A DNA stretch of 64,000 nucleotides, from assembly GCA_002269645.1 (NCBI GenBank), contig NIVC01000143.1, forward strand, positions 372,001 through 436,000, written 5' to 3'. The stretch comes from Macrostomum lignano. Its lineage: Eukaryota. The position numbers and the translations under genes are program-made. The notes beneath the pieces are model-generated. The model was given only the letters and a program-made list of their open reading frames with translations, made no database searches and was not told where the DNA came from. Positions within the stretch are counted from its first letter, which is position 1, and the number at the start of each line of letters is the position of its first letter. This document shows, piece after piece, positions 1-64,000 of this stretch.

Positions 1-249
1 CAATGCGAAGGTTGAGTCAGTAATCCATCAAAAAATTAAAATTACTGTTGGAATAACTGGAGCTACAGGCTGGGCCTCTCACAGCTCTCTCTGACTGGCA
101 GTTTAAACAGAGATTGTAAATCATACACTTATAAGCTGCCGGCCTAAAAAATGGATCCCAAGTTTAAATGTTGTAAAATTAGAATATTCTACAATATTAT
201 GGCTTCGAGGCTATTCTCATGTAATTATAACTCTCCAATAGTCTGTGAT

Positions 250-960
250 ATTTTTCAAGCCAATATCCCTTCATCTCTCCTTCCCTCTCTTCCTTCCTTC
301 CCTCCCTTCGTCCCTCCTTCCCTCCCTTCCCCCCTCCTTCCCTCCCTTCCCCCCTCCTTTCCTCCCTTCGTCTCTCCTTCCCTCCCTTCGTCCCTCCTTC
401 CCTCCCTTCGTCTCTCCTTCCCTCCCTTCGTCCCTCCTTCCCTCCCTTTGTCCCTCCTTCCCTCCCTTCGTCCCTCCTTCCCTCCCTTCATCTCTCCTTC
501 CCTCCCTTCATCTCTCCTTCCCTCCATTCGTCCCTCCTACCCTCCCTTCGTCTCTCCTTCCCTCCCTTAGTCTCTCCTACCCTCCCTTCGTCTCTCCTTT
601 CCTCCCTTCATCTCACTATCCCTCCCTTCATCTCACTATTCCTCTCTTCATCTCACTATCCCACCCTTCATTTTACTATCTATCCCTTCATCTCAATATC
701 CCTCCCTTCATCTCACTATCCCTCCCTTCATCTCAATATCCCTCCCTTCATCTCACTATCCCTCCCTTCATCTCAATATCCCTCCCTTCATCTCACTATT
801 CCGCTCTTCATATCAATATTCTTCTTTTCATCTCAAAATCCCACCCTTCATCTCACTATCCCACCCTTCGTCTTACTATCCCTCCCTTCGTCTCACTATC
901 TCTCTCTTCGTCCCTCTATCCTTCCCTCCATTTCTCTTTCTGTCCCTTCATCCATCCACA
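250..960. repeat. CT-rich minisatellite, about 20-bp unit
   Basis: Tandem CCTCCCTTCGTCCCTCCTTC units grading into CCTCCCTTCATCTCACTATC; the P/S/L-rich ORFs here are read-throughs of the repeat. Confidence 0.95.
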
Positions 961-1699
961 GTCTCTCATCTTACCTAAATTCAATAAGGGGAATGCAGAT
1001 CAAAACACTTTTATACACAATAGACCATTTAAAAAACTTCAATTTAATAGAAATAGTTTTTCCAAATTAATTTTTTTAAAACATTGAAAACACCCAAGGC
1101 AGCTTTTAGATGAAATTAAAATTAAAATTTTAATTATAAGTCGGTTTTTTTCCAAACAGCAAAAATGGACTAAAATGCTTATATTTCTACTAACTATAAT
1201 CGACCAACCTGCATATCTAATGATAAATTAACGTAATAAACCTGTCCTATCTAGCAAATTCAACCGCTAAAATGACTACTAGACATTTATCTAAGGGCCT
1301 GAACTTAAATGACCTAAGCAGCTTATCAAAAGAAAACTATAAAATTCCAACAGAAGTCACGCAGGCTGGAAATGTAACCATGAGATCTAGATAAGAAAAA
1401 TTGAGAATGCAAATTTCTCCACGCGTGTACTTTGTCTCAATGCGTGTACAAGCTTATAAAAATAAGTACAGATAATTCTAATTGGGCAATTAAGTAGAAA
1501 AGTTCATAATTAGATACGGTTTGGATTTTAATTGCAATAAAAAAGTCAATTAAGCAAACGAATTAACAGTTAAAAGAATTATTGAGCAAAAATTAAGGCA
1601 CACAATTTCAATCCATTTCAATTTCAATCATTCCAATAAAGAAGAGCGCGTAGCATGGGCGGATCATGTAGAAAGATCGGAGATAGAGATTTGAGATAA

Positions 1700-2530
1700 G
1701 ATGTGTGATATTAATGATGAGAGATCGGAAATAAGAGACTAGATGACAGATTGGAGATTAAAATGGAAAAATTAAAATTGATAAAAGATTGAAGTTGGGA
1801 AAGAGATTAGAGATAGGAGACTAGAGATTAAGAAAATGAGACTAGAGATGGGAGATTAATGATTGAAGATTGGAGATGGAAGATCAGAGATTGCAGATAG
1901 GAGATTAGAGATTGGAGACGTATGATTAGAGATTGGAGATGGAAGATTAGAGATTGGAGACGGGAGATTAGAGATTGGAGATGGGAGATTAGATATTGGA
2001 GATTAGAGATTGGAGATGGGGGATTAGAGATTGAAGATGGGAGATTAAAGATTGGAGGTTAGAGATTGGAGATGGGAGATTAGACATTGGATATGGGAGA
2101 CTAGAGATTGGAGATGGGAGATTAGAGAATGGAGATGGGAGATTAGAGATTGAAGATAGGAGATTAAAGATTAGAGGTTAGAGATTGGAGATGGGAGATT
2201 AGACATTGGAGATGGGAGACTAGAGATTGGAGACGAAAGATTAGGGATTGGAGATGGGAGATTAGAGATAGGAGATTAGAGATTAAGAATATGAGACTAG
2301 AGATGGGAGATTAATGATTGAAGATTGGAGATGGGAGATTAGAGATTGGAGATGGGAGGTTAGAGATTGGAGATAGAAGATTAGAGATTGGAGATGGGAG
2401 ATTAGAGATTGGAGATTAGAGATTGGAGATGGGAAATTAGAGATTGGAGATAGGCGACTGGAGATTAGAGATGGGAGACTAGAGATTAGAGACAGGAGAT
2501 TAGAAATGCGAGATTAGAGATTGGAGATGG
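1700..2530. repeat. GA-rich minisatellite, about 21-bp unit, just downstream of the ACOT-A stop
   Basis: Tandem GGGAGATTAGAGATTGGAGAT-like units. Confidence 0.93.
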
Positions 2531-2624
2531 GAGATTAGAGCTAGCAGAGTGGTGATAAGACACGCCAAAGATAAGACAGAGGTAAAGAGAACTGAACCCG
2601 CCGCAGACCCAGCCATCAGTCAGT

Positions 2625-5600
2625 CTACAACTTCGCCACCTGACGTCCATCATCTCGCCAGCCGAGTTCCTCATGAAACATTCGAATCATTCTGGCCCAG
2701 CTGTCCACCTGAGCCCGGTGGTGCCACTCCGGCTTGCCGCCGTAGTACATGTACACCTTGAGCAGGCCGTGGTAGCACAGAGCTGTGCAGGGGCTGATGG
2801 GCGGCTCCAGCAGGTGCCCAGCATCCGGGTAGGCAATGCGTTCAACATCAGTTCGGCCAGCTCGAACCAATCGATCAGCCAGCCGAGCCCCGGCTTCTGG
2901 CGACACCGAATAATCGTCTAGACAGGAGAAGAACAGGAATCGAGCCGAGGCCTGCTCCACGGGCAGCTCCTGGTCTCTGGTTGGTTGGACGCATTCGCGC
3001 AGGTCAATGCCAAGAGGATTTGGGGCCGCTTGCTTGATCTTGCTGGCGTTAAAGATCACCTGAGCGGGCAGCAGGCGGCCTTGGTACCTGTTGGTTAGTT
3101 GGACATTTAGGTATTTAGTTGGATATTTAGATATTTAGTTAGATATTAGGTATTTAGTTAGATATTTAGGTATTTAGTTAGATATTAGGTATTTAGTTGG
3201 ATATTTAGGTAATTTAGTTGGATATTTAGGTATCTTAGTTGGATATTTAGGTAGTTTAGTTGAATATTCAGCTATTTAGTGGGATATTTAGGTAGTTTAG
3301 TTGGATATTTAGGTACTTTAGTGGGATATTTAGGTAGTTTAATTGGATAGTTAGGTACTTTAGTTAGATATTAAGGTAGTTTAGTTGGATTTTGAGGTAT
3401 TGTTGGATATTTAGGTAGTTTAGTTGGATATTTAGGTAGTTTAGTTGGATATTTAGGTAGTTTAGTTGGATATTTAGGTAGTTTAGTTGGATATTTAGGT
3501 AATTTAGTTGGATATTTAGGTAGTTTAGTGGATATTAAGGTAGTTTAATTGGATATTTAGGTACTTTAGTTAGATATTAAGGTAGTTTAGTTGGATATTG
3601 AGGTATTGTTGGACATTTAGTTAGTTTAGTTGGATGGATATTTAGGTATTTGGTTGGATATTTAGGTAGCTTAGTTGGATATTTAGGTATCTCAGTTGGA
3701 TATTTAGGTAGCTTAGTTGGATATTTAAGTATCTTAGTTGGATATTTAGGTAGTTTAGTTGGATATTCAGCTATTTAGTGGGATACTTAGGTAGTTTAGT
3801 TGGATATTTAGGTAGTTTAGTTGGATATTTAGGTAGTTTAGTTGGATATTCAGCTATTTAGTGGGATACTTAGGTAGTTTAGTTGGATATTTAGGTAGTT
3901 TAGTTGGATATTTAGGTAGTTTAGTTGGATATTCAGCTATTTAGTGGGATATTTAGGTAGTTTAGTTGGGTATTTAGGTAGTTTAGTTGGATATTCAGCT
4001 ATTTAGTGGGATATTTAGGTAGTTTAGTTGGGTATTTAGGTAGTTTAGTTGGATATTTAGGTACTTTAGTTGGATATTTAGGTAGTTTAGTTGGGTATTT
4101 AGGTAGTTTAGTTGGATATTTAGGTACTTTAGTTGGATATTTAGGTAGTTTAGTTGGATATTTAGGTATTTTAGCTGGATATTTAGGTATTTTAGTTGAA
4201 TAATTAGGTAGTTCAGCTAGATACTTTATTTTTTATAGTTAAATGTTCACGTATTGAGTTTGATATGTAATTATTTAAGTTGGATATTCAGTTTTTTTAG
4301 TTGGATATTTAGGAGTTTTGGTTGGATATTTAGGCATTTTAGTTGTATACTCAGTTATTTTAACTGACTAATTAGTTAGCTAGCTCAGTCACGCTCATTT
4401 CCCTCCTGAGCACGCTCACACAGAGTGTACCGCACAGCGTCCCTGACTGAACCCCGAAGCCAGCAATTGCCCAGCACCTGGCCTGATAGAAGTTCCTGCA
4501 CGGGGTGCCGTTCAGCCAGGCCACCGCTCGGATCTTGTCGCCAAACAGAATGGCAGCATTAGCAACAATATCTGCTCCAGCGCTGACCCCGATCAGGCCA
4601 ACTCCACCTTTGGGACCCAGTCGGCTGTAGGGACAAGCGAGCATAAAGTCAACAGCCTCCTCAAAGTAGTCCATATCGTATTCTACAATCGTGTCGGGCA
4701 GGTCTTCATAGTTGAAGTAGGCCAGGGCAAGCACGCTGAAGCCCTCCTTGGCCAGCAGGGCTGATCGGTGCTCCATCAGGCCACCACCGGTGCCGAACAG
4801 GTCAATCACCGGTGGACAGGAGCGCTGCGACCGGGGCTTGAATAGTGCGCCTGGAGTGGGATTTGAGCATGGGGTGGGATTTGAGCATGGGGTGGGATTT
4901 GAGCATGGGGTGGGATTTGAGCATGGGGTGGGATTTGAGCATGGGGTGGGATTTGAGCATGGGTGGGATTCGAGCATGGGGTGGGATTTGAGTATGGGTG
5001 GGATTTGAGCATGGGGTGGGATTTGAGCATGGGGTGGGATTTGAGCATGGGTGGTATTTGAGCATGGGTGGGATTCGAGCATGGGTGGTATTCGAGCATG
5101 GGTGGTATTTGAGCATGGGTGGGATTTGAGCAAGGGGGGGTTTGAACATGGGTGGGATTTGAACATGGGTGGGATTTGAGCATGGGTGGGATTTGAACAT
5201 GGGTGGGATTTGAACATGGGTGGGATTTGAGCATGGGGTGGGATTCGAGCATGGGTGGGATTTGAACATGGGGTGTGATTTGAGTATGGGGTGGAATTTG
5301 AGCATGGGTGGGATTTGAGCATGGGTGGGATTTGAACATGGGTGGGATTTGAGCATGGGTGGGATTTGAGCATGGGTGGGATTTGAGCATGGGGTGGGAT
5401 TTGAACATGGGTGGGATTTGAGCATGGGTGGGATTTGAGCATGGGGTGGGATTCGAGCATGGGTGGGATTTGAACATGGGGTGTGATTTGAGTATGGGGT
5501 GGAATTTGAGCATGGGTGGGATTTGAGCATGGGTGGGATTTGAACATGGGTGGGATTTGAGCATGGGTGGGATTTGAGCATGGGTGGGATTTGAGCATGG

Positions 5601-6396
5601 GGAGGGATTTGAGTATGGGTGGGATTTGAGCATGGGGAGGGATTTGAGTATGGGTGGTATTTGAGCATGGGTGGGATTTGAACATGGGTGGGATTTGAAA
5701 ATGGGTGGGATTTGAGCATGGGGAGGGATTTGAGTATGGGTGGGATTTGAGCATGGGTGGTATTTTAGCATGGGGTGGGACTTGGGCATGGAGTGGGATT
5801 TGAGCGCGGGTGAGGCTCGAGCAGGGTGGGATTCCTGGGAGATTTGGGAATTGGGACACAGACTAATTCCAATCAACAGCGGTTAGAGCTCAACACAAAA
5901 GCAACTTATATAAAACCCCAGGAAGCAATATTTTACCTCTCAGCCGTCCAACTCTAACAGGAATTCGCTCCACAGAATCGGCCAGGTAAGTTCGTTCAAG
6001 ATTAGCCGAACAAAATGGCTTAATCTCAGTTTCAGGGTTAGTCAGCTGTTCCCAGGTCACGTGACCCGGCAGGGCAGTCAGCTGATATCGTAGCGGGATT
6101 TCAGCTTCGCGTCTTAACAACCTCAGACCAGATTTCTCAGCCGGATCCTGCAACAGAGACCAGAACAGGCCCATACTGTCCACACCTGTGTAGGTGCCGC
6201 CTAAGCTGCTGCTAGAGTCCGGGCTTAAGCATCCTGAGCTGTCAGACATGTAATGCCCGAATGCCGAGAACGATCCATAGCTCTCTTTGATATTTAGTCG
6301 CAGTGTTACTGGGGCATTGCTAGGCAGATTTTCAACACGGATCGAGATTCGTTCGTCTACTAGAGAGCGCGGCTTGTCAATAGAGATGGTTGCCAT
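2625..6396 (-). CDS. ACOT: Acyl-CoA thioesterase (ACOT/BAAT family), paralog A, 3 exons, about 431 aa, predicted peroxisomal
   Basis: Exons 6396-5937, 4850-4478 and 3087-2625 join in frame through GT-AG introns (phases 1 and 2; 1296 nt). Motifs: MATISIDK N-terminal domain, VIDLFGTGGGLMEHRSALLA, LAYF, nucleophile GVSAG, catalytic DD and GH(LLEPP). C-terminal AKL fits PTS1. The family is clear; the specific ortholog is not. Confidence 0.93.
3090..4370. repeat. 21-bp minisatellite filling ACOT-A intron 2
   Basis: Tandem GGATATTTAGGTAGTTTAGTT; on the sense strand it runs up to the acceptor (aactaaccaacag). Confidence 0.95.
4853..5830. repeat. 17/18-bp minisatellite filling ACOT-A intron 1
   Basis: Tandem GGGATTTGAGCATGGG(G)T; abuts the acceptor ctcaaatcccactccag. 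Confidence 0.95.
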
Positions 6397-8149
6397 AGCA
6401 ACTGATGGGGAGCTAGTCAGCATCCCACGAGTGAAGCTTGGCAATGGCAACCAAACTGACTGGCGAGTTAAATATTGAAGCATGCAAGAATTGGCATGGA
6501 AGAGTTTGATAGAATGCAGAAATTCATGCACTGCTTTTCTACTATAAGTAGGAAAAATGCAAAATCTATAAAACATTATCGAAAATATTTGTATCAAAGC
6601 CTAGCATTAAATGACAGAAACATAGTTTCTTTGTTTAAATTTAAAAACCTACATTAGCAATTAGAGTTTCACTATAGCTAAAGATTTATCTATGGAAAGC
6701 TATAGATATGGAGGTTTTTAGACAAAGCATTATAAATATAGATATGTTTATAAGAATGCATATTTCCAATGTATAGTTTCCATATTTAGTAATATTGGCC
6801 ACTCAATAACTATGATAGAAAAGACTTGACAAGGATTGAAGCATAGTGAATTGGAGATTAAGGAGTGTTTTCTCCCTGACTACTAAAGAATGTTTTTTAA
6901 AACTTAGTTTAATGACTTTGCATTATTTTCTTAAAATGTGAAAAAATATATTACAAAAGATAACATTTATAGATAGCTAACTAATAATAAGGTGCCTTTT
7001 ATAGGAAATATAATATCTTTGCTTTTAGATTTTAAATAGTGATTATAAAAATTACATTACATTGCAAAGATTAAAATGACCAAAATTTGGCCAAAATATT
7101 AAGTCTATTTAATTATCTTTTCTTTTACTAATAGCTTCTATACTATAGCTAACAATTGTTAAAATTTTTGCTCTTACTAAAAATATTATTAATTGAAGTC
7201 AATTAGCATCATGGCTCTAACAAATCTGATATAATAATACTTATGCCTTATGGGATGGCTGCCTAGGACAGGTGGCACAACAATGTTGATTGGCTAGCAG
7301 GTGGTACTTGGCACTAGATACTAAGGAATAAAGGAAGTCATTATTTTGCATAAAATAATTAAATGTGCAAAACTAGAGGATAGCCCTTATTTATATATAA
7401 TACCATACTAGCTTTGGTCTGGACTCTACATAGATTACATTTATCTGATTTATGATTTATTTCAACTCTGTAAGTCTGTTAGTGGTATATTACACTATCA
7501 TAAAACTAAAGCTATTAATACTGATATGACAAATTAATAAAATTACTGCTGCATAGGCCATAGATGTTGTATATGGCGGTGATTCGAAGTTCGAACACTA
7601 CATATACCCCATTGGCTTTGTGAATGTTAGTGAGTGTGATCATTAAAATGCCAATGTTAAAACTAGAAGTAAATATACATAGGCATAGACATTGTAATTG
7701 GTTGTGGCTTATGGCTTATGCTTAAAAATTTAGTAACTCGCACTAAAACTATATACTAGGCCTCTAAAAACTTTCACGCGCTGACAACTTGATCCGCACT
7801 TTGACCTTTAAGCTTCTTATAACGTGATAATTATCCGTCGTTGCTCTAGACAGAGAGTGCATCCAGGTACTTCGTGAAACGATCTCGTAGTTTGTAGCAG
7901 AGCACAAATTGTTTCTTAGAAAACACGATAACTTTTTTGTAAAGAAAAACGAAATAGACCTACTTCTTGTTCAAAAGAGCATTAACGCTTAAAAGGACTG
8001 TAAAGTTTTTTGACTTTTTAAAAAGTTGTTTTAGTTAAAAAAGTTTTTATTAAGTTAATCAAATTTTTAAACAGTCACTGTAGTTTTTAAAAGTAAAACC
8101 AAAAAGGTCACCCTGATTTGTGCAACGAAATTTATGAATAAAATCTTTC

Positions 8150-8940
8150 GGCAGTTCCAGCTTGCAGCGCTCCCTGGAGGTGCTGGTTGCGGCTGCTGAG
8201 GTGGAACCACAGTGCAGAAAATGGCCACTGCCAACAAGGAACAGGTTACTTGGAGAGCTATCTTCGTGTCAGAGACCAAGGCCAGAATCCCTGGAGTGAT
8301 CAAAGTTCGTGACCAGGACTGCACCACAGCTCCAAAGTGTGGAGGGCTATTGACTCCTATCTGATTGGGCCCCTGACTGTCGAGGAGGGGATCTCCATCG
8401 GCATTTGAGCGGATGGTGCTCATGCGCGAATCACATTCGTTCTCATTCCTCCCGGCAGTGAGGAGGATGCTCAGAAGCTGCTGCTCAAGCTCAAGATGCG
8501 TCGAGAAAAGGGAAGGCTGCTGCCAACCCCGGCATCTCCGGCAAGAGCGCGGGGTGCAGTCTGAGGCGAAGGAAGGTGCAAGCCATCTTAAAGCTATGCT
8601 GTGCCTCGCCCCTCTGCTATACTAGAAGCAATTTGGCAACCGTGGCTCTGCTCCGGCCGGGCTCCGGGAGCAGAGCCAGAGCCCACCGGAAAGGGAGTTG
8701 AGAACGAGGCCAGATCTTTGGAATCTGAGCTCTCCTCGGCCAATCTGGTGGGGTCTGAGGGCAAAGATGCAGATGAGGAAAACTCCTCCATCCTATCATC
8801 AGACCCCGAGAACTCTGCCGGGGTGGGCTGGTGGGAGTAAGGAGACCATGATGTCGACCAAATCCCATCTCCGGGACAATCTCCAACGGCCTGGGACGAG
8901 CACAAACTGCTGTTCAAGTCTCCTTGATGGCCCGGGGTTT
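8150..8940 (+). pseudogene. Decayed coding sequence of unknown identity
   Basis: A GC-rich island where one frame gives protein-like text (VWRAIDSYLIGPLTVEEGISIGI*ADGAHARITFVLIPPGSEEDAQKLLLKLK; acidic/Ser-rich tail) broken by several stops, mostly TGA. No family recognised. Confidence 0.3.
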
Positions 8941-9199
8941 GAGACAGTTTTAGCATTTAGTTCAGTATGATGCTAAGCTCTACGCTGCTAAAGGAGCGAC
9001 ATTTCTGTTTACAAAAAATACAGCATTGTAAAAAACGACAACATTTATTGGCGTCATTCTGCATCAGAGAAACTGACCTCGCCGCCAGCCATCTCCAGGC
9101 TTGGCTGAGGACCGATCAGTTACGTCAGTTACTGAAAAAATTGAAAAACTGTAACATTTTAATTAGAATAAGATAAGAACAGAATAGTATTTTCTTATA

Positions 9200-9591
9200 A
9201 TACACTGAGAACTCCTGCAGGTGGTCGCGTAATGTTTTCGGATCCGATGCAGCTGCTCAGCTCCAGAAAGACTGCTTTACGTGGGGTTTTCTGAGGTGTA
9301 GCAACCAGGTGTAGGACGCCATGAAGTCCAGACTTGTGGGGTCGTCCACCCACTGCCGAGACGAGACTCCGTCCATGCGAGCGCCCTGCGCCCTCACTCG
9401 TACAGGTCACATTCAGCGACTCCACGAGGTTCCTCTGTCCCTCGGAGCCGCACACCAGATTCTCCAGCGCTGGACAATTGCGGATCATTGACTTACTTAA
9501 CTTAGCCCGGCTTCTTGCTCTGCGTCAGATCTCTGAGCGTGGTGGGTGAGGTCCCTGCCATAATGGCAGTGACGTCGTCAGCATACCCGAC
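9200..9591 (-). mobile_element. Non-LTR retrotransposon reverse transcriptase fragment (YADD region), degenerate
   Basis: Minus strand reads VGYADDVTAIMAG (YADD at 9585-9574), then after frameshifts LDFMASYTWLLHLRK, resembling the LD..LTW..H region of LINE RT. Confidence 0.6.
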
Positions 9592-10230
9592 GTGGTGGTG
9601 GTGGTGGTTCAGCCAGAGCTAGTCCGGGGGGGGCGCATCTGCGCCCCTATCCTCGCGACGACGGACAGCGACAGGTTTGATCCGAGGACCTCCGCCCGGA
9701 TGTCTGCGTGTGTCCGGCACTGGATCATGAGGTGTTTAAGGTCCTCCTTGGCTTTACCGCCTGCTGGGTAGGTCGGGGATGGCTCCAGACCGATGCGGTG
9801 GCGACATTTGCGGAGGCGGGGGCAGTGGCCGGTGCGAAGCTGGGCCAGGGTCACTTGGGCTTTGCGCCCGAAGCCCAGTCGTAGGCGTTTCGGTGGCCTT
9901 CCTTGTGTGGCAGAGCGATGCGTCGTGCAATGCTGGTCATTGTCGTAGACCTGGTCGATGGCCGAGCGAGTGCTGCGGAGGTCCAGAGGAGCGTCTGCTT
10001 GGGGGAGCCGAGCCGCGTCGCACGCTGTGCTGTCCGCCAGGTCGTTGAGCCGCAGGTCGCAGTGTCTGGGGACCCACTGAATGGTGATGTGGTGGCCCGG
10101 CGTGACTCTCCTGAGCAGAGCCCAGACGTCCCTGCAGCATGGCGAGAGGTGCGGTGATGGGCCAGCGAGGAGGCTTCGGAGCAGAGACTGCGAGTCCGTG
10201 GCGTAGCGGAGCCATTTCATTCGGAGTCAT
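9592..10230 (-). mobile_element. 5'-truncated RNase H-containing LINE (I-group-like): RNase H, CCHC-type C-terminus, (ACC)n tail
   Basis: ORF 9609-10220 has TDSQS and QWVPRHC.L.LND.AD (RNase H) and QLRTGHC...E...H....C. The stop is followed directly by five ACC units. Confidence 0.85.
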
Positions 10231-11737
10231 TTGGTGTCTTTCCCTTGCATTATCTGACAGTTGTCGAGATCCTTTCAAACACGAATGAGGTTAAAACTTC
10301 TGATTGCTGTAAAGACAATTATGCATGCTGTTTTGGGGCAGCAGATGCGATGAAAACTTAATCTTCCGAACAGCTTGATATGCATTGCCGATTGCTGTTT
10401 GATTGACATTGATAGAACTGTACGGCATCCTGTGAACTCTACGGCAGCCTAAATTAGAAAATCAAAGAGAAAATTTTAAATCGAACATAGTAAGCTTTAG
10501 CAAGGCTATCACTAAGTATCTGCATGTATAAGGAATAGAAGACACATCTTAAGCCGGGCGTCAAAGTGAAACTATTGAAGAAGCAGCACCCGAAAAACAA
10601 TCCGACGTCGCTCTAAAATATTTAATTTTACATTACAATGACGTTTAACCGACTTATAACATCGTTATCCGTCGGCGTAATGTAGAAATACTTATTATCA
10701 AGCGACGTTCATCGACATTGGGACATTGGGTACGTCGTCGGCACTTTGGAATGTTGCACGGGCCAGAAACCAGCCCAAACCTTACAGTCTGTAGAAGTCA
10801 GCATCGTGACGGACAGACCAGCACTCGCATAAGAAATTGAGAGATTTTCATGTTATCTCGTGTATTATCAAACCCCCGAATATGGTCCTTAGGAGTGGAC
10901 TGGACTCAGATTGGAGTGGGGAGTGCAGAGAGATTAATACTAGTAACATATGTGTTAAAACCTGTTAATGCGATTGAGTACTACGACTAGAAATAGGAGT
11001 TAACTAAATTAATGAGCATAGAGTGATCGAGGCACGTTTACCAGTATGAAAAAACATTAAGCCGGGGACAGGGAAGAAGAAGTATTGAATATAGTGCTAC
11101 ATGTACAAGTAGCAATGATAACACTCAGCCAAGAGACAGGAGCAAGCGACTAAAAAGGGAGTAAAGGAAAGGGAAGGTGTGAAAGTCCAGAGGCAGAAAA
11201 TGAAAAGCTGTGAAAGGAGTTGCATCAGATGCACGGGGGCGGAGAAGCAGTTCTACTCGTAGAAAGGCTCTGCACAATTGCTTTAGAATCGATTGCGTAC
11301 GTGGCTGGCTGAAATTTGGCATTTATTTACTTTATTAAACTGAGGCTCGTCTAATATTCTTTATGTAATTATAAAGATATTGTGGCGTCTGGCCTCTTGA
11401 GTGCTCTTGCACTTGGTCGTTCGAATTATTTGCGTGCGCCCTAGACGGCCATCCCCAGACCAGTCCCGGCCCGGCTTGAGTCCTCCGCCGCGGCGGCTAC
11501 TGATTGGCTGGGCTTGTGTTTTTCTTTTCTCTCTACTACCCGCGACGGCCTCTGATTAGCTGGGCCTGTGAGTTTGTGCTTTGCTCTCTAGCCCCCATTC
11601 AATCAGATCTGCTCGGCGGGCACGCTAATTGGCTGAAGGGTCGTTTCTTTTGTTTGGCGTCTCTCTCTCTCACACACTGTCTACCTCAGTCTGACCCCAG
11701 TCAGCATTTCCCTCCAAATTCTAAGTCAGTATCAGCA

Positions 11738-11785
11738 CAAGGACCACTAGGAACACTTTGTTGTAGTCTAGTACGGTAGTCCTTG
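11738..11785. mobile_element. 48-bp internally deleted hAT MITE
   Basis: Ends CAAGGACCAC...GTAGTCCTTG, the same family as 13636-13861. Flanks TATCAGCA/CATCAGCA match at 7 of 8 positions. The paralogous site near 23760 has no insert. Confidence 0.7.
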
Positions 11786-12149
11786 CATCAGCATTGGTGG
11801 ATCGTTGATGTGATAATGTTAATATTTCACGTCGCTAATTTTGACACTTCGCTGCCCGAAGCCTGAGATTCCTGAGGTCCCCCTAAGCCCTGTATGTAGA
11901 ATTAAAGAATGCACCACACCAATCCAAGTTTTAATTGCATGCAGATAATTAAAATGGACGCCTATTTTTTTAACCTTTTCCTCTCTTCAGTTGGTGGTCC
12001 AACTCTTTACTACTTCCAAAAACATTAGTTTAAAACCTTTAATAGCCTGACTATCAATATTTCCTCCCCGGACTAAATTACTAACAGTAGTACAAATGCG
12101 TATCTGTGCTATATCTGTGCCCCAGCCTCGGCTTGAAAGGCCGGCACGG

Positions 12150-12720
12150 TGATACAGTGCCGCGCTGTAATCTCGCTCGTTGCCGAAACACGAAGGCCGT
12201 CCGTCAGCATCCATGGCTCTGCGTTGTATAGTGCGACGGTCTCGACCACCGCCTGGAACATCGCCACTCTCAGGCGGTCAGATGGGGCCTCAGACTTCAG
12301 GACAACCCTCACAGACCGAAAGGGGCAGCTCAAGAAAGTCCACGGCGACGCTGTGCAAATCCTCGCAGACACCGGAAACCGGAATGCAGAGGGTAGATGA
12401 ACTGTAAGCTTTGGTTTGGTCAGAGACCTCATTCACCTGTCATCTGCGCCTCGGCACAACCTTTCAGCCTCGACGTCATCCAGCACGCAGAGCACGACGG
12501 CCTTCTGCAGCCAGTTTGAGCAGAATCGCTTAAGCCATACTGCGACGAACTTATCAGCTATCGTTGTGATTCGAACGCTATCGAGAAGTAATAGTCTTTC
12601 AATCCGATAGTTTTGTTCGCACCTGAATCGTAGCGTATGGAGGACTGCAACGCCATTCAGTCTAAAGCAATTGTGCAGAACCGTTTGGCTGGATATTGGC
12701 ATCATTTTAATGATTCTTGC
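12150..12720 (-). mobile_element. Degenerate RTE-like LINE RT fragment
   Basis: Minus strand reads AMFQAVVETVALYNAEPWMLT, resembling the LF...VE.VLLYG.ETWTL segment of RTE-type RT. A paralogous copy lies at 24330-24900. Confidence 0.6.
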
Positions 12721-13029
12721 AGCCAACGGCAGCACAATGTCTACTCAATAAATATTGTTAACAACTGAATATAGGGGAATTCGGCATGAACAGGAGCATT
12801 AAGATCTGTATTTGTAAGACTGTAATTCTTTAGAACAACTGTTTTTTAGAATTGGCAGTAGCTAAAGTGTGGGGTTGTCTAGATCGCATCAATAAGAGAC
12901 CATTTAAAAATTATATTAACCTTTTTAAAATGCTTCGTATTAAAAGCTGGCATAAGTAAAGCCTGGATGAAGTTCTCTTTTTGCGCATCTGACTGCACAT
13001 AAGTGTACACTGCTGTTGATAAACTGTAG

Positions 13030-13333
13030 TAATATTAATGGATTACACCTGCCCTAATTTTCACATGTGCAACCAACAGCTTAGCCATAGCAATTGCGCG
13101 GCGTATCTGAAGGCTGCGTACGACTCTTCAGACGAAGGATTGGTGGACCGCCACACTCAGCCTCATTTACCTTAGCTAATGCTGGCACCCATTTACAGCA
13201 GGGTAAATTGAAGCAATGCAGAGATAAGTTAAGTGTCTTATTCAAGCACACAATTAGTTCCGAGTGGGTCTAGAATCGAACCCCCGATCTTTCAGTCATG
13301 AGTCCGCCGCTTTAACCACTAGGCTACAACCCC
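13030..13333 (-). mobile_element. tRNA-derived SINE
   Basis: Head GGGGTTGTAGCCTAGTGGTTAAAGC (A box) and GGTTCGATTC (B box), shared core TTGCTTCAATTTACCCTGCTGTAAATGGGTGCCAGCATTAGCT, AT-rich tail. Related copies at 25240, 54090 and 58617. Confidence 0.85.
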
Positions 13334-13635
13334 AGTTCAATTTTATTTACACGATTTCACAAGTTGGCAAAGCAGAAACTGCAGAAAGACTATGTACACA
13401 CTTTTACGCCTTCTGTACAAAATCTTATCTACAAAAAACACCAACCTCTCTCCCTCCGTCTGCTGTCTGCGTGCAATTCTGGGTCAATTTTGATCGTTTT
13501 CTGCAAAAGCTTGTACAGTCCTTTACCCCAAATCTAAACGTATTCATGGAAGAGGAGAGAATGTTTTATTTCACTATCTTGCAGAAGGTTGATCATATAA
13601 AACAGTTTTTTCATATGTTTCAGTAAAGTCTCCGC

Positions 13636-13861
13636 CAAGGACTACTTAAGTAGAAGGACGCTGCACTCCCGAATGGTGTAGATTTTTTTGAAGGCCATTT
13701 TTCAAAATGCTGTTATTTTTATTTTGCAAGCCATTGAAGATGAAAATCGTGAATTTTTTGTATCTCGTTAATGTATTTTTCGGCGAAAATTGGCCTTCAA
13801 AAAAAATTACACGAACCGCGAGTGCAGCGTCCTTCTATAAACGATACTTAAGTAGTCCTTG
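13636..13861. mobile_element. 226-bp hAT MITE, about 60 bp upstream of the NHL-1 ATG
   Basis: Perfect 17-bp TIR CAAGGACTACTTAAGTA plus inner inverted repeats; exact 8-bp TSD GTCTCCGC (13628-13635, 13862-13869); the paralogous site near 25797 is empty. Confidence 0.93.
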
Positions 13862-13929
13862 GTCTCCGCTCAGGCATAAATACGGAAGAAGCCCTTCACA
13901 GCTCAGCAGCTAAAATCTCAGCATTAAAA

Positions 13930-15486
13930 ATGTCGTCAGACGCGAACGCCACTCAGTGCAGCATCAGAGCATGCAATAAATCGATCCACGATGAGGGACC
14001 CCGCACCGGAGTGTCTCTGTGCAGAGTTCACTTCGACAAGGAGGTGCTTTAGCTCACTGAGCAGAAGGACATCCTGATGAAGAAGCTGCGCGCTCTTAGG
14101 GACTTCTCAGACACGTCGCAGCTGCGAGTTGAGCAGAGCGCGCTAGCAGCAGAGATCGAGGACGTTAGAGAGATGTTCGACGAGCTGGAGGAGGAGCTGC
14201 GACAGTGGCGGCAGCGGACAGAGGCTCGAGTGCAGGCGGTGCACGACTCGGTAGCTGATCACCTGAGAGACGCGTCGGAGGCGGAGCAGTGCGAGAAGGA
14301 CCTGACGGCTGCTTCCGAGGCTGGAGACGTGCGGGAGATGGCGAAGCTTGCAGCCACCACCGAGCTGTGGCTGGAAGAGGCCAGCGAGCGATCGGCGAAG
14401 TTTAACGAGACTCGTTTGAAGCTGCGCGAGCGGCAAAGCTCGGTGAGTCATGGACTCAGTAGTGATGTGGTCGTTCGGTCCGTCGGAGACGTCGCGGCAG
14501 GAGTGCAGCAGCTGAAGCTCGTCATCAACAAGCATATGACTAGCGTGATGCAGCAGTGCTGGCTTGAAGATGAAGATGGACAGACTTCGACCAACAGGTC
14601 AATGACTACAATTGACAAACTTGAAGATCAACCATGTCTCTTGTGTTGCTGCTCAAACACTGCTGGATTTGTCTGCGACTCAGCAGGTCGCATTGCAAAG
14701 GCTGGACCATCGAGCTCTGGCACCAAGCCGCTGCCTCAACCGAGCATCTTTATTTCATTTGACGAGAAAAAAGTAGATTATTTGCAGGTGGTGTCTCTCG
14801 ATGGAAGCGAGAGGCTGGAGTACCACTCAAAACTGAACTGGAGAGAATTTATCACCGGACTTCACTGCGACAATGAGAAGCAGATGCTGTTTGTGAGCCA
14901 GTATCGGTCTGTGACAGTTTCTGACCTGAGCGGAGAAATTACTCGAATAATCACGGCAGAGAGCCTGGGCCTGAGTGCTTTAGGAGTTCATGCCATTTGC
15001 GGGAACATGGACAAACTGTTTGTGTCAAATATGAACTTAAAAGGTGTTAATTTAGTCAGCAAAAAGTCCGGAAATCTCGAGAGCTCACTTGACGTTTCAC
15101 ATCTTGGTGACAATTTGGACGAGATCGCCCTACACGGAAGCAAGATTTTGCTGGTAGATAATAGTCTCGGCAAGATTCGTAAAATATGCTCCATCAACGG
15201 TCAGCTGATCTCGGGTTATCCTGCCGAAGCCGATAGCAGATTGATCCGGCCTGTTCAAGTCGCTGTGGACAGCAGAGGTGTTCTGTTCGTCACAGATGCT
15301 GTGAATAACACAGTTTGTGCGTTTTTATGCTCGGGAGAACTTCTTCAGACTTTTGGCGGGATACGGCAAGAAGAAAGTTTTTTTTCAAAACCCTTTGGTT
15401 TGATTGTTGTGCAGTCAGAATCAGGTGAGTTGCTAGTTGTTGCCGATTGTCATAATAGTTGTCTGCGAGTCTTCCCGTTGGATTAA
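13930..15486 (+). pseudogene. Zn-motif/coiled-coil/NHL (TRIM-like) gene copy 1, with a premature TAG at codon 41; pseudogene or N-truncated gene restarting at Met50
   Basis: ATG at 13930 is colinear with the copy-2 start. TAG at 14050-14052 replaces AAG of copy 2. A 469-aa ORF (14077-15486) remains open, with NHL repeats (PVQVAVDSRGVLFVTD, KPFGL.V...LVVAD..N.CLRVF). Confidence 0.8.
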
Positions 15487-15914
15487 AAAGCCAACGAACA
15501 AACCTATAAATCAAGGATCATTGATACTCTATTGGAATTTAAAATTTCCGTGAAAATTTCTAACATTTTTGTTTATTCTTTTAGAACTATTGTGTTGCAG
15601 AAGCAAGCTAAATTAAGACTTTGAAATGCAACGCTCCTATTATAGCCATTTATGTATAATTTGCTTGATGTGCTACATATTTTAGTGCCGATATTCAGTA
15701 TTCTTATTCTTAAAGACGCGACTAGATATCTTATTTATCATAGCATAATACAGTAATGAATTACCATCCAGTTCAAAACTTCTTTCTGATAAATAATGCG
15801 GATCTGACTTATTGTTTAATCTGTTTTTTGAAAATTTTAATATTAATTACAATGTGTTCTGGTCATTACTTTAAAAATTAAAAACACAGAAATTAATCTA
15901 CTATATACTATCAT

Positions 15915-16014
15915 TTCGATAACCGTTATCGGTTATCGTTATCGCCCTTAACGTTATCGCCTTAACGTTATCGATTAACGTTATCGCCCTTAACGATAAC
16001 GTTATCGACTCCTG
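15915..16014. mobile_element. Terminal fragment of a DNA transposon with GATAAC/GTTATC subterminal repeats
   Basis: Clustered CGTTATCG/GATAAC motifs end in GACTCCTG (reverse complement CAGGAGTCGATAAC). The other end was not found. Confidence 0.5.
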
Positions 16015-16320
16015 TAGCAAAGAAAACAAATTGAGCATTCTCGAGGCTATGTACATCAAGGCTCAGAAACCAAGTTTGAACAGCCAGTTAGCCATGGGGG
16101 GTGCAAGCCGCCAACTCAATGTGTTTTAGCTACGTTGGCAGTCTCGTTGAACTTTATTTAGGTTTTCTTTCTCTTGCTAACCGGACTGGACTGAAATTGA
16201 TTTGCACTTGCATTGTACAGTCTTCATTTCTTAAATAAAATATATAACTTGGTTCTGTGTGATTAATTGACGCGTCTGCCCTGAAGATGAAGATGAAGAT
16301 GAAGATGAAGATTTTGAGTT
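16013..16320 (+). mobile_element. Penelope-like element 3' fragment (GIY-YIG endonuclease C-terminus and 3' flank)
   Basis: 16013-16129 translates to CSKENKLSILEAMYIKAQKPSLNSQLAMGGASRQLNVF*, like the L.ILE..YI....PSLN.Q end of Penelope ORFs. It is followed by CCCTGAAGATG and a (GAAGAT)n run. Confidence 0.7.
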
Positions 16321-16598
16321 TGCTCTACTTAATTGTTGTTAAGCGAGCAACCCTACCCGATTTTGGCACTATCACGAGCGCTAAGCCTTGCAGATTTGAA
16401 TAACTTTTTGTGTCTTTTAGTGACTTAGCGACTTTAACTATTTTTGGACTAAATTGGAATCTCGGCTTGGGTCTGCTCGTGCAATTAACAAACTTGACGG
16501 CCAACCCTCAAAGCACATTAAAGTGTACATACCTTACCTAACGATAAATAAAGTTACGGCCGCTGTACACTCCTATGTGAGTATGTGTGACTCAGGGG

Positions 16599-17449
16599 CA
16601 GTGTTGGGCAAGTTACTCAAAAAAAGTAACTTGCGTTACTGTAACTTAAGTTACCAATTTTTAAAAAGTAACTTACGTTAGCCTAGTAACTTTAGACTAA
16701 AACCTGGTAACTTTTAAGTTACTGTCCGTTATTCACTTCCGTTACCCATGTTATTAACAAAATTTTCTGCTTTTTTCACATTGCACATTTTTTCACATTG
16801 TTGTTACCGAAATTTGCCATTGGGCATTGGGATTAACCGATTAACAGACAGAGACAGGAATTGGCGACACGATGTGAGGCAAATAGAAGGACCAATGGGC
16901 AATGGCAATCAATAATTGAAATTATAAATTATAAAATAAACGAATATCAATAATTCAACAGAGTAAAATAAATAGAACTGTATAAAATGGTGTAGTGTAC
17001 TGCAGTGCCAGTGGAGGGACTTGTGGAGGCTAAAGATGAATTTCTTTCTTTGGTTGTTTGTTTGAATCAAACTTGAAAATTTTTAGTAACGAAAATGAAA
17101 AGCGAAAATATTTTACCGAAATTAACAAAGTAAAACATGTTTCAAGTATTTCTTCATTAATTAAGCGCAAAACCATATGATACTATTCACTTAATTTTGA
17201 ATTTAGGAATGAAAAATGCAAAAACATGTGACAACCGGCGTAATAGCTAAGAATTTCAGTTTTCAAACTGAATTTCAAATTTAAATATTGCGATTGTTGC
17301 AAAGTAACTGTAACGGACTTCCGAAATTTGAGTAACTTCCGTTACTCCGTTACTAAAATAAAAAAGTAACTTGCGTAAGGAACGCTTTACGAAAAAGTAA
17401 CTTGCGTTACCATTTGCAAGTTACTCGGTAACGGAAGTGCCCAACACTG
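16599..17449. mobile_element. 851-bp non-autonomous hAT transposon
   Basis: TIR CAGTGTTGGGCA...TGCCCAACACTG; many GTAAC/GTTAC subterminal motifs; exact 8-bp TSD CTCAGGGG; a single CTCAGGGG at the paralogous site near 28206. Confidence 0.95.
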
Positions 17450-17486
17450 CTCAGGGGAGTCGGCGGAATGGGCAGTAATGCTTTTC

Positions 17487-18681
17487 CGTAAAGACGGTCT
17501 CTGACTGTTTTTACCCTGGCTGCCTCTCTGGTAGCTTGTCTTAGGGTTGTGCGCAATCCGATTGACCTGGCTTATGCTAGCCCAATTAACTAAGGGTCCG
17601 CCCCGGAGGGGCTGTGCCTGTTCTAAAAATAACCCAACCATTTTTTTTTCGTACATTCCAATTTTATTGGCCCTCGGCCTTGGGTTAGGGGGGTGTACCT
17701 GGAGTGAGTGTGTACTCTGGACTGCACTGTGGCTAGAACGGGACTGAGCCCCCCGGTCTTACCCGCCCTGCAGGAGAAAATGACCATTCACGAAGGTGTA
17801 CGGTAGAGCCTAGTTGATGCCAGCCCTGAGGCTGAGCCCCGGGTTGCAGGTTTGCAATACGCCTGCTTGTAGGATTCAGGTGCTCCTCCTTTCTGCCATT
17901 CTTTTTTCTGGGCTGGCATCCCAGCGCGGTTTTATCCCTTTGCTTTAATGCTTTTATTCTTCTATCTGGCCATTAGTTTGCCTTCCAATCTTTGGAGTTA
18001 TGAGCTCTGCCCTCCCTGCCCGGTCCATCCTGCTCTGTCCTTGGTCCATCTGCTGGCTCCTCTGATTGTCTCCCTGCCTAAGTGTCTCTGGCTCTCATCC
18101 TGACAGTGGATTGGTGTCCTGGGAAGGATGTTCGTCCCGAATCGGGGATACCAGCTGAGACCGGGTCCTCTTGCTCCTTGTGCCCCTTCCCGACCCCTTG
18201 GCCTGGCCTCCAATATAGAGCTGGATAGGCGATACCCCTTGTGGCTTGCAGCCCTATAGGTTTTTTGGTCGCTAGCCTGATAGGAGACTCGCCCTCGGAT
18301 ACAAGCCTTCCAGACTCGCTCCAATTGTTAAGCCTTTCCAAGACTTCTGGGTTTCCCCGCTCTTGGACGGCTTTCAGTAGTATACCAAACATTTTCAATT
18401 CCAATTCTGTTTTTGAAGCGCACTCCCGAGGACTTGTCTGCTGGGTGGTGGCCTGGGTGGATTCGGTCCTAGCACCGTCCCTGATTCCACTTTTGGGTTG
18501 GCGGTGTCTTGTACCATAGGCTTGGGCTAGTAGCTCCAAAAATTCCCCCTGGCCAATACGTCGGGGTCCAATCAGGAGGGTATCTCGGGCTTAGGCCCCT
18601 GGAGGTGCCCCTCAGCGGCAGAGCCCTCCCCTGGGCTGATCCGCGGGTAGCCCCCGGCTTCCCACCCTCGTTTAACACAAC
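17487..18681 (-). mobile_element. 1195-bp GC-rich insertion of unknown class with a 10-bp TSD
   Basis: Flanked by AATGCTTTTC (17477-17486, 18682-18691) and absent from unit 2 near 28235. No TIRs. The minus strand has AATAAA (17668-17663) followed by A9 (17649-17641). Confidence 0.75.
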
Positions 18682-18962
18682 AATGCTTTTCGCCGGTTGT
18701 GTGACAATGTCGCTTAAAGTGCGCCAGGGTGCACACAACCCTGCTTTTAACTAGTAGCATCCTAATCTTCTGCAAATTAGAATCATTGCACATGTAGCGA
18801 CATATTACTTAAACACGCAACGAGGATAACACAACTGATCATATTCAGATGCTGCCATCACCAATCAAGATTGAGGAATTTCGGGTCGAAACTATCTCAT
18901 TCGCCCTCGGTCACGACAGCCAGTAGCAGCGCTTCCTCAATCATAATTAGACAACCTATTCG

Positions 18963-18971
18963 TATATAAAA
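18963..18971 (+). promoter_or_regulatory. TATA box of peptide gene copy 1
   Basis: TATATAAAA about 75 nt upstream of the ATG; TATAAAA is conserved at 28540-28546 in copy 2. Confidence 0.6.
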
Positions 18972-19044
18972 GAGACATCATTTTAAATAGTCATGACTTT
19001 TATTGCCAACGAATCTGCTTAGTTCTCTAAGTTAATTAAACACA

Positions 19045-19379
19045 ATGAGCGGCAAAGTAATCTTTGTGTTGCTGATCATTATCTTAGCTCTGACTGGTGT
19101 CAGCCGATCAATGCGATTACCAGCGTCTGAAGATTCTGTAAGTACCTCCGCCTTATAGCAGCGTTGACCTGGCTACAGCCAATAGTTGTTTAAAATTAAA
19201 AGCCGGAAAATTTCCAGCAGCCACCATCGGAGCTGAATGATTTTCTCCGCGTCATCCTGGCTGAGGCCCGAGCCAGACTGGGCGGTAATTTCGCCGACAA
19301 GAGGTCTGGCGAGAAGTCGTCGCGCTACGGTCGCTGCAGCGGAGTGTACCATCCGGTGGCGTGCTTCGGAGTGCAGTGA
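19045..19379 (+). CDS. Secreted prepropeptide (neuropeptide/toxin-like precursor), copy 1, 84 aa, 2 exons
   Basis: Exons 19045-19137 and 19218-19379, with an 80-bp phase-0 GTAAGT...TTTCCAG intron. Protein: MSGKVIFVLLIIILALTGVSRSMRLPASEDS-QPPSELNDFLRVILAEARARLGGNFADKR-SGEKSSRYGRCSGVYHPVACFGVQ*. TATA upstream, AATAAA at 19526-19531. Frame and splice sites are conserved in copy 2. Confidence 0.85.
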
Positions 19380-20261
19380 TTTGACCTGCTCGACTACGTC
19401 ACAAGCCTATCTTGAGCCATGCCTCGATTAAACTGAACAGAACACTACAAAAGTTCAGTTGTGCATTTGCCAACTGTAGTGCCGAAATAGACGGGAACTT
19501 ACAATATCACCAGTTGATAATTTTTAATAAACGCAATCGCAATTGAAAAAAAGGAAATTACGAGCCTACTCGTATATGCAGACAGTTTCATTATATAGTG
19601 ATTTAGTGTTTTTACTGCGATTGGTATAAAATCGATCAAAGACCACAAGAAGATACTGTTTGATTAGGACGTACATGTAAAACTCGAATTTAATGGAATT
19701 AGCTTCCACTACCACCAAGCAAAGAACAGAACAAGGAACATGGCAAATAGCTGGCGTAACCAGAACAGAAAGGACAAAAGCCTTCTTCTCAAAGCCAAAC
19801 CAAAAAGCAACAAGCAGAAGAAAGAAAACTAGCAAGAGCCGCTGTTAAAAGAGAAGAGATTCGCCGCATTCTGGCCGACCCGGGGTGGGCACGGCTTCGC
19901 AGGCACTACTTGCACTGTTGGTCTTGGCAGACGACTGCAGCTAGCGGGTGTGATAACGGGTCAAAGCGGGTGCATGGCCAGGTGCTAGTGCCGGCAACAG
20001 TACTCTGTGCATTTTGACGAACTGGTTAGTTTTCCCATAGAAAAGGAAGTGAGTAGTAGTACTTCTTCATACTTTGCTAGCGAGCTCAAACGCAGCTGAG
20101 GCGGATAATTGACGTGCCTTCTCACTGGACATCTTGAACAATTCCCTTCAGGCGCACAAACTTGACATTACAGTCTCACCAAAATCTTCTGCGGCTGGAG
20201 TGCCTTAATTGTAGTCGCATGATTTTCTTCCGGTTATATATATGTGTAACCATCTAGATTA

Positions 20262-20470
20262 TAGGGGTCGGCAAATTCCGGCTCGCGGACCCGCCAAGCC
20301 TCGCTATGCGGCCCTCTCAAGGCCGGCTTGTGTCTATTCTCAGCTCTCTTTCCTCTATAATTTCCTCTCGCTTTTCTTCTCCCTTCTCTTCTCTGGTCTC
20401 CTCTCCTCTCCTCTGTTTTCTCCTCTCCTCTCTTCTCCCTTCTCACCTCTCCTCTCCTCTACGAGCTTAT
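20262..20470 (+). mobile_element. Charlie-like hAT MITE 5' part with CT-rich interior
   Basis: TAGGGGTCGGCAAATTCCGGCTCGCGG head shortly after ATCTAGAT, followed by CTCTC-rich sequence. Confidence 0.65.
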
Positions 20471-20997
20471 GACTGGGTTTTTGTCCCGAGCAGCAGGTGC
20501 AGCACCCAAACGCCGCTTCCATAGGATCTGGGATAGGGACTTCTTGGACAAAGAAGAACAATAATTAAGTAGATGAGCTCTGAACGGGTACCTAATATCC
20601 ATGTGTTGATTAATTTTCATTTATTCATACTTTTTTCCAGTTGCTGCAGTATCAAATTGACAATAATCGAATGTACAGATTGCAGACTGCTCATAGTCAC
20701 AGACGTATCCTTCTTGTGTTTAAATGTTGCTAAATGCATGGTACATGCACTTTCGAGAGCCTATATAGAATAGAAGAATGTAAATGAGTCAGTCCCATGA
20801 GTGAGTGAGAGGAGGACCCAAATAATTTAGCTTATTTTTTTATTCCAATAATTTAGGGATTTGCATTTATAGTGATCCTCGATTTTCAGCTTAGGTTAAG
20901 GAGTGAATCCTACAAATTAGTCACGATGTGGTTTTTTCTGGATCTACTTTTAGGTGTTTTTCCGGTTATACAGGGGTGGGGGTGCATCCATCTCGAT

Positions 20998-21628
<631 letters not shown>

Positions 21629-22190
21629 ATCTATACGAGGTAGATTATTGATAATCATGGGTTTGATTTTAACTCAGACCAGCGGATTGTTCAGGCGCTA
21701 AAATTGTTCCTTAGGAATTGTGGCGCCAAAATAATTTTCAAAGAAAATGACGGTAAAATCAAGAAGGTCAAGACATACGCACCATGCTTTCAAATTTTTA
21801 AACCGTCAAAACACTTCAGTTTAGAGAATCCTGAAGTAGACCAACAAAGGGGCACTAATTTGAAAAAGGCAATCCTCATTAGCCAATATTCAGTATTAAA
21901 AAAAAATTGATTCAATTTATTTGTTAAAATTTTAACCATATTGAAATAAGGCAAAATGAATAAAATCAAAATGAAAAAACAACAATTAGCTAATGAAATT
22001 ATATAAAAATGACTACAAAACCAAATTTGCAGACAAATAAATAAATCTTCTGAATTAAAAAACCTCACGGAACTCCGTTTGATTTTACTTTGGCAAAAAA
22101 CTGAAAATAATTTCGTCAAAAAAGTCAGTCATTTACACGCACAACATGCAATATAATACTTAGGTTACAACAAAGGTTTTTTTATTACGT

Positions 22191-22668
22191 CAGGGGCCAG
22201 ACAGAGAACCTAGTGCATGACTGCGGGGCAGCGAAGAGAGGATAGAGGGAATAGAGAAAAGAGATAGAATAAAGTGGACAAGAGGAGAGAAGAGATGACG
22301 CGAAAGGAGAGAAGATAAGTAAGAGGAGATAAGAAAAGAGAGGAGAGAGGAGACGAGAGAAAAGATGGAGAGAGGAGGCAGGAGAAAAGAGAGAGGAGAG
22401 AAGAAAAGAGAGAGGAGAAGAGAGAGGAGAAAAGAGAGAGGAGATGGAGAGGAGAGAAAAGGAAGGAGAGAAGAGGTGGAGAGGGGAGAGGAGAGAAGAG
22501 GAGAGGTGAGAGGCAGAGAAGACAAGAGAGAAGAGAAGGAGATAAGAGAAGAGAAAGAGAAGAGAGCTGAAAAGACACAAACCTTAAGCGAGCTGGATCA
22601 CTATGGTGAAATTCCAAAGGACCCAAGGGCCGCATGTGGCCCGCCGGCTGGAGTTTGCCGAGCCCGTG
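22191..22668 (-). mobile_element. Same hAT MITE family, minus orientation, GA-rich interior
   Basis: Ends GGCCGCATGTGGCCCGCCGGCTGGAGTTTGCCGAGCCCG; starts GGCCAGACAGAGAACCTAGTGCATG. Confidence 0.75.
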
Positions 22669-22753
22669 ATTACAGTGGTAAATTCCTAAATAAGCACTAA
22701 AACAATTTGATAATTTTATGTTTGCTGTCAATTATTTTCAGTTTTAACTTATG

Positions 22754-23086
22754 CTACAGTCTAGCCGAGACCGGATCCAGCTCTTCCCGAAACAGTTGAA
22801 TAATTCTGCACCAGCTGTCTACCTGAGCCTCGTGATGCTGTTTTGAATTGCCGCCATAGTCCATGTTCAAGCCATAGAGTCCGTGATAGCACAGCGGGGT
22901 GCAGGGGCTGATTGGCGGCTCTAGCAGGTGACCCGAACCTGGATAGGCCACGTGATCAACTCGACGCTGTCCGTTAGATCTTCGAATTCGAGCAGCCAGA
23001 CGCGCTCCGGTGTCCACAGGCATTGAGTAGTCATCGAGGCTGGATAGGAACAGAAACCTGCAGGTGGACTTTTCCACAGGTAGCTC
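22754..23086 (-). other. Orphan but intact duplicate of ACOT-C terminal exon (possible alternative last exon or pseudo-exon)
   Basis: Differs at 6 of 333 nt from 33373-33705. Same acceptor (tggcag|GAG), open frame, stop and ARL terminus. No exon 1 or 2 copy lies upstream; the adjacent intron minisatellite is cut at about 23710. Confidence 0.85.
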
Positions 23087-23182
23087 CTGCCATGGAGATT
23101 TTGAATAAGGTGATGGGAAGTTTTTGTCAATGATCCTGACCAATTAGATCTTGAAAATAAAAACTGTTGGAAAACGTGTCAA

Positions 23183-23420
23183 TCCAGACTGGTAATTTTG
23201 CTTAGCAGCAATACTAAAAATGCCGCACCCGGCCCCAAACCAAGCAGCCCATTCCGCTGATTCCTGGGCACATACAGGCTAAGCCAATTCTGTACGCTGG
23301 CACGCACTCACACGGGGTGCACAGCGGACCTTTGACTTTCTAATCAAGTCAGGCATGTACACTCTGTGTCTTTGGGAGCTGGCCTTCATGCCTGTAAATC
23401 GCACGACAAATATTCGTAAC
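23183..23420 (-). repeat. Interspersed repeat (unclassified)
   Basis: The minus strand matches 28050-28260 and the interrupted copy at 16470-18740 (GTGTACATGCCT, CCGCTGT.CAC.CC.TGTGAGTG, CGGAATGGGC). Confidence 0.5.
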
Positions 23421-23424
23421 TTGA

Positions 23425-23712
23425 AAAATGGGGAGATGGGGTTTTTGAATGGGGAGATGGGATTTTACAAGGGGAGATGGGATTTTTGAATGGGAGATGG
23501 GACTTCAAATGGGGAGAGAGGATTTCTGAATAGGGAGATGGGGTTTTTAAATGGGGAGATGGGATTTCAAATGGGTAGATAGAATTTCAAATAGGGAAAT
23601 AGGATTTTTAATGGGAGATGGGATTTCAAATGGGAGATGGGATTTTACAAGGGGAGATGGGATTTCAAATGGGAGATGGGATTTCAAATGGGAGATGGGA
23701 TTTCAAATGGGG
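23425..23712. repeat. Truncated copy of the ACOT-C intron-2 minisatellite at the duplication junction
   Basis: GGGAGATGGGATTTCAAAT units, as in 33810-34757. Confidence 0.9.
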
Positions 23713-24329
23713 AGGTCTTATAAAGCGCCCCGTCAATGGATTGGTCAAAGTTCTAAGTCAGCATCAGCATTGGTGGATTGTTTATTTGTTAATATCAATA
23801 TTTCATTGGCTCGCTCATTTTGACACTTCGTTGTCCAGGGCCTGAGATTCCTGAGGTCCTCCTAAGTCCCTAGTATTGTAGTATACAACAATGAACCATA
23901 CCAATCCAATCCATTGAATTTGAATGCAGAGAATAGAAAAAGATGTTTTTGGAAAAGTTTCATTACTTAAAAAAATACCTACTTTCACCCAGACAATCCT
24001 ACTGAAGTCCCTATTTTTCGTAAACTTTTTAGTCTCTTCATTTGGGGGTCCAACTCTTTCCTACTTCCAAAAGCATTTGTTAAAAACCCTTAATAGCCTG
24101 ACTATCAATATTTCCTGCCCGGACTAAATTACTAACAGTAGTGCAAATGCGTATCTGTGCTATAGACATGTATCTCGTTAGTCAAGCCAAAACTTAAGCA
24201 TAAAACTTGAAAGTTACTGATGTACCTGCCCCTATCATAAATATGAAAAGAGTTTGCAGTCATAGCTCGTATGGATGTTGCCTGAAGCCAAACAAGCCAG
24301 TCGCACTGGAAACTGATCGCTCAGGCCAG

Positions 24330-24900
24330 CGTGCGCCGCGTCTACTTGTTGGTCAAGCGAGTCCGTCAGCGTCCAGGACTCAGCATTGCATTGGAGTATT
24401 GTATACTGTATAGCAGGACAGCCTCTACTACCGCTGGGAACAGCGCCACCTTCAGACGGTCAAATGGGCCTCAGACTGCAGGACAGCCTTTCACAGAACG
24501 AAAGGGGCTAGATCCTCGCGGACACCGGGAACCGGACTGCCGCGATAGATGAACTGCTGACAACACGTAAGCTTTAGTTTGGTCGGAGATCTCACCTGTC
24601 CATCTGCGCCTCAAGACAAACTTTCAGCCTTGATGTCGTCCTGCACGCAGATCACGACGGCCTTCAGCGTGTTGACCAGCAGGGCGACACTTGCCGCAAC
24701 AGCAAACAGCTTTAGGAGACGAACGTAGCAGCTAACGTTGCGATTTAAACGCTAACGAGACGCAATTATAGTCTTCGAATCCGATAGTTTTGTTCGGACT
24801 TGCATCGTAGCGTATGGAGGACCGTAACGCCATTTGGTCTAAAGCAACCGTTTGGCTGGATTGTGGCAATCATTTTCATGATTCTAGCAGCCAACGGCAG
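24330..24900 (-). mobile_element. Degenerate RTE-like LINE fragment (paralog of 12150-12720)
   Basis: Colinear with the unit-1 copy; the minus strand reads AVAASVALLVNTLKAVVICV, like the post-YADD GL.VN..KT segment. Confidence 0.55.
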
Positions 24901-25239
24901 CCCAATGTCCACTTAATAAATAGTGTTACCAACCAAATAAAGCGGAATTCGGGATAAACACGAGCATTAAGGTCACAAAATCGCAGCATGCATGAATCAT
25001 AGAAATCGAGATCTATATTTCTACGACTCTGTAATTCGTCAGAACTGTTTTCTAGAATTGTCGATAGCTAAAGTGCGGGGTTGTCTAGATCGCATCAATA
25101 AGAGACCATTTAAAAATTGTCCAAAATTAAATAAAACATTTTAAAATGCATCATTTTAAAAGCTGGCATTAAGTAAAGCCTGGATGAAGTTCTCTTCTTT
25201 GCGAATCTGACTACACATAAGTGTACACTGTTGTTGTTT

Positions 25240-25549
25240 AATAATAGTAGTAATAATTCATTACACCTGCCCTAATTGTCAGATGTGTAACCGGCCGTCA
25301 GCCGTGGCTACTGCGCAGTGCTGCTGAAGGCTGTTCAGTCGAATGACTTGGAGAGGGGGGGTCGCCACACACAGCCTCATTTACATGTACCTCAGCTAAT
25401 TCTGGCACACATTTTACAGCTGGGTAAATTGAAGCAATGCAGAGTTGAGTGTCTTTTTCAAGCACACGATTTGTTCCGAGTGGGTCTAGAATTAAACCCC
25501 CGATCTTTCAGTCGTGAGTCCGCCGCTTTAACCACTAGGCTACAACCCC
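25240..25549 (-). mobile_element. tRNA-derived SINE (paralog of 13030-13333)
   Basis: Same A box, degenerate B box and core. Confidence 0.85.
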
Positions 25550-25863
25550 AGTTCAATTTTCTTTACACGATATCACAAGTTGGCAAAAGCAGAAAGACAT
25601 TTATGCCTTCTGTGCAAACCTTATTTACAAAAATACACCAACCCCTCTCCATTTGCCGTCTGCACATAATTTTGGGTCAATTCTACTTGCCTTCTACTAC
25701 TTCTACTTCTACTACTTGCTAGGAGAGAATATTTTATTTTACTATCTTGAAGAAGCGAATTGTATAAATGAGTTTGTTTCATATGTCTCAGTAAAGTTTC
25801 TGATCAGGCATAAATACAGAAGAAGCCCTCAAGAGCTTAGCAGCTAAAATCTCAACATTAAAA

Positions 25864-27423
25864 ATGTCGTCAGACGCGAGCGCCACTCAGTGCAGCATCA
25901 GGGCATGCAATAAACCGATCCACGATGAGGGACCCCGCACCGGTGTGTCTCTGTGCCGAGTTCACTTCGACAAGGAGGTGCTCAAGCTCACTGAGCAGAA
26001 GGACAACCTGATGAAGAAGCTGCGCGCTCTTAGGGACACTCCAGACACGTCGCAGCTGCGAGCTGAGCAGAGCGCGCTAGCAGCAGAGATCGAGGACGTT
26101 AGAGAGATGTTCGACGAGCTGGAGGAGGAGCTGCGACAGTGGCGGCAGCGGACAGAGGCTCGAGTGCAGGCGGTGCACGACTCGGTAGCTGATCGTCTGA
26201 GAGACGCGTCGGAGGCGGAGCAGTGCGAGAAGGACCTGACGGCTGCTTCCGAGGCTGGAGATGTGCGGGAGATGGCGAAGCTTGCAGCCACCACCGAGCT
26301 GTGGCTGGAAGACGCCAGTGAGCGATCGGCGAAGTTTAACGAGACTCGTTTGAAGCTGCGCGAGCGGCAAAGCGCGGTGAGTCATGGACTCAGCGGTGAT
26401 GTGGTCGTTCGGTCCGTCGGAGACGTCGCGGCAGGAGTGCAGCAGCTGAAGCTCGTCATCAACAAGCATATGACTAGCGTGATGCAGCAGTGCTGGCTTG
26501 AAGACGGAGACGGACAGACTTCGACCAACAGGTCAATGACCACAATTGACAAACTTGAAGATCAACCATGTCACCTGTGTTGCTGCTCAAACACTGCTGG
26601 ATTTGTCTGCGACTCAGCAGGTCGCATTGCAAAGGCTGGACCATCGAGCTCTGGCACCAAGCCGCTGCCTCAACCGAGCATCTTTATTGCATTTGACCAG
26701 AAAAAAGTAGACTATTTGCAGGTGGTGTCTCTCGATGGAACCGAGAGGCTGGAGTACCACTCAAAGCTGAACTGGAGAGAATGGATCACCGGACTTCACT
26801 GCGACAATGAGAAACAGATGCTGTTCGTGAGCCAGTCTCGGTCTGTGACAGTGTCTGATCTGAGTGGAGAAATTACTCGAATAATCACGGCAGAGAGCCT
26901 GGGCCTGAGTGCTTTAAGAGTTCATGCCATTTGCGGGAACATGGACAAACTGTTTGTATTAAATATGAACTTAAAACATGTTCATTTAGTAGGCAAGAAG
27001 TCCGGAAATCTCGAGAGCTCACTTGACGTTTCACACCTTGGTGAAGATTTGGACGAGTTCGCCCTACACGGAAGCAAGATTTTGCTGGTAGATTGGTATA
27101 GTCTCGGCAAGGTTCGTAGAATATGCTCCATCAACGGTCAGCTGATCTCGGGTTATCCTGCCGAGGCCGGTCTCAGATTAAGCCGGCCTGTTCAAGTCGC
27201 TGTGGACAGCAGAGGCGTTCTGTTCGTCACAGATGCTGTGAATAACACAGTTTGTGCGTTTTTATGCTCGGGAGAACTTCTTCAGACTTTTGGCGGGATA
27301 CGGCAAGAAGAAAGTTTTTTTTCAAAACCCTTTGGTTTGATTGTTGTGCAGTCAGAATCAGGTGAGTTGCTAGTTGTTGCCGACCGTCAGAATAGTTGTC
27401 TGCGAATCTTCCAGTTGGGTTAG
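25864..27423 (+). CDS. Intronless TRIM-like protein, copy 2 (519 aa): N-terminal C-x4-C-x15-C-x2-H motif, coiled coil, C-terminal NHL beta-propeller
   Basis: Full ORF with E/R/L/A-rich heptad region (about aa 35-200) and NHL signatures RPVQVAVDSRGVLFVTDAVNNTV and KPFGLIVV...LVVADRQNSCLRIF. No RING. A CATAAATA TATA-like motif upstream is conserved in both copies. Confidence 0.85.
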   Translation: MSSDASATQCSIRACNKPIHDEGPRTGVSLCRVHFDKEVLKLTEQKDNLMKKLRALRDTPDTSQLRAEQSALAAEIEDVREMFDELEEELRQWRQRTEARVQAVHDSVADRLRDASEAEQCEKDLTAASEAGDVREMAKLAATTELWLEDASERSAKFNETRLKLRERQSAVSHGLSGDVVVRSVGDVAAGVQQLKLVINKHMTSVMQQCWLEDGDGQTSTNRSMTTIDKLEDQPCHLCCCSNTAGFVCDSAGRIAKAGPSSSGTKPLPQPSIFIAFDQKKVDYLQVVSLDGTERLEYHSKLNWREWITGLHCDNEKQMLFVSQSRSVTVSDLSGEITRIITAESLGLSALRVHAICGNMDKLFVLNMNLKHVHLVGKKSGNLESSLDVSHLGEDLDEFALHGSKILLVDWYSLGKVRRICSINGQLISGYPAEAGLRLSRPVQVAVDSRGVLFVTDAVNNTVCAFLCSGELLQTFGGIRQEESFFSKPFGLIVVQSESGELLVVADRQNSCLRIFQLG

Positions 27424-28621
27424 AAAGCCAAATAACAATCGAACTTTTACTTGACACTCAACTGGAAGTTAAAATCTTCCGTGAAACTTTCTAACATTTT
27501 TGTTTATTCTTAGAACGATTGTGTCGTAGAACCATGGCAAATTATTACTTCAATAAAAATGTAACAATGGTGAGGACTGTAGCCAATATTTATACATAAT
27601 TTGTTGCAAATACTGCACATGCAAATGTTGATATTAAATAGTTTCTATTTTAAGGACGCGACTGGATAGATATCTTTTTATACTAGCTAAATACAGTAAT
27701 AATTTGCTATACTGGTTCAAAACTTCTCTTTGATCAATAATTCGAAGCTGATGTATTATCAAATCTGCTTTCGAAAATTTCAAAAATAATTTCAATCTGT
27801 GCTGGTTTTTACTTTAAAAAATAAAGAAAAAACATTAATCCAATATATACGATCAAATTATAGCTTCATGAAAATATTAACATTAATATGTTGAAATATT
27901 GTGCCAGTATTTTTTACATATTTTCTGAATTGTGTACGGCCTTCAAATTGACTTTCTAGCGTTACCGCGATCTGAGCTAAGCCTTGCAAAATCGGATAAC
28001 TTTTAGTGACTTACTAATTTAGGACTAAATTGGAATCTCGGCTTGGCTCTGCTCGTACAATTAACGCCCTTGAGGGCCAACCTCCAAAGCACAGGGAAGT
28101 GTACATGGACATGCCTAACGATAAATTAAGTTAGGGCCGCTGTACACTCCTGTGTGAGTGTGTGCTTGCGCGTATGACTGCATACGTATCCTGCATGTGT
28201 GCTTACTCAGGGGAGTCGGTGGAATGGGCAGTAATGCCTAGCTCTCGCCGGTTGTGTGAGAAAGTCGCTTTAAGTGCGCCAGGGTGCACACTGCCCTCTG
28301 TCCTTAACTAAATAGCATCTTAAACTTTGGAAGGGGCCTCCTGTCTGTAAATTAGAATCATTGCACATGTAGCGACTTAGTACTTAAACACGCAACGAGG
28401 ATAACACAACTGATCATATTCAGATGCTGCCATCACCAATCAAGATTGAGGAATTTCGTGTCGAAACTATTTCATTCGCCCTCGGTCACGACAGCCAGTA
28501 GCAGCGCTTCCTTAATCATAATTAGACAATCTACTCGGATATAAAAGAGACATCATTTTAAATAGTCATGACTTTTATTGCCAACGAATCTGCTTATTAG
28601 TTCTCTAGTTAATTAAACACA

Positions 28622-28956
28622 ATGAGCGGCAAAGTAATCTTTGTGTTGCTGATCATTATCTTAGCTCTGACTGGTGTCAACCAATCAATGCGATTACCAG
28701 CGTCTGAAGATTCTGTAAGTAACTCCACCTCATAGCAGCGTTTACCTGGCTACAGCCAATAGTTGTTTAAAATTAAAAGCCGTAAATTTTTCAGCAGCCA
28801 CCATCGGAGCTGAATGATTTTCTCCGCGTCATCCTGGCTGAGGCCCGAGCCAGAGTGGGCGGTAATTCCGCCGACAAGAGGTCTGCTAGGAGGTTATCGC
28901 GCTACGGTCCCTGCAGCGGAGTGTACCATCCGGTGGCCTGCATTGGAGTGCAGTGA
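28622..28956 (+). CDS. Secreted prepropeptide, copy 2, 84 aa, 2 exons
   Basis: Exons 28622-28714 and 28795-28956, 80-bp intron. Protein: MSGKVIFVLLIIILALTGVNQSMRLPASEDS-QPPSELNDFLRVILAEARARVGGNSADKR-SARRLSRYGPCSGVYHPVACIGVQ*. Confidence 0.85.
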
Positions 28957-31589
28957 TTTGACCGCTCGCTTACTTCACAATCCTATCTTGAGCCAGCCTA
29001 AATTGAGTTGAAAAGACCACGACAAAATTTCAATAGTGAATTTGTCAACTCAAGTGCCGAAATATACGCGAACTTCATATTGCCAGTTAAAAATCTTTAA
29101 TGCAGGCATTCGCGTAAGAAAAAACCAATTATATGTAGAAATTTTCAGTATACAGTGTTTTAGTGCTTTTCTGCGATTGGTAAATCCATCAAGGACCCTA
29201 AGAACTGTTACTGTTAAATTATGACGTGCATGTAAAATTCGCATTTGATAGAATTTGCCTGCACTGTCAACCGCGACAAAGAACAAAGCAACGAACATGG
29301 CGCAACGAGCTGGCATAACCAGGACGGAAGGCACAAAGCCTTCTCAAGCCAAAGCAAAAAACCACTAGCAAAAAACTAGCAAGAACCGCTGACAAAAGCG
29401 AAGAGCTGATTCACCGCATTCAGACCGACCTGGGGTGGGCACCTCTTCGCAGGTTGTGCACCGAATTCTCGGCAGCACTGATGCCCGTTAAGGGCTGTTG
29501 TCCTGGTGAACATTTGACCAAAGAAAACAGACCCTGCTGCTGCAGGTTCAGGCAGTGAGACAGAATAGGTGAACAGGTGTCAGTGCGACAGCAGTGCTGA
29601 CTCTGTGCGTCATGTCGAATCGGTTAGTTTTCCGGTAAAGAAGGAAGTGAGCGGCGGACTATCTTTGCACTTTGACAGCAAGCTCAAATGTAGCACAGGC
29701 GGATCGACATGACTCCTGACAGGACTTCTTGACCATTCCTAACCAAGCGCATAAACTTGGCGTTGGAGTCTCATCAGGATCTCCTGTGGCTGGAGCGCCG
29801 GTGACCTGTGACATGCGTTTATTCTTCAGGTTTTATAGGTGTATCCATCTCTAGATTATACGGGGTTGGCGAACTTCGGCCCTCACAATAGCGATCCGAC
29901 CCGCTCGTGGCTTGTGTCTATTCTCAGCTTTCTCTTAACTATTAACTAGAAAACTTCTCTTAACTAGAAAACTCAATCAAGCGGACAAACGTAGGCACAA
30001 GCGACACTTAAAATTTAGCAGCTCTGAGCGGGTACTTAATATCGAGCGTTGATTAATTTTCACTTATTCAAAACTCTTCTGCAGAGTTGCTGCATTATTC
30101 AAATCGACAATAATCGAATAACAGAATACAGACTGCTCATAATTGTCACATAGAAGCATGATTTTTTGTGTACACGTAGCTAAATGGTACATGTACTTTC
30201 GAGAGCCCTATAATTGTTTCCTTTTTGAAAAGTAAATAGACTTACCCAAGAGCTATAGTTAAAAGTAAAAACATCGCTGTGTAGAGATAATGCAGACATT
30301 TTAGACGAATTCAACTGACGTCGGCTACGCCTTAGATAATTCGATCAAGGATCATGCAACTGCCTGCCAGGGTTTTAATAATCCTAGGGAACACGATTAA
30401 TTTGGACATGAAAGTGTAAAATTTCAATCTTTATAATAGGAATTCTTTAAACATTTACTATCATTTGTCGAGCAGATGTGCACTTGGTTATACTTGATAC
30501 TCAAACTATTTTTAACATATTGTCACATTCTCAGACATTTATCTGGATCGCAGCCCCGCCCAGTTCTCGACAGTCAAAATAGACCAAGCAGACTGGCTGA
30601 CTCTTGTCTAGCAAAAGAGATGACAAGCGCCGCACTTAAGGCGTAGGCGAACTAGGCGTTGACAAAAGCAAGAATGCAGCTCTTTACAGTTCAAAGTCGC
30701 TTTTTTCTAACCTCCAACCAACCGCGGGTCTCCACCCACCGCTGGTAAAAAATTAAGTTGTTAAGTTGTTTGAAAATAAACTATTAACTCGTAACACTGA
30801 TCTGTTTATCTTCTCAGGAAAGTTTCAGGAAAGTGAAAGGAAGGCTAAAGATAGCCCTACACTGCTGTTTGGGATTCTATTAATCAGCGTAGCTTGCGGA
30901 ATGAAACGGAATGTAATACTCCAAACTCCAAAGCAGGAAAATGAAGCAGGTTTTTGAATTTCTAATCTGGAAAGGCCGCAAAATAATCAGTAACGCAGGT
31001 TTAAAAGCATATTGGGCAGTATTAATGCCTGAAATCCAGTAAAAAAATTATAGTGGGAAACCGAATTTATGCCCAATATGCCATCTGGCTATAAACAGGT
31101 TATGTTATTGTTGCTGTTTAGCTGTTGAACATTGTTCATACGTTATAGCAATTTATGTTCTTGATTTTTAATGTTTCTTATTAAAAATGACTACATCAGA
31201 TAGAAAAACTCGTTCACCGTGATCTACAAAATGTTTTCTGTATAGAAATTAGTCATGGCCTGCTCAGCAGGCCAAAGCCGCAAGCTACGGTTATGCAGAC
31301 TTATTTTTCGAAACACATCGAAATGATTCGCAAGCCATACACCATGAGCTATGGCTGCAGAGCAGGCCACCCGCATCCTCGGGGTTTTAAAACGTCACTT
31401 ACTACAGATGTAGTTAATACGTAGAAAAATGAAATGAGTGAATTTTTAGCTCACTGATGATCATCAAGCTGTAATTTTTTTAAATAATTTAATTATACGT
31501 TTAGTGATCTTCGAGTTTCAGCTCAGGTGCAGTGACGTGAATCCTTCGAATTAGTCTTCCGGTTATAAAGGTGTATTCATCTCGATCAG

Positions 31590-31830
31590 GCTCGGCAAAC
31601 TCCGGGCCCGTGGGCCACGTGCGGCCCGGCCCGCCAAGCCTTTCGATCAGGCAACTAGGGTCCTTTGAAACTTCACAATAGCAATCCCGTCCGCTCCTCT
31701 CAGCTCTCCGGCCTCTCCTCTCTCCTTTCATGTAAGAGAGTACTCTATGTAAGAACTCCCATAGAGAACTACATGTCCGCAGTAGTACCATGCGCTAGAT
31801 TCTCTGTCTGGCCCTTAAAACAAAAATCCC
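31590..31830 (+). mobile_element. Charlie-like hAT MITE (paralog of 20998-21628, short interior)
   Basis: CAGGCTCGGCAAACTCCGGGCCCGTGGGCCACGTGCGGCCC head and CATGCGCTAGATTCTCTGTCTGGCCCTTAAAACAAAAA tail. Confidence 0.75.
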
Positions 31831-31888
31831 CCCTAATAAACCCTTTATCTATAGATTATGGATGATGAGGGGCTTGGTCCTTATCTGA

Positions 31889-31965
<77 letters not shown>

Positions 31966-32599
31966 TATGTCTCAAAACATGCAAGTATCCAGATTGTTAC
32001 AGACTATAAAATAAGATATTTCCAAGCTTAAATATGCGTCACGCTTGTGAATGATCAAATAATTTAGAAAAATTAGCCAGTGTCTTTCAGCTTGAGCAGC
32101 TGTGTCACTATTTTATTGAGTTGAACTTAACTCAGACCAGCGGATGCACAGCGAGTTATTTGCTAAAATCAAGGTCATGGCATACTATTGGGCTTAAAGT
32201 TTTTAAACCGTCAAAACAAATCAGTTTAGAGAAGCCCAAAGCAGACTAACAAAAGGGCACCAATTTGAAAGGCAATCGTAATTAGCCAGTACTCAATATT
32301 TTTTTAAATAATCGATTCAATTTATTTGTTAAAATTTCAACCAATTAAATGAGGTTTTTTGCAAAATAAGTAAAGCCAAAATGAAAAACACTTGGCTAAT
32401 GAAATTATATAAAAATGACTACAAAACCAAATTTGCAGACAAATAAATAAATCTTAATTAAAAAAACTTCACAGCACTCCGTTTGATTTTACTTTGGCAA
32501 AAAACTGAAATTAATTATCAAAAAGTTTGTCATTTATACGCACAAAATGCAATATAATACTTTGTTTACAGCAAAGGTCTAAAAACGTTTTTATTAAGT

Positions 32600-33287
32600 C
32601 AAGTACCAGATAGAGAACCTAGCGCATGACTGCAGAGCAGCGGAGAGGGGGAAGAGGGAATAGAGAAAAGAGATAGAATAAAGGAGACAAGAGGAGGAGA
32701 GAGATTAAATAGGAGAGGAGAGGAGAGGAGAGGAGAGAAAAGAAGAAGAGGAGAGGAGAGGAGAGAAAGAGAGGAAAGAAGAGAGAGGAGAGGAGAGAAG
32801 AGAGAGGAGAGGAGAGAAAAGAAGAAGAGGAGAGGAGAGGAGAGAAAGAGAGGAAAGAAGAGAGAGGAGAAGACAGAAGAGGAGAGGAGAGGAGAGAAAG
32901 ATAGGAAAGAAGGGAGAGGAGTGGAGAGAAGAGAGGAAATAAGGGAGGGAGAGGAGAGAAAAGAAGAAGAGGAGAGGAGAGGAGAGGAGAGGAGAGGAGA
33001 GAAAGAGAAGAAAGAAAAGAGAGGAGAGGAGAGAAGAGAGAGGAGAGAAGAGAAGAAGAGAGAGAAGAGATGAGAGAAGAGGAGAGGAAAGAAGAGAATG
33101 AGAGGAGAGAGGCAGACAAGAGAGAAGAGAAGGAGATTAGAGAAGAGAAAGAGAAGAGAGCTGAGAAGACACAAACCTTAAGCGAGCCAGATCGCTATAT
33201 GGAGAAATTCCAAAGGACCCGAGGGCTGGATAGAGAGGCTTCGCAGGTCGCATGTGGCCCACAGGCTGGAGTTTGCCGAGCCCGTGA
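32600..33287 (-). mobile_element. Charlie-like hAT MITE (paralog of 22191-22668, longer GA interior)
   Basis: Same termini as the unit-1 copy; the GA tract is about 200 bp longer. Confidence 0.75.
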
Positions 33288-33372
33288 TTACAGTGGTAAA
33301 TTCTTAAATAAGCACTAAAACAATTTGATAATTTAATAGTTTGCTGTCAATTATTTTCAGTTTAACCTTATG

Positions 33373-36300
33373 CTACAGTCTAGCCGAGACCGGATCCAGC
33401 TCTTCCCGAAACACTTGAATAATTCTGCACCAGCTGTCTACCTGAGCCTCGTGATGCTGTTTTGAATTGCCGCCATAGTCCATGTTCAAGCCGTAGAGTC
33501 CGTGATAGCACAGCGGGGTGCATGGGCTGATTGGCGGCTCTAGCAGGTGACCCGCACCTGGATAGGCCACGTGATCAACTCGACGCTGTCCGTTAGATCT
33601 TCGAATTCGAGCAGCCAGACGCGCTCCGGTGTCCACAGGCATTGAGTAGTCATCGAGGCTGGATAGAAACAGAAATCTGCAGGTGGACTTTTCCACAGGT
33701 AGCTCCTGCCATGGAGATTTTGAATAGGGTGATGGGACGTTTTTGTCAATGATCCTGACCAATTAGATCTTGAAAATAAAAACTGTTGGAAAACGTGTCA
33801 ACGTGTCAAGGGGAGATGGGACTATTGAATGGGGAGATAAGATTCCTAATAGGGAGATGGGATTGCAAATGGAGAGATGGGATTTTTGAATGGGGAGATG
33901 GGATTTTTGAACGGGGAAATAGGATTTTGAAATGGGGAGATGGGATTTCTGAATAAGGAGATGGGATTTCAAGTAGGGAGATAGGATTTTAAATGGGGAA
34001 ATTGGATTTTTGAATGGGGAAATGGGATTTTTAAATGGGGAGATTGGATTTTTGAATGGGGAGATGGGATTTTTAAATGGGGAGATGGGATTTTTAAATG
34101 GGGAGATGAGATTTTTGAATGGGGAGATGGGATTGGGATTTTTAAATGGGGAGATGGGATTTTTAAATGGGGAGATGGGATTTTTAAAAGGGGAGATGAG
34201 ATTTTTGAATGGGGAAATGGGATTTTTAAGTGGGGGATGGGATTTTTAAATGGGGAGATAGGATTTTTGAATAGAAAGATTAGACTTCAAATGGAGAGAT
34301 GCGATTTTGAATGGGGAGATGGGATTTTTAAATGGGAGATGGGATTTTTGAATGGGGAGATGGGATTTTTAAATGGGGAGATTGGATTTCTGAATAGGGA
34401 GATGGGATTTCTGAATAGAAAGATTAGACTTCAAATGGAGAGATGCGATTTTGAATGGGGAAATGGGATTTTTAAATGGGGGGATGGGATTTTTAAATGG
34501 GGAGATGGGATTTTTTAATAGAATGATTAGACTTCAAATGGAGAGATGCGATTTTGAATGGGGAGATGGGATTTTTAAATGGGAGATGGGATTTTTGAAT
34601 GGGGAGATTGGATTTCTGAATAGGGAGATGGGATTTCAAGTAGGGAGATGGGATTTTTTTATGAGGAGATGGGATTTCAAGTAGGGAGATAGGATTTTAA
34701 ATGGGGAGATGGGATTTTTGAATGGGGAGATGGGATTTTTAAATGGGGAGATGGGATCAGGGTATAAAATCCACTTGGTCGGGCTTACCTGAGCTTCGGT
34801 GCACCCAGAGCAGCAGGCCTCTCTAGAGTCCAGCCCATCTGACCTATCAGACGGTTTCACCAGCGCCACATTCATCGGGAAATGATTTGGCAACCAACGC
34901 GCTCTGTAGCGAACCGGAAACCAACTGCGACACCGGTTGCCATTCAACCAGGCCACCGCTCTGACCTTCTTGCCAAACATAATAGCGGCATTGGCTACAA
35001 TATCTGCACCAGCGCTGACCCCGATCAAGCCTAAGCCGCCCTCGGGACCCAGGCGGCTATAGGGAGAAGCCAGCATGAAGTCCACAGCTTCTTCGAAATA
35101 GTCCATGTCAATCTCGTGAAGCTCTTTGGGCAGATCTTCATAGTTGAAGTAGGCCAGCGCCAACACGCTGAAGCCCTCCTTGGCTAGCAGGGCTGACCGG
35201 TGCTCCATCAGGCCACCACCGGTGCCGAACAGGTCAATCACCGGTGGACAGGAGCGCTGCGACCGGGGTTTGAATAGTGCGCCTGGAGTGGGATTTGAGC
35301 ACAGTTAGGATTTGAGTATGGGATTGGATTTGAGCATGGGTGGGATTCGAGTGTGGTTGGGATTTGAGCATGAGATGGGATTCGAGCATGGGGTGGGATT
35401 TAGGCATGAGGTGGGATTTGAGTATGGGATGGGATTTGAGTGTGGTGTGGGATTTGAGTATGGGGTGGGATTTGAGCATGGGGTGGGATTTGAGTGTGGT
35501 GTGGGATTTGAGTATGGGGTGGGATTTGAGTGTGGGGTGGGATTTGAGTATGAGGTGGGATTTGAGTATGGGGTGGGATTTGAGTGTGGGGTGGGATTTG
35601 AGTATGGGGTGGGATTTGAGTGTGGGGTGGGATTTGAGTATGAGGTGGGATTTGAGTATGGGGTGGGATTTGAGTGTGGGGTGGGATTTGAGTATGAGGT
35701 GGGATTTGAGTGTGGTGTGGGATTTGAGTATGGGGTGGGATTTGAGTGTGGTGTGGGATTTGAGTATGAGGTGGGATTTGAGTGTGGTGTGGGATTTGAG
35801 TATGAGGTGGGATTCGAGCATGGGGTGGGATTTGAGTATGGGGTGGGATTTGAGTGTGGTGTGGGATTTGAGTATGGGGTGGGATTTGAGTGTGGTGTGG
35901 GATTTGAGTATGGAGTGGGATTTGAGTGTGGTGTGGGATTTGAGTATGGAGTGGGATTTGAGTGTGGTGTGGGATTTGAGTATGGGGTGGGATTTGAGTA
36001 TGGGGTGGGATTTGAGTGTGGTGTGGGATTTGAGTATGGGGTGGGATTCGAGCATGAGGTGGGATTTGAGTATGGGATGGGATTTGAGCATGTGATGGGA
36101 TTTGAGCATGTGATGGGATTTGAGCAGGATACGATTCGAGCAGGGTGGATTGGAGCGGGTTGGGATATGAGAATGGGGTGGGATTCGAGCACAGGACAGG
36201 GATAAAATTTAAGCTGGTGTGGATGGATGGTACATGTATTTGAACAGAAAGATTTCAAATTTGAGTGAATGAACTGTTACTAATAGTAGGCTAGTTTAAG

Positions 36301-36875
36301 AAATATACCTTATTATTTGCTTATGTAGGTTACGTAGAAAATATATAATTAGAAAATCGAACCATTATTAAGAATCATGTTTTGAAATAAATTTTCATTG
36401 AATTGTCACCTCTAAGTCGACCAAATTTAATGGGCAGTCGTTCTACTGAGTCAGATAAATAGGTCCTCTCCAAGGCTATTGAGCACAATGCATGGCCAGA
36501 GTCGGGTTTCTGCTCGCCAGCCAGTTCGTCCCACATCACGTGACCATTCAGAGCCGTCAGTTGATATTTCAAAGGAATTTCAGCTTCGCGTCTGAGCAAT
36601 CGAAGACCAGTTCTCTGCGATGGGTCCTGTTTGAGCGACCAGAAGAGCCCCATACTGTCAAGTCCAGTGTAAGTTCCTCCAACACTGCAGCTGGAGTCCA
36701 AGTTAAGCCTCCCTGCTTCATCAGTCATATAGTGACCAAATGCTGAGAATGAGCCATAGGTCTCCTTAATTTGTAGGTGCAGAGTCACTGGAGAGTTTGT
36801 GGGCAAACCAGAGACCTTGATGGAAATTCGCTCATCTACCAGTGATTGTAGCTTATTTACTGAGATAGTTGCCAT
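33373..36875 (-). CDS. ACOT: Acyl-CoA thioesterase (ACOT/BAAT family), paralog C, 3 exons, about 430 aa, predicted peroxisomal
   Basis: Exons 36875-36410, 35282-34789 and 33705-33373 (1293 nt, in frame; donor CAG|gtaagc, acceptor tggcag|GAG). GVSAG, DD and GH catalytic motifs; C-terminal ARL fits PTS1. Confidence 0.9.
33810..34757. repeat. About 21-bp minisatellite filling ACOT-C intron 2
   Basis: Tandem GGGGAGATGGGATTTTTAAAT variants. Confidence 0.95.
35285..36190. repeat. 18-bp minisatellite filling ACOT-C intron 1, partly with 36-bp alternation
   Basis: GGGATTTGAGTATGGGGT alternates with GGGATTTGAGTGTGGTGT; same family as the ACOT-A intron-1 repeat. Confidence 0.95.
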
Positions 36876-38833
36876 GGATACAATTTTGTCTGAAATTGTA
36901 AAGTAAGATGTTTGACATTTATATATAATGTTTAAGATTTGTGTTGCAAGTAAATTAGGACCAATATAGAAACAAAGAAACTGAGATCAGGCCTTTATAG
37001 TATATATATATATATATATATATCGTTTTTTATATAGTTAGTCAAAATAATTATAATGTCACAAGCCTAAATGAATTATGCTAACACTATTTGATCTTAA
37101 AATTATACTAAAACACAATGTAAATCATTAGCTGGCTATTTTAACTGCAGCTGATAGTTTTCAATAGTTAAATTATGCAAAAATTTTGCTAATCATTGCA
37201 TATTCTGTATAAATTTTTAGAACAATTTTTTACAAATTGCTATATTATTATGGCTCCATGGGTGCTGTATAATAATTTAACAACTGTGCTCTCAAAAAGC
37301 TTTCAAGACACAAAAAATAAGTTACATAAACCAGAAGAATTGAAGATTTCTTCTGAAAAACTGAGCAAACTGGTCGACTGGACTGAATAATTATAAAATT
37401 ATTAAATCTAAGAAAGAAAGATGGCTTTACTTTAGGATCTAATCAAAGCATTAGATCGCTTAAAGGAGAAGAAATTTTAGCGGAACTTTATAGCTAGAGT
37501 ATGATAATGTTTATGAACCGATCAGTGACAGCGATTAGTGGAATGGTGGTCACAACTAGTGTCTTTTGATTTTGATTGACTGCAGTACTTATTTTAAGCA
37601 AACTACAATCGTACAGCAAAAGACAAAGTCGCACTACGCGTCTTAATAGCTAACTGACGGAGTGATGAGCAAGCAGGAGGCTTTTCACCAGAATTGGCTT
37701 GAATCTTCTAAGAAAAAAACAGTATAACTACATAACATTGTTGAATGGTTGACTGCCTAACTGAACAGCATTACTGCATTTTTTCTTCTTGGCTATCGCT
37801 ACTCAAGAATTAAATGTTTATAGCACATATATCACTATAGTTTAGAAGACAAAAAGTTATAAGTTACAAATTGGATTCTAGTTGTAGAAACAGAATAAGC
37901 AATATTCTGGGGAAACCGAAACATCGCCCCAGAAAGGCCCCAGAATGCAGCCGGCCGGCGAGTGCGATTGATAGTGTCTTGGAATCCCTTGCATTTAAAA
38001 TTAGAAAATATTTTAGAGTTAGTCTTACAGTAGACAAGATAAATGCTGTAGTTAGTTATAAATAGCTTCTTATTAAATATGTTTAATTAGATATTTCAAA
38101 GCATACTTATTTGTAAAATAACAAACATAGTTTTGTTAAAGTTTAATAATACAACTTTTAATTTTTTGATTGCGCCACCCCAGTGGCTTTATACTTTATA
38201 CTATACTAATACCTATATACTTTTTTATTACCTACGGGTTAAACTTTTTTGCTTTAAATCACCAACTACATACATCAATTGCACACAATACTTGTCTTTT
38301 TTAATTCCTTACTTTTTCTTCGTTTGTCGTTAAAGCTCGTTCAAAGTTTCGTAAATAACATTTAGGCGCTCTTTTAAATAATTATAGTATTACAAATCTC
38401 CCGTACGATCGTACAAGATTAATGCATAAATATTGCCTTCTACTCTTGAATTTTGAAATATACTCTTGAAATATATTGGCCAAACAGGCTACTTGCCTGA
38501 GCCAAATACTTACTACTACGACAAGCTATACTAGCTAGGCTTATAGCTTGCAAATTTATATCAAAATTTATATTTAATATATGCTAACTAACCTATTATT
38601 ATTTAGCATATCTAAGAATATATTTATCTTTTTTTTAATCCTAATCTTTCCAGAAATCCAGCTTTTCCTTAGCCTTAGTCTTTTAGAATAGATACAATTT
38701 TTGACCTTAATATATTTTTCAATTTAGTTTCTTTTCTAGCTATAATAATCCTTATTTGAATCTTGTTTAGTTTAAATAATCCTTCTTAGAAGCTATTTTA
38801 TCCTCAAGCCTAGCCTTAATTTGTCTAACAATG

Positions 38834-39410
38834 CCAGTGTGCGGATCATGTACCCGTGTACGCCGGAAAAAATTCGGGCGTCTAGGACTTTGTACGCCAG
38901 TGTACGCCAAAAACAAAAAGTTGCGCTAAAATGTACACCAAAAATTCCTAAAAAAAGGTCATTTGGTTTTCACGAGTAGAGTTTTCTAAGAAAGGCTTTT
39001 GTATGACAAATGTTTTTAAAATATTACGAATATTTTCAATTTAAACAAACCTAAATTATACTTACAAAAAATATGATGCAAAATTAATACTCTTAGCAAA
39101 AAAAATACACTAATTTTATTTATTATTAATTTAAAAGAAGCTAAAAGTTTATCACTGACGATTTAATTTTCTTTTACTTTACACAAAAACGTTAATTTAC
39201 ATTACAATTTTCATGCATGGCATGAATTTATTCACCAAAATTTGTACGCCAAAAAAGTATGCGTGGCTGTGTTACTTGTGTACGCCAATAGTGTACGCCA
39301 ACAAAGTGCGCCAGGGGTTGTGTACGCCGATTGTGTACGCCAAGGACTTAGGGTGGCCGTTTTGTACGCCGGAAAAGTTCCGGCGTACATGCATACCATC
39401 CGCAACCTGG
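38834..39410. mobile_element. 577-bp non-autonomous hAT-like element
   Basis: Imperfect TIRs CCAGTGTGCGGAT / ATCCGCAACCTGG, GTGTACGCC subterminal repeats, exact 8-bp TSD TAACAATG. Confidence 0.88.
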
Positions 39411-39534
39411 TAACAATGTAGCTTTCCCTTGTCTTAATCATGGCCACCTAATCCTTTAAGGAATCTATCTTTTCTCTTATCCTAATCCTCTAAGAAATCC
39501 AGCCACTTCTCTATCTTAATCCTCTAGGAAATTT

Positions 39535-40203
39535 GGTTGACGGTCATTTCGTCTGCCACCTTTTCGTCTGCCGCCTTTTCGTCTGCCAATATACGATATA
39601 GTCGTTTCGTCTGCCAATATATATAATATATAAATCGGAATAACTAATTATGTCATCAAGCTTCGCATGGAAGTGTAATGTAAATGTCTTATTAATTCTA
39701 ATTTATTATAATGCTAGGATTTTTCTGCAAGTTCCGGAGCTAATATGTTGCATATATATAAATACACAAAGCCAGAAGCAAATATCTCCAAGTTCCAACC
39801 GTTTAGTTTCCTTCCAACTTTCTTTTTTTTCGTGTATGTAAACTCATATGCAATTTATTCACGAATACAAGTAGCTTAAATGCACAAAGTGTAAAATGTA
39901 AGGAGCAATCGAAATTGTAGGCACAGAAAATGTAAACTCATGCAATTTATTCACGAATACAAGTAGCTTAAATGCACAAAGTGTTAAAAAAGGTAAGTTA
40001 GGTTTTGTAGAAAATGAAGAAAAACAAAATGTATCAATATAAATAAGAAAACATACTTAAAACTTGCTTATACTAATTTATTTTAATTCCCTACATAAAA
40101 ATTACGAAATAAGTGAACCAAAATAAACATAAATAAAAAAGTCGTTTCGTCTGCTAAAATTCTTTGGCAGACGAAAAGGCGGCAGATGAAATGACCGCGG
40201 ACC
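39535..40203. mobile_element. 669-bp non-autonomous DNA transposon (GG-terminal TIRs; MULE- or Merlin-like)
   Basis: TIRs GGTTGACGGTCATTTCGTCTGCC / GGCAGATGAAATGACCGCGGACC, exact 8-bp TSD GGAAATTT, TTCGTCTGCC subrepeats. The superfamily is uncertain. Confidence 0.85.
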
Positions 40204-41449
40204 GGAAATTTAGCTGCTTTCTTATCCAAATCCTTTAGGGTATCTAGCCACTTCCTATTCCCAATCCTCTAGAGAATTCAGCCACTCTCCTTTCCCAATC
40301 CTCTGGGGAATCTAGCCTTTTCCTTCCCAATCCTTTGGGGAATCTAGCCCAAAGAGGTATAAAAAATTAAGTAAATAGATACATAAGTATAAATATGTAT
40401 AAATTTGAAAAAATGGATTATGTTTTAAAGTAGCCTATAGACTTAAATGTAAGATTTTCCTTTTCTTTTAAACTTAAATTATCTAAAATTTAGCATAGGC
40501 CTAAGTGGATCTGAAATATACTATGACAAAAATATATATTTAATTCACCATATGCCACGCAAATTTCTTTTAGGCATAGGGGGCCTATGCTCAACCATAG
40601 GCTTTTGAGCCGACAACTATGCTAGTCTGGTGAAAGTAATTCAAATTTCTGCAATGGTAAAGAACAAATACCAATACATTATATTAGTCATTACATCTAT
40701 TGAACTTGAAGGCTTTCTATCTCAAATATGTAATTGTATGTAATTGCATCAAAACATTTGCATAAAAAGAAACATTAGCTTAGGCCTACTTGAAGAACTC
40801 TAAGATTGTCATTCAAAATTCCTACAACTTTAGGAAAAGCACACATGCGAATATTGGAGCCGCTGCGACTCTTCATGATAAGAATAATATGATAATCAGC
40901 AAACATCCCATGTGCCTGCAAGTGATTAGGCAAATTTATTCATTTATGCATAGGCAGTACTACTACATAGTCTGTCAGTCTGGACAAGTACAAAATTTAG
41001 AATTAAACTTTGGTGCATAGTATGCAATTCAATATAGTTACTAGATCTTCCAATTCATGTACCGAGAGACCTGGCAAAATTTTTTCTCTCGTAGCATGTT
41101 TGTACATAAGCTTTTTATTCTGCAGTTAAACTTTAAATTTATTGCTCAAAAGGCCATGCAATCCTTGGAAAAGTTATCTGAAAAATTATCTGAAATCCTT
41201 GTACATCAATACTCCATTTAAAACAAAAAAGTAAAACTTACAAAAATAAATAAACATTGAAGTTTAAAGCAAAAAAGCCAAACAAAATCCTACTTGTTCC
41301 TATAGTTTTCAAAAATAGGGACTAGGCATTGTCTTTCTTGGGCGCAAATGCCAAGTTCAACAATTCTTTTTCATGCTTAAAATAGCTAAAAATTGAATTA
41401 AATACAAATAAACAATTACAATCATTATAAAACATGATTTCCTTAAATG

Positions 41450-42010
41450 AATAAAAAGGAAAGTGGAAATATAGAAGGATAGAGATAAGGAATAAAATTG
41501 CTAGACATTTGATTCTCCTAAAGGATTACAATAGGAGAGTGGCTAGATTCCCTAGAGGATTTGGATAAAAAAGCAAAATTCCCTGAAAGATTGGAAAGGG
41601 GAAGTGACTGGATTCCCCAGAGGATTTGGAAAAGAAAGCAGCTAAATTCCCCAGAGGATTTGGAAAAGTGGAGTGGCTAGATTCCCTAGAGGATTCAGAA
41701 AGGGGAGGGGCTGGATTCCCCAGAGAAATTCTTAAGAGGGGTGGCTAGATTCTCTAAAGGATTGGGAAAGGGAAGTGGCCAAATTTTCCAGAGAATTAGG
41801 AAAAGGGAGTGGCTGGATTCCCTAGAGGAATTAGATAAGAAGGTAGCTAGATTGCATAAAGGATTAGAAAAGAGAAATGCAGTGGCTGAATTCTCCAGAG
41901 GATTAGGAATAGATAGTGGCTAGATTCCCAAGAGGATTAGGAAAGAAGAATGGCTAGATTTTTCAAAGGATTGGGAAAGGGAAGTGGCTAGATTTCCCAA
42001 AGATTTCCAA
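41450..42010 (-). repeat. Reverse-complement copy of the ~33-bp array
   Basis: GGAGTGGCTAGATTCCCTAGAGGATTGGAAAA-like units. Confidence 0.75.
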
Positions 42011-43239
42011 TAGGCCAATATGCAACAGGCCTAGCTGATAGCCTAGGCTGCAGTCTCGGCTTATGGCTATGCAATACTAGCCTATGGAATGGATACTGTT
42101 GCTCTAGATAGATGCTAGATAGGCCATTTAAGGTCACCATTCAGGCAAGCTTTTAACCAAAACCTTCTAGGCCTAGGGGAATTTAAGATATGCTCTTAAT
42201 CAAGAGATATACTCCTAAATATTCTAGTATTTTTAGATAGAGGCAAAAGTGCCGCATGGACATGACACATTTAGTTGCTTTGATAAAATTCATTCATTCA
42301 ATAAAGTGGCCATAGGTTTATGCTAGGTATTTATTTATAATAGTAGCTTGCCTTAAAACTTTGATATGATTTATATGAATGAATATTCAAGGATAAGCTT
42401 TATAAGTTTATTTGATCTTTAATATTTTCTTGAAACCAGAAACAACTGAAGTGATCTAAGAGCTGACCTAATACATTCATAAACTAAGCCAATATAATTA
42501 TATGCATGCCAATAGGCAATGAGAACTCATGAAATTAAAGGAAATTAAACATGTATAAAAGGGATATTGGAGCAGAGACATCAGCTAGGCCTTTGCCATC
42601 AAAAAATATATTAAGTTTTATTTTCCAGTGAATATTAATTTCTTCTATATTATTAAATATAGTAGGCCCTAGGGCTTACCTTAAGACTCCTATCCCTAGC
42701 TCAAACATGGATCACAAGAAGCGGGATGTCCTTGGGATATACTTATAGGTAGTCTCAGTACATTAATGACCCATTTTTTAACAAAATTGTCTGCTTGAAT
42801 TAATATTTTTTATGGATACTGCCACTGGTTAGAATATAGTTTACTTTAAAAAACATTAGTCATTAAATATTAGTCATTAGTCATTAGTCATTAGTTTTAA
42901 AAAAGTATATGTTATTGAGACTGAAAGGTGCTCTTTAAGTTTAGCTTATATACCCTTGAGAACTTTTAAACCTGATTGCACTTGTCATTTTCCAAGGTCC
43001 GGATTGTCTAGTAGTATATGCCAGAACAAGAATCCTATCTTTCTTAGCTAAATGTATACTAGTATATGCCAAAAACAAAAAATCACTAAAATGTTATGCC
43101 AAAAATTTCTAAAAAAGGTCATTGGCTTTTTACAAGTAGAGTTTTTTAAGAAAGGCTATTATATGAACAGTCCTTTTAAAAATATTATAAATATTTTCAT
43201 TTTAAACAAACTTAAATCTCTACATATAAAAATCAAAAC

Positions 43240-44330
43240 TCTGTGTGTGTGTGTCTGTGTGTGGACAATTTTGATCGCTATGGACTCCCAAACGCTCAAC
43301 CAAATTACACCAAATTTTACACCCACCCTAAACTCACTACGGAGAATGTCTTAGGCTACCTTTAAATTTCCTAAATTTGAGTCTTCCTACCTAAAAGTGC
43401 AAAAAACTGCTCAAAATGCGCGATTTTTTTACTAAAGCCTCCTTAGCGCCGCTCCACTTCTACCGATCCTCTTCAAATTTGACACAATCAATTTTCAACT
43501 ATTTTGACACAATCGTGTAAAATTTCGAGTCTCAAAGTTAATCCTGAACGGCGCTGTGCACTTTTAAAGTTTGGCTGTTTTTTTCAGCGAGACAGCCACC
43601 CCAACCTCCGCCCGCCTGCCTCTTTCCCGATCTGGGCAAAGGGTGTAAATGGGTTTTAAAATGACTAACTTTCGGCTGCCATAAGTTTGCTCCACATGAA
43701 GCGATTGACTTCTAACTTAACATAATTCTTCTTTGATTCATTCTCTGTCTAAATGTAAAGTTTCAACTCTCTAACTCAATCAGAACAGAAACTGTAAGCA
43801 TGTGAAGTTTGTCTGCTTTTTCTGTTGTTTGTGCCACTCACTCACTCATTCCCCCAGAGCCAGACGAAGGGTCAGGCGATAGGGCTCAATGTACATAGCG
43901 AGTGTACAGTGTTTTGGAATAACTTTTTAATAGCCTTCTCTGCACCCCGAGAGTGGAGAGGCTACGTTTAGCCATAACAGTTTAGTGAGAAATTCTAACC
44001 ACTGCCCTCCCCTCTGTATTGGCAAACTCTGCAGCAGTTTAACAGTGGATGGCAATTGGCAAATCGAGGCAATCCAGCATGGTTTGTAAAAGCGAAATAT
44101 TTATGAAAAGGCGATGCGATGCAATGCAATACAACCCTGCTAAATTAGGCACACCATGGAAATTTTAGGTTTCTTTTAAAGGTACTGTGTAAATTTTAAA
44201 TGGCCTCCTAAGAAATGCGTATTTCCTTGGTTGTTAGACTGATGCAGACTGCAGTGGAGCTGAAGATACACAAATTCCTTTCAGGACTGCAAATTGGCAA
44301 GAAAGATGACGTGATCAAAGCATGAGAATA
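43240..44330. mobile_element. Possible non-autonomous Helitron/Helentron-like element
   Basis: Starts with a (GT)n run followed by recurring CCGAT...AAATTT / AAAGTTTCAA motifs like those of DINE/HINE-type elements. The ends are not resolved. Confidence 0.35.
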
Positions 44331-44369
44331 ACGATAAGAGTAGTACGTCCCACAAACTGGCTTTCGAAG

Positions 44370-45235
44370 CAGGGATCGGCAGACTTTTACTTCAAAAGCC
44401 AGATAAAGAATCCAGCTTATGTGCGGGCCACGGGCCAGATGAGAGTAGAAAGGAGAAGGAATAGACTATTAGAAGAGAGGAGAGGCGAGACGGGGATAAG
44501 AGAAAACATGGAAGATAAGAGGAGAGACAAGTGGTGAGGAGAAAGCAGAGAAGAAGGGAGGAAGAAGCGAGAGGAGGGGAGAAAGGAGGGAGAGGAAAGA
44601 GTAAAGGTGAGAAGAGGGGAGAGATGAGACAGAGGATCGATGAGAGGAGAGTAAAGAAAAGTGAGAAGAGAGTAGAGATGAGAGAGCAGAAAGAAGATGA
44701 CAGAGGGTCAAGAGGAGAGGAGAGAGTAGAAAGGATAGAGAAAAGAGGAGATAAGAGGGGAGAGAGGAGTGAGAAGAGAAGAGATAGAGATAAGAGAGGG
44801 TGTAAGAAGAGGGGAGAAAGGAGAGATGAGATTGTAGAGATGAGACAAATGAAAGGAGAGATGAGAGAGTAAAGATGAGAGATGAAAAAGGTGAGAGGAG
44901 AGTGCAGAGAGACGAGAGAAGATAATAGAGGAGAGAGAGTATAGAAGAGGGAAGAGAAAAGAAGAGAGGAGTAAGGAAAGAGAGGAGTCAGAAGAGGTGA
45001 AAGAGAAGAGTACAGCGGAGATAAGTGAGAGAACGTATTAGAGAGTAAAGATGACAGATGAGAGAGCAGAGATGAGGGTGAACAGACGAGAGATGGGAGA
45101 GTAGAGAGAACAGAAGAGAGATAAGAGAGAAGAGATTACAGAGACTAGAGGAGAGAGGAGAGACGGAGAGAGAAGAGGAAATAGGAGAATGAAGATGGGA
45201 GAGAGTAGAGAGGAGAAGAGAGATGGGAGAGGAGA

Positions 45236-45323
<88 letters not shown>

Positions 45324-45940
45324 TGCGCAGAGCAGAGAGAAACGAGAAGAGATAAGAGAGAAAAGATAAAAGAGAAAGGAGAGATAAAAACGCAGACAAG
45401 AGAGAAGAGAGGTGAGGGAAGAGACGAGTGACGAGGGGAGAGAGAAGAGATAAAACAAGAAAAGAGATGAGAGGAAAGAGAGAGAGGAAAGAGGTGAGAG
45501 AAGAGACGAGAGAAGAGGGGAGAGAGGAGAGAGAGAGGAAAGAGGAGAGGAGAGAGTTAAGAGAAGAAAGAAAGAAAGAGAGGAGAAGGAAGAGACGAGA
45601 GAAGAGGAGAGAGAGGAGAAGAAGAGAAAACGAAAAAAGTAGAGAGGAGAGAGGAGAGGAGAGAGAAAAGAAAAGGGAAGAGATGAGATAAGTGATATGA
45701 AAGAGAAGAGAGATGAGGGAAGATACGAAGAGAAGATAGGAGAGAGGAGAGAGAGAGAAAACGAAAGAGTAGAGAGGAGAGAGGAGAGGAGAGAGAAAAC
45801 GAAAAGTAGAGGAGGAGACAGGAGAGAGGAGAGAGAGAAAAGAGACAAAAAGAGAAGAGAGATGAGGGAAGATATGAGAAAGAGAGGAGAGAAGAGAAGG
45901 AGAGACAAGGGACGAGAGAGAAGAGAGGAAACAGAACCTT
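44370..45940 (-). mobile_element. Charlie-like hAT MITE end with about 1.5 kb GA-rich expansion
   Basis: CAGGGATCGGCAGACTTTTACTTCAAAAGCCAGATAAAGAATC matches the reverse complement of the 21580-21628 terminus; a (GA)n core at about 45240-45320. Confidence 0.65.
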
Positions 45941-46969
45941 TGTCCTACCTCTATCCTACTAACTATTAACAAGTTTTTGTTTGTGTATGACCTTAGATTT
46001 CAGAATACATGCAAAAGTAGTTCCGGGGATTGGAATTCCCCGGTTCAAAATCCGGGGTTTTCAACAGCTTGTTATACCTATAAAAATAAATGAAAAATTC
46101 ATTTTTTTAACAATAGGGCCTACTTTTTACTAAAATTATTTATTGTTGAATTTACAGAAGCGAAAAAGGTTATCACTGACTTTATAGACTATACAAATTT
46201 ACTTTTATTTAATGTAAAAATGTTAATTTACATTACAGTTGAATAATTTTCATGCATGGCATAACTTCATTCACCAAAATTTGTACACAAATGGACAAAT
46301 TTTTATGACAAAATTTGAATGCCAACTTTAAAAGGGGTCATTTGTATCTCAAAATTTTCTGGTATACATGTACCTTTCCCAGGTCATTTTGCATTTAGTT
46401 CAATTCCCAAATAATTATAACTATCCTGCAGCCTGATGTTAGGTAGTTCTATGTTATAGATTTTAAATTTGATATTCCTATTGTTAAGCTATCTATCTTA
46501 TCCAAAACTATAAAAATTGTTCTACTCTTCAAGATATCTTTAGCCTAGTTGTTTCAAAGGTTTTTTCAAGAGTACTAAGATCATACAGGCACAACCTCCA
46601 AAATTCGGTCGGCCATGCGACTTAGTTTTAATTCTTTCTTAGGAACTGCACTTGAGCAAGTTGTTCTCTTCTCAACTTAGATCGCATCTATTTATACTAA
46701 TTGTATAAGTGAGTTAAAACAAAAATTTAATTTGTCAAATATATTATGGTAAATATATGCATTATAACAAAATGTGTTTCTTAGTTTTAGCACAAATTTA
46801 AATGCAATGTACATTTATTAAATTATAAAAGAACCAAGGGGCCTGCAAATATAAAGAAATAAATATATAAGACTTTTTGAAAAAATATAGATCAAGTGAC
46901 ATTAAAATATTCATTTTGTTCAATGTCTGACTTGATTCTAATTGCAATTTGCTTTACTTTTTCAGATTA

Positions 46970-49860
46970 ATTGTCAGATTAATCTAAGGTGCCAATCTTT
47001 TAAGGCAAATAGCTTAATTGTTTCGTCAATGTCAATATTGAGAGTTTTGTAGATTGACATTAATGCCAATCTAGTTAGAAGCTCCTTGCCTGTCATTGCC
47101 TTGAGGTATTCTTTAAATACTTTATCATCAAAAAGGACCGTCAGCTGTTGCCGTTGAAACTGGCATGTAGCAAAAGATTTTAAGGGCTCTGTAGATATTA
47201 GGATAGAAGGCTGGCTTGTAGCTGTCCAATGCATCAATAATGCTGTGTGGACAATCGGCAATGTTCTTGTTTATCTAGAATTGCTGCCACACCGCAAATT
47301 CATGGTGCAAGTCTTCGAGTGAGATGGCCGGCAATAATTGGGAGCTTTGATACCGCTCGAGGGTAGGAGAGAGGTTGGCAAATTTAATGGCCTCAAGCGT
47401 TGCATACAAAAAATGGGAGCAAGTTGCTAAGCTGAGCTATAGCTCCATTTGATGATTAAACGATCATCAAGTGTCCAAATGAGGCTGGAAGGGACAAAAA
47501 ATTGTTGTGTTGAAATTCTCAGCTATGATATGCTGAATTTGTGCTAATTGGTCCCTCTGATGGCATGCACGGGGAAGCTAATAGACCTCTAGTGATCCGT
47601 GCAGGTCGGTAGCCTCGGAGCAGATAACTGCGGCACTGGCTGCTCGGCCAGTGACTCGGAACTTTTGTCATCTGCAATCCAAGCCCGTAGTGTTTTTTTT
47701 TAGACACTCAATCTGAAGTGGGCGGGTATACTTGTATCAAAAATATTACATAATATAAGTTAGATATGGTATATGGTATCCTCAAAATTGACAGAACAAA
47801 TCACATATTGCTCACATTGCTCACAATTCCTCACACATACGAGAACTAAAGAAGCAAAATTAATTATTGAATTACCTAGATCCAACAGTCGCTCAATTGC
47901 AATCAAACTTTGCTGCAAACTGCTAGCAACTGGATAAGTAGCACTAAATGCGTGTTTACATGATCATGCACACTACAAACTCAGAATAAGAAATTGCAGC
48001 TAGGAATGCAAGCACTTTGGCACGCGTCTCTGCATCATTTTCTGCGTCAGTTCCTGCAACACGATAGATGTTGCAACGTATAATTCAGCAAATCGCTGGC
48101 CAGCATCCAGGCGCTCCATCTATCTGGTGTCAATCATCTTTTTATAATGTATTGAAATGTTAAAATTTCAACTTTTGCAAAAATTGCGAAAAAAGAATAA
48201 CATTGAAAAATACACATGTACTTTTAATACTTATAAGCAAAGTCTGCTTACAAGATGCAGACAAAACTTCATTCACTATGCGCTTATAGTGCTTGTTGCA
48301 CTTCAAAGTCGCTTTGAAAAAGCTTGCAATTGATCCTATCAGGGACAATGCATCCTGCATAGAGGTGCTAGCCTTGGCAACATGGTTAATAGCCAAGTTA
48401 AGGCCATGTGATATGCAGGGAAAGTAGTCAGCAACAGCAAACTGCTGGCCATGCTGCGTTCGAATTAGAGCCTGCACCCCCCAATTTACTCCCAATATGT
48501 TGGGCTCCATTGTAGGCCTAAGCAACAGCAATTGACTTTATACTTACATTATGCAGGAAAGTAACAATGCTTTCTGCGATTGCACTCCATGTCGTTTGGC
48601 TTAAGTCAACAAAGCCAAGGAAGCATTCTCTTAGCTGATGCTTTTGGTTAAGTTAAGCATGCACAAAACGAACTAAAATGGACAACTGCTAAAGACAAAA
48701 GATGTCCATGCTTTTGTCAGCCATAATAGTTACTGCACCTGCTTTATTTGCATTGTTCACAATTGCATGTTGGATCTGCTGACCAATACACAAAATGAGC
48801 TCATTTTGAACTCCTGGACTCACGTAAGTTGCGCTGTGGTGCTATGGCTTGCAAAGATGTTTGGCCAGATTTTTGTTGCCAGAAGCAGCCTTGAATTGAA
48901 GCAGAGCTCAGAAATTACCTTCCATACAGTCAATAGCTACATCAGATAATGGGCACTGTAGAGGCTTTTCTTCTCGGTGTCCCCGAAAAGCAATTCTGAG
49001 TCTGCTATAGAGCAGGATGGTTGATATTACTAGCCAAAGACGGAGTCTATTCTAAGTAATTTCGGCAGCAAGAGCCTTATTTTGACGCTCCTGAACATTA
49101 GGCTGCTTTAAGCTTAAAATAGAGACAAAGTTAGCCACCTTTTCTTCGCAAAACTGGTGATGCTGAGTCTTTGTATGTGCTCCAATCCCTTTTCCAGCTT
49201 CCAGCAAATGTTTGTAGTCTCTAAATGGCCAAAAAACAAAGGCTGCGTTGCGTGCAAATGACCCTGGGCCATCTTGCTGCTCATTAGGATATACATCCCA
49301 AATAAAAATGCTATAGCATTGACAAATGAGGCCATCAAGCTTTTCAGAAAATGCCATCATGCGCATTTCTGGCCGTTGCATTTGTACTTTGGTTAGCTTG
49401 AAGACATTTTGGTGGCCTGTCTATTTCTCTTGTGATGCATAGACGGCTCTGTTCGGCTTGTAATACTCCTGGAGAAAGTGCAACTTATCTTTGTCTAACA
49501 TTTTGTGGTGGTCTCCAGCTAGACAAGTCTCAACAGCGAATCCAATATCATTTGGATGAAATACCAACTGCTGCTCCTCACTATGTTCTGCTGATTCCTG
49601 ACCCTCTCGGTCTGGCTGTTGTATGCTTTGCTCTAGCTGCTGCTTGTCTTGCTCTGGCTACTGCTTGTCTTGCTCTGACTGCTGCTCGCGATTGTCTTGC
49701 TCTGGCTGTCAACTATTTGTATCTTGCTATTGTCTCAGTCGTTCAAACTGTTCATCGTGTGGCTGAAAATTTGTGTGGACGAATCCCAATAGAAATGTCT
49801 CGAAGTCAAAGTTACTCCCTCTGCCAGGGTCCTCAATCCTGGGGGAGGGTAGTTTAGCCG
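46970..49860 (-). pseudogene. Decayed hAT transposase (ZMYM1/DUF4371-like)
   Basis: Minus-strand fragments: QNELILCIG...TIMADKSMDI..*QLSILVRFV (first catalytic Asp region), CISHGLNL (C-x2-H motif) and LTRLALMSIYKTLNIDIDETIKLFA (hAT dimerisation tail), with many stops and frameshifts. Confidence 0.85.
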
Positions 49861-51567
49861 TAGGCGAGCAGTCTTCAATTGGCGCAAGCATTCAGATGTG
49901 GGTCCTCAGAAACTGTAGATTCAGTATACCTTGTATGCTCATTGTGTTACTATCAGTAGAGTAGCGCTGCCACCACTGTAATTTGCATATTACGGAATGT
50001 TGAAGTCTCAGAGCTTGCTTCGAGATGAAATTGGGTTATTTTACACCCCATGGGCAAATGACTCAAGATAAGCTATGGCTTTAATCCAGAAAATGAAGAT
50101 ATAAATTGTTTTAACTGTTGCTTGTTTATTAGTCCATAAAACAGAGTTTAGTCGAAGTATTATTAATTGCACAAGCTGCGACAGTCAATGAATAATTGGG
50201 GGTGCTGCAGTGCAGGCTTTCACTTAAAATTGAACTGCAGTTAAGTTTCGGTCAAGCAATAAATTGAGTTAAATAAACAATATTAAGCTAGAAAGGAAAC
50301 CCTGAAGGATGAGGAGGGCAAATGGGAGTTAAAAGGGGGCAAAACGGGAAGAACAGCATGGGGCCGGGACAGGCGCAAAAGGGGGTGGGATTAAATACCC
50401 AAAGGAGGGACACAAAATGGTTGACACAGCCCAGAAAATGGGGAGGGGCAAGAACATGAAAGTCCAGAAAATTTTAACAAAAGGATGCCACAGAAAATAT
50501 ACAGAAAAACAAATTAAAACATAAATTGGGCATACAGTGCGAGAAAATAGGGTGAGAAGGACAGAAAAAAGGCTAAAAATGTCACAACTTGCGCCATGAG
50601 ATGGGCAAATAGGGCCAGAATAGGGGCGGGCAACATTTCAAAGTCTAGATTATGTATTGTCAATAAAAATCAATTGCAAATCAAGCCATGGTGGTACCCA
50701 CTACCACAATATTATTTTCTAAACTATTTTCATAATTGATTTTTTGTTTAAAATAATCAAAAAAATAGATTAAGTAGATGGTGCAATTTTAGGGAAAAAA
50801 CAACTCGAGCTTCAAATCTCTTTAACCTTTAATGGATAGTTAAGAAATAATTCTTACTTGGTAATTTTCTAAGAGTGAAATAGATATGTATACTACTGAT
50901 AAGTAGATACCACAAGCAGAAGATAACAAAGTAGATCTTGAAGCATACATTTAGATTGCTAAAGGCCATGACCCTCTTCTAATCTTAGAAATAACCAGGA
51001 CTAGAAGATATATACAATTCATATACTAGTAATAGTAATATGTTTTAATTTTTAGTATATAGAATTTTCACTTAGGCCTACTAAGAATACTACCAATGTA
51101 GAATAATAATGATACTAGTGAGAAATAAGAAATACCTCAAAATATACTAAAATATATGCTCAGAGCAATACTTAGACCTATGCTAAGACTTATGCTTGCA
51201 GAGTTTTGTGACAATATGATTTAGATAAAGATTCCTGCCTCTAGGAATGTCTTTGATTTTGATCTTGGTTTTAGATTTGATAGCTCTTAAGACTCACAAG
51301 AATAGTTTTCAGATTCATGTTATAAACAAACAAGAAATTAAATTAAATTGTTGAACAAAAAACATTTTTGTGCTTAAATTTCTCTGTAGGCTACTATTCA
51401 TAAATTGTGACTTATAAGTAAAAAAACCTTATCAACAAAAATACTTTGGTGCCCAAATAATGTAATCAAGTACAAAATAACAAAACCTTTAAAATTTGTC
51501 TTTAATTTAAAACATAGTAATTTGTTAATTCAAGATAGTTAAGGTTTCAAACACATAATAATTTAAA

Positions 51568-51700
51568 CAACAACAACAACAAGGTACTGCTCCCGCCAGC
51601 CATGCAGTAGCCAGAAAGGGGGAGCAGTCAGAAAGCACGTTTCTGGGCCATGGCCCTCAGGAAGTCGCATCCCCCTGCTTGGTCTGGGGCGCCATTTTTA
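51568..51700 (-). mobile_element. 133-bp retroposed fragment with (TTG)n tail
   Basis: Exact 13-bp TSD ATAATAATTTAAA (51555-51567, 51701-51713); a (CAA)5 run at one end. Confidence 0.75.
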
Positions 51701-52199
51701 ATAATAATTTAAAATTCCATGTAAATTTACTATATGAAAGTATAAGGCTAAATATCAAGCAAAATAGTAATTTGGCTTTTATGTTAAGGTTGTAGCAAAA
51801 AATGACTAAATGATTCATTTGACAAAATAACTAAAGTGCGGAAAGGCATATAAAGGTATTGATGACATTGGTGCATATAAACTATTGCCTTGAACAGTCA
51901 TAGCAGAGCCACCTTGGACTGCACTGCCTTGAACAGTCACAGCATTGCTGCCAGTAGTACCATAGGACAGATAGGATCAGATGGTCTTAAAAAGAATCGA
52001 ATTCTATTGTGCGCTTTCCATATGGAGTTTAGTTTGTGCCTTTTTAATAGTTTAGACGGTCGATCAGCTAGTAATCCAGCAGGCCTCTTATATCGTATGC
52101 AAACATCTCTAAATACACTCTGTGTATGGACCACAAAAGCCCTTTGTCTAGGGAATATTTTGACTTAGTTTTTTCATTCTATATTGACTGTATCTATAT

Positions 52200-55100
52200 A
52201 TGATACTAAAAAAACACTACTTGATGATGCTACATGGTCAGCAGTCAAGATGGCCACGCCAGTTATTTGATGCCGAAGATGCTGCAGATGAGAACAGTCA
52301 TCATCACTATTGGCAGGGTGGCGCTGCCACTGCCACCGCAAATGCCGCAGATGAAACTGCCACATTTGGCAATATAATTAGCCAAGACACTATGGCTATT
52401 TTCAAAGGCAGAGGTCTGGTTAATAATCCATTGGCCAATAGTAGCCTAGCTAGTATCAGCTTTACTAACAACAATAGTGCAGTGCTGCAGCAGCAATCCA
52501 TGGCTCCGACAGTGACTGCTGCCACTGCCGCAGTGCACGAAATTCAAGACGAAGCTCAACTAGCAGCTGGGGAGAATCTGTTTGCCGATTTTCATCAAGT
52601 TATTGGCGAATATGACGGCTTAGAGCTTTGTAGGCGACTTGCCGATCTGTGCAGCGATCAGGACGCGCTGCTGCGTAGGCTCGGTTTGAGACTGGGCTCT
52701 CAGCAGCGAAGAGCAATCGGTTGGGAGTGTCAGACTTGGCGATTGTTGGCTCTGCTGTATAGAGACCGCATGACTGCTAATAACAGTGCTGAGGATGCGA
52801 TGGACGATAGGGATACTGAGGTTGATGATGGAATTGACGAGCCAATGGTTGAGGATGCTGTGAGTACTGTGAGATTTTTATAAATTTGATTTTGCTTGAC
52901 TCGATATTAAGGAATGACTTTGATGGTAAGGTGACTCTTAAAGACGCTCACACAAGGGTGTACAGGGCGGCTGTAGCAAACAACTCTTTGGGGCGACTCC
53001 TGTAACTTTTTAACGACTCAAAGAATCGTTGTGTTGGCGTTAAACTTTTGCTAAAGATGTGATTTAAATCACCATTAAAATGGCACGGCTCGGCTCTATG
53101 AATCTCTATGAATCTATTTTGTCAATCAGCTGACTGTGTAACAAATATGTGTAACAGAGATGATAAAATACTAAAATAAAACCAAAGATTCAAGCTCTGC
53201 CATGCATTTTTATTGTTTTTTAGTTACAGGAAATGCACGTAGAATAAACAATTAACATCGAATCTTAATTTCTGAACGAAAAGCTTTATGAATATCGATA
53301 GAGCAATAAGAAAGGCACAGCATATCAAAAGATGAACACTGGATCTGCCTCCTATCGAAAGCAATAACAATTTTTGTTCGGAAAAATGAAAACTTCCTAT
53401 CTCCGTAGCCTATCTCCAAGAAACAAGGAAATGTGCCTCGAATTCATCAAGCAACGCAAAAATGCGCTTCAAACACAACCCAGTGACTCTAAGAACGCCT
53501 AAAATATTACTATATGGCACCAGAATCGTTTCAGAGTCGCAGAAGACAATAAAACGCTTCAAATTGATTTTGGGGCGACTCTTTGACAACTTTATGGCGA
53601 TTTGTGTGTATCGTGACATTACGTCGTTTTGAGAGTCGTTGAGAGTCACATTTTTCCTATTTTACACTATTTTACCAGCACATTTGCGCGTAAGCTACTT
53701 TTAGTTCAGTAGTATAAGTTAAACAGAAGCATTTAATGTATTTTTAAAGTCAAGGCTCATTTATTGGCTCCTAACCCCTCCACCCCCAGCTTAAACCGTC
53801 CAACCGCGCCTTTCCACACTACCCCCCGTCCCACCTCAATTTTTATTGCCTTTCTCGGAATTTCAGCCTAAAGCTGCCATGTACATTTCAGTGGACTGGC
53901 TGATGTACATTATTGATGAACCAATTAGAAAGCTGTTTACGCCTGCAAGCTTGGGCTTCTAAACTTATCAAAGTCATTTCAGCTGCCTTTATTCTTATAA
54001 AATAGCTTATGTATTCTTCCTTGCTACTGGACTGAAAGTAGAAAGCTGTTTTACTAAGTACAAATGCCTGAATGGCCCATCTAGTTATTCTAGTATCTGT
54101 GGGGGTTCTATTCCCGGTCCCAGTCGGAACAATTTGTGTCCTTAGCAAGAAAATTAATTCTACATTGCTTCAGTTCACCCAGCTCTAAAATGGGTGTCGC
54201 TAGCATTAGCTGGGGCAATTGAGGGTTGCATATCTGCCCATTGGGGCGGTTTAATCAAATATTAATATTATTAATCGTCAGGCATGTACACTCAGGCTTG
54301 CTAACTAAAACCCCAGGACCAGTCAGACTCAGACGGCGGCTATCACTGGAGCCAGCGCCACCCAGAGAAGCGTCTAGTTGCCCACCTGTACGCCACTGAC
54401 GCTGAAGTTCGCGAATTTCAATTGCTGATCGACTGGCTGGAAGCGGCAGCTGCTTCCCGACTTGACGAGCTGCCATCGCCGCCAGATGCTTGCGAAGCGG
54501 CCGCTGCCGGAGGCGTGCCTTGGGAGCACACGCTGCACCTGTTGAGACGGTCGGCAGCTTCGGTGCCAGCTGGTCTGGTTAATCGATTGGATCCTGACGG
54601 CCCCATTGCTGCCGCGGCGCAGAGAAAGCAGTTCAGTTTGCAGCATCAGCAGCAGGAGCAGCAACAGGTCAGAGGCTAAGGGTTTTTTGCGCTTTACAGG
54701 TTTGATAGCACTCTGAATTTGGACCTGCGATACGGAGAACTTGGGAGAATTTAGAGATTGAGAGAGGCTTAGGGAGAATTTAGAGATTGAGAGAGGCTTA
54801 GGAAGAATTTAGAGCTTGAGAGAGGCTTGGGGTATTCAAAGCTTGTCAGATGCGTGGGGAATTTAGAGCTTGAGAGAGGCTTGGGGTATTCAGAGCTTGT
54901 CAGGTGCGTGGGGAATTTAGAGCTTGAGAGAGGCTTGGGTATTCAGAGCTTGTCAGGTGCGTGGGGAATTTAGAGCTTGAGAGAGGCTTGGGGTATTCAG
55001 AGCTTGTCAGATGCGTGGGGAATTTAGAGCTTGAGAGAAGCTTGGGGAATTTAGAGCTTGTCAGATGCGTGGGGAATTTAGAGCTTGAGAGAAGCTTGGG

Positions 55101-57293
55101 GAATTTAGAGCTTGTCAGATGCGTGGGGAATTTAGAGCTTGAGAGAGGCTTGTGGGATTTAGAGCTTGAGAGAGGCTTAGGGAGAATTTAGAGCTGGAGA
55201 GAGGCTTAGGGAGAATTTAGAGCTTGAGAGAGGCTTAGGGAGAATTTAGAGCTGGAGAGAGGCTTAGGGAGAATTTAGAGCTGGAGAGAGGCTTAGGGAG
55301 AATTTAGAGCTGGAGAGAGGCTTAGGGAGAATTTAGAGCTTGAGAGAGGCTTAGGGAGAATTTAGAGCTGGAGAGAGGCTTAGGGAGAATTTAGAGCTGG
55401 AGAGAGGCTTAGGGAGAATTTAGAGCTGGAGAGAGGCTTAGGGAGAATTTAGAGCTTGAGAGAGGCTTAGGGAGAATTTAGAGCTGGAGAGAGGCTTAGG
55501 GAGAATTTAGAGCTGGAGAGAGGCTTAGGGAGAATTTAGAGCTTGAGAGTGACTTAGGGAGAATTTAGAGCTGGAGAGAGGCTTAGGGAGAATTTAGAGC
55601 TTGAGAGAGGCTTAGGGAGAATTTAGAGCTGGAGAGAGGCTTAGGGAGAATTTAGAGCTGGAGAGAGGCTTAGGGAGAATTTAGAGCTGGAGAGAGGCTT
55701 AGGGAGAATTTAGAGCTGGAGAGAGGCTTAGGGAGAATTTAGAGCTGGAGAGAGGCTTAGGGAGAATTTAGAGCTGGAGAGAGGCTTAGGGAGAATTTAG
55801 AGCTGGAGAGAGGCTTAGGGAGAATTTAGAGCTGGAGAGAGGCTTAGGGAGAATTTACAGCTGGAGAGAGGCTTAGGGAGAATTTAGAGCTGGAGAGAGG
55901 CTTAGGGAGAATTTACAGCTGGAGAGAGGCTTAGGGAGAATTTAGAGCTTGAGAGAGGCTTAGGGAGAATTTAGAGCTTGAGAGTGACTTAGGGAAGTTA
56001 GAACTTGTCAGAGGCTTGGGGAATTTAGAGCTTGTCAGATGCGTGGGGATTTTTAGCTTGTCAGATGCGTGGGGATTTTTAGCTTGAGAGAGGCTTGGGG
56101 AATTTAAAGCTTGCTAGAGGCTTGGGGAATTTAGAGCTTGAGAGAGGCTTGGGGAATTTAAAGCTTGAGAGAGGCTTGGGGAATTTAGAGCTTGTGAGAT
56201 GCGTGAGGAATTTAGAGCTTGAGAGAGGCTTGGGGAATTTAGAGCTTGTGAGATGCGTGAGGAATTTAGAGCTTGAGAGAGGCTTGGGGAATTTAGAGCT
56301 TGTCAGATGCGTGAGGAATTTAGAGCTTGAGAGAGGCTTGGGGGGATTTAAAGCTTAGGAGAAGATTTGGGAACTTACAGCTTTAACTTTGTAAGGTAAA
56401 TTGAATCCAGAAAGGTTGCCCTTCAAAATAAAAATTACAATTCCATTTATTCCCTACCCAGCACTCGCTGCAGCTGGCAGACCTGGACCGGGCAGCCGAG
56501 GACCGCCTCCTGGCCGCCGGTTTCCAACTACTTCGTGCCGGTCAGCTTCAACGCGCCGGCCGTTTGTTCTCATCCGCTGGGCAGCATTGGCGAGCCGCCT
56601 GTCTGTACGGCTGGCAACTGCCTAGCAACGGTAATCCCTACGGTAATCCGCGACGTGATCTGTGGCGAGCGGCTGCCTGGTCGGCGAGCTCCGACTGCTG
56701 TATGAGCCGATGGGAGCGGGCGATATTCGCTGCCCTGTGCGGCAGTCTGGATCCTCTGCTAGCCGTGTTCCCCCCGTCTGCCTGGGAGGACCGGCTGTGG
56801 GCTCACGCTCGCTGCTTTGTTGAAGCCCGCGTCAGCGACTGTCTTGGCGCCGCGACGACTACCGGATCGACCTGTCCGGAGCTGACCGGACCGGCTGCCG
56901 CGGCCGCTTCGGTTGCTAAGCGACTGACTAGCAGGGAAACTGTGATGGGGCGGTTGGAGTGCCGCGAGCTGTGGCCGTCTGTGCAGACCGCTTTGATTCT
57001 GGACAGGCCTGGCACTTTGCCCGCGATGCTGGCTGGTAGGCTGGCCGATGGAGAGCTGGATAGTCAGGAACTTCGCTTTGCTGTACACCTGGCTCTGTGC
57101 CTTCAACGCCTTGGCCTGCTGGGTCCAGACGAGCCGAATAGCGTTAAACTGCTGCACAGCTTCATTGATGGGCTTATCGAGGAGGGCAGGACGGATCTGG
57201 TGGCTTATTACACGGCTAGGCTGCCCAGGTGAGGCGGTTATCCTATCTATCTGTCTATCTATCTGTCTATCCATCTGTCTATCTGTCTGTCTC

Positions 57294-57364
<71 letters not shown>

Positions 57365-57365
57365 G

Positions 57366-57410
<45 letters not shown>

Positions 57411-57436
57411 GTATCTATCTATCATCTATCTATTTG

Positions 57437-57515
<79 letters not shown>

Positions 57516-59367
57516 GTTTCCACCCGTCATTCCCTCCCAGAGACGAGCAGGTGGGCTGGTACGGCAAGCTTCTCCAACGCATCGAAGACACCTCAGCCAG
57601 GGTGCACTGCCTGCAGCTGGCTGAGCGGGCCGGCCTGGACACGGCTGCGATCACAGTCTCGGTGGTTGAATCAGTCCGCCGAGCCGATCTGGACACGGCA
57701 GATTGCGGCGCAAATTCTAACGCGGCTTTAGCCGGCGCCAGCGAACAGCTGACGGAAGCCGACCGGAGGAAAATCAACGCGCTTGACTGGGTGATCCTGG
57801 CCGGTGCAACGCCTCGTATTGAAGCTGTTAGACAGGCGTGCGCTCTGGCCCGGCTGTTCCTGGCTTTGAACAAAGAGCAAGGCGCCAGGGACGCTCTGGC
57901 TAAGGTGCCGGATGACTCGCTGAAACTGGTCGAAGCTCAGGAAGGCGGCGGTAGTGACGGCGGTGGCGTTCCTGGGTCGTTGCCACCTGTTGCTAGCGAC
58001 GCGATGCGAGAATTGGCCGGGTTAAAAGCTTATTTAGTCGCTCAAGAGGCTGTGGCCGATTGGACTGTAAGTGTCTGCAGTGTGTGCTTATTGAATTTGA
58101 AAGATTCATCACAAGTGGGAACCCTATGAAGAATTACTATTTTTTGTGACTTTTACTGTGACTGTGACATCTTGTCGTTTTAGAGTCATCAAGAGTCGCT
58201 TCTTTATAATTTGAAAGGACTCTTGGGACTGGGGTGACTTTAGTGACTCTACATGTATATTGGTCAGTTTATGGGTGATTTGATAAATGTCTGGATTTTA
58301 TTGGTCAGTTTATGGATGACCTGCTCAATAATTTGGTAGTTTATTGGTCAGTTTACGGGTGACCTGCTCAATGATTTGGTAGTTTATTGGTCAGTTTACG
58401 GGTGACCCGATGGATGATTTGGTAGTTGATTTGTCAGTTTACGGGTGACCTGCTCAATGACTTGGTTGTTTATTGGTCAGTTTACGGGTGACCTGCTAAA
58501 TGACTTGGTAGTTTATTGATCAGTTTACGGGTGACCTGCTCAATGACTTGGTAGTTTATTGGTTAGTTTATGGGTGATTTGATAAATGACTCGATGCTTA
58601 TCGGGTTGCTTGTTAGAGGGTTTTAGCCTAGTGGTTAGTTAGAGCATCGATCTCACGACTTAAAGGGTCGTGGGTTCGATTCCCGGTCCCACTCGGAACA
58701 ATTATTAGTGTCCTTGACTTGAGCAACTTGCTTCAGTTCACACGGCTGTAAAATGGGTGCCAGCATTAGCTGGGCCTGGTGTAATTCAGGGTGTGTGTGA
58801 CGAAAGTTAGTGCAGGTGTCATCAATTATTATTATTAATTGCCTCGCCGTCCAGGTGCATTTCTACCAAGCCAGACCGGAGCGGCCAGAGCCAGCCCCGG
58901 CGGGCGCGCCCTACACCGAGAAGCTGTTCTACGAGCAGCGCGAACGGCGCTACCAAGCCGAGCTGGAGCGCTGGCGCCATCTGTTGTCGTTGCACACCAG
59001 AGCGGCAATGTCCCGGCTAGAGGATCTGCTGCTGTGGCCGGCGCCAGGCTGGCTAGCGGATCAGTTCACCGATCAGTCTGAAGCAGCTGAGCCAGGCAGA
59101 ACTGCCCAGTTGCAGAGTCTGCGCCGTCTGTACCTGCCGCAGCTCTGCTTGTGCGTTGCCCGACTGTTGCTTCAAGCTGAACAGCCGAGCTTTCTGACTC
59201 GCCTAGCTGAGTTGATCGCCGCGGAGTCTCCCGGTCGGGTTGGCGTCCTGTTCCGTCAGGACCAACTGCAACAGCTGTTTATGCTAATTAGGGACGCGGC
59301 CTGTCGACTGCTTGATGATGGTTTCGATGCGTTTGGATACGACATGTCCACCACTGGGGAGCAGTGA
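52200..59367 (+). CDS. NUP107: Nuclear pore complex protein Nup107, 5 exons, about 938 aa
   Basis: Exons 52200-52859, 54317-54667, 56462-57228, 57541-58066 and 58855-59367 splice in frame (2817 nt). Motifs: [74 protein letters not shown]. The exact start Met is uncertain. Confidence 0.93.
52925..53680. mobile_element. Unclassified GACTC/GAGTC-rich repeat element in NUP107 intron 1
   Basis: Imperfect inverted ends (GGTAA...GTGACTCT); related sequence at about 58130-58250 and 59715-59975. Confidence 0.45.
54090..54275 (+). mobile_element. tRNA-derived SINE, 5'-degenerate
   Basis: GGGGGTTCTATTCCCGGTCCCAGTCGGAAC, then the TTGCTTCAGTTCACCCAGCTCTAAAATGGGTG core. Confidence 0.75.
54740..56370. repeat. 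29-bp minisatellite filling NUP107 intron 2
   Basis: Tandem GGGAGAATTTAGAGCTGGAGAGAGGCTTA; near-perfect centre, degenerate edges. Confidence 0.96.
57240..57515. repeat. (ATCT)n microsatellite filling NUP107 intron 3
   Basis: Direct reading. Confidence 0.97.
58260..58590. repeat. 43-bp minisatellite in NUP107 intron 4
   Basis: GGTAGTTTATTGGTCAGTTTACGGGTGACCTGCTCAATGA(T/C)TT units. Confidence 0.9.
58617..58840 (+). mobile_element. tRNA-derived SINE
   Basis: TAGCCTAGTGGTT (A box), GGGTTCGATTCCCGG (B box), shared core, (ATT)n tail. Confidence 0.87.
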
Positions 59368-59433
59368 CCTGTGGATTGTTGCAATAGACTAGTTTGATTT
59401 CTGTTCTTTTTGTAAGCTTATTATTGTCAAGTA

Positions 59434-59696
59434 TAGGGGGTTAGACAAATAATCCTCCAGCTAATGGCTACGGGCCAGATGAGAATGGAGAATAGAGAGA
59501 ATAAAGCATGATAGATAAGAGAGAAGAGAGGCAAGAGATGGGATGAGAGAAAAGACGTATGATTGGAGCAGAAAAGAAGGGAGAGAAGAGGGGAGAGGTG
59601 GGTTAAGAGAGGAGATAGGAGAGAGAGGATCCGAGGCCTAGATAAGAGGCTTCGCGGGTCGCATGTGGCTTTCGGGCTGCAGTTTGCCAACCGCTG
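59434..59696 (-). mobile_element. Charlie-like hAT MITE with GA-rich interior
   Basis: Ends GCGGGTCGCATGTGGCTTTCGGGCTGCAGTTTGCCAACCGCTG. Confidence 0.7.
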
Positions 59697-60739
59697 ACAC
59701 TAAAGATACCCATATTAAAAAAGGTTACCGTGACAAAAATCGCAGTAAAAGAGTCATCGCAAACAACTCACTAATGCTTCTAGCAACTTATGGGGGCAAC
59801 TCAAACAACGATGCAAAATGCGATTCTAAATTATTAAATGATGCTTTAGACTCTAGCACATGTAATAGAATATTAGGCGTCTCTTTTTTGGCGACTTGTA
59901 AATTATCAAATAGGTCATCCAATGGGTTGGACCATAGACAACGCGCAACGTCAATTAAGAGATAAATCATCATTCTACTTACCATATATGGCCAAACACT
60001 GAAAGCGAGTCCAAGCTACACACAACTGAAGCTTTTCTGATCTTACACAGAATATTCGGCTTTATAGAGCTTTATAGCCAATAGTCTATGGCCGAGGCTT
60101 AGTCTCATTTCCTCCCGCTGGCTGCGGCAATTAAATATTATAACCCCCACTTGATTTCGTTGTCTATGGCCTAGAACGAAATCAAGTGGGGATTATCTTA
60201 TACTTAAGATAATTTGCAAAATGATGTAACTGTAAACCTTAAGATATATGTAAAGTAAATATAATTCATAGTTTTTATTCATCACTATATGTAATTAGGA
60301 AAGAATTTTCCGTGTCTAACTAATGATTTGTCGGTTGCAGTTAGCTCGGAATGATTTTCATTTTGAATGCTGTGTTTCTAGTGGTTTAACTAAAATTAAG
60401 TACTAGTTCTTAGACTGACTCCATCTATGCTTTACTTCTATTTTAATATCCAATTCAAATTAGTTTATAATTTATTTATTCGTTTAGATGTTTGTGTCAC
60501 AGTTCACTTATCGTTTTAATTGAAGCATTTGTTGGTAATTATGTAATTGGCTACTTGCTATCATAAACTAATTATCTTACTAATGGTGTTATTTTTGTGC
60601 CATCTGATTTGCACGTGCGTTACATTTTTTATTATTAAATATAAAAGTGAAATAAATTTAAGTTCGCTCGTTTGTAATAGCGTTTGCCAATGTCAATGTA
60701 AACTGTTTATTTACTTTAGGCTATTCCTGAACCTTCTGT

Positions 60740-61770
60740 GGTCCGTTGCTGGGCCTGAACCTGAACCTTCAGTCCTTCAGTGGTCTATTGCTACTCCCCC
60801 TTGGGCCTGAACCTTCAGTCCTTCAGTGGTCCATTGCTATCCCCTCTTGGGCCTGAACCTTCAGTCCTTCAGTGGTCCATTGCTATCCCCTCTTGGGCCT
60901 GAACCTTCAGTCCTTCAGTGGTCCATTGCTATCCCCTCTTGGGCCTGAACCTTCAGTGCTTCAGTGGTCCATTGCTACCCCCTCTTGGGCCTGAACCTTC
61001 AGTCCTTTAGTGTCCATTGCTACTCCCCTTGGGCCTGAACCTTCAGTCCTTTAGTGTCCATTGCTACTCCCCTTGGGCCTGAACCTTCAGTCCTTTAGTG
61101 TCCATTGCTACTCCCCTTGGGCCTGAACCTTCAGTCCTTTAGTGGTCCATTGCTACTCCCCTTGGGCCTGAACCTTCAGTCCTATTAAGAAAGCCTTATT
61201 AAATTATAATGAATCGGCGTTTATTGAGTTTTGAGAAAGATAGCAAAAGAAAGGATTAACATGGAATTTAGCACTGGCGTAGCTCAAACAAAACTTAGTG
61301 GTACGGGTAAGGTAGTCGAAAACCATAGATATAATTAAGAAGTCTGTTGTAGAAAATTCTAGAAGGAAAACTTGGATTCACTTACTATAAATATAAAGTT
61401 GACTATTTTAAGATAAACGATTACTTATAACATCTTTAACAAGTCCTTCAGTGGTCCATTGCTACTCCCCCTCTTGGGCCTGAACATTCAGTCCTTCAGA
61501 TGGTCCATTGCTACTCCCTCTGGACCTGAACCTGCAGTCCTTCAGTGGTCTATTGCTACCCCTGGTCCTGAACCTTCAGTGGTCTATTGCTACCCCTGGT
61601 CCTGAACCTTCAGTCCTTCAGTGATCTATTGCTACCCCTGGCCCTGAACCTTTAGTCCTTCAGTGGTCAATTGCTACTGCCCCTTGGGCCTGAATCTTCA
61701 GTCCTTCAGTAGTCCATGGCTATCCCTGGTCCTGAACCTTCAGTCATTCAGTAGTCCATTGCTGTCCCTG
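60740..61770. repeat. 44-46-bp minisatellite upstream of MOGS, interrupted by an AT-rich block at about 61185-61440
   Basis: GGGCCTGAACCTTCAGTCCTTCAGTGGTCCATTGCTA(T/C)CCCCTCTT units with no spacers. Confidence 0.93.
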
Positions 61771-61903
61771 AACCCTCGGTGCAAAAAATGCTGAAATACC
61801 TGAACCCGCGTAATCAAATGAATATTTAATCATTGCTTATTAATGCCATTCAACTCAGGAACTCAGAAACCCATCCGATCCCGGTGAATACAAGCAAGAT
61901 AAA

Positions 61904-64000
61904 ATGCCAAAAGGCGCCAGCCAAAACCAGATACGCAACCGGTTGAAGCAGAACGCCAACGCTGACGGTCCTCGCCCGCCGCCGCAAAGATTCCGCAGAG
62001 GAGGCGGCGGTTCAGGCAATCGCTGGTGGAATGCCTACCACTTGGCCGACCGACTGACACCGTCCAGTGCCACCCTCACTAAACTGTTTGCTGGCCTATT
62101 CGCTGTCATCGCCCTGATCTTTCTAGTTCGATTTGTTACTTTAAAAGCTCGAACTGCCAGACTGTGGACTCCGGTGCCGCTGCCGACTTTGGTGCCGCAG
62201 AATGGCACCTCGGCTGAGTTGAGCCCGGACCTGTTCTGGGGCACCTACAGGCCCCAGCTGTACTTCGGATTGAAGCATCGAAGTCCGCATTCCTTGCTGG
62301 CTGGTCTCATGTGGTTTCGTCAGGTATAAATTTGTTACGGATGACTCTGTCACAAGATTGTCACTTATCACACTGTCACAAGACTGTCACTTATCACACT
62401 GTGACAGGATTGTAACTTATCACTATGTCTCAGGATTGTCACTTATCACACTGTCACAGGATTGTCACTTGTCACTTTGTCACAGGATTGTCACTTGTCA
62501 CACTGTCACAGGATTGTAACTTGTCACACTGTCACAGGATTGTCACTTATCAATCTGTCACAGGATTGTCACTTATCACTCTGTCACAGGATTGTCACTT
62601 ATCACTGTGTCACAGGATTGTCACTTATCACTCTGTCACAGGATTGTCACTTATCACTGTGTCACAAGATTGTCACTTATCACTCTGTCACAGGATTGTC
62701 ATTTATCACTCTGTCACAGGATTGTCACTTATCACTGTCACAAGATTGTCACTTATCATACTGTCTCAGAATTGTCTTTTGTCATACTGTGTGAGGATTG
62801 TCACAGGATTGTCACTTATCATTCTGTCACTTATTAGTTATCACAAACAGGTTGTCACTTACCGCAGTGTCACAGGCTGTCACCTATCAAACACAGGTTG
62901 TCACTTACCATTCATTCTATCCTATCACACTGTCACACGCTGTCACTTACGACGCTCACGTGTTGTCACTTATCACACATTCATGGAGTTATCAGTCACA
63001 GATCAGTAAGTCACTTATCACACTATCACAGCCTCATAAAATTAAGGCAACGCAGTCACAGTGTTTCAATTAAAAAATCACTGTCAGAAAGCTATTTCTA
63101 AGAAAATTCGGTTATTTAAACCATTTCAGGACGGCCTTGAGCCCCAGATTCGTCACTGGTGCGAACAGTCGGACCGGCTTCGCTACTCCTGGGACGCGCA
63201 CGATGGCCGCAATTTCGGGTCGCAATCGATCCGAGATGAAGAGTTCGCCATCACCACGGAGTTTGTTAAGCGGCCTAAGATGGGCGGCAAAGGTGGAGAC
63301 TGGACCGCTAGGATTTCGACTAAACTTGTCGGCGTGAACGCTAGCGACGCTAAACAGAGACAGCGATCTCCTATACTGTCTGTGATGTTCTATTTCCTAT
63401 TGCCCGACTCTACACTTGGTCATTTGCGCGGTCAAACTGTTGATGAACAGTTTCGATTGGAACGGATTCAAGGTCACACTAAAGAATTGGGGGAGTTTCA
63501 GGTGCGCTTTATATGCTTCCATGTTGTATCCATTAACACCGTGAATGATTTTCATTTATCAAATAAGCCAAGATTTACAAAAGCCGCAAAAATTGATTAT
63601 GTGAACGTTCTGCGTAACCAATTGACTACTTGGAATAATTGAGAATCAGAACTAGACTACTACCAGTAGAAATTGAAATGGGCTACTAGATTGTACTTTT
63701 TGTCTAACGCCAGCTTTTCTCTTTTGAATATTTCTCAGGTGAATTTCCGTCCTCGTACTAGCGGCCCAGTTCGCTATACTCACCTGAGCACCTATGCTCC
63801 GCGCGAAGACCTCATCAAGGAGACCGTCATGCACCGAATGACGGGTTCGCCTGATGGCACTATTGGTCTGACTGGTCGTAGCAATATGAAAATCGAAAAT
63901 CTATTCGTATTTCAAATGACATCTATGCCGGAGTTTCAACTGGAAGTGTCATTCGAATCCGTGTCCGGCCTGTCCGACCGACAAGCTGCCGGCGGCTCGC
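61904..64000 (+). CDS. MOGS: Mannosyl-oligosaccharide glucosidase (glucosidase I, GH63), 5' part; runs off the window
   Basis: Exons 61904-62323, 63130-63501 and 63739-(64000), all phase 0. Basic cytosolic tail, transmembrane helix, FWGTYRPQLYFGLKHRSP..LLAGLMW, IRHWCEQSD.LRYSWDAHDGRNFGSQ.I.D, TEFVK..GGDWT.RI. Confidence 0.95.
62340..63065. repeat. About 26-bp minisatellite filling MOGS intron 1
   Basis: TGTCACAGGATTGTCACTTATCACTC units, degenerating toward the 3' end. Confidence 0.95.

Follow-up and report, generated by a model that had tools for sequence, protein, structure and literature searches.

[quoted passage not shown] Elevenins are non-amidated (PMC5627052), all of them share a C-x8-C spacing (PMC10175484), and Gly17 is the most critical non-cysteine residue of Aplysia elevenin. 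CCHamides are amidated, and CCHamide, GGNG, and elevenin are considered related families. Luqin precursors contain a C-terminal pair of cysteines located 10 residues apart (8 in C. elegans); ecdysozoan luqin-type members end in RYamide (e.g., PALLSRY-NH2), and the luqins of flatworms and other spiralians take the form WRPQ/WRPH...RFamide (PMC7041311).

Here we describe a duplicated peptide gene of Macrostomum lignano (assembly Mlig_3_7, contig NIVC01000143.1), found within a stretch of 64,000 nucleotides that we refer to as the window. Judged from its sequence, the encoded peptide mixes the ring size and C-x-G tail of elevenin and EP/GGNG with the precursor layout of AstC/somatostatin and a P-V-A-C-F end. 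We consider the chances evenly balanced that the gene encodes an orphan, lineage-restricted signaling-peptide prohormone that belongs to no assignable family and is cleaved at a KR site (at RR or KK in some copies).

Gene structure, copies, and transcript records

The features of the two copies in the window, designated A and B, are as follows, with (+) denoting the forward strand.

18780..19044 (+): conserved putative proximal promoter plus 5' leader, copy A
18963-18972: TATA box of copy A, (T)ATATAAAAG, unchanged in six genomic copies
19045..19137 (+): exon 1 of copy A, 93 nt, ATG at 19045, codons 1-31, encoding the signal peptide and the start of the pro-region
Residues 1 to about 18-22, within exon 1: signal peptide, as predicted by simple rules and AlphaFold2
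19138..19217 (+): intron of copy A, 80 nt, with a GTAAGT donor at 19138 and a TTCCAG end
19215-19220: NAGNAG acceptor of copy A, CAGCAG, the second CAG adjoining the 3' end of the intron
19218-19379 (+): exon 2 of copy A, TGA at 19377-19379
19218..19298 (+): pro-region in exon 2, residues 32-58, with the helix SELNDFLRVILAEARARL
19299..19304 (+): dibasic site Lys59-Arg60 (ADKR followed by S), a putative cleavage site
19305..19376 (+): C-terminal 24-mer SGEKSSRYGRCSGVYHPVACFGVQ, residues 61-84 of 84
19335..19364 (+): ring Cys71-SGVYHPVA-Cys80 (C-x8-C), with a predicted disulfide
19526..19531 (+): AATAAA of copy A, 147 nt past the stop codon
28539-28547: TATA box of copy B
28622..28956 (+): copy B, with exon 1 at 28622-28714, the intron at 28715-28794, and exon 2 at 28795-28956
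11785..34757: tandem segmental duplication with units at about 11785-23714 and 23761-34757 (self-BLAST; repeat families D3-D7)

An earlier note, made from the sequence alone, had proposed the two-exon structure of copy A. Upon re-reading of the sequence, its coordinates, TATA box, GTAAGT donor, 80-nt intron, AATAAA, and 84-residue product were all found where claimed. The spliced product is MSGKVIFVLLIIILALTGVSRSMRLPASEDSQPPSELNDFLRVILAEARARLGGNFADKRSGEKSSRYGRCSGVYHPVACFGVQ. The intron is needed for this product because the unspliced frame of copy A reaches a stop after 37 codons. That note was also right that the gene had been missed as an open reading frame; it is absent from the mechanical ORF list because the intron splits the frame. 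At the NAGNAG acceptor, splicing in the RNA-derived models of GenBank is to the first CAG. The AATAAA is kept in the three A-type copies, with TAATGCAGG in its place in B-type copies, and neither AATAAA nor ATTAAA occurs within 340 nt past the stop codon of copy B.

A second intact copy had been reported at 28622-28956, and we confirm it: copy B has the same two-exon architecture as copy A and an intact ORF, its mature end is SARRLSRYGPCSGVYHPVACIGVQ, and its protein is identical to GenBank entry PAA70276.1. The description of the pair as two paralogs holds insofar as both copies are present, but they are passengers of a larger event. The duplication units carry both copies of the peptide gene together with two NHL-repeat ORFs (Pfam NHL matches), and this 10- to 12-kb segmental duplication is present at three homeologous M. 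lignano loci.

The suggestion of a possibly undescribed peptide family does not extend to the gene itself, which is already in GenBank as BOX15_Mlig027246/Mlig010105 and labeled "hypothetical protein." The GenBank models on a homeologous contig correspond exactly to the 335-bp two-exon coding sequence with its 84-residue spliced product, and PAA70276.1 and PAA70278.1 are the same or nearly the same as the proteins of the window. Gene models of Mlig_3_7 were built solely from RNA-seq and transcriptome data (PMC5730564). The model on NIVC01000143.1 itself (PAA89620.1) is a chimera whose first exon comes from copy A and whose second comes from copy B; it combines two genes and should be split. 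The gene identifiers have no entry in four supplementary M. lignano expression data sets, none of the Logan (SRA-derived) contigs encodes the exact protein, and a full-text literature search found no mention of the gene identifiers or the peptide motifs. The gene is real and transcript supported in M. lignano. It is more than a chance reading frame because there are six intact copies, the models are RNA derived, and the promoter and coding sequence diverge little relative to the flanks.

Precursor layout and variation among the six copies

The overall layout proposed previously (signal peptide, pro-region, KR site, and cysteine-containing peptide) was borne out by a hydrophobic N-terminus, an acidic helical pro-region, the KR site, and a C-terminal ring. 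The hydrophobic region spans V5-V19 (15 residues; mean Kyte-Doolittle value, 3.29) and follows an n-region with Lys4. By a heuristic, cleavage sites compatible with small residues at positions -3 and -1 lie after G18, S20, and S22. AlphaFold2 placed helices at residues 2-22 (signal) and 35-52 (pro-region), with a disordered C-terminus (pLDDT <50) and no globular fold. Two predicted helices and a disordered C-terminus are as expected of a prohormone. The pro-region is acidic (pI 4.7), and the KR site is invariant in all six copies.

The translation also bears out the single C-x8-C loop and the lack of an amidation signal, as the peptide ends in ...CFGVQ-stop with no Gly donor. The KR site and the C-terminal 24-mer are likewise present, but the 24-mer may not be the final product, as the earlier note had it. 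Variation in the peptide is greatest in the spacer at residues 62-65 (SGEKS, SGKKS, and SARRL), the variants of which create an RR site in B copies and a KK site in one A copy. These RR/KK sites in other copies suggest that the likely core is a 20-mer starting at S65. The mature peptide has a pI of 8.8 to 9.5 and a charge of +1 to +2.5; it is rich in Ser and Gly and lacks any amphipathic or hydrophobic stretch. Computed average masses of the oxidized 20-mer/24-mer are about 2171.4/2572.8 Da for A and 2104.4/2575.0 Da for B.

Were the gene to encode a prohormone, the N-terminal 18 to 22 residues would act as the signal peptide, and the Cys71-Cys80 disulfide would form in the endoplasmic reticulum. 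A prohormone convertase would then cleave behind Lys59-Arg60, with a further cut behind the RR of B copies or the KK of one A copy. The predicted product is a non-amidated, weakly basic 20- to 24-mer with an eight-residue ring and a four-residue tail, (S/L)SRYG(R/P)CSGVYHPVAC(F/I)GVQ. [quoted passage not shown]

We compared six genomic copies, an A and a B copy at each of three M. lignano contigs. The ORF and both splice sites are kept in all six, with no exon indels. One homeologous intron is shortened by 5 nt (to 75 nt) with the frame kept, and the flanks carry many indels. The promoter and leader region (18780..19044) diverges by 1 to 9% across the copies versus 15 to 25% further out; for promoter and coding sequence together, divergence between copies is 2 to 9% versus 19 to 25% in the 3' flank. 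The intron is conserved to the same level as the exons, as is the promoter. Copies A and B are 94% identical, and single-nucleotide differences at 19103, 19106, and 19309-19319 distinguish them. All six copies encode the same ring, CSGVYHPVAC, and over its 30 nt A and B differ by a single silent change; given a 3'-flank divergence of ~19%, a Poisson estimate for one change or fewer in the ring is ~0.02.

It is very unlikely, in our estimate, that the reading frame is nonfunctional, i.e., a short frame in a transcribed recent duplicate that is homogenized by gene conversion and was modeled automatically by TransDecoder. Such an origin would fit a paralog pN/pS near 1, the exon-like conservation of the intron and promoter (as under gene conversion), and the chimeric GenBank models, which show that annotation at the locus is error prone. 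It is countered by the absence of any frameshift or stop in six of six copies despite the many flank indels and by an invariant ring set against about 19% flank divergence. The signals at the locus are also complete and coherent (TATA box, ATG, signal peptide, consensus splice sites, KR site, and paired-cysteine C-terminus).

Between A and B, 9 of the 10 changed codons are replacements (pN/pS, ~0.9). Seven of these nine fall in the mature 24-mer and only two in pro-region residues 32-58; the mature region diverges more than the pro-region. This pattern would be typical of defense or toxin peptides or would result from gene conversion of the 5' half. A rival to the prohormone reading, which we regard as unlikely, is a secreted effector (an antimicrobial or defense, gland, or seminal-fluid peptide) in which the signal peptide and acidic pro-piece are conserved while the cationic mature end evolves faster. 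Consistent with an effector, the signal peptide and pro-region are near-invariant while replacements gather in the 24-mer, the gene is tandemly duplicated and taxon restricted, and an acidic pro-piece precedes a basic mature peptide. Precursors of frog-skin antimicrobial peptides share this acidic-pro/basic-mature layout, some with a C-terminal disulfide loop. On the other hand, the peptide is only weakly charged, without any amphipathic or hydrophobic segment, its ring is invariant, and most of the variation lies in a spacer that cleavage at the new dibasic sites would eliminate. The clustering of differences in the 3' half is accounted for equally well if the 5' half has undergone gene conversion.

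Comparison with described cyclic-peptide families

In homology searches, the precursor retrieved M. lignano's own cluster only, both in a word-indexed search of 5.8 billion clusters and by full phmmer against 1.84 billion representative proteins. Pfam returned no match to the precursor, its post-signal part, or the 24-mer at E ≤ 0.01 or E ≤ 10, and a PDB sequence search found none at E ≤ 10. No ortholog outside M. lignano was detected in the protein databases searched. In a calibration, however, a genuine lepidopteran AstC precursor used as the query retrieved Lepidoptera only; therefore, the missing matches say little about family membership. Explicit tests against elevenin, AstC, and EP/GGNG gave only marginal similarity (P of about 0.004 to 0.13 before multiple-test correction), and the peptide lacks features that define each of these families.

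Several elements recall AstC. The precursor is small, and behind its signal peptide come a helical pro-region, a dibasic site, and one non-amidated C-terminal cyclic peptide. The residues ADKR stand right before the peptide, as in lepidopteran precursors (...ADKR directly preceding QVRFRQCYFNPISCFRK), and an Arg-aromatic pair lies 4 and 3 residues before the first cysteine, as in Drosophila pQVRYRQCYFNPISCF. The end follows the pattern P-(V/I)-(A/S)-C-F, being P-V-A-C-F in A copies. In contrast, the ring has 8 residues rather than the 6 of AstC or the 10 of somatostatin, His replaces the near-invariant Asn at ring position 3, an extra GVQ tail extends past the aromatic residue, and B copies have Ile in place of that aromatic.

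Against the consensus C-[YLMA]-[FVI]-N-[PAVIL]-[IV]-[SA]-C-[FYW], the last residue of which is also that of the AstC peptide, the AstC position-specific scoring matrix (PSSM) gave 3.0 bits, versus 16 to 19 for real AstCs, with P = 0.005 for the A end (VYHPVA-C-F) and P = 0.05 for B. An arthropod-only matrix gave 1.8 bits, whereas authentic AstCs of molluscs and annelids score -3.5 to 9. The AstCs of lophotrochozoans, the nearest relatives, were less similar to the peptide (P = 0.04 to 0.14). When the six M. lignano sequences were aligned with 19 AstC precursors by hhalign, the best alignment paired SSRYGRCSGVYHPVACF with QVRFRQC--YFNPISCF over 15 columns (P = 0.004), although column shuffling returned a P of only about 0.02 to 0.04.

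A divergent AstC/somatostatin precursor, in which a Ser-Gly insertion after the first cysteine enlarged the ring from 6 to 8 and a GVQ extension was added, is in our view rather unlikely. The shared layout, the ADKR motif, the hhalign and A-end P values, and an arthropod-only score inside the mollusc/annelid range argue for it, and ring size already varies within the superfamily. The ring-3 substitution, the continuation past the aromatic residue, the low total score, the weaker B copies, and the column-shuffle and lophotrochozoan P values argue against it. The papers on AstC/somatostatin evolution that we consulted make no mention of flatworms.

Elevenin (e.g., RPRIDCTRFVFAPACRGVSA of Aplysia and PDCTRFVFHPSCRGVAA of Platynereis) shares with the predicted peptide the C-x8-C ring (C71-SGVYHPVA-C80 in six of six copies), a non-amidated end, a short tail, and Gly and Val at positions +2 and +3 after the second cysteine. 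Both rings also contain an aromatic-His-Pro triplet, which reads FHP in the elevenins of Platynereis and Solenopsis and YHP in that of Pogonomyrmex as well as here, but the aromatic-x-Pro triplet is one position out of register in our peptide. Gly+2 and Val+3 (Val or Ile among elevenins) are the only conserved residues in register; the aromatic at ring position 5 and the Pro at ring position 7 are absent, as are Asp/Asn at -1 and Arg (or Leu) at +1. The elevenin PSSM scored the peptide at -10.5 bits, whereas true elevenins reach 29 or more (P = 0.13 relative to random C-x8-C peptides), and a gapped HMM gave 0.9 to 4.2 bits (P = 0.015 to 0.12). The precursors differ as well: in the Aplysia layout elevenin immediately follows the signal peptide, whereas our peptide forms the C-terminal end and is preceded by a 36-residue pro-region and KR. 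The earlier statement that the peptide matches neither AstC nor elevenin exactly is upheld by these comparisons, as elevenin scores are at the level of random C-x8-C peptides and both the ring size and the Asn are wrong for AstC.

A third likeness, absent from the earlier note, is an in-register resemblance to EP/GGNG peptides (excitatory peptides; e.g., KCSGKWAIHACWGGN), the lophotrochozoan counterpart of CCHamide. Their ring motif is C-x-G-x-W-A-[IM]-H-[SA]-C, with eight residues between the cysteines in EP, and both WAIHAC and WAIHSC are found in the EP-related literature. Relative to these peptides, the eight-residue ring starts with Cys-Ser-Gly and has an aromatic at ring position 4 and Ala at position 8, and an aromatic-Gly pair that places Gly at +2 follows the second cysteine; these residues align ungapped and in register. 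The average-BLOSUM P value was 0.004 to 0.018, conditional on C-x8-C. Differences include Tyr for Trp, His at ring position 5 instead of 7, and a GVQ end in place of an amidated GGN(G) or His-amide end. In EP/CCHamide precursors, moreover, the family peptide adjoins the signal peptide and the dibasic site lies downstream, the reverse of the order here.

A divergent flatworm member of the CCHamide/EP(GGNG)/elevenin group, its peptide shifted to the precursor C-terminus and its receptor an EP/CCHamide- or elevenin-type GPCR, would accommodate the ring, Gly+2, Val+3, and non-amidated end seen in elevenin as well as the in-register EP residues (Ser1, Gly2, aromatic 4, Ala8, and Gly+2; P = 0.004 to 0.018), and the relatedness of the three families speaks in its favor. 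We nonetheless hold this assignment to be improbable. Both elevenin scores are poor, and four elevenin residues have no in-register counterpart (Asp/Asn-1, the aromatic of ring position 5, the Pro of ring position 7, and Arg+1); the EP-type His at ring position 7 and a GGN(G) or amide end are missing too. The precursor order is opposite, with the peptide after the 36-residue pro-region, and the P values fail correction for about five families.

We rejected a luqin/RYamide precursor, a reading that we regard as scarcely credible, in which SGEKSSRY-G-R would yield an amidated -SRYamide and the cysteines would represent the luqin C-terminal pair. Copy A does contain SSRY-Gly-Arg before its first cysteine, and the spacing of 8 matches that of C. 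elegans. However, Gly-Arg is present in only two of the six copies; the other four have Gly-Pro, which can be neither cleaved nor amidated. In addition, WRPQ/WRPH is absent and a cysteine abuts the putative site with no spacer.

Melanin-concentrating hormone (MCH; DFDMLRCMLGRVYRPCWQV) has a C-x8-C ring at the precursor C-terminus past a dibasic site. Compared by eye with this sequence, our peptide shares the C-x8-C spacing, Val-Tyr-(Arg/His)-Pro in the ring, and an aromatic after the second cysteine, but VY(R/H)P is offset by two positions and the ring lacks Arg. Pfam includes a Pro-MCH family, and no Pfam match was obtained even at E ≤ 10.

Possible implications for flatworm peptide signaling

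The orphan prohormone reading leaves the peptide without an assigned family. A more tentative possibility, to which we give well below even weight, is that flatworms have in it their first recognized member of one of two ancient cyclic-peptide systems of bilaterians, EP/CCHamide-elevenin or AstC/somatostatin, with an intermediate ring and layout. If this is true, the intermediate peptide would help to trace how these families diverged and would provide a ligand for an orphan GPCR of Platyhelminthes. A link to either system would extend it into Platyhelminthes; otherwise, the peptide would be another lineage-restricted one. M. lignano serves as a flatworm model for transgenic and regeneration work, and no dedicated neuropeptidome study of this species was found in the searchable literature. 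The gene supplies a candidate cyclic signaling peptide with clear predictions of mass, processing, and disulfide bonding and would be an easy target for in situ hybridization, RNA interference, and receptor deorphanization.

Gene structure and transcript support

The earlier note had proposed a two-exon gene with an 84-aa product at 19045-19379 (copy A), and its coordinates and signals read exactly as described. The features of copy A are as follows.

18963-18972, + strand: TATA box, (T)ATATAAAAG (sequence)
ATG at 19045, + strand: exon 1, 93 nt (sequence and translation)
19138, + strand: consensus donor GTAAGT of the 80-nt intron, 3' end TTCCAG (sequence)
19218 to TGA at 19377-19379, + strand: exon 2 (sequence and translation)
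19526-19531, + strand: AATAAA (sequence)

On translation, the spliced product is 84 aa, and the unspliced frame reaches a stop after 37 codons. Because the intron splits the reading frame, the gene is indeed absent from the mechanical ORF list. The NAGNAG acceptor noted previously (CAGCAG, 19215-19220) is also present, with a second CAG directly after the acceptor; its use as a possible alternative would drop Gln32, and the RNA-derived database proteins use the first CAG. In copy A, a short upstream ATG frame of 9 codons (ATGACTTTTATTGCCAACGAATCTGCTTAG; 18993-19022) follows the TATA box by ~25 nt; it may coincide with the start of transcription or precede it. The second copy (copy B, 28622-28956) is likewise intact, with the same structure. 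Neither AATAAA nor ATTAAA occurs within 340 nt past its stop codon, while AATAAA is kept in all A-type copies. Judging from these signals, the A and B copies may have different 3' ends (window 29000-29300 in copy B).

Across 16045-31956 the window is 100% identical to a locus of contig NIVC01000143.1 (assembly GCA_002269645.1, Mlig_3_7), which puts the whole window at 372001-436000 of that contig. An exact match to the copy B protein stands in GenBank as PAA70276.1 ([quoted passage not shown]). The annotation of the homeologous contig NIVC01001253.1 keeps A and B apart, each as a 335-bp two-exon gene. RNA-seq and assembled transcriptomes, together with TransDecoder, were the sole basis of the Mlig_3_7 gene models (PMC5730564); given such sources, 84-aa models with matching exon structure indicate spliced transcripts. 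On the window's own contig, GenBank model BOX15_Mlig027246g2 (PAA89620.1; window 19045-28956) is a chimera that joins copy A exon 1 to copy B exon 2 over ~9.7 kb, and contig NIVC01000038.1 carries a chimeric model of the same kind (PAA92826.1). These A-B models are probably a multi-mapping artefact, with read-through splicing as a less likely source. The peptide gene is thus already in databases, but unnamed, uncharacterised, and wrongly modelled on this contig.

Duplication and divergence of the copies

Both copies lie in a tandem segmental duplication with units of 10 to 12 kb (~11785-23714 and 23761-34757) and blocks 70 to 97% identical. Besides the peptide gene, the units carry low-complexity repeats and NHL-repeat ORFs.

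14077-15486: NHL-repeat ORF, 469 aa
25864-27423: NHL-repeat ORF, 519 aa

The copy A unit contains an extra ~2.1 kb (16587-18690) versus 81 bp in the copy B unit. An ORF at 22754-23143 (- strand) is similar to the C-terminal part of BAAT/acyl-CoA thioesterase, and the counterpart neighbour gene on the homeologous contig matches Pfam Bile_Hydr_Trans and BAAT_C. Minisatellite arrays are numerous in the window (units of 17 to 46 nt, up to ~60 copies), and several show strong compositional asymmetry between the strands. A similarity of ~84% links the 17-nt array at 4856-5833 to the 18-nt array at 35308-36124.

266-952, 1802-2540, 3095-4360, 4856-5833, 33810-34757, 35308-36124, 54743-56356, 60760-61183, 62344-62804: minisatellite arrays

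Three homeologous or duplicated loci each hold an A/B pair, so that the genomic copies number six. All six are intact, which makes a non-functional ORF highly improbable. Their exons contain no indels; numerous indels occur in the flanks, and one copy has an intron of 75 nt rather than 80. Divergence of A from B is 2 to 9% in the promoter (-250 to -1), exon 1, the intron, and exon 2, compared with 19 to 25% in the 3' flank. The 335-bp gene holds 22 differences, 15 of them exonic, changing nine residues; a single changed codon is silent (pN/pS, ~0.9). Seven substitutions fall within 11 nt (19309-19319 versus 28886-28896), converting SGEKS to SARRL and creating a new RR site, a cluster suggestive of a single complex mutation or of positive selection acting locally. 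At the protein level, all six copies share the ring CSGVYHPVAC, the KR site, SRYG, and the GVQ end unchanged; the 30 nt of the ring carry one silent change, where the flank rate would predict ~6 (Poisson P of ~0.02, an estimate). On these small counts, the pattern suggests that the gene's 5' half is homogenised by gene conversion or constrained, that the spacer after KR is free to evolve, and that the ring is constrained.

Precursor anatomy and proposed function

Residues 1 to 22 comprise Lys4 and a hydrophobic core of 15 residues, with small residues allowing predicted signal-peptidase cleavage after G18, S20, or S22. The acidic pro-region (residues 23 to 58; pI 4.7; helix predicted at 35 to 52) is followed by Lys59-Arg60 in the context ADKR|S. 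The weakly basic C-terminal 24 residues contain the precursor's only two cysteines, eight residues apart, in agreement with the proposed C-x8-C loop; no Gly precedes the stop and therefore, as had been claimed, there is no amidation signal. The B copies (SARR|L) and a single A copy (SGKK|S) carry a second dibasic site four residues on, which makes the 20-mer (S/L)SRYG(R/P)CSGVYHPVAC(F/I)GVQ the likely end product. An AlphaFold2 model (two helices, disordered C terminus, mean pLDDT of 61) fits a processed precursor rather than a folded domain.

What the data show directly is how the gene is built, the models derived from transcripts, the pattern of conservation, and the motifs in the sequence. 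Building on these, we give roughly an even chance to a signalling-peptide prohormone yielding a cyclic, receptor-acting 20- to 24-mer. The signal peptide would direct entry into the ER, the two cysteines would close a disulfide, and a convertase would cut at KR, and at RR/KK; regulated secretion would then release the cyclic peptide, whose target would most plausibly be a GPCR. The main functional rival is a secreted non-signalling effector (a defence, gland, or seminal peptide), for which the conserved pro-piece with its variable mature end and the tandem duplication of a taxon-restricted gene speak; the invariant ring and a bland, Ser/Gly-rich, weakly charged peptide argue against it, and we consider it unlikely.

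Comparison with known peptide families

Sequence searches, including one of 5.8 billion clusters, returned no matches beyond M. lignano, and Pfam and PDB gave none even at E<=10. As a calibration, a genuine lepidopteran allatostatin-C (AstC) precursor retrieved Lepidoptera only among the 5.8 billion clusters; such short prohormones are therefore untraceable across phyla by these searches, and candidate families were compared explicitly. Peptide lists came from paper supplements, and the luqin/RYamide features from review text.

The peptide shares ring size, Gly+2, and Val+3 with elevenin (27 reference peptides) but lacks Asp/Asn-1, the aromatic at ring 5, Pro at ring 7, and Arg+1, and differs in its place within the precursor. 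The in-register PSSM gave -10.5 bits (P=0.13), where members score 29 or more, and a gapped HMM gave 0.9 to 4.2 bits (P=0.015-0.12). With AstC (16 peptides, 19 precursors), it shares a layout in which one non-amidated cyclic peptide follows ADKR at the C terminus, and a P-V-A-C-F end, but the defining C-x6-C ring and invariant Asn are missing. Scores reached 3 bits versus 16 to 19 for members (PSSM P=0.005 for A and 0.05 for B); hhalign (P=0.004; column-shuffle controls, 0.02-0.04) independently aligned SSRYGRCSGVYHPVACF with AstC QVRFRQC--YFNPISCF. With defining features of each missing, the earlier judgement that the peptide matches neither family exactly holds.

Excitatory peptides (EP/GGNG) align ungapped in register, sharing C-S-G, an aromatic at ring 4, Ala8, and aromatic-Gly after Cys2, but their GGN/amide end and placement beside the signal peptide are absent here; the match has P=0.004-0.018, and of its reference sequences the motifs alone were confirmed in the literature. 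Luqin/RYamide was rejected: RY-Gly-Arg occurs in two of the six copies, Gly-Pro in the other four, and WRPQ is absent. Because about five families were examined, none of these sequence similarities is significant.

The gene would be a new member, without an assigned family, of a familiar type: small prohormone genes that encode one peptide with a disulfide loop. Though unsurprising, it merits follow-up in this model flatworm.
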